Origin: Nitrososphaerota archaeon
Lineage (GTDB): Archaea > Thermoproteota > Nitrososphaeria > Nitrososphaerales > UBA57
Length of the DNA: 32,000 nucleotides
Direction: 5' to 3'
Assembly (NCBI GenBank): GCA_002713205.1
Contig: PAVW01000017.1
Coordinates: 27,035-59,034, forward strand
Shown: one piece after another, positions 1 through 32,000 of the stretch
Layout: each line of letters opens with the position of its first letter
How positions within the stretch are numbered: the stretch's first letter is position 1
Notes under the pieces: generated by a model
What the model saw: the letters and a program-made list of their open reading frames with translations, nothing else
The model's database searches: none
Told to the model about the DNA's origin: nothing
Program-made: the position numbers and the translations under genes

Positions 1-296
1 CATTGAAGTGTAACTAACGCAATCTTCTTATCTTTTGAATGAAGCTCTTTTATTATCTTGATTACTCCTTCATAAATTTCTAATTCATTTATTGCATTGC
101 ACTCTTCGTTACAAATAAATTCAAACGCTTCTTTTTTTAACTCATCATTTCCTTTTGTTTTTGATAATATTGTTGGTATAATGAAAAATTCTCCCTCTAT
201 ATTGAATTTTTCTTTTAATTTGTTTCTAAGTAAATCATATCTTACTGGTAATCTCACTAATGTACCATCTAAATCAAAAATAACCAGTTCAATCAC
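1..296 (-). CDS. HAD-superfamily hydrolase (C-terminus cut off by window edge)
   Basis: Absent from the ORF track because it is truncated. Minus-strand translation from GTG at 296-294 (GTGA overlap with the stop of the upstream ATP-grasp gene) reads VIELVIFDLDGTLVRLPVRYDLLRNKLKEKF...KKIALVTLQ. DxDGT is HAD motif I and the hydrophobic run ending in T fits motif II. Confidence 0.7.
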   Translation of the reverse strand, partial: MIELVIFDLDGTLVRLPVRYDLLRNKLKEKFNIEGEFFIIPTILSKTKGNDELKKEAFEFICNEECNAINELEIYEGVIKIIKELHSKDKKIALVTLQ

Positions 297-1381
297 AGTA
301 TTTTTACCTTGTATCCATCTTCTTTCCAAATCCAAGTTCCAGTATCTATATGCCTAAGCAAATAAAGGTTTTCTGGATAGATATTACTTCCTAAGTTCTC
401 TGGTTTAATTACACCCATTCCAATTTTACAATAATAATCTGCTAAATTCTTTTTAGAATCTAGTTTTAATTTGTCTGATACAATTCCCCATACAGGTGTT
501 GTAGTGTGAAATTTACCCGAATCAATTTCAGTGACAATTGGGTTATTGTTTTTATCTCCTTTCAAATCCACTGCGTAACTTCCATGAGGTTTCGGATCAA
601 TTGCTAAAATTGCTTTATTAGAAATCTCATTCACTTGTTCACTTATTATTATTCTAGATACTGTCGGTGTCCCTGTTATTCCAGACGGCGATATATGTTT
701 GAATGGATATTCTAATCTTTCTCTAGCATACGATGCAATAAATTTACCTTTAAACCACAAACTATCGTGTGCTATATTTCTCCCAGGTAAATATTCTTGA
801 ATAATAAAATCTGAATATTCTGCAATCCCTCTGTTAACCCATAATTCTATCCAATTCTCTACTTCGATTTCATTTTTACATAATAAGCTTAATTTTCCAC
901 CAGCTCCGCTTTTCATTCTTACCCATACTTTATTATCCGTAAAACGCTCTTTCTTACTTTTAATCTCATCTAATGAAGAAACAATTTCAGTTTTTGCTAC
1001 AGGCATTGATTCTTTTTCTAATATTTTCTGAGTTTCTAATTTGTCTCTAATTATAATGCTATAATTTGGTAAATACGTCGATGTCTTTATTTGTTCTATA
1101 TTCTTGGCAATAATACTTGCCTCAGAATGAGGACTTGGATGTAAAAATTGAATTTTATTTTTCTCTATTATATTTTTAATTATTTGTAAAAATTTTGGTT
1201 CTGAATGTCTAGGCGTATTGTATTTTGAATCAAGTTGAGGAAATTCTAAATAAAATCTATTGAAATCAGTACCTATAATATTATAATTGGAATTAGTTAT
1301 TCTTAACGCACTTACAAAATTTACTCCACCTATTCCTCCTGCTCCTGTAACTAATATTTTATAATGGTTATTCTCTGACAA
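293..1381 (-). CDS. ATP-grasp family ligase (carbamoyl-phosphate-synthase-L-like ATP-binding protein)
   Basis: 362-aa ORF. It has an N-terminal ILVTGAGGIGG pre-ATP-grasp region, a VWVRMKSGAGGK glycine-rich loop and an IIQEYLPGRN motif typical of ATP-grasp enzymes. Substrate unknown. It overlaps both neighbours, consistent with an operon. Confidence 0.65.
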   Translation of the reverse strand: MSENNHYKILVTGAGGIGGVNFVSALRITNSNYNIIGTDFNRFYLEFPQLDSKYNTPRHSEPKFLQIIKNIIEKNKIQFLHPSPHSEASIIAKNIEQIKTSTYLPNYSIIIRDKLETQKILEKESMPVAKTEIVSSLDEIKSKKERFTDNKVWVRMKSGAGGKLSLLCKNEIEVENWIELWVNRGIAEYSDFIIQEYLPGRNIAHDSLWFKGKFIASYARERLEYPFKHISPSGITGTPTVSRIIISEQVNEISNKAILAIDPKPHGSYAVDLKGDKNNNPIVTEIDSGKFHTTTPVWGIVSDKLKLDSKKNLADYYCKIGMGVIKPENLGSNIYPENLYLLRHIDTGTWIWKEDGYKVKIL

Positions 1382-2609
1382 TTATATCGCATTCTCCCAT
1401 AACTTCCACTTCTACCATTCTGTTATTTTTTTTATTAATTGTTCCTTTACCTTCTATTTTTAAATTTTCCACATTTTTATGATGTACTTCTACGACCATT
1501 GATTCTGGTGCATTTCTTATAGAACAAATCCATTCATCTCCCTGCTTTTTCATTTTTGCCGTTGTATTCTTTCTTGACATCCACCATTTACATATAGATG
1601 CTGCATTTCCAACAAAACATTCTTCATTTGATAGCATTTTCAATATTTCTATATATATCCGTCCTTTTTTCATCAATAATGCTTCTTGATGCCATAAAAT
1701 CGTGAATAATCCTCCAGTATTTTTTACCACATTCATCATTTTTCTTATTAATTCTAATCCTTGCTTTTCATCTAAATTCATGTATCCCCATAATGAAGTA
1801 TCCATTAGAACCAGAGGTATTTCTAATATGTTAAAACATTCCCATTCTAAATTTGGGGGATTGAACGGCAAGGAAATAGATGCTTTAAAACCTGGATTTT
1901 CATTGAATCCCCATGTTGTATCATACTTTAATTGAAGTTGATTCATTATATCCCAACTCTTTTCCGGATCGAATTTCAAATAATGTTCTCTTATCCCTTC
2001 AGATTTATTACCAAAATAATTCCTAAATAATTCTAATTCTTTTAATAATTCATTCTTATTGTTATGAGTGTTGAAACCTCCATGTAATGCAATTTCCCAC
2101 CCTTCGTCTATCAATCTCCTAAATGTTTCTAATTTACTATCAATTTTATATTCACTAAGCAGTAAATAGAATGAAGACCTAAATCCAAATTCTTTTTCCA
2201 TTTCTGCAATCCTTTCAATATTCCAATATGGATCCTCATCTTTTTGAAAAAATGCCTGAATTACTTCTTCAGTAAATCTATCTTTTACTTTATTGAAATG
2301 TTCTATATCTACTGATATTCTATCTGCGTCATGAGTTATTGCGACAGCGAATTCTTTTCCAGATGGCCATTTCTTTTTTATAAAAACAGGAATGTTTTCT
2401 TTTACCATTGATTTTTTTAATTCTAGTAAATAAGATTCAAAAATTCTATCAATTTCTGGATTATATGGTTCACTGTTTATTTTCTCACCTGATAAAAATG
2501 CTGATATTGATATAATATCTTCATCTTTTAACACAAGCTTAATATCTTTAGTAGTTGATATTCCTGTAGAATCATAAAAAATTTGTTTTACGTAGTCTCT
2601 TTTTTTCAT
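1368..2609 (-). CDS. polysaccharide deacetylase-like (CE4/NodB-type) metallohydrolase
   Basis: 413-aa ORF. AITHDADR and ALHGGFNTH resemble the Asp and His-His metal-binding motifs of CE4 deacetylases. A 14-nt overlap with the downstream ATP-grasp gene suggests translational coupling. Confidence 0.55.
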   Translation of the reverse strand: MKKRDYVKQIFYDSTGISTTKDIKLVLKDEDIISISAFLSGEKINSEPYNPEIDRIFESYLLELKKSMVKENIPVFIKKKWPSGKEFAVAITHDADRISVDIEHFNKVKDRFTEEVIQAFFQKDEDPYWNIERIAEMEKEFGFRSSFYLLLSEYKIDSKLETFRRLIDEGWEIALHGGFNTHNNKNELLKELELFRNYFGNKSEGIREHYLKFDPEKSWDIMNQLQLKYDTTWGFNENPGFKASISLPFNPPNLEWECFNILEIPLVLMDTSLWGYMNLDEKQGLELIRKMMNVVKNTGGLFTILWHQEALLMKKGRIYIEILKMLSNEECFVGNAASICKWWMSRKNTTAKMKKQGDEWICSIRNAPESMVVEVHHKNVENLKIEGKGTINKKNNRMVEVEVMGECDIIVRE

Positions 2610-2676
2610 GATTGACTTGCATAAATATTTGTTTTCGGAAGGATAAGCTTTATTGTAATGTTGAATTAAAAATATT

Positions 2677-2767
2677 GGGCTCGTAGTTCAGCATGGATCA
2701 GGGCGTCGAGATAATTCACGCAAGCCTGCGAAGCCGAAGATCGTGGGTTCAAATCCCACCGGGCCCG
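2677..2767 (+). tRNA. tRNA-Arg (anticodon GCG) with a 15-nt non-canonical intron
   Basis: Acceptor stem GGGCTCG/CGGGCCC (one G-U pair), D stem GTTC/GGGC, T arm GTGGG-TTCAAAT-CCCAC, variable loop AGATC, discriminator G, no encoded CCA. Removing 2709-2723 gives anticodon stem TCGGC/GCCGA and loop CTGCGAA. The mature length is 76 nt. Confidence 0.8.
2709..2723 (+). other. tRNA intron at non-canonical position 29/30 (inside the 5' strand of the anticodon stem)
   Basis: Boundaries are inferred only from restoring a perfect 5-bp anticodon stem. The canonical 37/38 intron model does not yield any anticodon arm. I could not confirm a strict bulge-helix-bulge by eye. Confidence 0.55.
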
Positions 2768-2768
2768 T

Positions 2769-3044
2769 TCATTTCTTCCATAATACTATTTTATATTGAC
2801 CTGATCCTGATTTCCAGACACTATACTTTGAAATATATTCAATGACTGATTGAGGCACTGCTTTGGTGGCCATTACATGATCAGTTTCTATAATAATTAC
2901 ATCATTTTCGATTTTTTGAATTTGTTCACGTGCTACTATTTGTGGATAAGGACATACTTCACCATCCATATTGATTATTTTTGCCGTTTTTTCTAATTGC
3001 TTGATTTCTTCATTAGAAATTTCTATTTCAGTTACCATAATCAT
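2769..3044 (-). CDS. TusA/SirA-family sulfur carrier (YeeD/YedF-like partner of YeeE)
   Basis: 91-aa ORF with the CPYP (CPxP) active-site motif in GEVCPYPQIVAREQI. It sits 6 nt downstream of the YeeE/YedE gene on the same strand. Confidence 0.8.
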   Translation of the reverse strand: MIMVTEIEISNEEIKQLEKTAKIINMDGEVCPYPQIVAREQIQKIENDVIIIETDHVMATKAVPQSVIEYISKYSVWKSGSGQYKIVLWKK

Positions 3045-3050
3045 TCACCA

Positions 3051-4148
3051 TTAAATCGCACATCCAACTTTTCTAAACATCCAGTGTGTTGCTATATAAA
3101 CTCCAAGTACTAGACCTAACGATGTTACAAATCCAGACACGGAAAGAAAAGCTAGACCACTGAATGTATTACTTATGTTACAACCAGGAGCCATTCTAGA
3201 TCCAAAACCCATGAGCATGCCGCCTATTATTGCATTTTGCACCCTATTCTTTTTAATCATTCTTATTTTAAAATCTCCACTGAAATATGCAGATATAAAA
3301 GAACCAAAAATTAAAAATAATAACATTATCATATCTAGACTTATGGAAAAATTTCCTCCTGAAAAAACAACATTATTCCAGTAGATATTTTCTTGCAATG
3401 CTTCCATTCCAATTATATTGCTATACGTTAAACCTACCCATCTAGCTTGAGGACCCGTAACACTAAGTGTCCCCCAAACTATAAACCATAATGTTGCAAA
3501 AATTCCCATTCCAAAACCAACAATTTTTGCATCCCAAGCTGATTGTAGGTTGTTGATAGAAATAGATGAAATATTAAATTTTGATATATTTGTAATTAAA
3601 CCCAATTGTTGTTTCTTTTTCAAATATAATACACATGATAGTATGATCAAAATCGGAACAAGTACTGATGTTTGCCCTAAACTTTCAATTAAGCTAAATC
3701 CTTCGAATATTTGTAATGGAGTGAAGAAATATGGAAAGAAAAAGATTGAAAATAAAGATGCAAAAATTACATAACCTGCACATGCTGATATGAGCAGTAA
3801 CCAGTAGTGTAAGTATCCTTCCCCTGCTCTATACAGTGTACCTGATGCACAACCTCCTCCATATACCATTCCGATTCCGAATACAAATCCACCTATTATG
3901 TTGCTTAATCCATAATTTGGTATCCAAAAATGCGAATTTGAAACTCCTAATGAATATGCTATGCTTGTACCTAACATCATGGTTATAATTCCAATTAATA
4001 GACCATACAGTACTCTAGTATCTTTGAATGCTACATAATCTCTTAACGCACTAGTAAAACAAAATCTTCCTTTTTGTAATAATACTCCAAATCCTATTCC
4101 AATTATAATCGTTAAAATTAAACTTAATAATCCTGAATATTCAATCAA
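3051..4148 (-). CDS. yeeE: YeeE/YedE-family thiosulfate / sulfur-compound transporter
   Basis: 365-aa polytopic membrane protein. It carries the three conserved Cys motifs of the family: GRFCFTSA, GGGCASG and APGCNIS. Confidence 0.85.
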   Translation of the reverse strand: MIEYSGLLSLILTIIIGIGFGVLLQKGRFCFTSALRDYVAFKDTRVLYGLLIGIITMMLGTSIAYSLGVSNSHFWIPNYGLSNIIGGFVFGIGMVYGGGCASGTLYRAGEGYLHYWLLLISACAGYVIFASLFSIFFFPYFFTPLQIFEGFSLIESLGQTSVLVPILIILSCVLYLKKKQQLGLITNISKFNISSISINNLQSAWDAKIVGFGMGIFATLWFIVWGTLSVTGPQARWVGLTYSNIIGMEALQENIYWNNVVFSGGNFSISLDMIMLLFLIFGSFISAYFSGDFKIRMIKKNRVQNAIIGGMLMGFGSRMAPGCNISNTFSGLAFLSVSGFVTSLGLVLGVYIATHWMFRKVGCAI

Positions 4149-4153
4149 TTATA

Positions 4154-5296
4154 TTATCCTCCACAGTTGAAATTAGCGCCTATTACTTTCCTAGCTTCAG
4201 TATTTGGACCACTTTTACCTGATTCTCCCATTATATTAAAAAACTGGACATTATGAGGACCATTTCCAGTTTCCAAGACTGTTACTATTTCCATTTTCTG
4301 TATGTCTATTATTGATACGGTAGCATCACCACTATTAGTTACATATGCAAATTTTCCTTCAGGATCTATATCGATATTATGTGGAGATTTACCTGTTTCC
4401 AATTCCTTTATTATTTCTAGTGTTTTTACATCAATTATTAATAATTTATTCATTTCAGGTATGGTGACAAGTAAATTCTTATCATCTTTTGTCACTGCTA
4501 ATCCATGAGGTGTTGATTCTAATATTATCTCACCGGGCTCTACAAAACGAAAATTTGCCCTACCAAAAATTCTATCTAAAATATCATCTAATACTAATAT
4601 TCTAGCTGGTATTTTTCGTATTTTATCGTCTACTTCTGCCGTCCCAATAAAGATTTTCTTATTATTATGGCCTGAAACTATCATCAAAGGTTCAGATTTC
4701 AACCTGATATTCTTCACAACTTTTTCTTCATTAATATCAATAAATGATAAAGTTCTAGATTTTGTATTTGTTACAACAGCTATATCATCATAACGTGCTA
4801 CATGGTGAGGTGCTTCCTGTACTCTTATTTCTGAAATTATTCTATCGGAAGTCGTATTCAGTAAAATTAATGAATTCGTATCTCTGCTAACAACAAAAAA
4901 CACTTCTTCTTTTTCATCAAATATGCCTGCATGTTGAATATTTTCACCTATGGGGATCTTGTATTTTATTTCTAGCGTTTGTGGATTTAATACTAGTATT
5001 TCAGATTGTCCATGATGAATTAAATATAGTTTGTTAAGTTTACTATTGAAATGCGCACCATACTGACCAGAGCTAATTTCTAATGGTATTTCCGTTACAA
5101 TATTAAAATTAATTGGATCAACTATAGTGACTGTTCCTGATATAGTATTAAATATCACCGCTTCATATGTATTGGATTCATTTGATATCGAATGGTAAAT
5201 GAAAGTTCCACCAATCAAAAATCCTATTACTAGACCTGTTAATAGAGCCGCTCTAATGAGGAACTTCTTATTTCCAGTCTTTGACAACTTTTCCAC
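4154..5296 (-). CDS. membrane-anchored YVTN-repeat beta-propeller protein, predicted extracytoplasmic
   Basis: GTG start. The N-terminus MEKLSKTGNKK followed by FLIRAALLTGLVIGFLIGGTFIY looks like a signal anchor. About 40-residue repeats follow (for example KFAYVTNSGDATVSIIDIQKMEIV, LLVTIPEMNKLLIIDVKTLEI). The C-terminus ends ...KVIGANFNCGG. Confidence 0.75.
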   Translation of the reverse strand: MEKLSKTGNKKFLIRAALLTGLVIGFLIGGTFIYHSISNESNTYEAVIFNTISGTVTIVDPINFNIVTEIPLEISSGQYGAHFNSKLNKLYLIHHGQSEILVLNPQTLEIKYKIPIGENIQHAGIFDEKEEVFFVVSRDTNSLILLNTTSDRIISEIRVQEAPHHVARYDDIAVVTNTKSRTLSFIDINEEKVVKNIRLKSEPLMIVSGHNNKKIFIGTAEVDDKIRKIPARILVLDDILDRIFGRANFRFVEPGEIILESTPHGLAVTKDDKNLLVTIPEMNKLLIIDVKTLEIIKELETGKSPHNIDIDPEGKFAYVTNSGDATVSIIDIQKMEIVTVLETGNGPHNVQFFNIMGESGKSGPNTEARKVIGANFNCGG

Positions 5297-5319
5297 TATT
5301 GATTTACTTTATTATTTAT

Positions 5320-6504
5320 TTAAAACTGTTTCAGATCCACAGGAACTATTTTTGATGGACTTTGTGGCAGTGCTATACTGTCTAATTTTTTAAATGAACC
5401 TACTTCAAAGACATCAATTGAACTATTGCCTCCATTAGGTACATATGCAAGACTACTATCTGGACTGAACGCTGGATGACCTGAATTTTCGATTTCAATC
5501 TTTGTAACTTCCTCGAGACTTTCCGTGTCATATACTATTGATGCTGGTCCAGTTCTAACTAACACATATCTTCCATCAGGAGTAAATTCGCTAGTTCTTG
5601 GTGGTGTTTCCACCAATGGAAATCTTTTTACTACCTCTTTTGCTTTAATATCCCAAACCATTTCTTCTGCATCTGTATTCTTAAATCCACCAACATTTGA
5701 CCAATTTCCTGCTGAATTTACTTCAATGAATGCCAAATCATTGTTTGGAGAAATTGTTATCATGCTTCCTCCCCAATCTGAATACTCTGTTGCTAAATGC
5801 TCTTCCACAGTGAAACTATTCGTATCAATTACTGTTAGTAAACTTTCTAGTTGGTTAGTAGTCCATAGTTTGTTATCTGGACCTATTGCAACATCACAAC
5901 AAAACTTTGGTACAGGGAGTTCACCTACTATCTCTCCACTCTGGAGATCAACTTTATAGATTATTGAAGGGTCTACATCTGAAAATGGAATTTCAAATTC
6001 TTCCCTTGCCGCATTAAATTGCTCATCCGAAAATTTCTTAGCAACTAATAGATTCAAAAAATATCCATATTTCCCATCTACATCAGTCTCTGCTAATGCA
6101 AATCTCCATCTTCCTTCTAATGGTATTTCTGTTAACTTCTCATTTGTTGACGGATTTACTTGATATACCGTAGCTTTTCCACCAGCTCTTCCAAGCCCCC
6201 AAATATTTCCATTTTTATCTGGATAGTGATTGGCCCAGTCTACTCTTCCTGCTTCTGCTATCCAAGTAGGTCCTGATGAAGCTAGTAATTTACCTAACGC
6301 TAAATCAATTGTAGCAATTGAACCTTCGGCGCCAAAGACATAGCCTAAAGCACCTTTTTCTTGTTTGAGTTGTTCTAATTCTTGTTCTAATGGGGCTATT
6401 TGGGATCTGTTGGAGAGATAACCTGCACCTCCAATTCCGATACCTACTACGCCTCCGGCTAAATATTTAATGAAATCTCTTCTATTCACATTTTTGGCTG
6501 TCAT
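5320..6504 (-). CDS. Tat-signal beta-propeller-like protein
   Basis: The N-terminus NRRDFIKYLAGGVVGIGIGGAGYL matches the twin-arginine motif (S/T-R-R-x-F-L-K) plus an h-region. The body has propeller-like repeats (LAYVPNGGNSSIDVFEV, LLTVIDTNSFTV) and a vicinal Cys pair, KFCCDVAIG. Confidence 0.6.
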   Translation of the reverse strand: MTAKNVNRRDFIKYLAGGVVGIGIGGAGYLSNRSQIAPLEQELEQLKQEKGALGYVFGAEGSIATIDLALGKLLASSGPTWIAEAGRVDWANHYPDKNGNIWGLGRAGGKATVYQVNPSTNEKLTEIPLEGRWRFALAETDVDGKYGYFLNLLVAKKFSDEQFNAAREEFEIPFSDVDPSIIYKVDLQSGEIVGELPVPKFCCDVAIGPDNKLWTTNQLESLLTVIDTNSFTVEEHLATEYSDWGGSMITISPNNDLAFIEVNSAGNWSNVGGFKNTDAEEMVWDIKAKEVVKRFPLVETPPRTSEFTPDGRYVLVRTGPASIVYDTESLEEVTKIEIENSGHPAFSPDSSLAYVPNGGNSSIDVFEVGSFKKLDSIALPQSPSKIVPVDLKQF

Positions 6505-6571
6505 TTATGGCGTTATATAATGCCGTTATATTTATATAGTTTTCGTCTATTGATTAATTTACGGTAATTAG
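6505..6571. promoter_or_regulatory. divergent promoter region of the sulfur-trafficking divergon
   Basis: 67-nt intergenic spacer. TATA-like TTTATATA lies at 6531-6538, about 34 nt upstream of the ATG at 6572 and, read on the other strand, 26-35 nt upstream of the start at 6504. Direct repeat CGTTATAT occurs at 6511-6518 and 6524-6531. Confidence 0.4.
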
Positions 6572-8008
6572 ATGAGTACTAGACAAGAATTTTGGGATAA
6601 TGTTTCCAAGTATAGAGAAATGGGTATGGATCCGTTGCGTTGGGTAGCAGGTTGTGCTGTTAAGGTAGATCTTAATTCAGTTGTTTATCCTACTCTTCAT
6701 AATATAAAACCAAGTCTAAAACAAATGGGAATTTCTTTAGGCGCAAGAGTAGATGCTGATATATTTCCCCTCGTTGGAGATGGACCTATAATTAATCGAA
6801 GAATTTATGATCCATTTTCTACTAGTATTGATACTGAGGATTTAAAAAAAATTAATCCTAAACGTGCAATTTCACTTCTCCAGGTCTTTCAAAAAAACGC
6901 TGAAAAACAAGAAAAATTTGAAGCGTTGTTGATCAGTCTTTATACATCTATATCAAAATCAAATGTTCATTTTTCTGTTGGAAAAGGGCATTCTATAATA
7001 ACACCAGACAAAGAGGCCGAATTTGCACTTTTTGATTTTATTTCTTATGAAGAAGGTCAAACAGACGGTTATTGTTTATCAAATAATGATACTATTCAAA
7101 TTATTGATCCTACTGCAGATCCTTCATCTGAACAACAAACTAATGTAGCAGTATCGAATTCTCTCAATGATTTAATAACATTGGGTTGTTTTGAAGAATT
7201 GAAAGTTTTACCAGTTGTAGATGCACCAAACCAAGAAATTGAAACACAAATTCTAAAAAATATGACAAGTTTTGCAACTAAATATAATATTGAATTAATT
7301 CCCGCAGAATCTCCTAAACGTAGTAAATTACTAATTGGCGCTACATTATTTGGTTCATTACAAAAAGAACCTCCGACTAAGTTAGATTTGTTGGATTCTG
7401 ATATGAAAATTCTCGTTACGCGACCATTTGGTGATCTAGCTCCTATTAACGTATTCTTATCATGTGTAGCGGATGACACTTTTCTTAAAGACCTTGAAGC
7501 TACTGGATATGGTCTTAAAGATGTTCAGAAGGCTAAAGATTCAGTTATTAAAACTATGAGTGAACCTAATCTCAAAGTCGCAAAAATTATTAATAAATAC
7601 CTCCCTGATTTTGGAAGTGACTTTAATGTTCAAGAACATATTCTAGCAACTGGAGACCTTTCAGGTCCTGGTATAATGATCTTCAAGGAACATGCAGATA
7701 ATGCAAATGTGGATATATCTCTTGATAATTTACCTTTGCAATATCCAGAATTTGTCAAATACGCTACCGAAAATTTCTTAATGGATAATGCAACTGCTGG
7801 GACTAATGGAGCTGTTGCTATAATTGCTAGTTCTAATATTATTGGAAATATTAAGACTGATTTAGCTAAAGAAGGATATGATCCTCGACTTGTAGGTACT
7901 ATACTTGGCAAAGGTACTGGCAATGTTCGTGTTGGAAAGAATGTTAAAGATATGATTGCATCGCAAGCTTTATTGGATGATTTGGATATAACCGGGAATG
8001 AAAATTGA
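6572..8008 (+). CDS. SelD-like PurM-superfamily protein (selenophosphate-synthetase homolog, atypically long)
   Basis: 478 aa. The N-terminal loop VAGCAVKV aligns by eye with SelD GAGCGCKI (Cys28 and Lys31 correspond to E. coli Cys17 and Lys20). Other by-eye matches: VAVSNSLNDLITLG to AATNAISDIFAMGG, ATGDLSGPGI to TDVTGFGL, and NATAGTNGAVAIIAS to PQTSGGLLLAV. There appears to be an extra insertion of about 100 residues after the N-terminal loop. Confidence 0.6.
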   Translation: MSTRQEFWDNVSKYREMGMDPLRWVAGCAVKVDLNSVVYPTLHNIKPSLKQMGISLGARVDADIFPLVGDGPIINRRIYDPFSTSIDTEDLKKINPKRAISLLQVFQKNAEKQEKFEALLISLYTSISKSNVHFSVGKGHSIITPDKEAEFALFDFISYEEGQTDGYCLSNNDTIQIIDPTADPSSEQQTNVAVSNSLNDLITLGCFEELKVLPVVDAPNQEIETQILKNMTSFATKYNIELIPAESPKRSKLLIGATLFGSLQKEPPTKLDLLDSDMKILVTRPFGDLAPINVFLSCVADDTFLKDLEATGYGLKDVQKAKDSVIKTMSEPNLKVAKIINKYLPDFGSDFNVQEHILATGDLSGPGIMIFKEHADNANVDISLDNLPLQYPEFVKYATENFLMDNATAGTNGAVAIIASSNIIGNIKTDLAKEGYDPRLVGTILGKGTGNVRVGKNVKDMIASQALLDDLDITGNEN

Positions 8009-8255
8009 TTTGAGTAAACAATCTAACATAAAAACACTGGATTTAAAAGGTCAGATTTGTCCTTGGCCGGTTATTTTTACAATGAAAGAACTGCAGAAAA
8101 TGAACGATGGTGACATTCTTAAAGTTACAATAGATCATTTACCTTCTACGTTAAATATACCTGCAGCTGCTTCAAAGGAGGGCAATGAGGTTGTTAGTTC
8201 TACCGAGATTGGTGATGGTGTTTTTCAAATTGAAATTAAACACAATATAATCTAG
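7998..8255 (+). CDS. tusA: TusA-family sulfur carrier protein
   Basis: 85 aa with LDLKGQICPWPVIFTMKEL (CPxP motif). The start overlaps the SelD-like stop by 11 nt. Confidence 0.8.
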   Translation: MKIDLSKQSNIKTLDLKGQICPWPVIFTMKELQKMNDGDILKVTIDHLPSTLNIPAAASKEGNEVVSSTEIGDGVFQIEIKHNII

Positions 8256-8281
8256 TAATCTGTTTAACTAGGTGTTGAAAA

Positions 8282-8509
8282 TTGAAAATCGATAGATCGT
8301 TAGATGTTAAAGGTCTTGTTTGTCCTGTTCCTGTACTGAAGACTAAACAAATTATATCTAAAATGAATTCTGGCCAGATTCTTGAAATTTTAGCTACAGA
8401 TAAAGCAGCTAAAGATGACATTCCATCTTGGGCACAACGAGAAGGACATGATGTTTTAGATGTTGCCGAACATGAAAATATTTTCACATTTTATTTAAGG
8501 AAGAAGTAA
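8282..8509 (+). CDS. tusA: TusA-family sulfur carrier protein (tandem paralog)
   Basis: 75 aa, TTG start. LDVKGLVCPVPVLKTKQ and the ATDKAAKDDIPSWAQREGH layout are classic TusA/SirA. Confidence 0.85.
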   Translation: MKIDRSLDVKGLVCPVPVLKTKQIISKMNSGQILEILATDKAAKDDIPSWAQREGHDVLDVAEHENIFTFYLRKK

Positions 8510-8511
8510 CT

Positions 8512-9315
8512 ATGACTAATATATTAGTGTCTAGTGAATGGGTCAAAGATCATCTTGATGATGAACATTTGATTTTTTTTGATATTCGTTCTCCTCGTGA
8601 ATACAACAATGGTCATTTACCCAATTCTGTTCTAATACCATATGAAAAAATCTTAGATTTTTCACCTGATACGCCATTTTTTGATATAGCTGATAAAACA
8701 ACTATTGAACAACTATTGGGAGAAAATGGTGTTGATAATGATACTAAAATTATTGTTTATGGTGACAAAGGTGGTTCAACCGCATCGAGGCTTTTTTGGA
8801 CCCTTTTATTTTATGGTGCTAATGTAAACTTCCTTGATATAAGTTATTCAAAATGGGTTAATTTAGGTTATCCTGTTACCACTGAAGTATATGCTCCTGG
8901 TAAAACTACTTTTATTGCTAATGAAAATCCAGATAATTTTCGTGTAAATAGCGATTATGTATTGTCAAAAATTCAAGATCAAGATACAATCATTCTTGAT
9001 ACTCGTAGTAAAGAAGAATATCAGGGATTAATTGCGGCAGGTCCAAAAGCTGGAAGAATTCCCAATTCTAAACACTTTCCATGGGAAAAGGCTATCGGTG
9101 TTGACGGTAATATATTTCACACTACTGAAGAACTTTCTAGTATATTTGATAATTATGGACTTCAAAATAAAGAAATAATATGTTATTGTCAGGTAGGAGA
9201 ACGTGCTTCTCATACTTTTCTTGCTTTGAAGATTTGTGGCTATTCAAATGTTAAAATATATGACAGATCTTTTGCAGATTGGAGTAATAATTCTAATATG
9301 CCAATTGAGATATAA
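8512..9315 (+). CDS. tandem-rhodanese sulfurtransferase (thiosulfate/3-mercaptopyruvate sulfurtransferase-like)
   Basis: 267 aa with two rhodanese domains. The C-terminal domain has the active-site loop CYCQVGERAS (CxxGxR). The gene starts 2 nt after the tusA paralog stop. Confidence 0.85.
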   Translation: MTNILVSSEWVKDHLDDEHLIFFDIRSPREYNNGHLPNSVLIPYEKILDFSPDTPFFDIADKTTIEQLLGENGVDNDTKIIVYGDKGGSTASRLFWTLLFYGANVNFLDISYSKWVNLGYPVTTEVYAPGKTTFIANENPDNFRVNSDYVLSKIQDQDTIILDTRSKEEYQGLIAAGPKAGRIPNSKHFPWEKAIGVDGNIFHTTEELSSIFDNYGLQNKEIICYCQVGERASHTFLALKICGYSNVKIYDRSFADWSNNSNMPIEI

Positions 9316-9316
9316 T

Positions 9317-9574
9317 TTATTCAAATCGCGTTGGAATCTTTTTATCAGTCTTTGCTGCGGTTATCTTTTTTTTATCAGATTTTGATTTTCTTTTTACATT
9401 AGCTTTTTCTTTTTCCAATACTGCACTAAAACAAACTATTTTATTACTACTAGTCTTTCCTATACTTACTGAATTTCCATAATGAATTATTTCCCAGCCT
9501 TCATCTGCATATTTATTTAATTTATCTTCAAATTGCAGTCTATCGGTTTCAGCGATTACTTTATGTTGTTTCAT
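9317..9574 (-). CDS. small DUF4177-like protein with Lys-rich tail
   Basis: 85-aa ORF. The YADEGWEIIHY region resembles the small DUF4177 fold family, and the C-terminus is KRKSKSDKKK-rich. Weak family call. Confidence 0.4.
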   Translation of the reverse strand: MKQHKVIAETDRLQFEDKLNKYADEGWEIIHYGNSVSIGKTSSNKIVCFSAVLEKEKANVKRKSKSDKKKITAAKTDKKIPTRFE

Positions 9575-9636
9575 ACAGAAGAATTATATTGGTTTGATAT
9601 AATGTTTATTCTATTTTTTTTTACGCTGAAATCTAA

Positions 9637-10623
9637 TCAAGCTACAGGTGATGCAATTGGAACTAACGAAATAGTACCTGGGAAATACATTGATAGAGTC
9701 CACCAAATTATATATCCAATTAATAACAATATGCTTGTTTGTAGTGTTGTCATTACTGTGTTTCCCATTGCAGGAATTAACTCCATTATTTTTTCATAAT
9801 CTTTACCTAAAATTTTAGAAGCTGTCCGAAAGTTGCCTTTTGGAGTTAAAGAAAACGTTAATAATGCTATAATACACGTTAGTGGAATTCCTATTCCAAT
9901 AATAAAGGGTGTTATAACACTTACTATAATGATAACATAACTTGCCCCCATCATATAATTGTATAAATTAACTGCTCTCTTTTTTCCTAATCTAGCAACA
10001 ATATGAAGCCTTCCTTTTGATTTATCTGCTACAGTATCTGGAAATTGATTTATGTACAATATTCCGGTTGTCATCAATCCAACTATTGATCCAACTATAA
10101 TTGCTTCTATATTTATTAATCCGCCGCTCTGAATAAAGTAAATTCCTGTGAATAACAATGGCCCAAAATTTAAAAATACAAATAATTCCCCTAACGCAAA
10201 TTTAGAAAGTAATGGTGAATATAATATTACTGAAAAAACAGAAATTAAAATTATTCCTAATAAAATTCTATCAAAATTAAATACATTAAGGAAATATAAA
10301 CCAATGGATGATCCTATTAACAACAAAACTACACCAGCAATTAAAACAGCATTCGGTGTTAACAATTTTTCAGGTAATACTCTACTACCTCCACTAAATG
10401 GTGTTGGTGTTGTTGTTGTATCTATACCGCTCTTATAATCAAAATAATCATTTAGTACATTTACACTTGCATGTAACGATAAAACTCCAATTAAAGTTAG
10501 TATTCCATAACTAAGATTGAAAAAACCATCAGATAATGCAACCATTATTCCCAACGGCACAAAAATTACAGGCAAGCTTAGAAATGGTATTCTTAATTCC
10601 TTTGCCCATACTCCCAGTTTCAA
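9637..10623 (-). CDS. menA: UbiA-family prenyltransferase, MenA-like (1,4-dihydroxy-2-naphthoate polyprenyltransferase)
   Basis: 328 aa with about 8-9 hydrophobic helices. It has the NDYFDYKSGID motif (NDxxDxxxD, with the Gly typical of MenA-type enzymes). Confidence 0.65.
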   Translation of the reverse strand: MKLGVWAKELRIPFLSLPVIFVPLGIMVALSDGFFNLSYGILTLIGVLSLHASVNVLNDYFDYKSGIDTTTTPTPFSGGSRVLPEKLLTPNAVLIAGVVLLLIGSSIGLYFLNVFNFDRILLGIILISVFSVILYSPLLSKFALGELFVFLNFGPLLFTGIYFIQSGGLINIEAIIVGSIVGLMTTGILYINQFPDTVADKSKGRLHIVARLGKKRAVNLYNYMMGASYVIIIVSVITPFIIGIGIPLTCIIALLTFSLTPKGNFRTASKILGKDYEKIMELIPAMGNTVMTTLQTSILLLIGYIIWWTLSMYFPGTISLVPIASPVA

Positions 10624-10644
10624 ATTACAAGCCTGCTACTAATT

Positions 10645-10980
10645 TTAAATATCTTTTACAAAATGGGTCGTGCCCATGAATCCAATCGGTTTATCTCCAT
10701 CTTTTAATGATTTAACATTTAATCTTGCGATGAAATGTGAACCGTCTTTCCTTACTAATTCTACTTCATCTTCCCACACACCCTTTTCTATAGCTGTCTG
10801 TAGAAGAACTGGAACTAGTGTTTTGACATTTTCTTCAGTATGGAACATTCCAACATTTCCCTTTCCAATCACTTCATCTTTTGTATAGCCAAATAACTCT
10901 TCAGCTCCCTTACCAAAGGCAGTTATTGACCCTGTCATATCGCATGCTATGCCTGATATTGGTATATTTTCTTCACTCAT
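10645..10980 (-). CDS. stand-alone PAS domain protein
   Basis: 111 aa. AEELFGYTKDEVIGK ... WEDEVELVRKDGSHFIARL ... GFMGTTHFVKDI follows the PAS consensus. Confidence 0.6.
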   Translation of the reverse strand: MSEENIPISGIACDMTGSITAFGKGAEELFGYTKDEVIGKGNVGMFHTEENVKTLVPVLLQTAIEKGVWEDEVELVRKDGSHFIARLNVKSLKDGDKPIGFMGTTHFVKDI

Positions 10981-11062
10981 TAATTACCACTAATCTATGG
11001 TAATGTATTGGCAATAAATAAATTTTATTATTTGAGTGTTATACATCTGAATAGTAATAATC

Positions 11063-12232
11063 ATGTTCTTGGAAAACCTGCTTAATTCTCTCTTTTTACG
11101 CCAACTTTTGTTATTAGGATGGTTTTTAGTTTTTTTTTCTCGATTATTTACAGAATTCAAACTGAATTCTATTGGAATGCCAAATTCAAATATTTCTGAA
11201 GACTCGCCATCTGTTTCTGTAATAGTTCCTGCACGGAATGAAGAAAACAATTTAGGAAAATGCCTATTTTCATTACAGCAACAAGATTATCCTAATCTTG
11301 AATTTATTATTGTTGATGATTGTTCGATAGATAAAACTCGTAATATAATAAAAAAATATGTAAAAAATGATTCACGATTCAAGATTGTTGAGTTAGATGA
11401 CCAAGAACCAAATTGGGTAGGAAAGAATTGGGCATGTTATAACGGTTATCTACTTTCAACAGGAAAGTATTTGCTTTTTACAGATGCAGATACAGAACAT
11501 TCAACAAACTCAATCTCAACTTCAATTTCATATCTCCGTAAAAATGAACTTGACGTGTTGACTTTATTTCCAAAACTAATCTGCCAAGATTTCTGGAGTA
11601 AAGTGATAATGCCGTTTTTAATTTCTATGATATACATAGTTTATTCACCTATTCGTTTAAATTCCAAAAAAGATCCAATTGCATATTTGATTGGTGGATT
11701 TATACTCATCAAACGCACTGTTTATGAACAAATTGGTGGACATAAAACAGTTAAACATTCATTTGTTGAAGATAAAGCATTAGGGGAGATCCTTAAGACA
11801 TCTGGTTTTAATATAAAAATTCTTGAAGCTAAAAATAATCTTAAGTCTTTTTCTAGAATTGGTTTTAAGCATAATTTTAATGCCATGCAACGTGCACTGT
11901 CAGGATCTATAGTTGCGCCAAATATTTTAATTGCTTTTCCTGTAATTATTTTTGGTTTTATTACCCTTATTATTCCTTATTGTTTATTTTTTTATGATCT
12001 TTATGGGTCTTATTCTTTAAATTTAATTTTTAGTTCATTAATTTTATTTTTTATATTATTGTCATATTTTTTAGAATTTAAAAATATTTTACACACCAAC
12101 AAAATATTTGTTTTTTTCCATCCATTATCTGCGTTAATTCAACTTTTTGCTCTATTTTATTGTACTGTTAAGGTTGCTTTAGGTTATGATTTTATTTGGC
12201 GTGACAGGAAATATAAAAAATTTAAAATGTAG
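11063..12232 (+). CDS. family-2 glycosyltransferase with membrane-spanning C-terminal region
   Basis: SVIVPARNEENNLGKCLFSLQQQDYPNLEFIIVDDCSIDKT and FTDADT (DxD) are GT2 hallmarks, and the C-terminal third is hydrophobic. An alternative start at M38 (11174) is possible. Confidence 0.8.
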   Translation: MFLENLLNSLFLRQLLLLGWFLVFFSRLFTEFKLNSIGMPNSNISEDSPSVSVIVPARNEENNLGKCLFSLQQQDYPNLEFIIVDDCSIDKTRNIIKKYVKNDSRFKIVELDDQEPNWVGKNWACYNGYLLSTGKYLLFTDADTEHSTNSISTSISYLRKNELDVLTLFPKLICQDFWSKVIMPFLISMIYIVYSPIRLNSKKDPIAYLIGGFILIKRTVYEQIGGHKTVKHSFVEDKALGEILKTSGFNIKILEAKNNLKSFSRIGFKHNFNAMQRALSGSIVAPNILIAFPVIIFGFITLIIPYCLFFYDLYGSYSLNLIFSSLILFFILLSYFLEFKNILHTNKIFVFFHPLSALIQLFALFYCTVKVALGYDFIWRDRKYKKFKM

Positions 12233-12872
12233 TTCTACGTTTTTGCAATCCAAAAAATGGTTTTAGATATAGGCCAAATGCTATTCCTACTAACATTCCA
12301 GCTATATGTGCTCCATGTGCTATACCATCAGGTTGCGCAAATCCTGTAATATCTACTACTGCATAAATTCCAGCAAGAACAATCATCGGCACTGGTAATA
12401 TTCCCCAGATATAAACTGACATGAAAGGAGCTAATACTGTTAAAGTACCTAATAGGCCATACACTGCGCCAGATGCTCCAATTGCAGGTATATTGTTTGC
12501 TGAAATGGACGCAGTTATCAAATAACCAATACTGCCTATTATTCCAGCACTTAAGTAAATGGTGATAAATCTATATTTTCCCAGTAATCTTTCAAGAAAA
12601 GTTCCAAAGAAAAATAACGCAATCATATTGGAAAATAGATGATCAAAGTTTGCATGCAGAAACATGGAAGTGATCCATCGAAATGCCCATAGCGGATTCA
12701 TTGCATCTTTTGGGAAAAATGCAAAATATATCCAAATCTCAGGTCCTACTATTAGTTGTATTAAAAACGTTATAATTGATAGTCCGATAAATATTAAACT
12801 CCATTTTGGTCCATTAGTTGAGCGTTCATTATTGCCCCGAATTTTATACATTATTACAATAAATAAATTCAA
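12222..12872 (-). CDS. rhomboid-family intramembrane serine protease
   Basis: HANFDHLFSNM, GASGAVYGLLG (GxSG catalytic Ser) and AHGAHIAG (catalytic His). The ATG at 12851 is a likelier start than the TTG at 12872. Confidence 0.85.
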   Translation of the reverse strand: MNLFIVIMYKIRGNNERSTNGPKWSLIFIGLSIITFLIQLIVGPEIWIYFAFFPKDAMNPLWAFRWITSMFLHANFDHLFSNMIALFFFGTFLERLLGKYRFITIYLSAGIIGSIGYLITASISANNIPAIGASGAVYGLLGTLTVLAPFMSVYIWGILPVPMIVLAGIYAVVDITGFAQPDGIAHGAHIAGMLVGIAFGLYLKPFFGLQKRRTTF

Positions 12873-12941
12873 AGTATTAAAAAATAATCTGATAATTAAA
12901 ATCGTACAAAATAAAAATGATTATATTAATTTTATATATAT

Positions 12942-13826
12942 ATGGATAAATCTACATTACTTCGAAAAACTCTAAAACAAGAAAAAACAGTTCTAGTTCC
13001 TGGCATTTATGATGCCTTAAGTGCCAAGATTGCGGAGAGAGTTGGTTTTAATATTCTATTTCATACGGGTTATGGTACTGCTGCAACTTTACTTGGCGTT
13101 CCAGATATTGGTCTTGTTAGTTTTTCTGAAATGAAAGAACGAGTTTCTAACATTTGTAATGCAGTTGATGTTCCGGTTATTGCCGATGCAGATACGGGTT
13201 ATGGAAATTCGTTGAATACAATGAGAACTGTAAAGGATTATATTAAATCTGGTGCCGCTGGATTGATACTTGAAGATCAAGTTTGGCCAAAAAAATGTGG
13301 CCATATGCAAAATAAAGATGTAATTTCTATTGAAGAAATGGAAGGTAAAATCAAGGCTGCAGTAAAGTCTCGTACCATTGAACATTCTGACCTTGTAATT
13401 GTTGGTCGAACAGATAGTTTGGCAGTAGAGGGTTTGGATAATGCCATTGCACGTGTAAAAACATATCAAAAAGCTGGCGCAGATATTTTATTCATTGAAG
13501 CACCAAACCAAATAGATGACTTGAAAGAAATTAATTCTAAGATTGAAATGCCTTTGTTATTGAATCAAATTGAAGGAGGACAAACTCCAATAATCTCTTT
13601 GGAAGATGCACAACGCTTAGGATTTAAAATTATTTTATTTCCACTTACTTCTTTATATGCCTCCACTAAAGCTATTTTTGACACATTTACCAGTCTTATG
13701 AACAAACAAACTTCTACTGGTTTAGAAAATAAATTAATTACTTTTGATTTGTTTAACGAACTTGTTAATCATGATGAATTTATTAAATTAGAAAAAAACT
13801 TTTCTGCAAATAATATTAATAAATAA
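12942..13826 (+). CDS. isocitrate-lyase/PEP-mutase superfamily enzyme (methylisocitrate lyase / carboxyvinyl-carboxyphosphonate phosphorylmutase-like)
   Basis: 294 aa with PGIYDALSAKIAE, DADTGYGN and LEDQVWPKKCGHM (the KxCGH loop of the lyase branch). Confidence 0.75.
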   Translation: MDKSTLLRKTLKQEKTVLVPGIYDALSAKIAERVGFNILFHTGYGTAATLLGVPDIGLVSFSEMKERVSNICNAVDVPVIADADTGYGNSLNTMRTVKDYIKSGAAGLILEDQVWPKKCGHMQNKDVISIEEMEGKIKAAVKSRTIEHSDLVIVGRTDSLAVEGLDNAIARVKTYQKAGADILFIEAPNQIDDLKEINSKIEMPLLLNQIEGGQTPIISLEDAQRLGFKIILFPLTSLYASTKAIFDTFTSLMNKQTSTGLENKLITFDLFNELVNHDEFIKLEKNFSANNINK

Positions 13827-13837
13827 CTAATTTAATT

Positions 13838-14992
13838 TTATGTAGTGTATTTTTCAATTTTCTCGTGACATTTTTTTATTGCATTATAATTATTTGCTCT
13901 CTTTCTGAATTCTTCTACATTGGAGATATAGTTGTTATCTGAAAAAATATTATTAATTGCGACTAGAATTTTTTTTTCCAGGTTATTTTCATTAATGTAA
14001 ATTCCCAATCCTAATTCTTCTATTCTTTTTGCATTATGCAGTTGTTCGGTTTGATTTATTATAGGAATGCTTATTATGGGTTTTCCAATAGTTAATGCTT
14101 TTGATATTGTAGAATGACCGCCTCTAGTGATTATACAATCCGCTACTTGAAATATTTCTTGATATGGACACCAATCAAATAAAATTACATTGTTTGATTT
14201 TTTTGGCTGAGTATTTCCTCCTGGTATTCCTTTTGAAATAATTAGATTATATTTTAAATTGTTTGATTTTATTACATTCATGATTTTTTTATACACATTA
14301 TTTCTGCTTGATTTTGGTCCACTAATTTGGATATAAAGAATTGGATTATTATTATTGATTTTTAAAATATTTTTTATTTGTTCTTGATTGTTAACTTTTG
14401 GAACATTTGATAAAAACCCAATATATTCAATTTTTTTACTTGTCGAATAGATTTTATTGACATTTTCTAAACAAATAGAATACGGCGGTGGTAAATCAGG
14501 AATCAGAATTTCATTGGATAAATTCCATAAAATTCCTAACATTTCTCCATTTATACGTTCAATAATTCTGATTCTTCTTTCTTTAATTGATAGGATTAAC
14601 CGTATTTGGTTCAGAATAGTGATAGAAGGAATTCCACACATTTTTGCAGCAATAATTGGAGATAATCTTGAATCACTAAATATTAAGTTGGGTTTATTTT
14701 TTCTAATATTATTCCGTTCGTTATTTATATGTTTGATAAATATTGAAAATGATTTTGGTAAATTAATTAATGTATTGAAATTAGACACGCCACCTTTGGT
14801 AGACCACGAAACATCTAATGGTGCTACATTATGACATTCTAATCCTTGTTCTTTCAGATAAATCGAACCTTCCCCAAAAGAACTAAAATAATATGTATGA
14901 TTTTTTGATAGTGTTTTAGCTATTTCAGATGTTCTTATTGCATGTCCTAAACCTGATCCAAAAGTTGGAAAATATATTTTCTTATTTTTCAA
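13838..14992 (-). CDS. GT-B fold glycosyltransferase (MurG / family-28-like C-terminal domain)
   Basis: 384 aa. It has the N-terminal FPTFGSGLGHAIR Gly-rich loop and the C-terminal ITRGGHSTISKAL nucleotide-sugar binding motif. Confidence 0.65.
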   Translation of the reverse strand: MKNKKIYFPTFGSGLGHAIRTSEIAKTLSKNHTYYFSSFGEGSIYLKEQGLECHNVAPLDVSWSTKGGVSNFNTLINLPKSFSIFIKHINNERNNIRKNKPNLIFSDSRLSPIIAAKMCGIPSITILNQIRLILSIKERRIRIIERINGEMLGILWNLSNEILIPDLPPPYSICLENVNKIYSTSKKIEYIGFLSNVPKVNNQEQIKNILKINNNNPILYIQISGPKSSRNNVYKKIMNVIKSNNLKYNLIISKGIPGGNTQPKKSNNVILFDWCPYQEIFQVADCIITRGGHSTISKALTIGKPIISIPIINQTEQLHNAKRIEELGLGIYINENNLEKKILVAINNIFSDNNYISNVEEFRKRANNYNAIKKCHEKIEKYTT

Positions 14993-15020
14993 TTAAATCA
15001 CTTTCCATTAATTATAGTAA

Positions 15021-16295
15021 TTATAGAGATTCTCTTGATTGATGAACAATATTGCCAATTCCTGGTTTTGCAATAATTTGACCATCATTGAAAACTAATT
15101 GCCCATTTACAAACGTTGACATTATTACTCCTTTAAATTTTTCACCATCAAATGGTGAGTATTTAGCTTTGGAAAAAAACCTGCTTGCTTCTATTACTTT
15201 TACTCTTGTTGGATCTATAATTACCAAATCTGCTTTGTATCCTGGCATTATCTTACCTATTCTTTTTAAATTGAATCTATTTATTGGATTTACTATTAAT
15301 GTTTCACATATTCGTTTCAGTGAAATTATTTTTTTATCATGCAGATCCATTAAAATAGGTATTGCAGTTTCGAGTCCTGGAAAACCAGGTTTTTTCAAAT
15401 TTTTCTTTTCTACAATTGTGTGTGGCGCATGATCAGTAGAGATTATATCTATACTTCCATCAATAATTCCTTTTAAAATTGATTCTTTATCCTTTTTTTC
15501 TTTTAATTTTGGTTCACAGTATCCAAAATCATCTGAAACGTCATTTTTATCTAATAATGCGTGATGTGGTGTTGCCTCACAACTTATATCTAATTCATTT
15601 TTATGTTTTTTAATAATTTCTAAACCTTCATAAGTTGATATATGCGCAAAATGAATCTTACAATTTATCTGTTTTACTAAATCTATGATGTTATTTATTG
15701 CAAAAACTTCAGCTTTATTTGAACTAGTCGATTCTATATTATTAGAAAACGAATAGTCTTCTGCATGCACACATAATATCGAATTATTTTTCTTTATTTC
15801 TATCATGATCTCCATAATATTATTATTTGATAAATTTTGATTTTCAAATGGTTTATGTAAATATATTTTAAATCCAATAGCGCCTTCACTAATCAATTCT
15901 TTTATATCTTTACCATTTAATGGCGAACAATAAAATCCTATATTGCATAGAATTGTATTCTTAGCTGTATATTTTCTATGAATGAGTTCTTTTACTGATG
16001 TTATTGGCGGTACAGTATTGGGCATATCTAATATTGTTGTAAATCCTCCTGCTACTGCAGCACTAGTACCTGTGAAAAAATTTTCTTTATATTCCAGTGT
16101 AGAATCCCTCATATGTGTGTGAACATCAATAAAACCCGGAAAAATTAAATTATTTTTTGCATTAAAAATTTTATCCGCATTTGGTAGTTTGTCCTCATGA
16201 GTTACTTTTATAATTTGTTCATTTTCAATTGCTATTCCGACTTTTTTTAATTCTAAACCATTCCAAACTTTTCCATTAATTATATTTGTTTTGAT
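15021..16295 (-). CDS. pyrC: dihydroorotase (5' end extended beyond the ORF-track ATG; start codon uncertain)
   Basis: The ORF-track product begins MRDSTLEY..., but the same frame is open up to 16295 and encodes IKTNIINGKVWNGLELKKVGIAIENEQIIKV...LIFPGFIDVHTHMRD. This is the amidohydrolase HxH metal motif plus a typical DHOase N-terminus. The downstream motifs AHISTYEG and ISTDHAPH are present. Confidence 0.85.
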   Translation of the reverse strand: MKTNIINGKVWNGLELKKVGIAIENEQIIKVTHEDKLPNADKIFNAKNNLIFPGFIDVHTHMRDSTLEYKENFFTGTSAAVAGGFTTILDMPNTVPPITSVKELIHRKYTAKNTILCNIGFYCSPLNGKDIKELISEGAIGFKIYLHKPFENQNLSNNNIMEIMIEIKKNNSILCVHAEDYSFSNNIESTSSNKAEVFAINNIIDLVKQINCKIHFAHISTYEGLEIIKKHKNELDISCEATPHHALLDKNDVSDDFGYCEPKLKEKKDKESILKGIIDGSIDIISTDHAPHTIVEKKNLKKPGFPGLETAIPILMDLHDKKIISLKRICETLIVNPINRFNLKRIGKIMPGYKADLVIIDPTRVKVIEASRFFSKAKYSPFDGEKFKGVIMSTFVNGQLVFNDGQIIAKPGIGNIVHQSRESL

Positions 16296-18216
16296 TTATA
16301 TCACCTTTTTCTTTCCTTATTATTTCAGCTCCTCCGGCTGGTAATGCTTTTATAAATTCATCAATTGATTTTGCTTGATAAATTTTTGCTGTTTGATTTT
16401 CTAACATTGAAATAATTTCTTGTTTTATTTTTTTTGCAATATCTGATGCTTTAATTTTACCTGGTTTTAATACAACAAACGCTATGCAATTAGATTTTAT
16501 AGCATCTAAAGGACCACTCATTAATGTATATCTATCTTGTATCTTTATTACACCTACTGCAATTTCAAGCTTGATTTTTTTTATCATGTTTTTTTTCCCA
16601 ATTATCATAAAACTACCTTTAGGTAAATACGTGCCACTTGTGGCTGATTTTTTTACTTGATCTGGTTTTACCCAGTATACGCTTACTGGCGTCTGTGTTC
16701 GCCAAGCCCTACTAAATGATGCTGTAGCCCAAGCAACTTCAGAATACGATAATGATTGGTCTTTGTTTTCTTCTCTCAAAATAAAAAATGGAGAACCTAT
16801 TATATCTGCATGAAATATGGCATCATTTTCCTGTACGTGTTTTTGGATTATTGCATTATTTGAATGCGCATCTCTTCCTCCTATCACTAATGTTTTTTGG
16901 GAAGTTAAGAACCATCTATATCGTTCAAACCATAATGGCTTATCTTTTACTTTTAGTTTGATTTCATCGACATTTTGTTGACTTGTTTTTTTCTTTAATT
17001 TATCTAATTGATTCTGGAGCTTCAATTCTGCTTTTTCTATCTTTTCTATTTTTTTTTCTATTTGTTTTGCCCGTGAATAAGTTATAGATGATAATTTTAT
17101 TGCAGTTGTTTTAATTGGCATTGATAATTTCGGATCAATTATGGGTACGCTAAAAAAACCTTCTTTCGGTGAAATAATCTCAATTTTTCTCTTTGAAAAC
17201 ACGGTTTTAATTTTTGTCGAATTCCCTAAATCTTCTGCTATTTGTCTTAATAATTCAGCTTTCTTTTTTTGTTCATTCTTTGCATTGCCTTGTAATTTTA
17301 TTGTTTGTTCTAGTTTCATAATTTTATTGTTAAGTGGTTCTTGACCTATTTTTTGTTCTTTTTTTAATAATTCTGGTGTGATGTTTTTATCTAACGCCTG
17401 TATTATTGAATCAATTTTTTTGCATTCTTGTTGTTCATTAGCATGTAATTTTATAATTGATATATCAGATATGTTATTTTTTTCATAATAAACCCATACA
17501 TTCATGTTGTTTGAATTTCCTATTTTTATAAACGATTTGAGTTCTTTGTATAAAGAATCTATTTGCTTTTGTGATAATGATGAACATAATATATCGTTAT
17601 TTATATTTGATAAATGTAATATTTCTTCCACATACTTCTTTGAGATTGAATAATTACGACCTATCCATTTAGCAATTTCAATGTTACTTTGTGGTATTTG
17701 AAGGATATCTTCATACTGTAAATTTAAAATATTTTTTCTATGTTCTGGCGGCAATTTATATTTCCCACCTGGTATTATATTTCTATGTCTTACATTTAAT
17801 TGGTTTAAACAAGATAGAATTTTATTGTTTTGATCTACTACTACTAAATTTCCCTCTCTGAAAAATTCACATATTAATTTTCTTATTCCTTTTTTTGTTT
17901 CAAACGTAATAATACAGATCCGTTCTCCGTTGGGTTGTTCTAATTTTACTATTTTTCCCCTGGTTAGATTTTTTCTTAATGACTGTACATAACCTTCTGC
18001 AGTTTTGTTCTTTAAATCAAATTCAGACGTCCAAATACCAATTTTTGGATTTACTATTAAAAATTTTTTATCTTTTAATGAATGATTAAATTTAAAGAGA
18101 AATGAATTATTGAAAACCTGATAAGTATTATTTAGATAATATTTTCCTGTTTCCTCGTTAAATTCATTATTTAAACAAGTTATTATTTTTGACAATTCTA
18201 ATGACGATAATTCCAC
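16276..18216 (-). CDS. NFACT-family protein (FbpA/Rqc2 homolog, ribosome quality control-related)
   Basis: 646 aa. It has an N-terminal NFACT-N-like region, a central Lys/Glu coiled coil, and a C-terminal DUF814-like GGRDAHSNNAIIQKHVQENDAIFHADIIGSPFFIL. Confidence 0.8.
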   Translation of the reverse strand: MELSSLELSKIITCLNNEFNEETGKYYLNNTYQVFNNSFLFKFNHSLKDKKFLIVNPKIGIWTSEFDLKNKTAEGYVQSLRKNLTRGKIVKLEQPNGERICIITFETKKGIRKLICEFFREGNLVVVDQNNKILSCLNQLNVRHRNIIPGGKYKLPPEHRKNILNLQYEDILQIPQSNIEIAKWIGRNYSISKKYVEEILHLSNINNDILCSSLSQKQIDSLYKELKSFIKIGNSNNMNVWVYYEKNNISDISIIKLHANEQQECKKIDSIIQALDKNITPELLKKEQKIGQEPLNNKIMKLEQTIKLQGNAKNEQKKKAELLRQIAEDLGNSTKIKTVFSKRKIEIISPKEGFFSVPIIDPKLSMPIKTTAIKLSSITYSRAKQIEKKIEKIEKAELKLQNQLDKLKKKTSQQNVDEIKLKVKDKPLWFERYRWFLTSQKTLVIGGRDAHSNNAIIQKHVQENDAIFHADIIGSPFFILREENKDQSLSYSEVAWATASFSRAWRTQTPVSVYWVKPDQVKKSATSGTYLPKGSFMIIGKKNMIKKIKLEIAVGVIKIQDRYTLMSGPLDAIKSNCIAFVVLKPGKIKASDIAKKIKQEIISMLENQTAKIYQAKSIDEFIKALPAGGAEIIRKEKGDINQNKYN

Positions 18217-18281
18217 AATCTATTCCCAAATTATCTAATGTCATTTATTTATTAAAACCATAGTAGTTTAGATAACTTTTA

Positions 18282-18782
18282 TCAGGAGTATATTGAAGAT
18301 ATGTATGGATATTTCCTATCTAAAATTTTTTGTAATTCGATTCTTAGTCGAGAATCTATGTCTTTTTCGTTTTTCCTAATTTCCTTTATATCTGGCGATG
18401 AATAATTTACTGGCCCTTGTAGCATAACAGGTGTTTTAATATTCTTGTATGCTGAAGGTTTTTGTTTCAAAATTTTATTTATCAAGTTATTTGATTCAGA
18501 TTGATTATTAATTAAATTATCAATTAGCTTAGGATTTACAGGTCTCAATCCAAAATCAATCTGTTTTGATTCTTTCAAATCAAAAGATATTCTTCGTTTA
18601 ACACCTAACCCAATAGATTTGAATGGATTTATTATTTGTTCTTTGATTATGTACAAATTATCTTCATTGATAAATATGCTATCTAAATGTCCTTTATTAT
18701 TTGACATATATGCCTGCCATCCATTTGGATTCTTATTGTAATCTTTTTCAATTTTTGCTCGTATTTTATCTGATGAAATCAT
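18282..18782 (-). CDS. hypothetical protein
   Basis: 166-aa ORF on the same strand, 65 nt upstream of the NFACT gene. I recognise no motif. Confidence 0.45.
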   Translation of the reverse strand: MISSDKIRAKIEKDYNKNPNGWQAYMSNNKGHLDSIFINEDNLYIIKEQIINPFKSIGLGVKRRISFDLKESKQIDFGLRPVNPKLIDNLINNQSESNNLINKILKQKPSAYKNIKTPVMLQGPVNYSSPDIKEIRKNEKDIDSRLRIELQKILDRKYPYISSIYS

Positions 18783-18852
18783 TTTGCCTTGTTAAATATC
18801 TAGTAATTGAATAGTTTTTATATTTTCTTGATTTTCACTATAATGATATCTC

Positions 18853-19161
18853 TTGAAAAATACTACAAGTTCTAAATCTGTATTTAATTCGATTTTCTGG
18901 CTTAGAGCATTATTGGGGTTATCCACAGGAACTTTTTCAGGTATATTGGGTTTTACATCAGCTAGCGAATCTGCTGATCTAGGATTATTCTTTGCTCTTA
19001 CAATGTACCTATTTTCAATTGCACTTGTTAGAAATTTCTATTCTAATAAAATCAATACAGATGAACGCTGGAAATTATTCACTACTGGAATTGGAACTTT
19101 TATTGGTTTGTTCTTCTTTTCCTGGATTCTCTATGATACGCTTTTCGTTGTCAATCTCTAA
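18853..19161 (+). CDS. small membrane protein (about 3 predicted TM helices)
   Basis: 102 aa, TTG start. Hydrophobic segments: IFWLRALLGLSTGTFSGILGF, LGLFFALTMYLFSIALV and LFTTGIGTFIGLFFFSWILYDTLFVV. A TATA-like TTTTTATATTTT lies about 30 nt upstream. Confidence 0.5.
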   Translation: MKNTTSSKSVFNSIFWLRALLGLSTGTFSGILGFTSASESADLGLFFALTMYLFSIALVRNFYSNKINTDERWKLFTTGIGTFIGLFFFSWILYDTLFVVNL

Positions 19162-19467
19162 TTTGTCTAAACTTAATTTCACGAAAATTTTCCACACTGA
19201 AAAATATCCTTTTTCAAAATCATCTACTAACGGAGCAGAAAGTTTTTCTTTTATACTTTTATTTATTAGTTTTAAATATTCTGATGATTCCTTATTCATA
19301 GAATTTTTTCCAGAATGTTTTGAAATTATTCCTTCTAAAGCAAATTTTATTCCTATTGTTTTCTCATTTGAATGGTTGACAAATTTCTCTGCTATAATCA
19401 GCTTTGCATTAGAAAAATCCTTTTCTAAAATACTGTCAATACAATTCTTTATATTTTCTTTTGACAA
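19075..19467 (-). CDS. hypothetical protein (helical appearance judged by eye)
   Basis: 130-aa ORF 3 nt downstream of the RadA-paralog gene on the same strand. Its low-complexity tail overlaps the convergent membrane-protein gene. Confidence 0.45.
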   Translation of the reverse strand: MSKENIKNCIDSILEKDFSNAKLIIAEKFVNHSNEKTIGIKFALEGIISKHSGKNSMNKESSEYLKLINKSIKEKLSAPLVDDFEKGYFSVWKIFVKLSLDKLEIDNEKRIIENPGKEEQTNKSSNSSSE

Positions 19468-19470
19468 TTA

Positions 19471-20355
19471 TTACGCCTCTTTGATTCCATCTTCATCAAT
19501 TTTAAAATTAACACATTCTCCATAATTATTTGTGGCTTTCCATACATTGTTGATCCTTTGTAGATATATTCGTAAATGAATTGTTCTATTCACCAAATTG
19601 TAATATGTTTCTTTTTCTAATTCTACTAAATTATTTAAATCAGCTCGTACAGTATTTGTAATAACTATGGAAAGTTTATGATTCCAAGCTAGATTTGTAA
19701 GTCTTTGAATATATTCTAATAATGCTGATTTTAACTCTTTTATTGGAAAACTTAAATGGTCGGTAAAATTAGCTGTTAAATCATCTATCAGTACTAAATC
19801 AACATTTTTTTTGTTTATGAAATTTAAAATATTATCCACACTATCTAACTGATAATTTAGAGCATTTGAATTTAATACAAAAATATTCTTGAAAACTCTT
19901 TCATGATTAAATGATTTTGCCTTGCATATTTGTAAAATTCTTTCTGGCCTAAAATTTCCCGTTGAATCTATGATTAACACATTGGAATTTTGTTCAGCGG
20001 CGTTTAATGCAGTTTGAAATATCAGTTGAGATTTTCCTGTAGCACTTGCGCCATACAAATCAGTTATTATTCCTTGCGGAAAACCACGTGTTATGTTATT
20101 TAATGCATTACAACCAGTATCAAATTTTGCTTTTTGTTTAGATTTAGAATCTAAAAACTTAACCCAGGGAAGAGAATTCTTTAATGATTTATTTATACTA
20201 TTTTTGTAGTTTATATCGTTGTTTCTTGTCGACATTAATAAATCAAAATCATTGTAAATATTAGAATCATTTAATTCTTGTATGAAATCTATGTTTTGAT
20301 TATTTCTTTCTAAATTTAACAAGTTTATTTTATTAATATAATATACAATATACAA
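19471..20355 (-). CDS. RecA/RadA-superfamily ATPase (RadA paralog / KaiC-like)
   Basis: Walker A is GIITDLYGASATGKSQ and Walker B is VDLVLIDDLT. The size and single-domain layout fit archaeal RadA paralogs. The Asn-rich N-terminus leaves the true start uncertain. Confidence 0.7.
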   Translation of the reverse strand: MYIVYYINKINLLNLERNNQNIDFIQELNDSNIYNDFDLLMSTRNNDINYKNSINKSLKNSLPWVKFLDSKSKQKAKFDTGCNALNNITRGFPQGIITDLYGASATGKSQLIFQTALNAAEQNSNVLIIDSTGNFRPERILQICKAKSFNHERVFKNIFVLNSNALNYQLDSVDNILNFINKKNVDLVLIDDLTANFTDHLSFPIKELKSALLEYIQRLTNLAWNHKLSIVITNTVRADLNNLVELEKETYYNLVNRTIHLRIYLQRINNVWKATNNYGECVNFKIDEDGIKEA

Positions 20356-20402
20356 AGCTTTTTATTTTTAAACGTTTTATTTTCGATTAGTCGATAAATA
20401 AA

Positions 20403-20663
20403 TTGAATTATAACAATGACGAATATAAAATAAAGAAACCACTAACTACTTTACAGAATGCCATTAACAAAAATGTTTTAGTTCGATTAAAAAATGATAT
20501 TGAATATACCGGTAAAATGAAGAATGTTGATGTTTATATGAATATACTTCTGATTAATGCTGAAGAACATGAAAATGGTTCTATGTCTGCCAACTTTGGT
20601 AAAGTTGTTATACGTGGAAATAACGTTTTGTTCATTAACATTCTCCCAGATATTCCTCTGTGA
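20403..20663 (+). CDS. Sm-like (LSm) archaeal RNA-binding protein
   Basis: Sm1-like NKNVLVRLKNDIEYTGKMKNVDVYMNILL and Sm2-like VVIRGNNVLFI. TTG start. Confidence 0.8.
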   Translation: MNYNNDEYKIKKPLTTLQNAINKNVLVRLKNDIEYTGKMKNVDVYMNILLINAEEHENGSMSANFGKVVIRGNNVLFINILPDIPL

Positions 20664-20715
20664 TTTTCTTGACACCAAATAGTCATTTACATGTTAAAAT
20701 TTAGGAAATGTTATA

Positions 20716-21813
20716 ATGGGAAGGCATTTCGTTTTTACTTCAGAATCCGTTTCACCAGGACATCCTGATAAGGTCGCGGATCAAATTAGCGATGCGTTAG
20801 TTGATGCAGCTTTATTAGCTGGTGATAAAACTACACGATGTGGAATTGAAACAGCTCTCACTACGAACTATGTTCTGGTTTTTGGAGAAACTAAAAACTT
20901 CTTACCAAATTCCGCAGAAGTGGAGTCTATTATTCGAAATAAGGTACGTGAAATTGGTTATGAACAGGAAGGATTTCATTGGAAAAATTTAACTTTTGAA
21001 AATCTGTTACATAATCAATCCTCAGATATTGCACTGGGTACTGATGATTTTGGTGCAGGTGATCAAGGATTAATGTTTGGTTATGCATGTAAAGAAACAC
21101 CTTCAATGATGCCTGCACCAATCCATTACTCACATCAAATTTTATACCAGTTAAATAATATTAGAAAAAAAAATCCTCTTGTGCTTGGTCCTGATTCTAA
21201 AAGTCAAGTTAGTATAGTATATGAAAATGGTAAACCCGTGTATATTAACAAAATAGTTGTTTCAACACAACATGCAGAAGGAGAAAATAAAATGGCACGA
21301 CATTTTGCAGAAACGGCTATTAATGCTTCATGTGGAGATCTCATTGATACTAATCGCACCGAGTTTTTAATTAATCCGACTGGTAATTTTGTTATTGGAG
21401 GGCCACAAGGTGATGCTGGAATTACTGGCCGTAAAATTATTGTTGATACATATGGTGGATATGCACCACATGGCGGTGGGGCATTTTCAGGCAAGGACCC
21501 TACAAAGGTAGATCGTTCAGCAGCTTATATGGCTCGATGGTTGGCAAAGAATGTGGTAGCCAATGACTGGGCTGATTGGTGTAATATTCAATTAAGCTAT
21601 GCTATTGGAGTTAAAGAACCGACATCATTGTACGTTGATTCTAATGGAGACAATTCATCTATTGAAAGTAAGATTCGTGAAGCACATAATCTCACCCCTC
21701 TTGGTATTATTGACAAGTTTGATCTCTTCAACTTTACAGAATACTCGAAAAATTGTATCTATGGACATTTTGGGAATAAAAATGTACCATGGGAAAGTAT
21801 TGAAAAATGGTAA
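20716..21813 (+). CDS. metK: S-adenosylmethionine synthetase, bacterial/eukaryal type
   Basis: FTSESVSPGHPDKVADQISDA, GAGDQGLMFGYA, GRKIIVDTYGG and GGGAFSGKDPTKVDRSAAY are collinear with E. coli MetK. Confidence 0.95.
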   Translation: MGRHFVFTSESVSPGHPDKVADQISDALVDAALLAGDKTTRCGIETALTTNYVLVFGETKNFLPNSAEVESIIRNKVREIGYEQEGFHWKNLTFENLLHNQSSDIALGTDDFGAGDQGLMFGYACKETPSMMPAPIHYSHQILYQLNNIRKKNPLVLGPDSKSQVSIVYENGKPVYINKIVVSTQHAEGENKMARHFAETAINASCGDLIDTNRTEFLINPTGNFVIGGPQGDAGITGRKIIVDTYGGYAPHGGGAFSGKDPTKVDRSAAYMARWLAKNVVANDWADWCNIQLSYAIGVKEPTSLYVDSNGDNSSIESKIREAHNLTPLGIIDKFDLFNFTEYSKNCIYGHFGNKNVPWESIEKW

Positions 21814-21912
21814 ATATACACAGATAATATTTTACTATAATATTGACATAACATTTGACTCCCGTTCATTCTTTACAAACAAAACTTTTTACTTATCTAT
21901 GACTGATATCTA

Positions 21913-22875
21913 TTGATAAAAATGATTTCATTAGTTGGAAAGCAAAACAGCTTACTTCCACAACAAATATCTAATAATCTTGATTCTCATACGGGTACGA
22001 TATTGTTGAAACGTGGTTTTGCACACATGCTCAAACATGGCGTTATTATGGATGTTACTAATGTCAATCAAGCACAGATTGCAGAGGAAGCTGGAGCTGT
22101 TGCAGTTATGGTTCTTGATAAATTACCTGTTGAGGTAAGACAATCTGGTGGAGTTGCTCGTACTGCAGGAATGAAAATAATTAAAGATGTTGTAAATAAC
22201 ATATCTATTCCTGTAATGGCAAAGTGTCGAATTGGTCATATTTCTGAAGCATTAATATTGGAAAATTCAGGTGTTGATATGATTGATGAATCAGAAGTTT
22301 TGACTCCTGCTGATGAATCTTCCCATATATGGAAATGGGATTTTACTACTCCTTTTGTAGATGGCGCAAAAAATCTTGGCCAAGCTTTACGAAGAATTGA
22401 AGAAGGTGCATCAATGATGCGTACTAAAGGTGAACCTGGAACTGGAAATATCGTTGAAGCTGTTCGACATATACGTTCTATGAATCAAGATATTGCAAAA
22501 ATAAGCTATTTCTATAATCTCCAAGATAAGCAAGAATTATTCCGTATTTCAAAAGAATTGAACACTTCATATGAATTAGTTGTTGAAACCGGCCGTTTGG
22601 GAAGATTACCTGTTGTAAATTTCGCTGCAGGGGGAATTACAACTCCTGCCGATGCCGCTTTAATGATGAAACTTGGTTGTGATGGTGTATTTGTTGGGTC
22701 AGGAATATACAAATCCTTGGACCCTCTTGAAAGGGCATCTGCTATTGTTTTGGCAACTACTTTTCATGATAAAGTTGAAGTAATTGCGGAAGCACAAGAG
22801 ATGATTGATGAAAAAAAATCTATGACAGGCATAGGTGATGATCTCGATCTCAATATGCAAGACCGTGGTATATGA
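21913..22875 (+). CDS. pdxS: pyridoxal 5'-phosphate synthase, synthase subunit PdxS
   Basis: [63 protein letters not shown] and [20 protein letters not shown]. The ATG at 21922 may be the real start. Confidence 0.95.
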
Positions 22876-23489
22876 TGAAAAAAGTCAATATAGGTATTCT
22901 TGGTGTACAGGGTGACATAGAAGAACATATTGTTTCTGTTGAATCTGCTTTTAGAGAAACTGCTATGGATGGCATTGTTAGTATAGTGAAATATCCTGAA
23001 CAAATTGATTCTATTAATGGCCTAATAATTCCTGGAGGAGAAAGTACCTCTATTGGTAAATTATCCAATACTCCGAACTTTCATAACAATATTAAAAAGA
23101 AAATTACTCAAGGTATGCCTGTATTAGGAACATGTGCAGGTCTGATCTTCTTATCCAATCAAATTGTTCAAAGCCCATCAAATATCTCACAAAAACTCTT
23201 AGGAGCACTCGAAATAGAAACCGAACGTAATGCATTTGGAAGACAACACGACTCTTTCCAATCTGAATTTCCAATTCCCAAATTTGGCTTAGATAAATTT
23301 ATGGGTGTATTCATTCGTGCCCCTAGAATACGAAGTATTGGATCAAATGTTGAAATACTTGCCAAATTAAATGACACTATTATTGCTGTTAAACAAGGTA
23401 ATATTATTGCAACTTGTTTTCATCCAGAACTATCTAATACTGTAATATTTCATAAATACCTGATCGAATTGGTTCGAGAAACACTGTGA
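22872..23489 (+). CDS. pdxT: pyridoxal 5'-phosphate synthase, glutaminase subunit PdxT
   Basis: [29 protein letters not shown] (catalytic Cys) and FHPEL. ATGA overlap with pdxS. Confidence 0.9.
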
Positions 23490-23794
23490 AAATATCCGAT
23501 CTGCAAGATGAACAAAAAAATGTAAGTATTGGAGGTCGTGTAATTTTTATCAGTCAAACTCGAGAAGTTCATTTAAAATCTGGTGATGTACAAAAAGTAA
23601 CACCTGTTTCTATACAGGATGATTCTGGTTCTATTGTAGTTAGTTTATGGGGTGATTTGATAAATAAAATTGAATTAAATTCTGAAATCCGAATAGAAAA
23701 AGCATATGTAACTAAATTTCATGATAATTTACAACTTAATTTAGGTTTCTATGGAAAATTATTTTTATTATTAAATAACACTGAATCTGTATAA
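23486..23794 (+). CDS. OB-fold nucleic-acid-binding protein (tRNA/helicase-type OB, SSB-like)
   Basis: 102 aa, GTG start overlapping the pdxT stop (GTGA). VSIGGRVIFISQTREV...VSIQDDSGSIVVSLWGD shows a typical OB-fold pattern. Confidence 0.6.
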   Translation: MKISDLQDEQKNVSIGGRVIFISQTREVHLKSGDVQKVTPVSIQDDSGSIVVSLWGDLINKIELNSEIRIEKAYVTKFHDNLQLNLGFYGKLFLLLNNTESV

Positions 23795-23805
23795 TTAGTA
23801 TTTCA

Positions 23806-25452
23806 TTATTTGTTGTTCTTTTGTTCTATTGCAGTTTTTATAAAGTGATAATAAATTGGTTCTGGTTTACCAGGACGACTCAAAAATTCTGGGTGATACT
23901 GCGTTGCTATATAAAATGGATGTGATGCCAATTCCATTATTTCTGTTCTTTTTCCATTATCACTAAATCCTGATAATGTTAATTTTTTTTCCTCAAACAC
24001 TGATTGATATTTTTTATTAAATTCATATCTATGTCTATGGCGTTGTCTAATCATATTTGTCTTATATATTTCAAATGCTTTAGTGTTGTTTTTTACTTCG
24101 ATATTGTGGCCTCCTAATCTCATGCTTCCACCTTTACTGTCGATTCGTTTCTGTGATGGTAAAATATTTATTATTGGGTTTTTTGTTTTTGGTTCTAGTT
24201 CTATCGAATTTGCATCTTTTATACCACACACATGTCTTGCGAAGGCAATAAGTGATAATTGAAATCCGAAACACAGACCAAGAAATGGTTTTTTTGATTC
24301 TCTTGCATAGTTCGCTGCTAGGATTATGCCTTCTGCTCCTCTTTCACCAAATCCACCTGGAACAATAAGACCATCATATTTCTTTAGTTTCAAAAGAGAT
24401 TTTTCATCATCTTCAAATACTGAACTATCTACCCATTCTACGTTTACCATGTGATTCTGATATGCTGCAGCATGTATCAATGCCTGATTAACGCTTACAT
24501 AACTATCACTTAACGCAACATACTTTCCAATCATTCCAATATTTATAATTTTTCGATTATTTCCTAACGATTTGGTCACTGTTTTCCAGTCTTTCCAATT
24601 CATCTCCCTTGTAGATAGTCGTAATTTTTCAATTATTGGAAAAATTATTCCATCATTATACAAATTCTCAGGAACATTATATATTGAATCACAATCAGGA
24701 TTCGAAATAATACTGTTTAATTCTACACTGGTAAATAACGATATCTTTCTTTTTGAAGCGTCTGTAATTTTTTGTTTACTTCTAACTACTATTATGTCTG
24801 GTTGTAACCCAATTCTTCGTAATTCTTGAACACTATGTTGTGTAGGCTTTGTTTTTTCTTCTCCTACAGGATCTAAGATTGGTGCTAGTGTAACATGGAC
24901 AAAAAGCGTATTATTTTGCCCTTCCTCTAATCTCATCTGTCTGACAGATTCTATAAATGGAAGACTTTCAATATCTCCAACTGTTCCTCCACATTCTACA
25001 AGTACAATCCCTTTTTGTTTTACTGCAACATCTCTTATTTTTTCCTTAATTCTATCTGTAATATTTGGTATGATCTGAACACATTCACCTAGAAAATCCC
25101 CATGACGTTCTGCTTGAATTACATCAAGATAAATTTGTCCTGTAGTGATATTGTGTTCTTTGGATAGATTTTTATTTAGAAATCTTTCATATGTGCCTAT
25201 ATCCATATCTGTTTCACCGCCATCGTCTGTTACGAATACTTCTCCATGTGCAAATGGATTCATAGTTCCTGCATCTACATTGATATATGGATCAATTTTT
25301 ATACACGTTACTTGTATGCCATATAAATCCAATAATTTTGCAATTGAAGCTGTAACAATTCCTTTACCAATACCAGAAAGAACACCTCCAGTGACAAAAA
25401 TATACTTGGGTGCCTGAGACAAATTTGGCCGTGATGTCTGCATATATGACAA
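23806..25452 (-). CDS. pyrG: CTP synthase
   Basis: KYIFVTGGVLSGIGKG, the synthase domain, and a C-terminal glutamine amidotransferase domain with GLCFGFQ and QYHPEF. Confidence 0.95.
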   Translation of the reverse strand: MSYMQTSRPNLSQAPKYIFVTGGVLSGIGKGIVTASIAKLLDLYGIQVTCIKIDPYINVDAGTMNPFAHGEVFVTDDGGETDMDIGTYERFLNKNLSKEHNITTGQIYLDVIQAERHGDFLGECVQIIPNITDRIKEKIRDVAVKQKGIVLVECGGTVGDIESLPFIESVRQMRLEEGQNNTLFVHVTLAPILDPVGEEKTKPTQHSVQELRRIGLQPDIIVVRSKQKITDASKRKISLFTSVELNSIISNPDCDSIYNVPENLYNDGIIFPIIEKLRLSTREMNWKDWKTVTKSLGNNRKIINIGMIGKYVALSDSYVSVNQALIHAAAYQNHMVNVEWVDSSVFEDDEKSLLKLKKYDGLIVPGGFGERGAEGIILAANYARESKKPFLGLCFGFQLSLIAFARHVCGIKDANSIELEPKTKNPIINILPSQKRIDSKGGSMRLGGHNIEVKNNTKAFEIYKTNMIRQRHRHRYEFNKKYQSVFEEKKLTLSGFSDNGKRTEIMELASHPFYIATQYHPEFLSRPGKPEPIYYHFIKTAIEQKNNK

Positions 25453-25556
25453 TCCATGTTGTCTGTTTTAACCATTTCTGAATTATATTAAATATACATT
25501 AAAGATACTTCAGTATACTTAATATTAATAAATAGTAAAATTATTAATGTCTAGGA

Positions 25557-26450
25557 TTGTTTTCTGCTTTCTCTCCCGGTCAAATCACTGGTTTTTTCAA
25601 ATTACATTATTCTAAAAATTTTCTCTTTTCGGGTTCTACAGGTGCTGGTATATGTATTTCAAATGGTGTTGAGACATCAGTTAAGTTAAAATCCTCTCAA
25701 AAAACAAAATTCAAAATACAAATTAATAATCAATTGACTAATGATGCTATTGTATCGAAATTTGTGGCACGAACAATGACCTCTAAACTAAATCAACATT
25801 ATGAAATTTCTATTAAACATTATTCGGATATACCGATTGGTTGTGGTTATGGTTCAAGTGGTTCCGCTGCATTGAGTTTGGCATATGCATTAAATGAAGC
25901 TCTAAGTCTTGGTCTAAGTCAAGAAAAAACTGCTCAAATTGCTCATATAGCTGAAATTAAATGTAGAACCGGACTTGGTACTGTACTTTCTTTATATAAT
26001 GGTGGCGCACACCTTCGTTTAAATCCAGGTGCTCCAGGAATTGGTAAAGTGCTAAAGTTTAATTCTAATAATCGTATTATTGCAACTTTCACATTAGGAA
26101 ATATATCAACACAAGATATATTATTGAATCCTGCAGTTCCTTCTTTTGTTAATAACCTTGGTCAAACACTTATACAAAAATTCACTAATAATCCTTCTGT
26201 AGATCTATTTCTTACTTTGTCGAGATATTTTGCCCTTTCTTTGAATTTTTTTCCTTATAATTTATATCAATTTATGAAATTAGCTGATAGATATGATATT
26301 GTATGCAGTATGAATATGTTTGGCTATTCAATATTTTCTATTATAAAATCTAATGAAAAAGCTGAATTTTATAATTTATTCCGTAAATCCAATATAAAAG
26401 GAAAACTTATCTTTTCAAATATAGATAATATTGGAGCACATTTATTATGA
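25557..26450 (+). CDS. pantoate kinase (archaeal CoA pathway, GHMP kinase family)
   Basis: TTG start. FSPGQITGFF N-terminus and GHMP motif IPIGCGYGSSGSAALS. ATGA-type overlap with the following phosphopantothenate synthetase gene. Confidence 0.75.
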   Translation: MFSAFSPGQITGFFKLHYSKNFLFSGSTGAGICISNGVETSVKLKSSQKTKFKIQINNQLTNDAIVSKFVARTMTSKLNQHYEISIKHYSDIPIGCGYGSSGSAALSLAYALNEALSLGLSQEKTAQIAHIAEIKCRTGLGTVLSLYNGGAHLRLNPGAPGIGKVLKFNSNNRIIATFTLGNISTQDILLNPAVPSFVNNLGQTLIQKFTNNPSVDLFLTLSRYFALSLNFFPYNLYQFMKLADRYDIVCSMNMFGYSIFSIIKSNEKAEFYNLFRKSNIKGKLIFSNIDNIGAHLL

Positions 26451-27211
26451 CTTTTATAACAATACCTAAAAATCATCCAAGAGCAAAATCACTTAAAGTC
26501 AGAGAAACAATCTCACAATCTTTTTCTGATGGTGTTGTCGTTTCTTCAGGATTAATTGCTCATGGCCGAGGAGAAGCATTTGATTACATTCTTGGTGAAA
26601 AAACATTACCTGTAACAATGACAGCTATAAGAGCTGCTGTCGCAGAATTGTTATTATATAAATCAGTCATATCTGTTAATGGTAATGTAGCTGCATTACA
26701 ATGTAAAAATATCATAACTCTAGCTAATCTAACTAATTCTCAAATTGAAATTAATTTATTTTATAGAACTGAACATCGCATTCAAAAAATTCATGAATTA
26801 TTCAAGAAATACACTGATAACAATATATTGGGAACTGACAAAAAATATCTCGTAAAAATTCCTGAGCTTCAAAGTCTAAGACGCTTTGCTGATAAACGAG
26901 GAATTATAAAATCTGATGTCGTTTTTATTCCACTCGAAGATGGAGATAGAGCCGAATCACTTGTAAATATAGGGAAAAGAGTTCTAACTGTTGATTTGAA
27001 TCCTTTATCCAGAACATCCAAAATGTCTAACATAACTATTGTCGATAATATAATGAGAGCTATCCCTGTGATGATTTTAGAATGTCGAAAAATGAAACAA
27101 TTACCAATCAACGACTTAAAAAAGATATTATCAGATTTTGATAACGAGAATCAATTAAATTTAATTCTAGACCATATTTCTACAAGATTAATATCTTTGT
27201 CAAACAAATAA
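26447..27211 (+). CDS. phosphopantothenate synthetase (archaeal type)
   Basis: IPKNHPRAKSLKVRE...GLIAHGRGEAFDYILGEKT matches the conserved N-terminal signature of the archaeal enzyme family. Gene context is PoK upstream and panB downstream. Confidence 0.8.
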   Translation: MTFITIPKNHPRAKSLKVRETISQSFSDGVVVSSGLIAHGRGEAFDYILGEKTLPVTMTAIRAAVAELLLYKSVISVNGNVAALQCKNIITLANLTNSQIEINLFYRTEHRIQKIHELFKKYTDNNILGTDKKYLVKIPELQSLRRFADKRGIIKSDVVFIPLEDGDRAESLVNIGKRVLTVDLNPLSRTSKMSNITIVDNIMRAIPVMILECRKMKQLPINDLKKILSDFDNENQLNLILDHISTRLISLSNK

Positions 27212-27231
27212 TTAATGAGGAATACTTTAAA

Positions 27232-28086
27232 ATGAATGTTCGAAAGTTAATTAATCTGAAGGAACAGGGAAGACGAATAACCGCTATAACTGCATACGAT
27301 TATTCATTTGCAACAATTGCCGAATCAGCAAATATTGATATTATTTTGGTTGGTGATTCTGGAGCTATGGTTATGTTTGGTTATGAAAATACTACTCCAG
27401 CAACAATGGAAGAAATGTTGCTTATGACAAAAGCTGTTTCACGTGGTGCTAAAAAACCATTATTAGTTGCCGATATGCCTTTTATGTCTTATCATGTTTC
27501 TATTGAAGAATCAATTCGTAACGCAGGAAAATTTGTGAAGGATAGTGGAATGCATGCAGTTAAACTCGAAGGAGATCGCGATATTGCAAAAACTATACGA
27601 GCTATAACAAAAACTGGAATTCCTGTTATGGCACATATTGGATTAAAACCACAAACTGCTAAATCTTGGGATGGCTATAAACTTCAAGGTACGACTTATT
27701 CTTCGGCAAAAAAATTAATTGAAGATGCACAAGAACTAGAGAGTGCTGGCGCATTTTGCATTGTTCTTGAAATGGTCACCAAGGAAATCAGTAAATTGAT
27801 TACTGAAAATCTTTCTATTCCTACGATTGGAATTGGTTCTGGTCAATATTGCGATGGACAAATTCTAGTTCTCCATGATATGTTGAATTTATATGATGCG
27901 ATTAAACCACGTTTTGTCAAACAATACGCAGATCTTAAAACTGAGACATTGAACGCTTTAACTAATTATAAAGAAGATGTTGTCTCTGGAAAATTTCCTG
28001 ATGATACACATTCTCAAAGTATTGATTCTTCTGAATTAATTAAATTGAAAAAATATTTTGTAAAAGTTAATCACGCTGAAATATAA
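27232..28086 (+). CDS. panB: 3-methyl-2-oxobutanoate (ketopantoate) hydroxymethyltransferase
   Basis: ITAITAYDYSFA, ILVGDSGAMV, VKLEGD, MAHIGLKPQ and IGIGSG motifs. Confidence 0.95.
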   Translation: MNVRKLINLKEQGRRITAITAYDYSFATIAESANIDIILVGDSGAMVMFGYENTTPATMEEMLLMTKAVSRGAKKPLLVADMPFMSYHVSIEESIRNAGKFVKDSGMHAVKLEGDRDIAKTIRAITKTGIPVMAHIGLKPQTAKSWDGYKLQGTTYSSAKKLIEDAQELESAGAFCIVLEMVTKEISKLITENLSIPTIGIGSGQYCDGQILVLHDMLNLYDAIKPRFVKQYADLKTETLNALTNYKEDVVSGKFPDDTHSQSIDSSELIKLKKYFVKVNHAEI

Positions 28087-28109
28087 TTCATATAAATTGT
28101 GAAAAATAA

Positions 28110-29249
28110 ATGAGAAATCATGGGCTAAGCCAAAAGGATGTTAATGACAAGCTAACTCGTATAATAAAAAAAGACACTAATTTTAATTCAGGTAAAATAC
28201 TTGGTTCAATGTGCACTACTCCTCATTCTTTTTCTCAAAAAATTTATTCAAAATATTTAGAAAAAAATATTGGAGATCCTGGATTAATACTTGGAACTCA
28301 AAAATTAGAAAACGACTCAATACGTATGATTGGCTCTCTCTTATCTTATCCTGATGCTATTGGTAATGTGGTATCTGGTGGGACAGAAGCTAATATTATT
28401 GCACTTTGGACCGCACGTAATTATTCTAATACATCTAATGCTGAAGTCATATTGCCGTCTCATTCACACCATTCATTTGATAAAGCTGCAGATATTCTAG
28501 GCCTCAAACTTATTAAAATTCCTAGTAAAAACGGTATTATGGATGTTAATCACATTGAAAAAAAAATTACTCGGAATACTATTCTTATGATTGGAGTAGC
28601 TGGTAATACTCCTCTAGGATTGATTGATCCAATTGACGAATTATCGGATTTAGCCATAAAATTTTCAATTCCACTTCATGTAGATGCTTCATTTGGAGGA
28701 TTCATTATTCCTTTTTTACGTAAATCTGAATATAAAATTCCAGAATTTGATTTTAGTCTTCCAGGAGTTTATTCAATTGTAGTTGATCCTCATAAAATGG
28801 GTATGGCTCCTATCCCTTCAAGTTGCATTTTATTTCGTAATAGTAAATTCCTTAATAGTATCTCGAGTAATGTTGACTATTTGTCTGGTGGTCAAAAACC
28901 TCGAAAAACATTATTGGGTACTAGCCCTGGAGCATCGATAATTTCCTTATGGGCTTTGATGAACTTTTTAGGTAAAGATGGATATTCAAAAATTGCATTA
29001 CGCTGTATGAAAAACACTCAATATCTATATGAAAAATTGAATACAATTTCCGGAATTAATATTATACAGAAACCTGTTCTTAACATTATTGGCTTCAAAT
29101 TTAGAAAAATCCCTAATCAATTGCTCGCTAAAAAAATTCGGAAACAAGGTTGGGCAATTTCCGTCTTTCCAACTCATATTAGATTAGTTATTATGCCACA
29201 TATTAATAGACAACATATTGACAACTTTATAGATTCACTTTCTCGTTAA
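28110..29249 (+). CDS. mfnA: PLP-dependent group II decarboxylase, MfnA-type (L-tyrosine/L-aspartate decarboxylase; probable beta-alanine source)
   Basis: SGGTEANIIAL, HVDASFGGF and VDPHKMGMAPIPSSCILFR (PLP lysine). It lies next to pantothenate/CoA genes. Confidence 0.8.
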   Translation: MRNHGLSQKDVNDKLTRIIKKDTNFNSGKILGSMCTTPHSFSQKIYSKYLEKNIGDPGLILGTQKLENDSIRMIGSLLSYPDAIGNVVSGGTEANIIALWTARNYSNTSNAEVILPSHSHHSFDKAADILGLKLIKIPSKNGIMDVNHIEKKITRNTILMIGVAGNTPLGLIDPIDELSDLAIKFSIPLHVDASFGGFIIPFLRKSEYKIPEFDFSLPGVYSIVVDPHKMGMAPIPSSCILFRNSKFLNSISSNVDYLSGGQKPRKTLLGTSPGASIISLWALMNFLGKDGYSKIALRCMKNTQYLYEKLNTISGINIIQKPVLNIIGFKFRKIPNQLLAKKIRKQGWAISVFPTHIRLVIMPHINRQHIDNFIDSLSR

Positions 29250-29421
29250 GAAATCAGTTTATTTTACTTATTTGAAATATTTACACGTATTTTTAGTTGA
29301 ACTATTTTGATTGCTCTGGTGAATTAAGTAAATAATACTTTAGTTCCGGATTTAAATATTAAAACTACTGACTTGAAATTAAGAGTTTAATAATCTATAT
29401 GTAGTTGTTGGTTGATTTAAA

Positions 29422-32000
29422 ATGGTTTATATAAAAAAAATAGAAGCACGTGGCTTCAAATCCCTTGGTAGTCGACCTGTTCATGTAAATTTTGATGGGA
29501 ACTTTATTGGAATTACTGGACCTAATGGTTCAGGTAAGAGTAATATAATTGATGCAATTTTATTTGCACTTGGTCAAAATAGTCCAAAACTTATGAGAGT
29601 TAACAGACTCAGGGACTTAATTTTTGATGGCGCTGGTGGCAACCCATCATCCGACGCTCGCGTGACTCTTACTCTTGATAATTCTGATCGAACTATTCCA
29701 GTGGATAATGACAGAGTCACAATAACAAGAGCAATTAAATCATCTGGAGAAAGTAAATACTTGCTTAATGGTAAGAAAACTCAAAAAGGTACTTTGAATG
29801 AACTTTTAACCTTATCTCTAATAAATCCTGATGGGTTGAATTTTGTCCCACAAGGAATGGTAACTCATCTAGCAGATCGCAGTTCTGAAGAAAAACGCCG
29901 TATAATTGAAGAGATTGTAGGCGTTGCACAATTTGATGAAAAAAAAGCAGATGCTTTAAAACAGCTTGATCTAGCAGATCGAAAACTAGAGGTTTCTATG
30001 GCTAAAATTGGAGAAGTAAAGAAAAATATTGCTTCATTGGAGGAACAACGAAACGATGAATTAAGACTTCGTTTTCTCGAAACTGAACGACGATGGCTTA
30101 AATCCGTAGTTCTCTCTAAAAAAATTTATGATATTGAATCATCTATAGTTGATAATAACAAAAAATTAGAAACTATTTCAAACGAAAAAGTAGAACTTGA
30201 AAATGAAATTAATGTTCTAAAAGATCAATTTAAAGCAGTTGAGACCGAAAAAAAAGACTTTTTAGAAAAGGCAATTGGGAATCGCGGTGATAAATTAATT
30301 GAAGTTGAACTTAATTTATCTCATAAAAAAATTGAATTAGAAACTTTACAAGAAAAAATAAAAGATTTTGAACAAACTAAAAATAAAATTAAAGATTCTC
30401 TTCCACATTTACATCAAATGTATTTAGATAATGAGAAAGCATCTAAAGAGTCAATTCTCAAAATTAAAAATTTATCTACGGAAATAGAAAAAAAAGAAAT
30501 CGAACTAAAAACCTTTAAAACAGAAATACATGTTATCAAAAATGAATATACAAATACGCAGACATTGATTTCTGAAGAAGACGATCACTTAATGGTTTAT
30601 AATAATGAATTAACTCAATTACAATCTCAAGAAACTCAATTGAATATTAAATTATCGAATAGCACAAACAGAAAATCTATTCTAGAAGAAAAAATTGAAG
30701 GATTGTCTAAAAGAGTGAAAGCTCAGCAAGATGTGGTAAAGAAATTACAACAATCTATTTCTGAATTTGAATCTTTACATAAGCAGGAAAAAAATTCTAT
30801 CTCTTCTATAACATTTTCTAATTCAGAACTAATTAATAAACGAGAAATATTTGAAGTTGAATTGAATAAAGCAATTGAAATACTCCAGAAAGCCAATGAA
30901 GCAGTAATTAAACATGAATCGAAAGTCGAAACAGCTAAGGAAATGACTCTTACACAAAATACACCGTCTAAACTTCAAGTTTTGTCACATGATTTGTCTA
31001 TTTCAGGATATTTAGGCCAGATTGACGAGGTCATTAAGTTGGATGGTAATTATAAGATTGCATTACGTGCGGCATCTAAACGTTGGTCTAATGCAGTTGT
31101 TGTTGATAAGATGTCTTCATTACTCGAGGTAGTTCAACTTATTAAAAAATACAAACTAGGTCGGGTTGCATTAATACCGTTATCTGATGTCAATGATTCT
31201 ACTAGAGTTCAATCTCCTCAAAATAATGATATAATAGGCTCCTTAGCTGATTTCGTTGCAACTGACAAAAAATATCAAGGTCTAGTTAATTTTATTTTTG
31301 GAGATACATTACTAGTCAAAACTGCAAAATTAGGCTATATTTGGTCTCAAAATGGATTTCGTACTGTAACAATTTCTGGTGATTTATTTGAACCAGGTGG
31401 TTCAGTTTTTGAAACTGGGAATGTTTCGCCGTTAGCTAATCTATTTTTTGACTCGAAATCATTATCACAAATCAAATCTAGTGTGGATTCTCTACGACAA
31501 ACAATCAACAAACGAAAATTAGATATTAAAGAACTTAATTCTCAATCTAAAAAAATGGAAAATAATCACAATGAACGTAAGATCTCTCTAGAAAAACTTT
31601 CATTGGAAATTTCTAATCTTGACGGACTAAGAATTAGGTACACGAATACATCTAAAAATCTCAATCAGCAAATTTCTCAATATAATAAGGACATTCAAAA
31701 TTATTCTACTGAAATTAAAAACCACAATATTAATGTACAAATTATTACACAAAAAATTATTACTGTTAAAAATAAAATAAATAATAACGACTCGATTAAT
31801 TCCTTAAAGAAAAATCTTAACAAATTAGAAGAGAATAAAAATCAATTACAGTTAAAAATTGAACATTTTTCAAATAGTATTATTGAACTAGAAACTTCTT
31901 TAGCGCGTGAACAAGCTAATCTAGATCATAATATCAAACATTCACATTCAGAACTCAAAACTAAGATTTCTGATTATGAAAAAGAGTACAACGATAAATC
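29422..32000 (+). CDS. smc: chromosome segregation ATPase SMC (C-terminus beyond window)
   Basis: Absent from the ORF track because no stop falls in the window. ATG at 29422 gives MVYIKKIEARGFKSLG...ITGPNGSGKSNIIDAILFALG (Walker A). A long coiled coil follows, then a hinge-like GYLGQIDEVIKLDGNYKIALRAA...GRVALIPL, then a second coiled coil. Confidence 0.9.
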   Translation, partial: MVYIKKIEARGFKSLGSRPVHVNFDGNFIGITGPNGSGKSNIIDAILFALGQNSPKLMRVNRLRDLIFDGAGGNPSSDARVTLTLDNSDRTIPVDNDRVTITRAIKSSGESKYLLNGKKTQKGTLNELLTLSLINPDGLNFVPQGMVTHLADRSSEEKRRIIEEIVGVAQFDEKKADALKQLDLADRKLEVSMAKIGEVKKNIASLEEQRNDELRLRFLETERRWLKSVVLSKKIYDIESSIVDNNKKLETISNEKVELENEINVLKDQFKAVETEKKDFLEKAIGNRGDKLIEVELNLSHKKIELETLQEKIKDFEQTKNKIKDSLPHLHQMYLDNEKASKESILKIKNLSTEIEKKEIELKTFKTEIHVIKNEYTNTQTLISEEDDHLMVYNNELTQLQSQETQLNIKLSNSTNRKSILEEKIEGLSKRVKAQQDVVKKLQQSISEFESLHKQEKNSISSITFSNSELINKREIFEVELNKAIEILQKANEAVIKHESKVETAKEMTLTQNTPSKLQVLSHDLSISGYLGQIDEVIKLDGNYKIALRAASKRWSNAVVVDKMSSLLEVVQLIKKYKLGRVALIPLSDVNDSTRVQSPQNNDIIGSLADFVATDKKYQGLVNFIFGDTLLVKTAKLGYIWSQNGFRTVTISGDLFEPGGSVFETGNVSPLANLFFDSKSLSQIKSSVDSLRQTINKRKLDIKELNSQSKKMENNHNERKISLEKLSLEISNLDGLRIRYTNTSKNLNQQISQYNKDIQNYSTEIKNHNINVQIITQKIITVKNKINNNDSINSLKKNLNKLEENKNQLQLKIEHFSNSIIELETSLAREQANLDHNIKHSHSELKTKISDYEKEYNDK

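What the first reader, a model, noticed from the sequence alone, without database searches (positions are those of the whole stretch)
2769..9315. Candidate novel sulfur/selenium capture, import and activation divergon: 2 exported beta-propellers, YeeE, 3 TusA, a SelD-like enzyme and a rhodanese
Eight genes sit in two tightly packed, divergently transcribed operons that share one 67-nt promoter region. The minus arm (gaps of 23, 5 and 6 nt) encodes a Tat-signal propeller, a membrane-anchored YVTN propeller, the YeeE/YedE channel with its three relay cysteines, and a TusA/YeeD-like carrier. The plus arm (11-nt overlap, then 26-nt and 2-nt gaps) encodes a long SelD-like PurM-superfamily protein, two TusA paralogs and a tandem rhodanese. 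YeeE with YeeD is established as a thiosulfate uptake pair. YedE/YedF are known to co-occur with selD in selenium-utilising bacteria. Rhodanese plus TusA is a known persulfide relay. I know of no described system that couples these to an ATP-dependent SelD-like enzyme and to two extracytoplasmic propellers. No Sox, Dsr, Hdr, DsrE, SelA/SelB, SelU or sen genes lie in the window. One working model: chalcogen species are bound outside the cell, pass through YeeE, and are handed to TusA and rhodanese as a persulfide (or perselenide). The SelD-like enzyme then activates the product with ATP, giving a thiophosphate- or selenophosphate-type compound.
Basis: partly seen in the sequence, partly recalled or inferred. 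Interest (0 to 1): 0.8.

Follow-up and report, generated by a model that had tools for sequence, protein, structure and literature searches.

The report
Archaeal sulfur-relay cluster with SelD-like enzyme
A small-genome marine archaeon carries an eight-gene cluster that seems to capture a sulfur compound outside the cell, import it and pass it to an uncharacterised, ATP-using relative of the selenium-activating enzyme SelD; the enzyme family was already described, but its link to the importer and to two exported carrier-like proteins was not.

Summary
The claim of novelty is only partly right. The 478-aa protein belongs to a curated family, NCBIfam NF038049 "SelD-related putative sulfur metabolism protein". 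Li et al. (2014) described that family, noted TusA and rhodanese neighbours, and proposed thiophosphate synthesis. No member has been tested biochemically.

Several results appear to be new.
- YeeE is a recurrent neighbour of the SelD-like gene. It lies within 4 kb in 27 of 80 genomic loci, and YeeE-TusA-SelD-like-acylphosphatase operons occur across many crenarchaeal lineages.
- The window comes from a relative of the heterotrophic marine Thaumarchaea. A 2026 paper reports that this lineage lacks sulfite reductase.
- The two exported propellers are confined to this lineage. One ends in an invariant Cys-Gly-Gly tail that holds its only cysteine, resembling the SoxY carrier arm.
- A 15-23-nt promoter element found only at this cluster marks both arms.
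- In distant relatives the SelD-like gene lies next to SepCysS or a CysK/M-like enzyme.

Most likely this is an outside-to-inside sulfane-sulfur relay that ends in ATP-dependent sulfur activation. It is a new variant of a known kind.

The parts
2769..3044 (-). TusA0, a divergent TusA/YeeD-like sulfur carrier with motif GEVCPYPQI. It is the partner of YeeE.
   Evidence: PF01206 at 28.0 bits against a cutoff of 28.6, with weak YeeD and YedF NCBIfam matches. The CPxP motif is present, and this paralogue type is found only directly after YeeE in the marine Thaumarchaeota loci. The orthologue in L087 is recorded as PF01206.
3051..4148 (-). YeeE/YedE-family membrane channel with three relay cysteines.
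   Evidence: PF04143 at 180.8 bits. It matches S. thermophila YeeE 6LEO at E 2e-27, with the GRFCF, GGGCASG and APGCNIS motifs aligned to the structure's cysteine motifs. It falls below the equivalog cutoffs for both TsuA and YedE/FdhT.
4154..5296 (-). Prop380, an N-terminally membrane-anchored YVTN beta-propeller predicted to face outside the cell.
   Evidence: YVTN repeat TIGR02276 at 61.9 bits, YNCE PF21783 and Cytochrom_D1. Orthologues occur only in this lineage (50-96% identity; 39% for the L087 copy), after which only generic YVTN proteins at about 22% are found. The outward topology is inferred from the K/R-rich N-terminus followed by one hydrophobic segment.
4157..4189 (-). C-terminal tail of Prop380, K-V-I-G-A-N-F-N-C-G-G-COOH. 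This is a candidate SoxY-like swinging-arm carrier cysteine (Cys378).
   Evidence: The tail is invariant in 11 orthologues down to 39% identity, while the roughly 15-residue linker before it varies. The tail cysteine is the only cysteine in every full-length orthologue. None of 26 generic YVTN homologues has the tail. Of 1,928 ORFs of at least 100 aa in the window and loci, only the Prop380 orthologues end in CGG. The sulfur-binding cysteine of SoxY lies in a carboxy-terminal GGCGG arm (PMC6067878, PMC5336275).
5320..6504 (-). TatProp394, a 7-bladed beta-propeller with a Tat signal (NRRDFIKY) and an invariant Cys203.
   Evidence: TIGR01409 at 20.6 bits against a cutoff of 16.7. The AlphaFold2 model has pLDDT 80. 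The best Foldseek matches are the archaeal S-layer YVTN domain 1L0Q, QHNDH-beta, hydrazine synthase-beta and NirF, all generic. There are 22 homologues at 68% identity or more plus one at 36%. C203 is invariant.
6505..6571 (.). The 67-nt spacer shared by the two arms. It holds a conserved element specific to this cluster, TATAATGCCGTTATATTTATATA (6516-6538), and a second conserved block, GATTAATT (6552-6559).
   Evidence: The 23-nt block is invariant across the window and L001-L007, although the flanking proteins are only 50-83% identical. It is unique in the window. The core CGTTATATTTATATA occurs once in each of L001-L007 and twice in L087/L088, where an extra gene separates the arms. It is absent from the other 82 loci.
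6572..8008 (+). SelD-like enzyme (SelDL), the NF038049 'SelD-related putative sulfur metabolism protein'. It is a PurM-superfamily ATP-binding protein with Cys28-x-x-Lys31 in a flexible N-terminal loop and an insertion of about 100 aa (roughly residues 64-170) that carries an invariant GKGH..I motif (SelDL residues 137-142).
   Evidence: NF038049 at 552 bits against a cutoff of 250, covering residues 6-472 of 478. SelD equivalogs are not met (38.9 against 291; 15.5 against 125). AlphaFold2 pLDDT 91.9, pTM 0.91. The top Foldseek matches are SelD structures 3U0O, 3FD5, 5L16 and 2YYE, followed by HypE, ThiL and PurM. N196, D200 and D362 align to E. coli SelD N87, D91 and D227.
7998..8255 (+). TusA1, the TusA partner of the SelD-like enzyme that is conserved across the whole family (motif GQICPWPVI).
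   Evidence: PF01206 at 68.2 bits. It overlaps the SelD-like gene by 11 nt. All 16 TusA genes lying between YeeE and the SelD-like gene in non-Thaumarchaeota loci are most similar to TusA1. TusA lies within 4 kb of the SelD-like gene in 60 of 80 loci.
8282..8509 (+). TusA2, the TusA paralogue that is always paired with the rhodanese (motif GLVCPVPVL).
   Evidence: PF01206 at 87.1 bits. In L001-L007 and L009 the TusA2-type gene lies directly upstream of the rhodanese. Groundwater relatives keep a separate, divergently transcribed TusA-rhodanese pair next to the SelD-like gene.
8512..9315 (+). Tandem-domain rhodanese. The N-terminal domain is inactive (Asp in place of Cys) and the C-terminal domain has the catalytic loop YCQVGERASHT.
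   Evidence: Two PF00581 domains at 120.9 bits. The closest equivalog is 3-mercaptopyruvate sulfurtransferase, at 102.7 bits against a cutoff of 250, so it is not met. The catalytic loop is conserved in all Thaumarchaeota orthologues. A rhodanese lies within 4 kb of the SelD-like gene in 22 of 80 loci.

Best explanation
The cluster is a lineage-specific elaboration of an archaeal sulfur-trafficking module whose conserved core is YeeE, TusA and the SelD-like enzyme. The window comes from a relative of the heterotrophic marine Thaumarchaea.

Proposed path, with each step marked as shown or inferred:
1. Outside the cell, the membrane-anchored propeller Prop380 carries a sulfane or thiosulfonate adduct on its C-terminal Cys-Gly-Gly arm. 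The Tat-exported propeller acts as its partner or loader. This is inferred from the tail motif and from operon membership only.
2. YeeE conducts the sulfur species inward and TusA0 (YeeD-like) receives it. This is inferred from homology to the solved and tested TsuA/TsuB pair.
3. The rhodanese and TusA2 turn it into a protein persulfide and pass it to TusA1. This is inferred from family chemistry and from the fixed gene pairings.
4. TusA1 delivers the sulfur to Cys28 on the flexible N-terminal loop of the SelD-like enzyme. The enzyme uses ATP to make an activated sulfur compound, most likely thiophosphate, the sulfur analogue of selenophosphate. The fold, the motifs and the TusA1 adjacency are shown. 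The chemistry is inferred.
5. The product probably serves cysteine or thiocarboxylate formation. This is a hint from neighbours in distant relatives.

Both arms are probably co-regulated through a cis-element found only at this cluster. In a lineage reported to lack sulfite reductase, this could be a main route for acquiring sulfur.
For: - Family membership and SelD-type active-site residues of the 478-aa protein.
- An unbiased census of genes within 4 kb of the SelD-like gene in 80 genomic loci. TusA occurs in 60 loci, YeeE in 27 and rhodanese in 22.
- YeeE-TusA-SelD-like(-acylphosphatase) operons in Thermofilaceae, Pyrodictiaceae, Desulfurococcales, Acidilobaceae, Ignisphaera, Aeropyrum and Geothermarchaeota, verified with Pfam.
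- Sixteen loci have TusA flanked by YeeE and the SelD-like gene, and all sixteen are TusA1-type.
- Other sulfur genes recur beside the SelD-like gene. These are DsrE with an SQR-like flavoprotein, sulfite reductase, ThiF/MoeB, an sHdr/LbpA cluster, SepCysS and a CysK/M-like enzyme.
- YeeE retains the three relay cysteines of the solved thiosulfate channel.
- Prop380 has an invariant tail holding its only cysteine, analogous to SoxY.
- A promoter element found only at this cluster is duplicated where the two arms are separated.
- The nearest relatives, ASW8_bin1 and HMT_ATL, are heterotrophic marine Thaumarchaea with genomes of about 1 Mb. That lineage is reported to lack sulfite reductase and sulfonate transport and to have low Cys/Met content.
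Against: - No member of the SelD-like family has been assayed, so thiophosphate as a metabolite remains hypothetical.
- The propellers are confined to one lineage, and their fold matches are generic. Their role rests on operon position and the tail motif.
- YeeE is absent next to the SelD-like gene in groundwater Thaumarchaeota, Sulfolobales and others, so import through YeeE is not obligatory for the family.
- Acylphosphatase is present in 46 of 80 loci but absent from the window and from all Thaumarchaeota loci L001-L011. Downstream chemistry may therefore differ here.
- The sulfur-assimilation deficit comes from a paper on related genomes, not from this genome.
- Sequence does not discriminate sulfur from selenium. 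The window's YeeE is about equally far from the TsuA and YedE/FdhT models.
Confidence: 0.5

Rival explanations
1. This is a selenium pathway. YeeE imports a selenium species, TusA and rhodanese carry a perselenide, and the SelD-like enzyme makes selenophosphate for a selenium use not yet recognised. It would mirror the bacterial YedE-YedF-SelD association.
For: - The architecture of channel, TusA-like carrier and SelD-type enzyme parallels the YedE/YedF/SelD co-occurrence described for selenium users (PMC9312934).
- A YedE-like protein is implicated in selenium transport in Methanococcus.
- The best partial NCBIfam match for the window's YeeE is YedE/FdhT, and TusA1 and TusA2 give sub-threshold YedF matches.
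- All SelD catalytic residues are retained.
Against: - The protein fails both SelD equivalogs and meets the separate NF038049 model.
- The family lives in Sulfolobales and Thermoproteales, which have no known selenium trait.
- The recurrent neighbours are sulfur enzymes: DsrE, an SQR-like flavoprotein, sulfite reductase, sHdr/LbpA, SepCysS and a CysK/M-like enzyme.
- The window has no tRNA-Sec, SelA/B or SelU.
Confidence: 0.12
2. The two arms are functionally independent neighbours. The minus arm would be a thiosulfate importer with accessory surface proteins, and the plus arm a separate cytoplasmic SelD-like, TusA and rhodanese unit. Their adjacency would then be inherited synteny only.
For: The full eight-gene layout is seen only where the flanking genes are also syntenic. 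Groundwater Thaumarchaeota have the plus-arm genes without YeeE or propellers.
Against: YeeE sits in the same operon as TusA and the SelD-like gene in many distant lineages. The promoter element found only at this cluster marks both transcription units, and both keep a copy when an extra gene separates them.
Confidence: 0.1
3. The module feeds dissimilatory sulfur oxidation or handles sulfane-sulfur stress rather than assimilation. The SelD-like enzyme would act as an ATP-driven loader within a sulfurtransferase cascade, without releasing free thiophosphate.
For: In L090 a SelD-like-TusA-rhodanese-acylphosphatase operon is divergent from a complete sHdr/LbpA-type cluster with DsrE, an ArsR/BigR-like regulator, an SQR-like enzyme and TauE. 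Sulfolobales loci carry DsrE with an SQR-like flavoprotein. Cascades of sulfurtransferases feeding sHdr are established (PMC11094781).
Against: No Hdr, Dsr, Sox, DsrE or SQR gene is in the window. The host lineage is described as an obligate aerobic organoheterotroph without sulfur energy metabolism. The neighbours SepCysS, CysK/M-like enzyme, ThiF and sulfite reductase point to biosynthesis.
Confidence: 0.15
4. The SelD-like enzyme performs a different PurM-superfamily reaction, such as an ATP-dependent dehydration or cyclisation like HypE or PurM, on a carrier-bound substrate. In that case the Cys-x-x-Lys loop would hold a substrate rather than accept a chalcogen.
For: HypE, ThiL and PurM score almost as well as SelD in the fold search. 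An insertion of about 100 aa with an invariant GKGH..I motif (SelDL residues 137-142) has no counterpart in SelD. Phosphohydrolases recur as neighbours: acylphosphatase, HIT, metallophosphoesterase and a DSP phosphatase.
Against: Among superfamily members, SelD gives the best sequence and fold matches. According to Li et al., the Cys-x-x-Lys motif is specific to SelD within the superfamily. The near-universal neighbours are persulfide carriers.
Confidence: 0.08

Closest known systems
SelD-like family, NCBIfam NF038049 'SelD-related putative sulfur metabolism protein' (Li et al. 2014, BMC Genomics 15:908)
   Same: The 478-aa protein is a full-length member (552 bits against a cutoff of 250) with the same Cys-x-x-Lys, Asp and Asn residues. 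It has the same TusA/SirA and rhodanese neighbours, and the same thiophosphate hypothesis applies.
   Different: The family was described only in hyperthermophilic Sulfolobales and Thermoproteales. This member is in a low-GC marine relative of the heterotrophic marine Thaumarchaea, a cold-ocean lineage. It lacks the acylphosphatase and DsrE-type ('Prx-like') partners. It is joined to YeeE, a third TusA and two exported propellers. The 2014 paper does not mention YeeE.
TsuA/TsuB (YeeE/YeeD) thiosulfate uptake pair (structures 6LEO, 8J4C)
   Same: A PF04143 channel with the three relay cysteines, followed directly by a small TusA-like protein.
   Different: The scores are below the TsuA and TsuB equivalog cutoffs. 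The pair is preceded in the same operon by two extracytoplasmic propellers and is coupled to a SelD-like enzyme. The transported substrate is untested.
Bacterial YedE-YedF-SelD selenium association (Lin et al. 2015, as summarised in PMC9312934)
   Same: The same three-part logic: a YeeE/YedE channel, a TusA-fold carrier and a SelD-type ATP enzyme.
   Different: The enzyme here is the SelD-like paralogue, not SelD. Its recurrent neighbours are sulfur enzymes, and no selenium-use trait accompanies it.
SoxYZ sulfur carrier (SoxY C-terminal GGCGG swinging arm)
   Same: An exported protein whose functional cysteine lies two residues from the C-terminus (…C-G-G-COOH), on a flexible segment.
   Different: The scaffold is a membrane-anchored YVTN beta-propeller, not the SoxY fold. 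No SoxZ, SoxAX, SoxB or SoxCD is present. No adduct has been shown. The resemblance is functional only, not family membership.
Rhodanese-TusA-DsrE sulfurtransferase cascades feeding sHdr or Dsr (PMC11094781)
   Same: A tandem rhodanese plus several TusA paralogues acting as a cytoplasmic persulfide relay. In one relative (L090) the SelD-like operon lies beside an sHdr/LbpA cluster.
   Different: The window has no DsrE, Hdr, LbpA or Dsr. The end-point here is a PurM-superfamily ATP enzyme.
SelD to SepSecS/SelA route, in which selenophosphate is consumed by a PLP enzyme
   Same: In L091 the SelD-like gene lies in one co-directional cluster with a bona fide SepCysS, the sulfur paralogue of SepSecS. 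In eight Caldisphaera/Acidilobus-group loci it lies next to a CysK/M-like PLP enzyme.
   Different: There is only one SepCysS locus. The window has no PLP cysteine-forming enzyme. Li et al. raised this idea and dropped it because Crenarchaeota lack SepRS and SepCysS.

Membership tests
SelD-related putative sulfur metabolism protein (NF038049) | Whole-protein score above the curated cutoff, with end-to-end coverage | tested here: met
   552 bits against a cutoff of 250. Residues 6-472 match profile positions 2-464 of 465.
SelD-related putative sulfur metabolism protein (NF038049) | SelD-type catalytic residues: Cys-x-x-Lys in the N-terminal loop, plus the Asn and Asp residues that bind ATP and metal | tested here: met
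   G27, C28, K31 and D33 are invariant in 108 sequences. N196, D200 and D362 align to E. coli SelD N87, D91 and D227.
SelD-related putative sulfur metabolism protein (NF038049) | PurM/SelD two-domain fold | tested here: met
   AlphaFold2 pLDDT 91.9. The top Foldseek matches are 3U0O, 3FD5, 5L16 and 2YYE, with E values from 7e-15 to 2e-13.
SelD-related putative sulfur metabolism protein (NF038049) | ATP-dependent activation of a sulfur donor | not testable with these tools
   No member of the family has been assayed.
Selenophosphate synthetase SelD (TIGR00476 / PRK14105) | Score above the equivalog cutoff | tested here: not met
   15.5 bits against a cutoff of 125, and 38.9 against 291. There is no Pfam AIRS hit. 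The protein also has an insertion of about 100 aa that SelD lacks.
Selenophosphate synthetase SelD (TIGR00476 / PRK14105) | Accompanying selenium-use trait (SelA/SelB/tRNA-Sec, SelU, YqeB/C or Sen) | tested here: not met
   None is in the 32-kb window. The rest of the genome could not be examined.
YeeE/TsuA thiosulfate transporter | PF04143 domain with the three conserved relay cysteines | tested here: met
   180.8 bits. The cysteine motifs align to 6LEO.
YeeE/TsuA thiosulfate transporter | Equivalog-level identity to TsuA, or alternatively to YedE/FdhT | tested here: not met
   TsuA models score 131 bits against a cutoff of 400 and 114 against 645. YedE/FdhT scores 158.9 against 350.
YeeE/TsuA thiosulfate transporter | Adjacent TusA-fold partner (YeeD/TsuB) | tested here: met
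   TusA0 starts 6 nt after YeeE ends. This pairing is conserved in L001, L004-L006, L087, L092 and L093.
TusA (PF01206) | Domain score above the gathering cutoff and the Cys-Pro-x-Pro motif | tested here: met
   TusA1 scores 68.2 bits and TusA2 87.1 bits, and both have CPxP. TusA0 has the motif but scores 28.0 against the 28.6-bit cutoff, which is borderline.
Rhodanese sulfurtransferase (PF00581) | Tandem domains with a catalytic cysteine in the C-terminal domain | tested here: met
   Two matched stretches at 120.9 bits. The loop YCQVGERASHT is conserved and the N-terminal domain has Asp in place of Cys. The 3-mercaptopyruvate sulfurtransferase equivalog is not met (102.7 against 250).
SoxY sulfur carrier | Carboxy-terminal GGCGG arm with the sulfur-binding cysteine | tested here: inconclusive
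   Prop380 ends in N-C-G-G-COOH. The tail is invariant and holds the protein's only cysteine. The motif is similar but not identical, and no adduct data exist.
SoxY sulfur carrier | SoxY fold and a SoxZ partner | tested here: not met
   Prop380 is a YVTN beta-propeller. No Sox family was found in the window.
Tat-exported protein | Twin-arginine signal | tested here: met
   TIGR01409 at 20.6 bits against a cutoff of 16.7, on residues 6-34 of the 394-aa protein. R8, R9 and F11 are invariant.
YVTN beta-propeller | YVTN repeat model, or a fold match | tested here: met
   Prop380 matches TIGR02276 at 61.9 bits against a cutoff of 27.85. TatProp394 is below that cutoff (19.6 bits), but its model best matches the YVTN propeller 1L0Q at E 3e-15.

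The most novel reading that the evidence does not exclude
The cluster is a complete covalent sulfur relay running from outside the cell to the cytoplasm. An extracellular swinging-arm cysteine on a propeller passes sulfur to the YeeE channel, then to three dedicated TusA carriers and a rhodanese. The relay ends in the first enzymatic synthesis of thiophosphate. Thiophosphate would then be the sulfur donor for PLP-dependent cysteine formation, in the way selenophosphate serves SepSecS. This would be the main sulfur-assimilation route of the genome-streamlined heterotrophic marine Thaumarchaea, which lack sulfite reductase.
Probability: 0.22. Interest if true: 0.88.

Novelty: new variant of a known kind. 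Interest (0 to 1): 0.6.

Why it matters
The SelD-like family has had a published hypothesis (thiophosphate synthesis) but no experiment for over a decade. What donates sulfur in archaea that do not use cysteine desulfurase, for example to SepCysS, is to my knowledge still an open question.

This window and its relatives sharpen the problem in three ways:
- They fix the input side. A YeeE channel and a dedicated TusA recur beside the enzyme across archaeal phyla.
- They suggest an output side. SepCysS, a CysK/M-like enzyme and ThiF are neighbours in distant relatives.
- They show the module in an abundant dark-ocean lineage whose published metabolic reconstructions report missing sulfur assimilation and do not mention this cluster.

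The SoxY-like tail on an exported propeller, if real, would be a new kind of extracellular sulfur carrier. Sulfolobales also carry the family, and to my knowledge some are genetically tractable, so a knockout may be feasible now.

Tried and rejected
- tRNA-Sec next to the cluster. The 91-nt RNA at 2677-2767 is an ordinary tRNA with an intron (Rfam RF00005, 38 bits). ARAGORN could not resolve its anticodon.
- TatProp394 as a known sulfur or selenium propeller enzyme, such as the methanethiol oxidase/SBP56 type or the NosZ/thiocyanate dehydrogenase type. Fold search returned only generic YVTN and WD40 propellers. The afdb50 library was unavailable.
- A ninth operon member. The roughly 500-aa gene after TusA0 in L001, L004, L005 and L006 is a polytopic membrane protein absent from the window, and it probably belongs to the flanking glycosylation genes. 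The extra 239-aa gene in L087/L088 matches no family.
- An acylphosphatase hidden elsewhere in the window. None was found.
- tblastn with the window's YeeE against the loci greatly undercounted YeeE neighbours. Clustering of ORFs was needed to find them.
- Expression evidence from the supplements of the 2020 heterotrophic-marine-Thaumarchaea paper. The stored file is truncated and was uninformative.
- The NFNCGG-stop tail outside the lineage. One exact-pattern metagenome scan found only two close relatives. The pattern fixed the TAA stop, so this is a weak negative.
- Direct phmmer of the 478-aa protein against PDB sequences found nothing. A profile was needed to reach SelD.

Full report
**1. 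Checking the observation**

The minus arm is 5320-6504, 4154-5296, 3051-4148 and 2769-3044, with gaps of 23, 5 and 6 nt. The plus arm is 6572-8008, 7998-8255, 8282-8509 and 8512-9315, with an 11-nt overlap and then gaps of 26 and 2 nt. The spacer between the arms is 67 nt.

Profile searches confirm every family call:
- YeeE matches PF04143 at 181 bits.
- Two TusA proteins are clear (68 and 87 bits). A third, TusA0, is borderline (28.0 bits against a cutoff of 28.6) but keeps the CPxP cysteine motif.
- The rhodanese has two domains. Its catalytic loop YCQVGERASHT is in the C-terminal domain.
- The 394-aa protein has a Tat signal.
- The 380-aa protein has YVTN repeats.

The YeeE protein aligns with the solved S. 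thermophila YeeE, and all three relay-cysteine motifs are conserved. The rest of the window is housekeeping: glycosyltransferases, UbiA, rhomboid, a PEP-mutase-like enzyme, SAM synthetase, PdxS/T, CTP synthase, CoA biosynthesis, RadA and SMC. It holds no Sox, Dsr, Hdr, DsrE or selenium-trait gene. The only RNA gene is an intron-containing tRNA.

**2. The central enzyme is a known family without a known function**

The 478-aa protein gives no Pfam hit. It matches NCBIfam NF038049 "SelD-related putative sulfur metabolism protein" end to end, at 552 bits against a cutoff of 250. It fails both SelD equivalogs.

Li et al. 2014 (PMC4210487) described this family as "SelD-like" and found it only in Sulfolobales and Thermoproteales. 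They noted neighbouring SirA/TusA-like, "Prx-like" (COG2210), rhodanese and DSR genes, and a fused acylphosphatase in Thermoproteales. They proposed that it makes a thiophosphate compound from sulfide and ATP. Reviews from 2022 and 2026 still call this speculative.

I confirmed the structural premise:
- A 108-sequence alignment shows invariant G27, C28, K31 and D33 (the SelD Cys-x-x-Lys loop) and further invariant Asp, Asn and Gly motifs.
- The AlphaFold2 model is confident (pLDDT 91.9, pTM 0.91). Confidence is lower in the N-terminal loop that carries Cys28.
- Foldseek ranks selenophosphate synthetases first, then HypE, ThiL and PurM.
- Profile alignments put N196, D200 and D362 on E. coli SelD N87, D91 and D227. 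I supplied the E. coli sequence from memory and used it only for numbering.

One real difference from SelD is an insertion of about 100 residues that carries an invariant GKGH..I motif at SelDL residues 137-142. The family is rare. Only 96 clusters at 50% identity reach E ≤ 1e-30 among 1.84 billion representatives.

**3. What is conserved around the enzyme**

The family now extends well beyond the 2014 picture. It is found in marine and groundwater Thaumarchaeota, in MAGs labelled Halobacteria, Methanobacteriota and Hydrothermarchaeales, in one MAG binned as Acidobacteriota, and in many crenarchaeal orders.

I fetched 80 genomic loci. The complete eight-gene layout is present only in L001-L007 (79-83% SelD-like identity) and in L087/L088 (62%). 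In all of these the flanking housekeeping genes are syntenic as well, so that co-conservation carries little information.

An unbiased census of all ORFs within 4 kb of the SelD-like gene tells more. TusA occurs in 60 of 80 loci, YeeE in 27 and rhodanese in 22. tblastn with the window's YeeE had missed most of the YeeE genes because they are very divergent. Pfam confirms them.

A compact operon, YeeE-TusA-SelD-like-acylphosphatase, recurs in Thermofilaceae, Pyrodictiaceae, Desulfurococcales, Acidilobaceae, Ignisphaera, Aeropyrum, Geothermarchaeota and Ca. Benthortus. This is independent evidence across deep lineages that YeeE and the SelD-like enzyme work together. I found no paper in the searchable library that links them.

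Typing the TusA genes shows a division of labour:
- TusA1 is the partner conserved across the family. All 16 TusA genes lying between YeeE and the SelD-like gene are of this type.
- TusA2 is always paired with the rhodanese.
- TusA0 is found only after YeeE in the marine lineage.

Acylphosphatase is present in 46 of 80 loci but absent from the window and from all Thaumarchaeota loci L001-L011.

Other recurrent neighbours are sulfur enzymes or phosphohydrolases:
- DsrE with an SQR-like flavoprotein.
- An assimilatory-type sulfite reductase.
- ThiF/MoeB.
- A full sHdr/LbpA-type cluster.
- A CysK/M-like PLP enzyme.
- HIT, metallophosphoesterase and DSP-phosphatase proteins.

In one Hydrothermarchaeales MAG (L091) the gene order is SelD-like-acylphosphatase-TusA-ThiF-TusA-DUF169-SepCysS. 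The last protein meets the SepCysS equivalog (375 bits against a cutoff of 365). SepCysS is the sulfur paralogue of SepSecS, the enzyme that consumes SelD's product. This is a single locus and only a hint.

**4. The parts specific to this lineage**

Both propellers are confined to the window's lineage.
- TatProp394 has 22 homologues at 68% identity or more, plus one at 36%.
- Prop380 has orthologues at 50-96% identity (39% for the L087 copy). Beyond those, only generic YVTN proteins at about 22% are found.
- The TatProp394 model (pLDDT 80) is a 7-bladed propeller whose best matches are generic. They are an archaeal S-layer YVTN domain, QHNDH-beta, hydrazine synthase-beta and NirF. It resembles no known sulfur or selenium enzyme.

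Every orthologue ends in K-[IV]-x-[SG]-A-N-F-N-C-G-G-COOH, after a linker of variable sequence. That cysteine is the only cysteine in each full-length protein. None of 26 generic YVTN homologues has this tail. Among 1,928 ORFs of at least 100 aa in the window and loci, only the Prop380 orthologues end in CGG.

The N-terminus is K/R-rich and is followed by one hydrophobic segment, which predicts an outward-facing protein. This topology is an inference. The tail matches the design of the SoxY carrier, whose sulfur-binding cysteine sits in a carboxy-terminal GGCGG swinging arm. Prop380 is not a SoxY family member, because its fold differs. The resemblance is functional only.

**5. Regulation**

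The 67-nt spacer contains a 23-nt block, TATAATGCCGTTATATTTATATA (6516-6538). It is invariant across the window and L001-L007, although the flanking proteins are only 50-83% identical. It is unique in the window.

Its core, CGTTATATTTATATA, occurs once in each of L001-L007. It occurs twice in L087/L088, where an extra 239-aa gene separates the arms, so each transcription unit has a copy at its head. It occurs nowhere else in the 91 loci. Its orientation relative to the genes is not fixed. It therefore behaves as a symmetric TATA-like or operator element. Co-regulation of the two arms is the natural reading, but it is an inference.

**6. Organism and ecology**

The closest genomic relatives, ASW8_bin1 and ATL, are named members of the heterotrophic marine Thaumarchaea. 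Their genomes are about 0.8-1 Mb.

A 2026 study of 104 genomes of this lineage reports that they lack sulfite reductase and sulfonate transport and have proteins poor in Cys and Met. It attributes the low Cys/Met content to deficient sulfur metabolism. It never mentions YeeE, TusA, rhodanese, thiosulfate or selenium.

I could not inspect the window's own genome. If it shares these deficits, a 6.5-kb sulfur-import cluster kept in a genome of about 1 Mb is a good candidate for the missing route of sulfur acquisition.

**7. Verdict**

The best explanation (confidence about 0.5 for the whole chain) is a sulfane-sulfur relay. It runs from the extracellular Prop380 arm through YeeE, TusA0, the rhodanese with TusA2, and TusA1 to the SelD-like enzyme. 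It ends in ATP-dependent sulfur activation, probably to thiophosphate, for biosynthesis.

The main rivals are:
- a selenium pathway (0.12);
- dissimilatory or stress-related sulfur handling (0.15);
- independent neighbouring operons (0.10);
- a different PurM-type reaction (0.08).

None of the chemistry has been tested in any organism.

Noticed in passing
window 2677-2767 (+): A tRNA gene with an intron-like insertion in the anticodon region (26 nt where the model expects 11). It abuts the stop codon of TusA0 on the opposite strand. ARAGORN cannot assign an anticodon, and Rfam calls it an ordinary tRNA rather than tRNA-Sec.
   Followed up: partly
L091 8001-13250 (Hydrothermarchaeales MAG JBHIFP010000008): A co-directional cluster: SelD-like, acylphosphatase, TusA, ThiF/MoeB-like, TusA, DUF169 and a bona fide SepCysS (TIGR02539, 375 bits against a cutoff of 365). 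It suggests the SelD-like product could feed tRNA-dependent cysteine synthesis.
   Followed up: partly
L090 1-15237 (same protein as L012, a MAG labelled Acidobacteriota): A SelD-like-TusA-rhodanese-acylphosphatase operon is divergent from an sHdr/LbpA-type sulfur-oxidation cluster. That cluster has an ArsR/BigR-like regulator, an LplA-like ligase, DsrE, a GcvH-like protein, Hdr-like subunits and ETF. An SQR-like enzyme and TauE lie nearby. If the binning is right, this is a bacterial member of a family reported as archaea-only. I did not check whether the contig is really bacterial.
   Followed up: no
L081 9936-11858 (groundwater Thaumarchaeota MAG): A 640-aa NIR_SIR sulfite-reductase-type gene lies directly downstream of SelD-like-TusA. 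A sulfonate-type ABC transporter and ComA are a few kb further on.
   Followed up: no
L087 9204-9923 and L088 4985-5704: In the most divergent relatives that keep both arms, an extra 239-aa gene with no family match sits between the SelD-like gene and the Tat propeller. The cluster-specific promoter element is duplicated on either side of it.
   Followed up: partly
window 4154-5296 compared with L001-L007: Prop380 diverges much faster (about 51% identity to L001-L007) than its operon neighbours (TatProp394 about 70%, YeeE about 72%, SelD-like about 80%). The window copy also has an insertion of roughly 24 residues. The C-terminal tail nevertheless stays invariant.
   Followed up: partly
L020, L021, L045, L054, L068 (crenarchaeal YeeE genes): The crenarchaeal YeeE proteins of about 400 aa match the Pfam model in permuted order: the N-terminal half matches profile positions 165-310 and the C-terminal half matches positions 1-147. 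The window's 365-aa YeeE matches the model collinearly.
   Followed up: no
L001 4720-6222 and orthologues in L004-L006, L087, L088: A polytopic membrane protein of about 500 aa with no Pfam match lies directly after TusA0 in relatives. It is missing from the window, where the tRNA gene occupies that position.
   Followed up: partly
window 25557-29249 (+): A compact archaeal coenzyme A biosynthesis cluster. It comprises a GHMP-kinase-like protein, phosphopantothenate/pantothenate synthetase, ketopantoate hydroxymethyltransferase and a PLP-dependent decarboxylase.
   Followed up: no
window ~29420-32000 (+): An SMC-type chromosome-maintenance gene runs off the end of the window, which is why no ORF was listed for this stretch.
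   Followed up: yes
window 6552-6559: A second conserved block, GATTAATT, lies 13-20 nt upstream of the SelD-like start codon. It is nearly invariant across relatives and its role is unknown; it could be an operator, a leader element or a promoter element.
   Followed up: no

Follow-up and report, generated by a model that had tools for sequence, protein, structure and literature searches.

A 32,000-nucleotide stretch of DNA from a Nitrososphaerota archaeon (hereafter the window, always meaning the whole stretch) encodes a membrane-anchored, seven-bladed YVTN beta-propeller whose only cysteine lies in a conserved C-terminal Cys-Gly motif, and which stands between a second, Tat-exported propeller and a YeeE-type sulfur channel in a gene order kept in all related loci with readable flanks. 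We tentatively read this arrangement, with a confidence somewhat short of even, as a thiol-based module outside the cytoplasm that takes up sulfur and passes it on to YeeE, the tail cysteine being its mobile reactive element and possibly cycling with Cys203 of the Tat propeller.

The propeller gene translates into a product of 380 residues ending in ...KVIGANFNCGG. The DNA at its end reads aac tgt gga gga taa, followed by tataa and then by the ttg of the channel gene; the stop codon occupies positions 4154-4156 and the TTG start of yeeE lies at 4148, leaving a gap of 5 nt. Translation and DNA thus bear out the C-terminus, the position of the cysteine codon and the spacing to the channel gene as they had been given in an earlier note on this sequence. 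The protein passes the family thresholds of both the Pfam YNCE domain PF21783 (43.7 bits, cut-off 27.1) and the YVTN repeat TIGR02276 (61.9 bits, cut-off 27.85). Its AlphaFold2 model, obtained from a 27-sequence alignment, has a mean pLDDT of 84.6 and consists of a helix (residues 10-37) followed by 28 strands that form seven blades. The top match in the PDB is the archaeal YVTN propeller 1l0q, by structure (Foldseek, E = 2.5e-20) as well as by profile (E = 1.2e-40), and further Foldseek matches are hydrazine synthase beta, NirF, NosZ (5i5i), BtuG and AztD (6n01). Repeat scores and fold therefore place the protein among the YVTN/YncE beta-propellers, as the earlier note had it, with seven blades in the model in place of the seven to eight counted there. 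The features of the operon and of its surroundings are listed in Table 1.

Table 1. Features of the anchored propeller, of its operon and of the adjoining genes (positions counted from the first letter of the window)
Feature	Position	Strand	Basis
TusA/YeeD-like carrier, CPYP motif	2769..3044	(-)	PF01206 28.0 bits, just below cut-off 28.6; NF041048 match
YeeE/TsuA-type sulfur channel, 365 aa, cysteines C30, C100, C323	3051..4148	(-)	PF04143 180.8 bits
Signal-anchored 7-bladed YVTN beta-propeller (P0001), 380 aa	4154..5296	(-)	translation, Pfam/NCBIfam, AlphaFold2, Foldseek
Propeller tail, residues 354-380: hypervariable linker, then K-[IV]-[IV]-[SG]-A-N-F-N-C-G-G	4157..4237	(-)	pLDDT, entropy
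GGAGG made by both terminal Gly codons, possible Shine-Dalgarno site	4158..4162	(-)	9 nt upstream of yeeE TTG
Cys378 codon, sole Cys of the propeller	4163..4165	(-)	translation, ortholog comparison
Transmembrane anchor, about residues 16-36, IGFLIGGTFxYH, small-xxx-small (G25, G29/G30, T31)	5189..5251	(-)	AlphaFold2 helix, conservation
Tat-signal 7-bladed propeller (P0205), 394 aa, first operon gene	5320..6504	(-)	TIGR01409, AlphaFold2
SelD-related putative sulfur-metabolism protein, divergent	6572..8008	(+)	NF038049 552 bits, cut-off 250
Two small TusA-like carriers, CPWP and CPVP motifs	7998..8509	(+)	translation; tblastn similarity to TusA-like protein
Two-domain rhodanese sulfurtransferase, CYCQVGERAS loop	8512..9315	(+)	PF00581 120.9 bits, two stretches

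For conservation, we compared 16 orthologs, namely 15 database sequences and the ortholog of locus L009, gathered from three protein searches, genome searches and one metagenome scan. One sequence, P0012, was excluded as a probable assembly chimera, its NAD-epimerase N-terminus being fused to residues 182-380 on a 2.8-kb contig. Five basic residues (K3, K6, K10, K11 and R15) lie ahead of the hydrophobic helix and acidic residues behind it, so that the propeller should face outwards. The charge pattern fits an N-in/C-out topology and, together with the Tat-exported partner, upholds the extracytoplasmic placement proposed in the earlier note. The anchor helix is more conserved than the average of the propeller: within the genus, 11 of its 21 positions are invariant compared with 113 of 309 in the propeller, and none of the 16 orthologs differs at G25 or T31. 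Its GxxxG-like pattern is as expected for a helix that packs specifically against a membrane partner.

In the model, the P-H-x motif that marks innermost strands is found in the last strand (residues 347-353, GPHNVQF), and the blade closed by this strand is probably completed by the first three strands of the chain (45-71). By strand order and the convention commonly applied to propellers, the tail and the 7-residue linker from the membrane helix would leave the propeller on the same face, so that the tail should start close to the membrane. Its emergence on the membrane-facing side is thus a prediction from strand order and propeller conventions rather than a reading of model coordinates. The strand starts and B-C loops hold the conserved positions H122, H164, H264, H306, R138, N177 and M205, with H122, H164, H264, R138 and M205 invariant in 16/16 orthologs and H306 in 15/16; the pocket of conserved His/Arg/Asn positions would lie on the face opposite the tail exit.

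Over an identity range of 96% to about 30%, each ortholog contains exactly one cysteine, which is always found in the tail (16/16), and both C378 and G379 are invariant over this whole range. The 11-residue motif of the tail is the most conserved region of the protein (lowest entropy) and the 16-residue linker preceding it the least conserved (highest entropy). AlphaFold2 predicts residues 357-380 to be disordered (pLDDT ~30), in agreement with the proposal of a flexible rather than buried tail. Note that, as evidence for a mobile arm, disorder counts for little when the model derives from 27 aligned sequences. The very end of the protein varies with the clade: P0047 and L009 end in ...NFNCG, P0048 in ...NFTCGG, and P0072, P0190 and P0191 in ...[YF]TCGAYIHVRD. 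Invariance of the C-terminal Cys-Gly-Gly, a check suggested in the earlier note, holds for the Cys-Gly pair and fails for the second glycine. Judged from the aligned sequences, the conserved element is [FY]-[NT]-C-G on a flexible tail and not a SoxY-type GGCGG carboxy terminus.

The tail nevertheless exceeds what chance would give, being the only CGG end among the 930 ORFs of the genome (~0.03 expected) and presenting an invariant Cys-Gly behind the most variable linker. The same count (1/930) led us to reject CGG as a C-terminal signal for sorting or lipidation in general use by the organism. As for the glycines, their codons in the window's genus spell GGAGG, which precedes the start of yeeE by 7-9 nt in every locus with a CGG end. 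The Gly codons are GGA/GGG-GGN in 7/7 distinct CGG-ending loci, with GGG GGT in one. In the window's genome, GAGG/GGAG is about fivefold enriched ahead of operon-internal genes, relative both to first genes and to the background. Given the GGAGG spelled by the Gly codons and this operon-internal enrichment, a ribosome-binding site of yeeE may account for part of the Gly-Gly conservation.

The Tat propeller, encoded immediately upstream, was modelled with a pLDDT of 81 as seven blades behind a poorly ordered N-terminus (residues 1-39, pLDDT under 50), with no membrane helix past the signal peptide. Its sole cysteines are the adjacent C202-C203 (KFCCDVA); C203 is invariant in 18 homologs and sits in an innermost strand in the model, and C202 is replaced by S or A in three of them. 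The family is restricted to the same lineage as the anchored propeller, and a search of the ESM Atlas with the Tat propeller returned generic propeller and Tat clusters and nothing else. By sequence comparison, the part of the module outside the membrane thus holds two invariant cysteines only, C378 and C203.

On the membrane side, C30, C100 and C323 of the channel align with C22, C91 and C293 of S. thermophila YeeE (6leo), so that all three pathway cysteines are kept, and with its Sulf_transp domain the protein belongs to the YeeE family. It scores 131 against the TsuA equivalog cut-off of 400, and its substrate is therefore not assured. The order Tat propeller, anchored propeller, YeeE is found in 15/15 loci of relatives (L002-L009 and L013-L019), with TusA after YeeE wherever the contigs continue, and the same order recurs on a contig from a metagenome that belongs to the 30%-identity clade (P0191 clade), with 6 nt between the anchored propeller gene and yeeE. 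The module gene order is kept in all 16 related loci with readable flanks, and the link to the channel that the earlier note had pointed out persists even in the most distant clade. The SelD-related gene adjoins the operon in six fully read loci (L013-L015 and L017-L019), and its start is seen at the edge of six shorter ones. All the neighbourhood genes identified by Pfam/NCBIfam profiles concern sulfur or selenium trafficking, and none concerns metals.

The host genome is small (0.92 Mb, ~30% GC, 76% complete), and the related loci come from Thaumarchaeota/Nitrososphaerales MAGs of sea water. Archaeal AmoA was not found in any of 15 genomes of the host's family and is present in 7 genomes of other families of the same order. 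These traits match those of the small-genome heterotrophic marine Thaumarchaeota described in PMC7300363 and PMC13374868; the latter ranks these archaea as the second most abundant group of the phylum in the ocean behind the ammonia oxidisers. The propeller and YeeE occur together in 9/9 genomes of two small-genome genera, the window's own included, and the NIR_SIR sulfite reductase in none of these nine. In three larger-genome genera, by contrast, NIR_SIR is present and the propeller and YeeE are both absent in 6/6 genomes, a pattern of two genera against three that represents very few independent events, in genomes most of which are 70-96% complete.

The module stays within two genera of marine Thaumarchaeota that do not oxidise ammonia, and no further ortholog of the propeller was found at E <= 1e-30 among 400 genomes drawn evenly from the phylum. 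Protein searches gave a few metagenomic relatives only. Out of 1.84 billion cluster representatives, 6 of the best 150 matches were relatives of the present type, three of them (P0047, P0048 and P0072) at full length. PAPS reductase, SoxY and HdrB-type CCG domains were not found in the window's 76%-complete genome, which argues for sulfur acquisition and not for sulfur oxidation. A 2026 study reports that these archaea are devoid of sulfite reductase and have proteomes poor in Cys and Met (PMC13374868). In the passages searched, neither that study nor the 2020 description (PMC7300363) mentions thiosulfate uptake or the propeller. As to expression, the Tat propeller is covered, mainly over 5380-6465, by contigs assembled in four metatranscriptome runs, and one identical 258-nt contig from an RNA library lies within the anchored propeller gene (4952-5209). 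These contigs are strandless and may include carried-over DNA, stretches without coverage are uninformative, and we take the contigs as a weak hint that the operon is expressed.

Under the sulfur hand-off that we favour, the anchored propeller would form one half of a lineage-specific outer module supplying sulfur to YeeE. An external sulfur species would be bound by, or react with, the His/Arg/Asn-lined pocket, the Cys203 of the Tat propeller, or both. The tail thiol would then take up the sulfur, in persulfide or thiosulfonate form or once a C378-C203 disulfide has opened, and carry it to YeeE, to the positively charged indentation on its outer side, beside C323. In the solved YeeE structure, the outermost conserved cysteine lies at the bottom of such an indentation (PMC7449682), and YeeD brings its own cysteine to the inner exit, as a 'fourth cysteine' (PMC11073785). 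C378 might accordingly be viewed as a 'zeroth cysteine', the outer counterpart of the TusA/YeeD one. In the cytoplasm, the TusA paralogs, the rhodanese and the SelD-like enzyme would receive the sulfur. By analogy and without homology, the tail would work in the manner of the SoxY arm.

Several lines of evidence favour this hand-off: the single invariant tail cysteine, the conservation profile, the predicted disorder of the tail and the conserved anchor; the gene order, the invariant cysteine of the Tat propeller, the relay cysteines of YeeE and the distribution complementary to NIR_SIR; the host's own genome, devoid of PAPS reductase, SoxY and HdrB-type CCG domains as searched, together with the independent findings of PMC13374868 and the metatranscriptome hint; and the finding that CGG is no sorting signal. 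It is weakened by the clade-dependent C-termini (CGG, CG and CGAYIHVRD), which offer no single SoxY-like end. Moreover, the uptake of thiosulfate by a thiol needs an oxidant, SoxY depending for this on the haem enzyme SoxXA, and an oxidant enzyme of this type is absent from the locus. The YeeE proteins of E. coli and S. thermophila function with YeeD alone, so that outer partners are not generally required, which also counts against it. A stricter version, in which sulfur stays covalently bound from Cys to Cys all the way, from C378 (with C203 as redox partner) through the YeeE cysteines and TusA to the SelD-like enzyme, appears unlikely to us; it would have the tail insert into the outer indentation of YeeE and the sulfane sulfur move along the three channel cysteines.

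The same conserved positions can be read as an enzyme. The two propellers would then together form an outer enzyme converting a polythionate, a polysulfide or an organic persulfide into a small anion that diffuses to YeeE and is conducted by it, with the tail cysteine acting as a nucleophile or as a lid on the pocket, either its own or that of the Tat partner. H122, H164, H264, H306, R138 and M205 stand where the active sites of propellers usually fall, the invariant C203 of the Tat partner likewise belongs to an innermost strand, and Tat export suits a protein that is folded or loaded with a cofactor beforehand. Extracellular propeller enzymes of sulfur metabolism do exist, e.g. tetrathionate hydrolase, which has been treated together with YeeE import in Sulfolobaceae (PMC11323534). 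However, AlphaFold2 leaves the tail undocked from the pocket (pLDDT ~30), the strand order puts its exit opposite the conserved pocket, and searches of Pfam, NCBIfam, the ESM Atlas and PDB profiles gave no family-level match to known sulfur enzymes. Furthermore, a free enzyme needs neither a conserved membrane helix nor a tight coupling to yeeE. We regard this possibility as rather unlikely.

The two invariant cysteines, one per propeller and the only ones outside the membrane, could also be purely structural. A permanent disulfide between the tail cysteine and C203 of the Tat propeller, or between two copies of the anchored propeller, would carry no sulfur on either cysteine; in the first case, it would tether the soluble Tat propeller to its anchored partner above YeeE. 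Exposed thiols tend toward disulfides in a habitat of oxic seawater, and the Tat propeller, having no modelled membrane helix after its signal peptide, would need such a tether. Nevertheless, the innermost strand of a blade, where C203 is located, is an unusual tether site, and the strong conservation of A-N-F-[NT]-C-G suggests specific recognition over a simple cross-link. Note that a sulfur-reactive pair, too, would be expected to rest as a C378-C203 disulfide, so that finding one would leave the sulfur hand-off standing. A purely structural role is, in our estimate, doubtful.

A copper or zinc protein, similar to the CuZ site of NosZ or to AztD, with the His ring, M205 and the tail Cys as ligands and with the adjacency to YeeE reflecting metal-sulfur chemistry or coincidence, is improbable. 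His, Met and Cys are classical copper ligands, in most blades the innermost strand begins with one His, a His apparently moves between blade 4 (PHM, distant clades) and blade 3 (PHH, window's genus), and weak matches are found to L-NosZ and AztD, by profile as by Foldseek (5i5i and 6n01). But the profile scores fall far from the cut-offs (L-NosZ NF052460, 73 against 700 bits; AztD NF038015, 18.8 against 400 bits), and their best-scoring stretches are generic repeats (residues 260-350 and 166-207, respectively). Unlike in the fixed seven-His CuZ site, invariance is limited to H122, H164 and H264, some orthologs having lost the His of blades 1, 4, 6 and 7, and a His at the same position is common in unrelated YVTN proteins. 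In addition, the surrounding genes deal with sulfur and selenium and not with metals, and the model does not place the tail close to the pocket. We thus rejected both a seven-His site of the NosZ/L-NosZ type and membership among the AztD zinc metallochaperones.

In the literature searched on YeeE with propellers and on Thaumarchaeota with YeeE, we found no description of such an architecture. The earlier note was likewise aware of no description of it. The concept of a cysteine arm feeding a YeeE-like channel is not new: a hand-off from the SoxY cysteine to the three cysteines of the YeeE-like SoxT channel of bacteria has been called 'conceivable' (PMC11582611), in a field where the outer presentation of sulfur to YeeE/SoxT-type channels is described as unresolved. 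If true, the covalent relay would be the first protein arm feeding a YeeE-type channel directly and independently of a SoxY origin, and it would explain the sulfur supply of streamlined deep-sea heterotrophic Thaumarchaeota without sulfite reductase. For the as yet unexplained sulfur supply of the heterotrophic marine Thaumarchaeota, the locus is the obvious candidate. One operon with two invariant outer cysteines is also a simple, mutable system in which covalent hand-off can be set against diffusion. Even if the hand-off is wrong, an anchored propeller with a conserved single-Cys tail would still make a new functional subtype within a parent family that is very large and mostly uncharacterised.

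Among known systems, the archaeal surface YVTN/YncE propellers (1l0q) give the best match in sequence and structure, yet generic members have neither the conserved anchor helix nor the single-Cys tail nor the linkage to YeeE. BtuG on BtuB (BtuG being seven-bladed) and AztD are likewise propellers that capture a scarce external substrate for a membrane transporter, a resemblance at the level of the fold only (12-16% identity); they bind vitamin B12 or zinc non-covalently, without a Cys tail, and serve bacterial TonB-dependent or ABC transporters.

A functional analogy is offered by SoxY and its 'swinging arm' (PMC5336275 and references therein), which also has a single near-C-terminal cysteine on a flexible extracytoplasmic peptide (here predicted) and a link to a YeeE-family channel and to TusA (here known from gene order). 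The earlier note had seen in the terminal Cys-Gly-Gly the hallmark of SoxY, which our comparison does not sustain. SoxY is part of a soluble, Ig-like SoxY/SoxZ heterodimer, whereas the present protein is a membrane-anchored seven-bladed propeller without a match to the SoxY domain PF13501 at E <= 0.01, and SoxY ends in GGCGG, whereas here the motif is [FY]-[NT]-C-G, without conservation of a Gly-Gly end. No SoxZ, SoxXA or SoxB was found within the locus by Pfam/NCBIfam profiles. The Sox pathway has a role in energy metabolism, whereas assimilation is the likely purpose in an archaeal heterotroph. With this fold and without PF13501 or an invariant GGCGG-COOH, membership of the SoxY family was rejected. 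Finally, the YeeE/TsuA and YeeD/TsuB pair (6leo, 8j4c) shares with the locus the three relay cysteines in YeeE and a CPxP TusA-like neighbour. Two papers on YeeE and YeeD describe no extracytoplasmic partner (PMC7449682; PMC11073785), whereas every locus that we examined has the pair of propellers in a fixed place upstream of yeeE.

Comparing the 15 genomes of the host's family (G000-G014), we observed that the YeeE-propeller module and the NIR_SIR sulfite reductase have perfectly complementary distributions. NIR_SIR was found in none of the nine genomes carrying the module, and YeeE and the propeller ortholog were both absent from all six NIR_SIR-bearing genomes.

We then consider divergence between the window and the related loci L002-L019. 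The anchored propeller, the YVTN protein encoded just upstream of yeeE, shares ~51% identity with its counterparts in genus-mates, compared to 67-78% for the Tat propeller, 67-75% for YeeE and ~80% for the divergently oriented SelD-like gene, indicating that it evolves much faster than its operon partners. Despite this fast divergence, its membrane helix and tail motif are almost invariant. A database protein record from a 2.8-kb contig (P0012), in which the N-terminus of an NAD-dependent epimerase is followed by residues 182-380 of a propeller ortholog, including the CGG end, probably arose by chimeric assembly, not by a natural fusion.

At the nucleotide level, the last two Gly codons of the anchored propeller spell GGAGG, which precedes the yeeE start by 7-9 nt in the window and loci L002-L008, with one locus displaying GGGGG instead. 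GAGG / GGAG motifs are enriched ~5-fold upstream of operon-internal genes in the window's genome. These terminal codons may be of dual use, coding and ribosome binding.

Features and their coordinates (window positions unless a contig is named)
Feature	Position	Strand	Basis
YeeE C-terminal end, ...FRKVGCAI	3051-3071	minus	sequence
Vicinal Cys pair KFCCDVA, Tat propeller residues 202-203	gene 5320-6504	minus	sequence
Terminal Gly-Gly codons, anchored propeller	4157-4162	minus	GGAGG, 7-9 nt 5' of yeeE start
tRNA, 93 nt, identity undetermined	2676-2768	plus	ARAGORN
93-aa ORF ending ...LPAVSGG	G000 contig C11:3431-3712	plus	sequence

The tRNA lies directly 3' of the TusA-like gene. The 93-aa ORF may encode a ubiquitin-like sulfur carrier of the ThiS/MoaD/SAMP type, which could act downstream to accept the imported sulfur.

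The Tat propeller harbors no cysteines besides its vicinal pair; among 18 homologs, C203 is the sole invariant Cys, C202 being replaced by Ser or Ala in three. YeeE displays an additional Cys three residues from its C-terminal end, and the ortholog from family genome G010 ends identically. This cysteine, located outside the stretch alignable to S. thermophila YeeE, is probably on the cytoplasmic side, toward TusA.

Follow-up and report, generated by a model that had tools for sequence, protein, structure and literature searches.

The gene at positions 6572 to 8008 of the window, as we call the 32,000-nucleotide stretch of DNA that was analysed, encodes a member of the archaeal SelD-like family and not a new kind of protein. 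Judged from its sequence, the product is a PurM-superfamily ATP-utilising enzyme with SelD as its nearest characterised relative. The best explanation of its role, which we hold to be somewhat probable, is the ATP-dependent activation of TusA-delivered sulfur to thiophosphate. The family was described computationally by Li, Jiang, Ni, Liu and Zhang (2014, BMC Genomics 15:908; PMC4210487), who already proposed the sulfur/thiophosphate idea, and its function was still termed speculative in reviews of 2022 and 2026. A preliminary description of this DNA had proposed a SelD-like enzyme in a new role. The analysis supports a SelD-like protein with a non-canonical role, supplied with sulfur by TusA; the newness does not hold, as the family is found in PMC4210487 and is curated in NCBIfam as NF038049.

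The open reading frame is real as first read. It starts with ATG, encodes 478 residues and is free of stops inside, and its reading as a pseudogene or as a chance open reading frame was rejected. As the preliminary description had stated, there is no in-frame TGA, which rules out a Sec-containing protein. Cysteine occurs at residues 28, 168, 206 and 298 only, and the chain ends in ...DITGNEN. The gene and its motifs are as follows.

6572..8008, plus strand: SelD-like protein, 478 aa; ATG start, no internal stop (NF038049; AlphaFold; Foldseek)
6650..6664, plus strand: mobile N-terminal loop G27-C28-A29-V30-K31 (GCAVK), matching SelD GCGCK in alignments
6668..7021, plus strand: family-specific N-terminal module, residues 33-150, with R59/D61 (RxDAD), R76 and GKGHS; most of the extra length
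6980..6997, plus strand: invariant GKGHSI, residues 137-142 (conservation count; weak alignment with SelD GGHS)
7082..7180, plus strand: core ATP/Mg motifs of the PurM-type N-domain, NNDT (D173), IIDP (D179), N196 and D200 (hhalign, conservation)
7649..7666, plus strand: TGDLSG (D362; GPG at 365-367) of the C-terminal domain, aligned to SelD TDVTGFG

Membership in the family is given by a full-length match to NF038049, the NCBIfam "SelD-related putative sulfur metabolism protein" which scores 552 bits where the cut-off lies at 250 (E 8.5e-166) and pairs residues 6-472 of the protein with model positions 2-464 of 465. Many of the 214 homologues carry the same name from their sources, and Pfam matched no domain in the protein. 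With the family of Li et al. the protein shares the conserved Cys, the C-x-x-K, the Asp and Asn residues and the length class. The chain had been called atypically long. This is true only in comparison with SelD, as it exceeds E. coli SelD (347 aa) by about 130 residues; 478 aa is ordinary for the family, since the model has 465 positions and the relatives are 462-496 aa long. The 'SelD-like' protein of Atkinson et al. 2011 is another one, from Haloarcula.

Both profile and fold comparisons place the protein nearest SelD, and not ThiL or HypE, as had been surmised. Its matches to PurM-superfamily models of NCBIfam are to SelD models only, all below cut-off (PRK14105, E 4.7e-10, 38.9 bits against 291; TIGR00476, 15.5 against 125). 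The hhalign comparison with a SelD profile gave a match (Prob 99.7, E 2.7e-25) that begins at residue 187, from where the two proteins are collinear to the C-terminus. With this value and that of the NF038049 match, the similarity stands far above chance. The identity to the SelD proteins of E. coli, Aquifex and human (SEPHS1) is only 15-19%. A phmmer search of the protein against the PDB returned no matches, and the family profile returned marginal matches to HypE, PurM and SelD only. The AlphaFold model has an overall pLDDT of 91.7, and Foldseek placed SelD structures at all of ranks 1-15 (best E 4.9e-15), followed by HypE, ThiL and PurM. Over these four groups of structures the E-values run from 5e-15 to 2e-9 and the target-normalised TM-scores from 0.57 to 0.70, and the model thus shows a two-domain PurM fold.

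The residues on which SelD catalysis depends can be followed in these alignments. C17 and K20 of the E. coli loop (GCGCK) align with C28 and K31 of GCAVK, so that the SelD-type Cys-x-x-Lys loop is present with Cys28 at 6653-6655 and Lys31 at 6662-6664, as the preliminary description had it, and with its second Cys replaced by Val. Residues 21-30 have a mean pLDDT of 63, the lowest block of the model outside the C-terminal tail, which is consistent with mobility of this counterpart of the Gly-Cys-x-x-Lys loop of SelD. The motifs recovered by eye were all located (DADIF at 61-65, IIDPT at 177-181, LNDLIT at 198-203 and TGDLSG at 360-365), and two invariant family motifs that had been missed, GKGHSI (137-142) and NNDT (171-174), were added to them. 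In the confident alignment to the SelD profile, N196, D200 and D362 correspond to SelD N87, D91 and D227. D173 is probably the equivalent of SelD D68, according to alignments of low confidence, and the equivalent of SelD D51 is ambiguous, being either D61 or another residue. In contrast to SelD, the protein has no GGHS at the canonical position, and it carries about 110 extra N-terminal residues and about 30 in the helices of the C-domain.

Conservation was counted over 250 non-identical relatives, 42 of which belong to a distant class that scores below 250 bits. Cys28 is kept in 249 of the 250 and Lys31 in 244, which answers the question whether the two residues are conserved among orthologues. 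D173 is found in 241, D200 in 244, N196 in 231 and D362 in 246. K138 and H140, both of the GKGHSI motif, are each present in 245/250 relatives and in 42/42 of the distant ones, a conservation equal to that of the catalytic Cys and Lys. Even in relatives with about 20% identity, and from one phylum to another, all the residues that bind metal or ATP and those of the Cys/Lys loop hardly vary, a pattern that marks an active enzyme. That the protein is a scaffold or sensor without catalytic activity, binding only TusA or nucleotide, is hardly credible in the face of this pattern; the loss of GGHS at its usual position and the speculative standing of the function in the two reviews would speak for it, yet a GKGHS motif is found elsewhere in the chain.

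The extra length of the protein was said to be a large insertion, very roughly at residues 75-175. The location is right for the greater part, since a surplus of about 110 residues lies N-terminal of residue 187; some 30 residues lie instead at 300-356. A large N-terminal elaboration it is, although not a passive insert, as it bears the invariant Lys138/His140 motif. The isolated module is predicted to fold alone (pLDDT 86, pTM 0.76). Pfam gave no match for it, and Foldseek found nothing significant in the PDB, the best E being 0.1 and the weak top matches being SelD and PurM. Since none of the fold matches falls outside the PurM family, the idea of a foreign domain inserted here was rejected. 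In hhalign the module has a weak, collinear match with SelD residues 47-158. The module may represent a second PurM-type N-domain in degenerate form, the evidence for which is weak. The duplicated unit may be a beta-alpha-beta-alpha-beta-beta element at residues 73-158 and 164-263, in which case copy 1 might hold the DDAAV-like RxDAD and the GGHS-like GKGHS and copy 2 the equivalents of D68, N87 and D91. The copies might then complement each other in an intramolecular pseudo-dimeric active site, as in large PurL. Sequence comparison of the two copies does not support a duplication: when copy 1 (56-160) was aligned to copy 2 (161-266) in hhalign, the score was 9.8, and column-shuffled controls averaged 11.6 ± 2.0. 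For copy 1 against the SelD profile the score was 20.0, and the controls averaged 13.2 ± 3.2 and reached 25.7 at most; with a z of about 2, this is no more than suggestive of a duplication. The joint reading, in which tandem N-domain copies with split SelD motifs would make this family the missing thiophosphate synthetase of mesophilic marine and hot-spring archaea, we regard as doubtful. If true, the SelD-like enzyme would be to sulfur what the YedE-YedF-SelD module is to selenium.

The neighbouring genes include those of sulfur carriers. The SelD-like gene is the first of an operon that continues with two TusA genes and a rhodanese gene, and it is divergent from a pair that encodes a YeeE-type transporter and a TusA/YeeD-like protein.

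2769..3044, minus strand: TusA/YeeD-like protein, 91 aa, with CPYP, directly 3' of the transporter gene (TusA 28.0 vs 28.6; YeeD E 1.1e-5)
3051..4148, minus strand: YeeE/YedE-family membrane transporter, 365 aa (Pfam Sulf_transp E 6.2e-53)
4154..6504, minus strand: two beta-propeller proteins, 380 and 394 aa, the second with a TAT signal (YncE-like/YVTN repeats, TIGR01409; Pfam, NCBIfam)
6516..6538, no strand: conserved intergenic block TATAATGCCGTTATATTTATATA, with a TATA-like box ~34 nt before the ATG (locus comparison)
7998..8255, plus strand: TusA-family sulfur carrier 1 (TusA1), 85 aa, Cys in CPWP (Pfam TusA E 5.8e-19)
8282..8509, plus strand: TusA-family sulfur carrier 2 (TusA2), 75 aa, Cys in CPVP (Pfam TusA E 7.2e-25)
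8512..9315, plus strand: two-domain rhodanese sulfurtransferase (Pfam Rhodanese E 3.7e-35, in two stretches)

The close linkage to TusA that had been reported is borne out: the ATG of TusA1 overlaps the stop of the SelD-like gene by 11 nt (7998-8008), and gaps of 26 nt and 2 nt separate TusA1 from TusA2 and TusA2 from the rhodanese. The active-site Cys of the rhodanese lies in a C-terminal CQVGERA loop, and an Asp takes the matching position of the N-terminal domain. By-eye comparison finds in the transporter three Cys in G-x-x-C-type loops, resembling the three essential YeeE cysteines of PMC7449682. The thiosulfate-transporter TsuA models match this protein from end to end, and its best NCBIfam match is selen_YedE_FdhT; all of these scores are below cut-off (131 against 400 and 114 against 645 for TsuA, 158.9 against 350 for selen_YedE_FdhT). 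The best NCBIfam match of TusA1 is YedF (47.4 bits against 79). That these two proteins score best, below cut-offs, against selenium-linked YedE and YedF models is an observation that runs against the sulfur model. A six-frame HMM search found no acylphosphatase in the window.

We compared 76 loci of the family across archaea. TusA lies within 5 kb of the SelD-like gene in 60 of them, and the TusA linkage is conserved across archaeal phyla. In 25 loci the neighbourhood includes a YeeE-type transporter, in 24 a rhodanese and in 8 DsrE; Hdr-like CCG proteins and an SQR-like flavoprotein recur as well. Acylphosphatase is adjacent or fused in 40/76 loci, the fusion form occurring in Thermoproteales, and it is therefore frequent and not universal. 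The window is without it, which means either that this partner can be dispensed with or that lineages differ in their pathway. The TusA (SirA-like) and rhodanese neighbourhood is shared with the family of Li et al.; the window differs in having neither acylphosphatase nor a DsrE ('Prx-like') neighbour, and in its order of SelD-like, TusA, TusA and rhodanese genes with a divergent YeeE-TusA pair.

Li et al. described the family as confined to hyperthermophilic sulfur-reducing Crenarchaeota, namely Sulfolobales and Thermoproteales (PMC4210487). The restriction is part of how the family was described in 2014, and the NF038049 HMM sets no such condition. The present host, in contrast, has a low GC content (30.6%) and belongs to the pSL12-like/heterotrophic lineage of marine Thaumarchaeota. 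The closest loci come from marine Thaumarchaeota/Nitrososphaerales MAGs of that lineage, with 79-83% identity and the same synteny, and the label of a hyperthermophilic sulfur reducer is therefore too narrow. Members also occur in MAGs of Halobacteria, Hydrothermarchaeales, Methanomethylicia and Desulfurococcales; one further locus (L012) is labelled 'Acidobacteriota', without confirmation from its flanking genes. The family thus extends beyond hyperthermophilic sulfur reducers to the abundant Thaumarchaeota of the dark ocean and to several other archaeal phyla, so that any function must fit cold, oxic, sulfur-poor water. In the papers on marine heterotrophic Thaumarchaeota that were searched, neither this gene nor sulfur transfer is mentioned.

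In the mechanism that we propose, the YeeE-like transporter would bring in a reduced sulfur compound, for which thiosulfate is the likeliest candidate. The import of thiosulfate is known for YeeE, and its breakdown at a conserved Cys for the TusA-like YeeD (PMC7449682, PMC11073785). The imported compound would be converted to a protein persulfide by the rhodanese and/or the YeeD-like TusA and passed along the TusA carriers, and Cys28 on its flexible loop would receive the sulfane sulfur. Mg-ATP would be held by the Asp cluster (perhaps D61, with D173, D200 and D362) and N196, and its gamma-phosphate would be positioned by Lys31 together with the family-specific Lys138 and His140. Phosphorylation of the sulfur would then give thiophosphate, or an enzyme-bound phosphorylated persulfide, with AMP and Pi, as in SelD. 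The product would be an activated sulfide donor, which in the lineages with an adjacent or fused acylphosphatase may be hydrolysed instead. The step from persulfide S(0) to thiophosphate would take two electrons, and no reductant for the persulfide donor is evident in the operon. E. coli SelD is not known to accept sulfide well, and the SelD scaffold is therefore no guarantee of sulfur chemistry. We found no thiophosphate-forming enzyme in the searchable literature, and no literature that links selenophosphate with TusA in Sulfolobales.

The same genes can be read in terms of selenium, with the protein as a divergent selenophosphate synthetase for a selenium trait and with the YeeE/YedE-like transporter and the TusA/YedF-like carriers bringing the selenium. 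The SelD catalytic set is fully kept, the best matches of the transporter (158.9 bits) and of TusA1 (47.4 bits) are to the selenium-linked models, in bacteria YedE and YedF are found together with SelD (PMC5322559), and Li et al. leave a selenium role possible (PMC4210487). We consider this reading unlikely nonetheless. The two scores are far under the cut-offs of 350 and 79, and the transporter has its full-length alignment with TsuA. Among the scanned open reading frames of the 32-kb window, Pfam and NCBIfam detected no selenium-related family, SelA/SelB/SepSecS, YbbB/MnmH and YqeB/YqeC included. In contrast to SelD, the gene sits among those of sulfur carriers. The recurrent neighbours in other loci are also sulfur proteins (rhodanese, DsrE, the SQR-like flavoprotein and the Hdr-like CCG proteins), and the host lineages of the family are without known selenium traits (PMC4210487).

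HypE and HypF form an acylphosphatase-linked partnership that recalls the loci in which the SelD-like gene is joined by acylphosphatase. A HypE-like enzyme would use ATP to dehydrate or activate a group carried by a protein Cys (its own Cys28 or the TusA Cys), its acylphosphatase partner supplying or processing carbamoyl- or acyl-phosphate, like the acylphosphatase domain of HypF. Both proteins have the fold of PurM-superfamily ATP enzymes, with HypE structures among the strong fold matches (E about 2e-12) and HypE as the best PDB sequence match of the family profile (E 0.0067), and both would use the sulfur of a flexible terminal Cys. The position of this Cys differs. The reactive Cys of HypE is at the extreme C-terminus, where the SelD-like protein has none, whereas the invariant Cys of the latter lies within the SelD-type N-terminal CxxK loop. 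In addition, SelD stands above HypE in the fold search, no HypE model of NCBIfam is matched, no YrdC- or Kae1-like carbamoyltransferase is found among the annotated recurrent neighbour families, and the window has no acylphosphatase at all. We judge the HypE-like reading to be distinctly unlikely.

The sulfur-activation model also bears comparison with two bacterial systems, YedE-YedF-SelD and YeeE-YeeD (TsuA-TsuB), in which a YeeE/YedE-family transporter is likewise combined with a TusA-fold carrier and, in the former, with a SelD-type enzyme. They differ from the window, whose transporter and carriers score below the cut-offs of the selenium and the thiosulfate equivalog models alike, and the YeeE-YeeD module of bacteria supplies cysteine synthesis with no SelD-type enzyme involved. 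It has been suggested that thiophosphate acts as a sulfur donor in biology, and the SelD-like family is the obvious candidate for its maker. The recurrence of the YeeE-type transporter, TusA, rhodanese and acylphosphatase across loci defines a component set for in vitro reconstitution, and Lys138 and His140 are specific mutational targets of a kind not available in SelD. Should the proposed chemistry be true, it would show how the machinery of selenium activation is related to a parallel sulfur pathway.

Two further features lie between the transporter gene and the SelD-like gene. The pair of beta-propeller genes between the transporter and the SelD-like gene keeps its position only in marine thaumarchaeal loci. 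The intergenic block at 6516..6538 is identical in the window and in seven related loci (L001-L007), even though identity at the protein level is only about 80%, and it is a putative divergent promoter or operator.

The window protein belongs to a known family and has catalytic residues of the SelD type, a SelD-like fold and a conserved operonic link to TusA-fold carriers. Every motif listed in the preliminary description was located at its residues in the SelD-like ORF, whose stop codon overlaps the ATG of the first of two TusA genes (overlap 11 nt, 7998-8008).

Features of the SelD-like ORF and its immediate operon
6572-8008, plus strand: SelD-like ORF, 478 aa, ATG start, uninterrupted
residues 27-31: GCAVK (Cys28, nt 6653-6655; Lys31, nt 6662-6664)
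residues 61-65: DADIF
residues 177-181: IIDPT
residues 198-203: LNDLIT
residues 360-365: TGDLSG
8282-8509: second TusA gene, after a 26-nt gap
8512-9315: two-domain rhodanese gene, 2 nt after the second TusA gene

An 83-aa antisense ORF (8236-8487, minus strand) overlapping the second TusA gene is an artefact; longest-ORF gene calling put it in place of that gene, and did likewise in four other loci.

The Pfam scan of the SelD-like protein returned no domain. NF038049 ('SelD-related putative sulfur metabolism protein'), the NCBIfam model of the SelD-like family, was matched end to end (E 8.5e-166, model positions 2-464 of 465) at 552 bits, the cut-off being 250. The true SelD models fell far under threshold (PRK14105, 38.9 vs 291; TIGR00476, 15.5 vs 125), and the ThiL and PurM models of NCBIfam gave no match. 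A search of 5.8 billion proteins yielded 214 relatives of 462-496 aa, or of about 577-581 aa where acylphosphatase is fused; a good many already carry the NCBI name. The length that had seemed atypical is indeed long against SelD, but 478 aa is normal for the family, given the end-to-end match and the 462-496 aa of its relatives. The family profile reached E <= 0.001 with only 185 of 1.84 billion cluster representatives. Distant full-length relatives (P0140, P0157, P0175, P0207, P0213 and P0224), 430-517 aa long, show about 20-31% identity and score 92-250 bits with the family profile. They retain C28, K31, K138, H140, D173, D200, D362 and N412, which points to a superfamily wider than NF038049.

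Li et al. (2014; BMC Genomics 15:908, PMC4210487) described the 'SelD-like' family computationally, with a conserved Cys, a C-x-x-K motif and Asp/Asn residues, as sister to SelD inside the PurM/PurL/ThiL/HypE superfamily. They reported SirA(TusA)-like, COG2210 'Prx-like' and rhodanese neighbours and a fusion to acylphosphatase in Thermoproteales, and hypothesised a thiophosphate compound as the product. The preliminary observation and reading were accurate, but the family had already been named and curated and the functional hypothesis published. Reviews of 2022 and May 2026 still term the function speculative; our literature search turned up no enzyme presented as a thiophosphate synthase, and PDB sequence searches found no solved structure for any family member. 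The advance made here is incremental and comprises a broader phyletic and ecological range that includes cold-ocean Thaumarchaeota, a quantified conservation of the partners (transporter, TusA, rhodanese and acylphosphatase), an invariant K138/H140 motif within the extra module and, tentatively, a duplication model for that module.

Profile and fold comparisons both place the protein nearest SelD, as had been proposed, and not nearer ThiL or HypE. In hhalign, the family profile matched a small SelD profile (Prob 99.7, E 2.7e-25), and residues 78-343 of E. coli SelD were paired with 187-459 of the window protein. The AlphaFold2 model is confident (pLDDT 91.7, pTM 0.91); its lowest-confidence stretch, the C-terminal tail aside, is residues 21-30, which include the Cys loop, in keeping with the mobility of this N-terminal loop in SelD. 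A Foldseek search of the PDB returned SelD structures at ranks 1-15 (3u0o_A, E 4.9e-15), followed by HypE (2e-12), then ThiL and PurM. HypE-like chemistry with the acylphosphatase is improbable, considering that HypE ranks behind SelD and that the NCBIfam HypE model was unmatched.

Residues invariant in a 33-sequence alignment over several phyla include G27, C28, V30, K31, V32, D33, R59, D61, GKGHSI (137-142), NNDT (171-174), D179, N196, N199, D200, H356, D362, GPG (365-367) and GTNG (410-413). The proposed catalytic pair, Cys28 and Lys31, is conserved in the larger set as well, and we consider an inactive scaffold very improbable.

Residue conservation among 250 non-identical near-full-length relatives
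C28: 249
K31: 244
K138: 245
H140: 245
D173: 241
D200: 244
D362: 246

The protein is collinear with SelD from residue 187 on, which leaves about 110 surplus residues in the stretch that separates the Cys loop from helix 187-202; the helices at 300-356 account for about 30 more. The large insertion proposed after the loop is present, but it is no passive insert; it holds the invariant GKGHS motif. Modelled alone, residues 33-150 fold confidently (pLDDT 86, pTM 0.76) with no significant PDB fold match; the seven best weak matches include six chains of SelD or PurM (50-62 aligned columns, rmsd 2.7-3.4 Å). A beta-alpha-beta-alpha-beta-beta order occurs twice in the full model (residues 73-158 and 164-263), and local profile alignment pairs RVDADIF with SelD RDDAAVY and FSVGKGHSI with SelD ALAGGHSI. 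The SelD-type GGHSI motif is absent from its canonical position in the family. Together, the weak fold matches, the twofold order and the motif alignment suggest a degenerate tandem N-domain duplication with complementary motif retention. We keep this as a hypothesis only, since the alignment statistics are weak: copy 1 (residues 56-160) scored 20.0 against the SelD profile (column-shuffled controls, 13.2 ± 3.2), and its alignment with copy 2 (161-266) was not above shuffled controls.

Scanning 185,579 species genomes gave 97 loci, of which 80 were kept. ORFs were called in these and in the window, the SelD-like gene was found in 76 loci, and all proteins within 5 kb of it were clustered and the recurrent clusters annotated.

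Recurrent neighbours in the 76 loci
TusA: 60, mostly adjacent and co-directional
acylphosphatase: 40 (in 30 a gene of its own immediately downstream, in 10 a fusion)
YeeE/YedE-type transporter: 25
rhodanese: 24
DsrE: 8

Smaller clades add an SQR-like flavoprotein, a ThiF-family E1-like protein, a PALP (cysteine-synthase-like) enzyme and OsmC. The usual order in Thermoprotei is YeeE, TusA, SelD-like, acylphosphatase, sometimes with a further TusA; the thaumarchaeal order is SelD-like, TusA, TusA, rhodanese, with two beta-propeller genes, YeeE and a TusA-like gene divergent. The fusion occurs in Thermoproteales as published, and the stand-alone gene in Desulfurococcales, Pyrodictiaceae, Acidilobaceae, Ignisphaera and others (for example 11410-11703 in locus L036). 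The window and the marine thaumarchaeal clade contain no acylphosphatase. The YeeE-like transporter carries Cys in three G-x-x-C-type loops that, by eye and unaligned, resemble the three essential YeeE cysteines.

From these partners we infer a route in which the transporter would import thiosulfate or related sulfur species, and YeeD-like TusA and/or rhodanese would make a protein persulfide. TusA carriers would bring the sulfur to Cys28, where the Asp/Asn cluster and Lys31, probably also Lys138 and His140, would phosphorylate it with Mg-ATP. By analogy with SelD, the products would be thiophosphate, AMP and Pi, and going from persulfide to thiophosphate would require a reductant. In loci with acylphosphatase, the thiophosphate or an S-phospho intermediate may be hydrolysed by that enzyme. 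We regard a selenium role for the protein as unlikely.

Several further features of the clusters were recorded. A PALP-family gene adjoins the SelD-like gene upstream in seven Caldisphaera/Acidilobus-type loci (L047-L049, L061, L069-L071) and a ThiF-family E1-like gene lies near it in four (L017, L019, L060, L062), a hint of ties to cysteine synthesis or thiocarboxylate sulfur transfer. Two YncE/YVTN-type beta-propeller genes (4154-5296 and 5320-6504, minus strand), the second encoding a twin-arginine signal, lie between the YeeE and SelD-like genes, a position held only in marine thaumarchaeal loci; their products might be extracytoplasmic partners for the sulfur substrate. In the intergenic region 6505-6571, the window shares the block TATAATGCCGTTATATTTATATA (6516-6538) unchanged with seven related marine thaumarchaeal loci, although identity at the protein level is only about 80%. 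The block contains a TATA-like box about 34 nt upstream of the SelD-like ATG and probably serves the sulfur gene cluster as a conserved divergent promoter or operator. A 93-nt ARAGORN call, 'tRNA-???' with anticodon undetermined (2676-2768, plus strand), abuts the end of the TusA-like gene (2769-3044, minus strand); it may represent an archaeal tRNA with an intron, or else a false positive.

The window (GC 30.6%) otherwise holds archaeal housekeeping genes: RadA-like, NFACT-family, PdxS/PdxT, CTP synthase, archaeal CoA-pathway enzymes, and UbiA and glycosyltransferase proteins. The closest loci, at 79-83% protein identity and with the same gene order over >10 kb, are marine Thaumarchaeota MAGs (ASW2_bin45, ASW8_bin1, ATL, ALOHA, UBA223, Langseth). 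The ASW bins are pSL12-like/heterotrophic marine Thaumarchaeota described in 2019-2020, and the literature searched on that group does not mention the cluster. Whereas the 2014 description (PMC4210487) placed the family in Sulfolobales and Thermoproteales only, this member comes from a cold-ocean thaumarchaeon. Others occur in groundwater Thaumarchaeota, Halobacteria, Hydrothermarchaeales, Methanomethylicia, Geothermarchaeota and many Desulfurococcales MAGs, a range that contradicts the earlier view, including loss from Desulfurococcales. One locus, L012 (contig CBDCMH010000005.1, 406 kb), is labelled an Acidobacteriota MAG. It reads SelD-like (55% identity to the window protein), TusA, rhodanese, acylphosphatase, TusA, and genes for Hdr-like CCG proteins, the ETF alpha and beta subunits and an SQR-like flavoprotein flank the cluster. 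Should the label be correct, a family so far reported from archaea alone would have a bacterial member.
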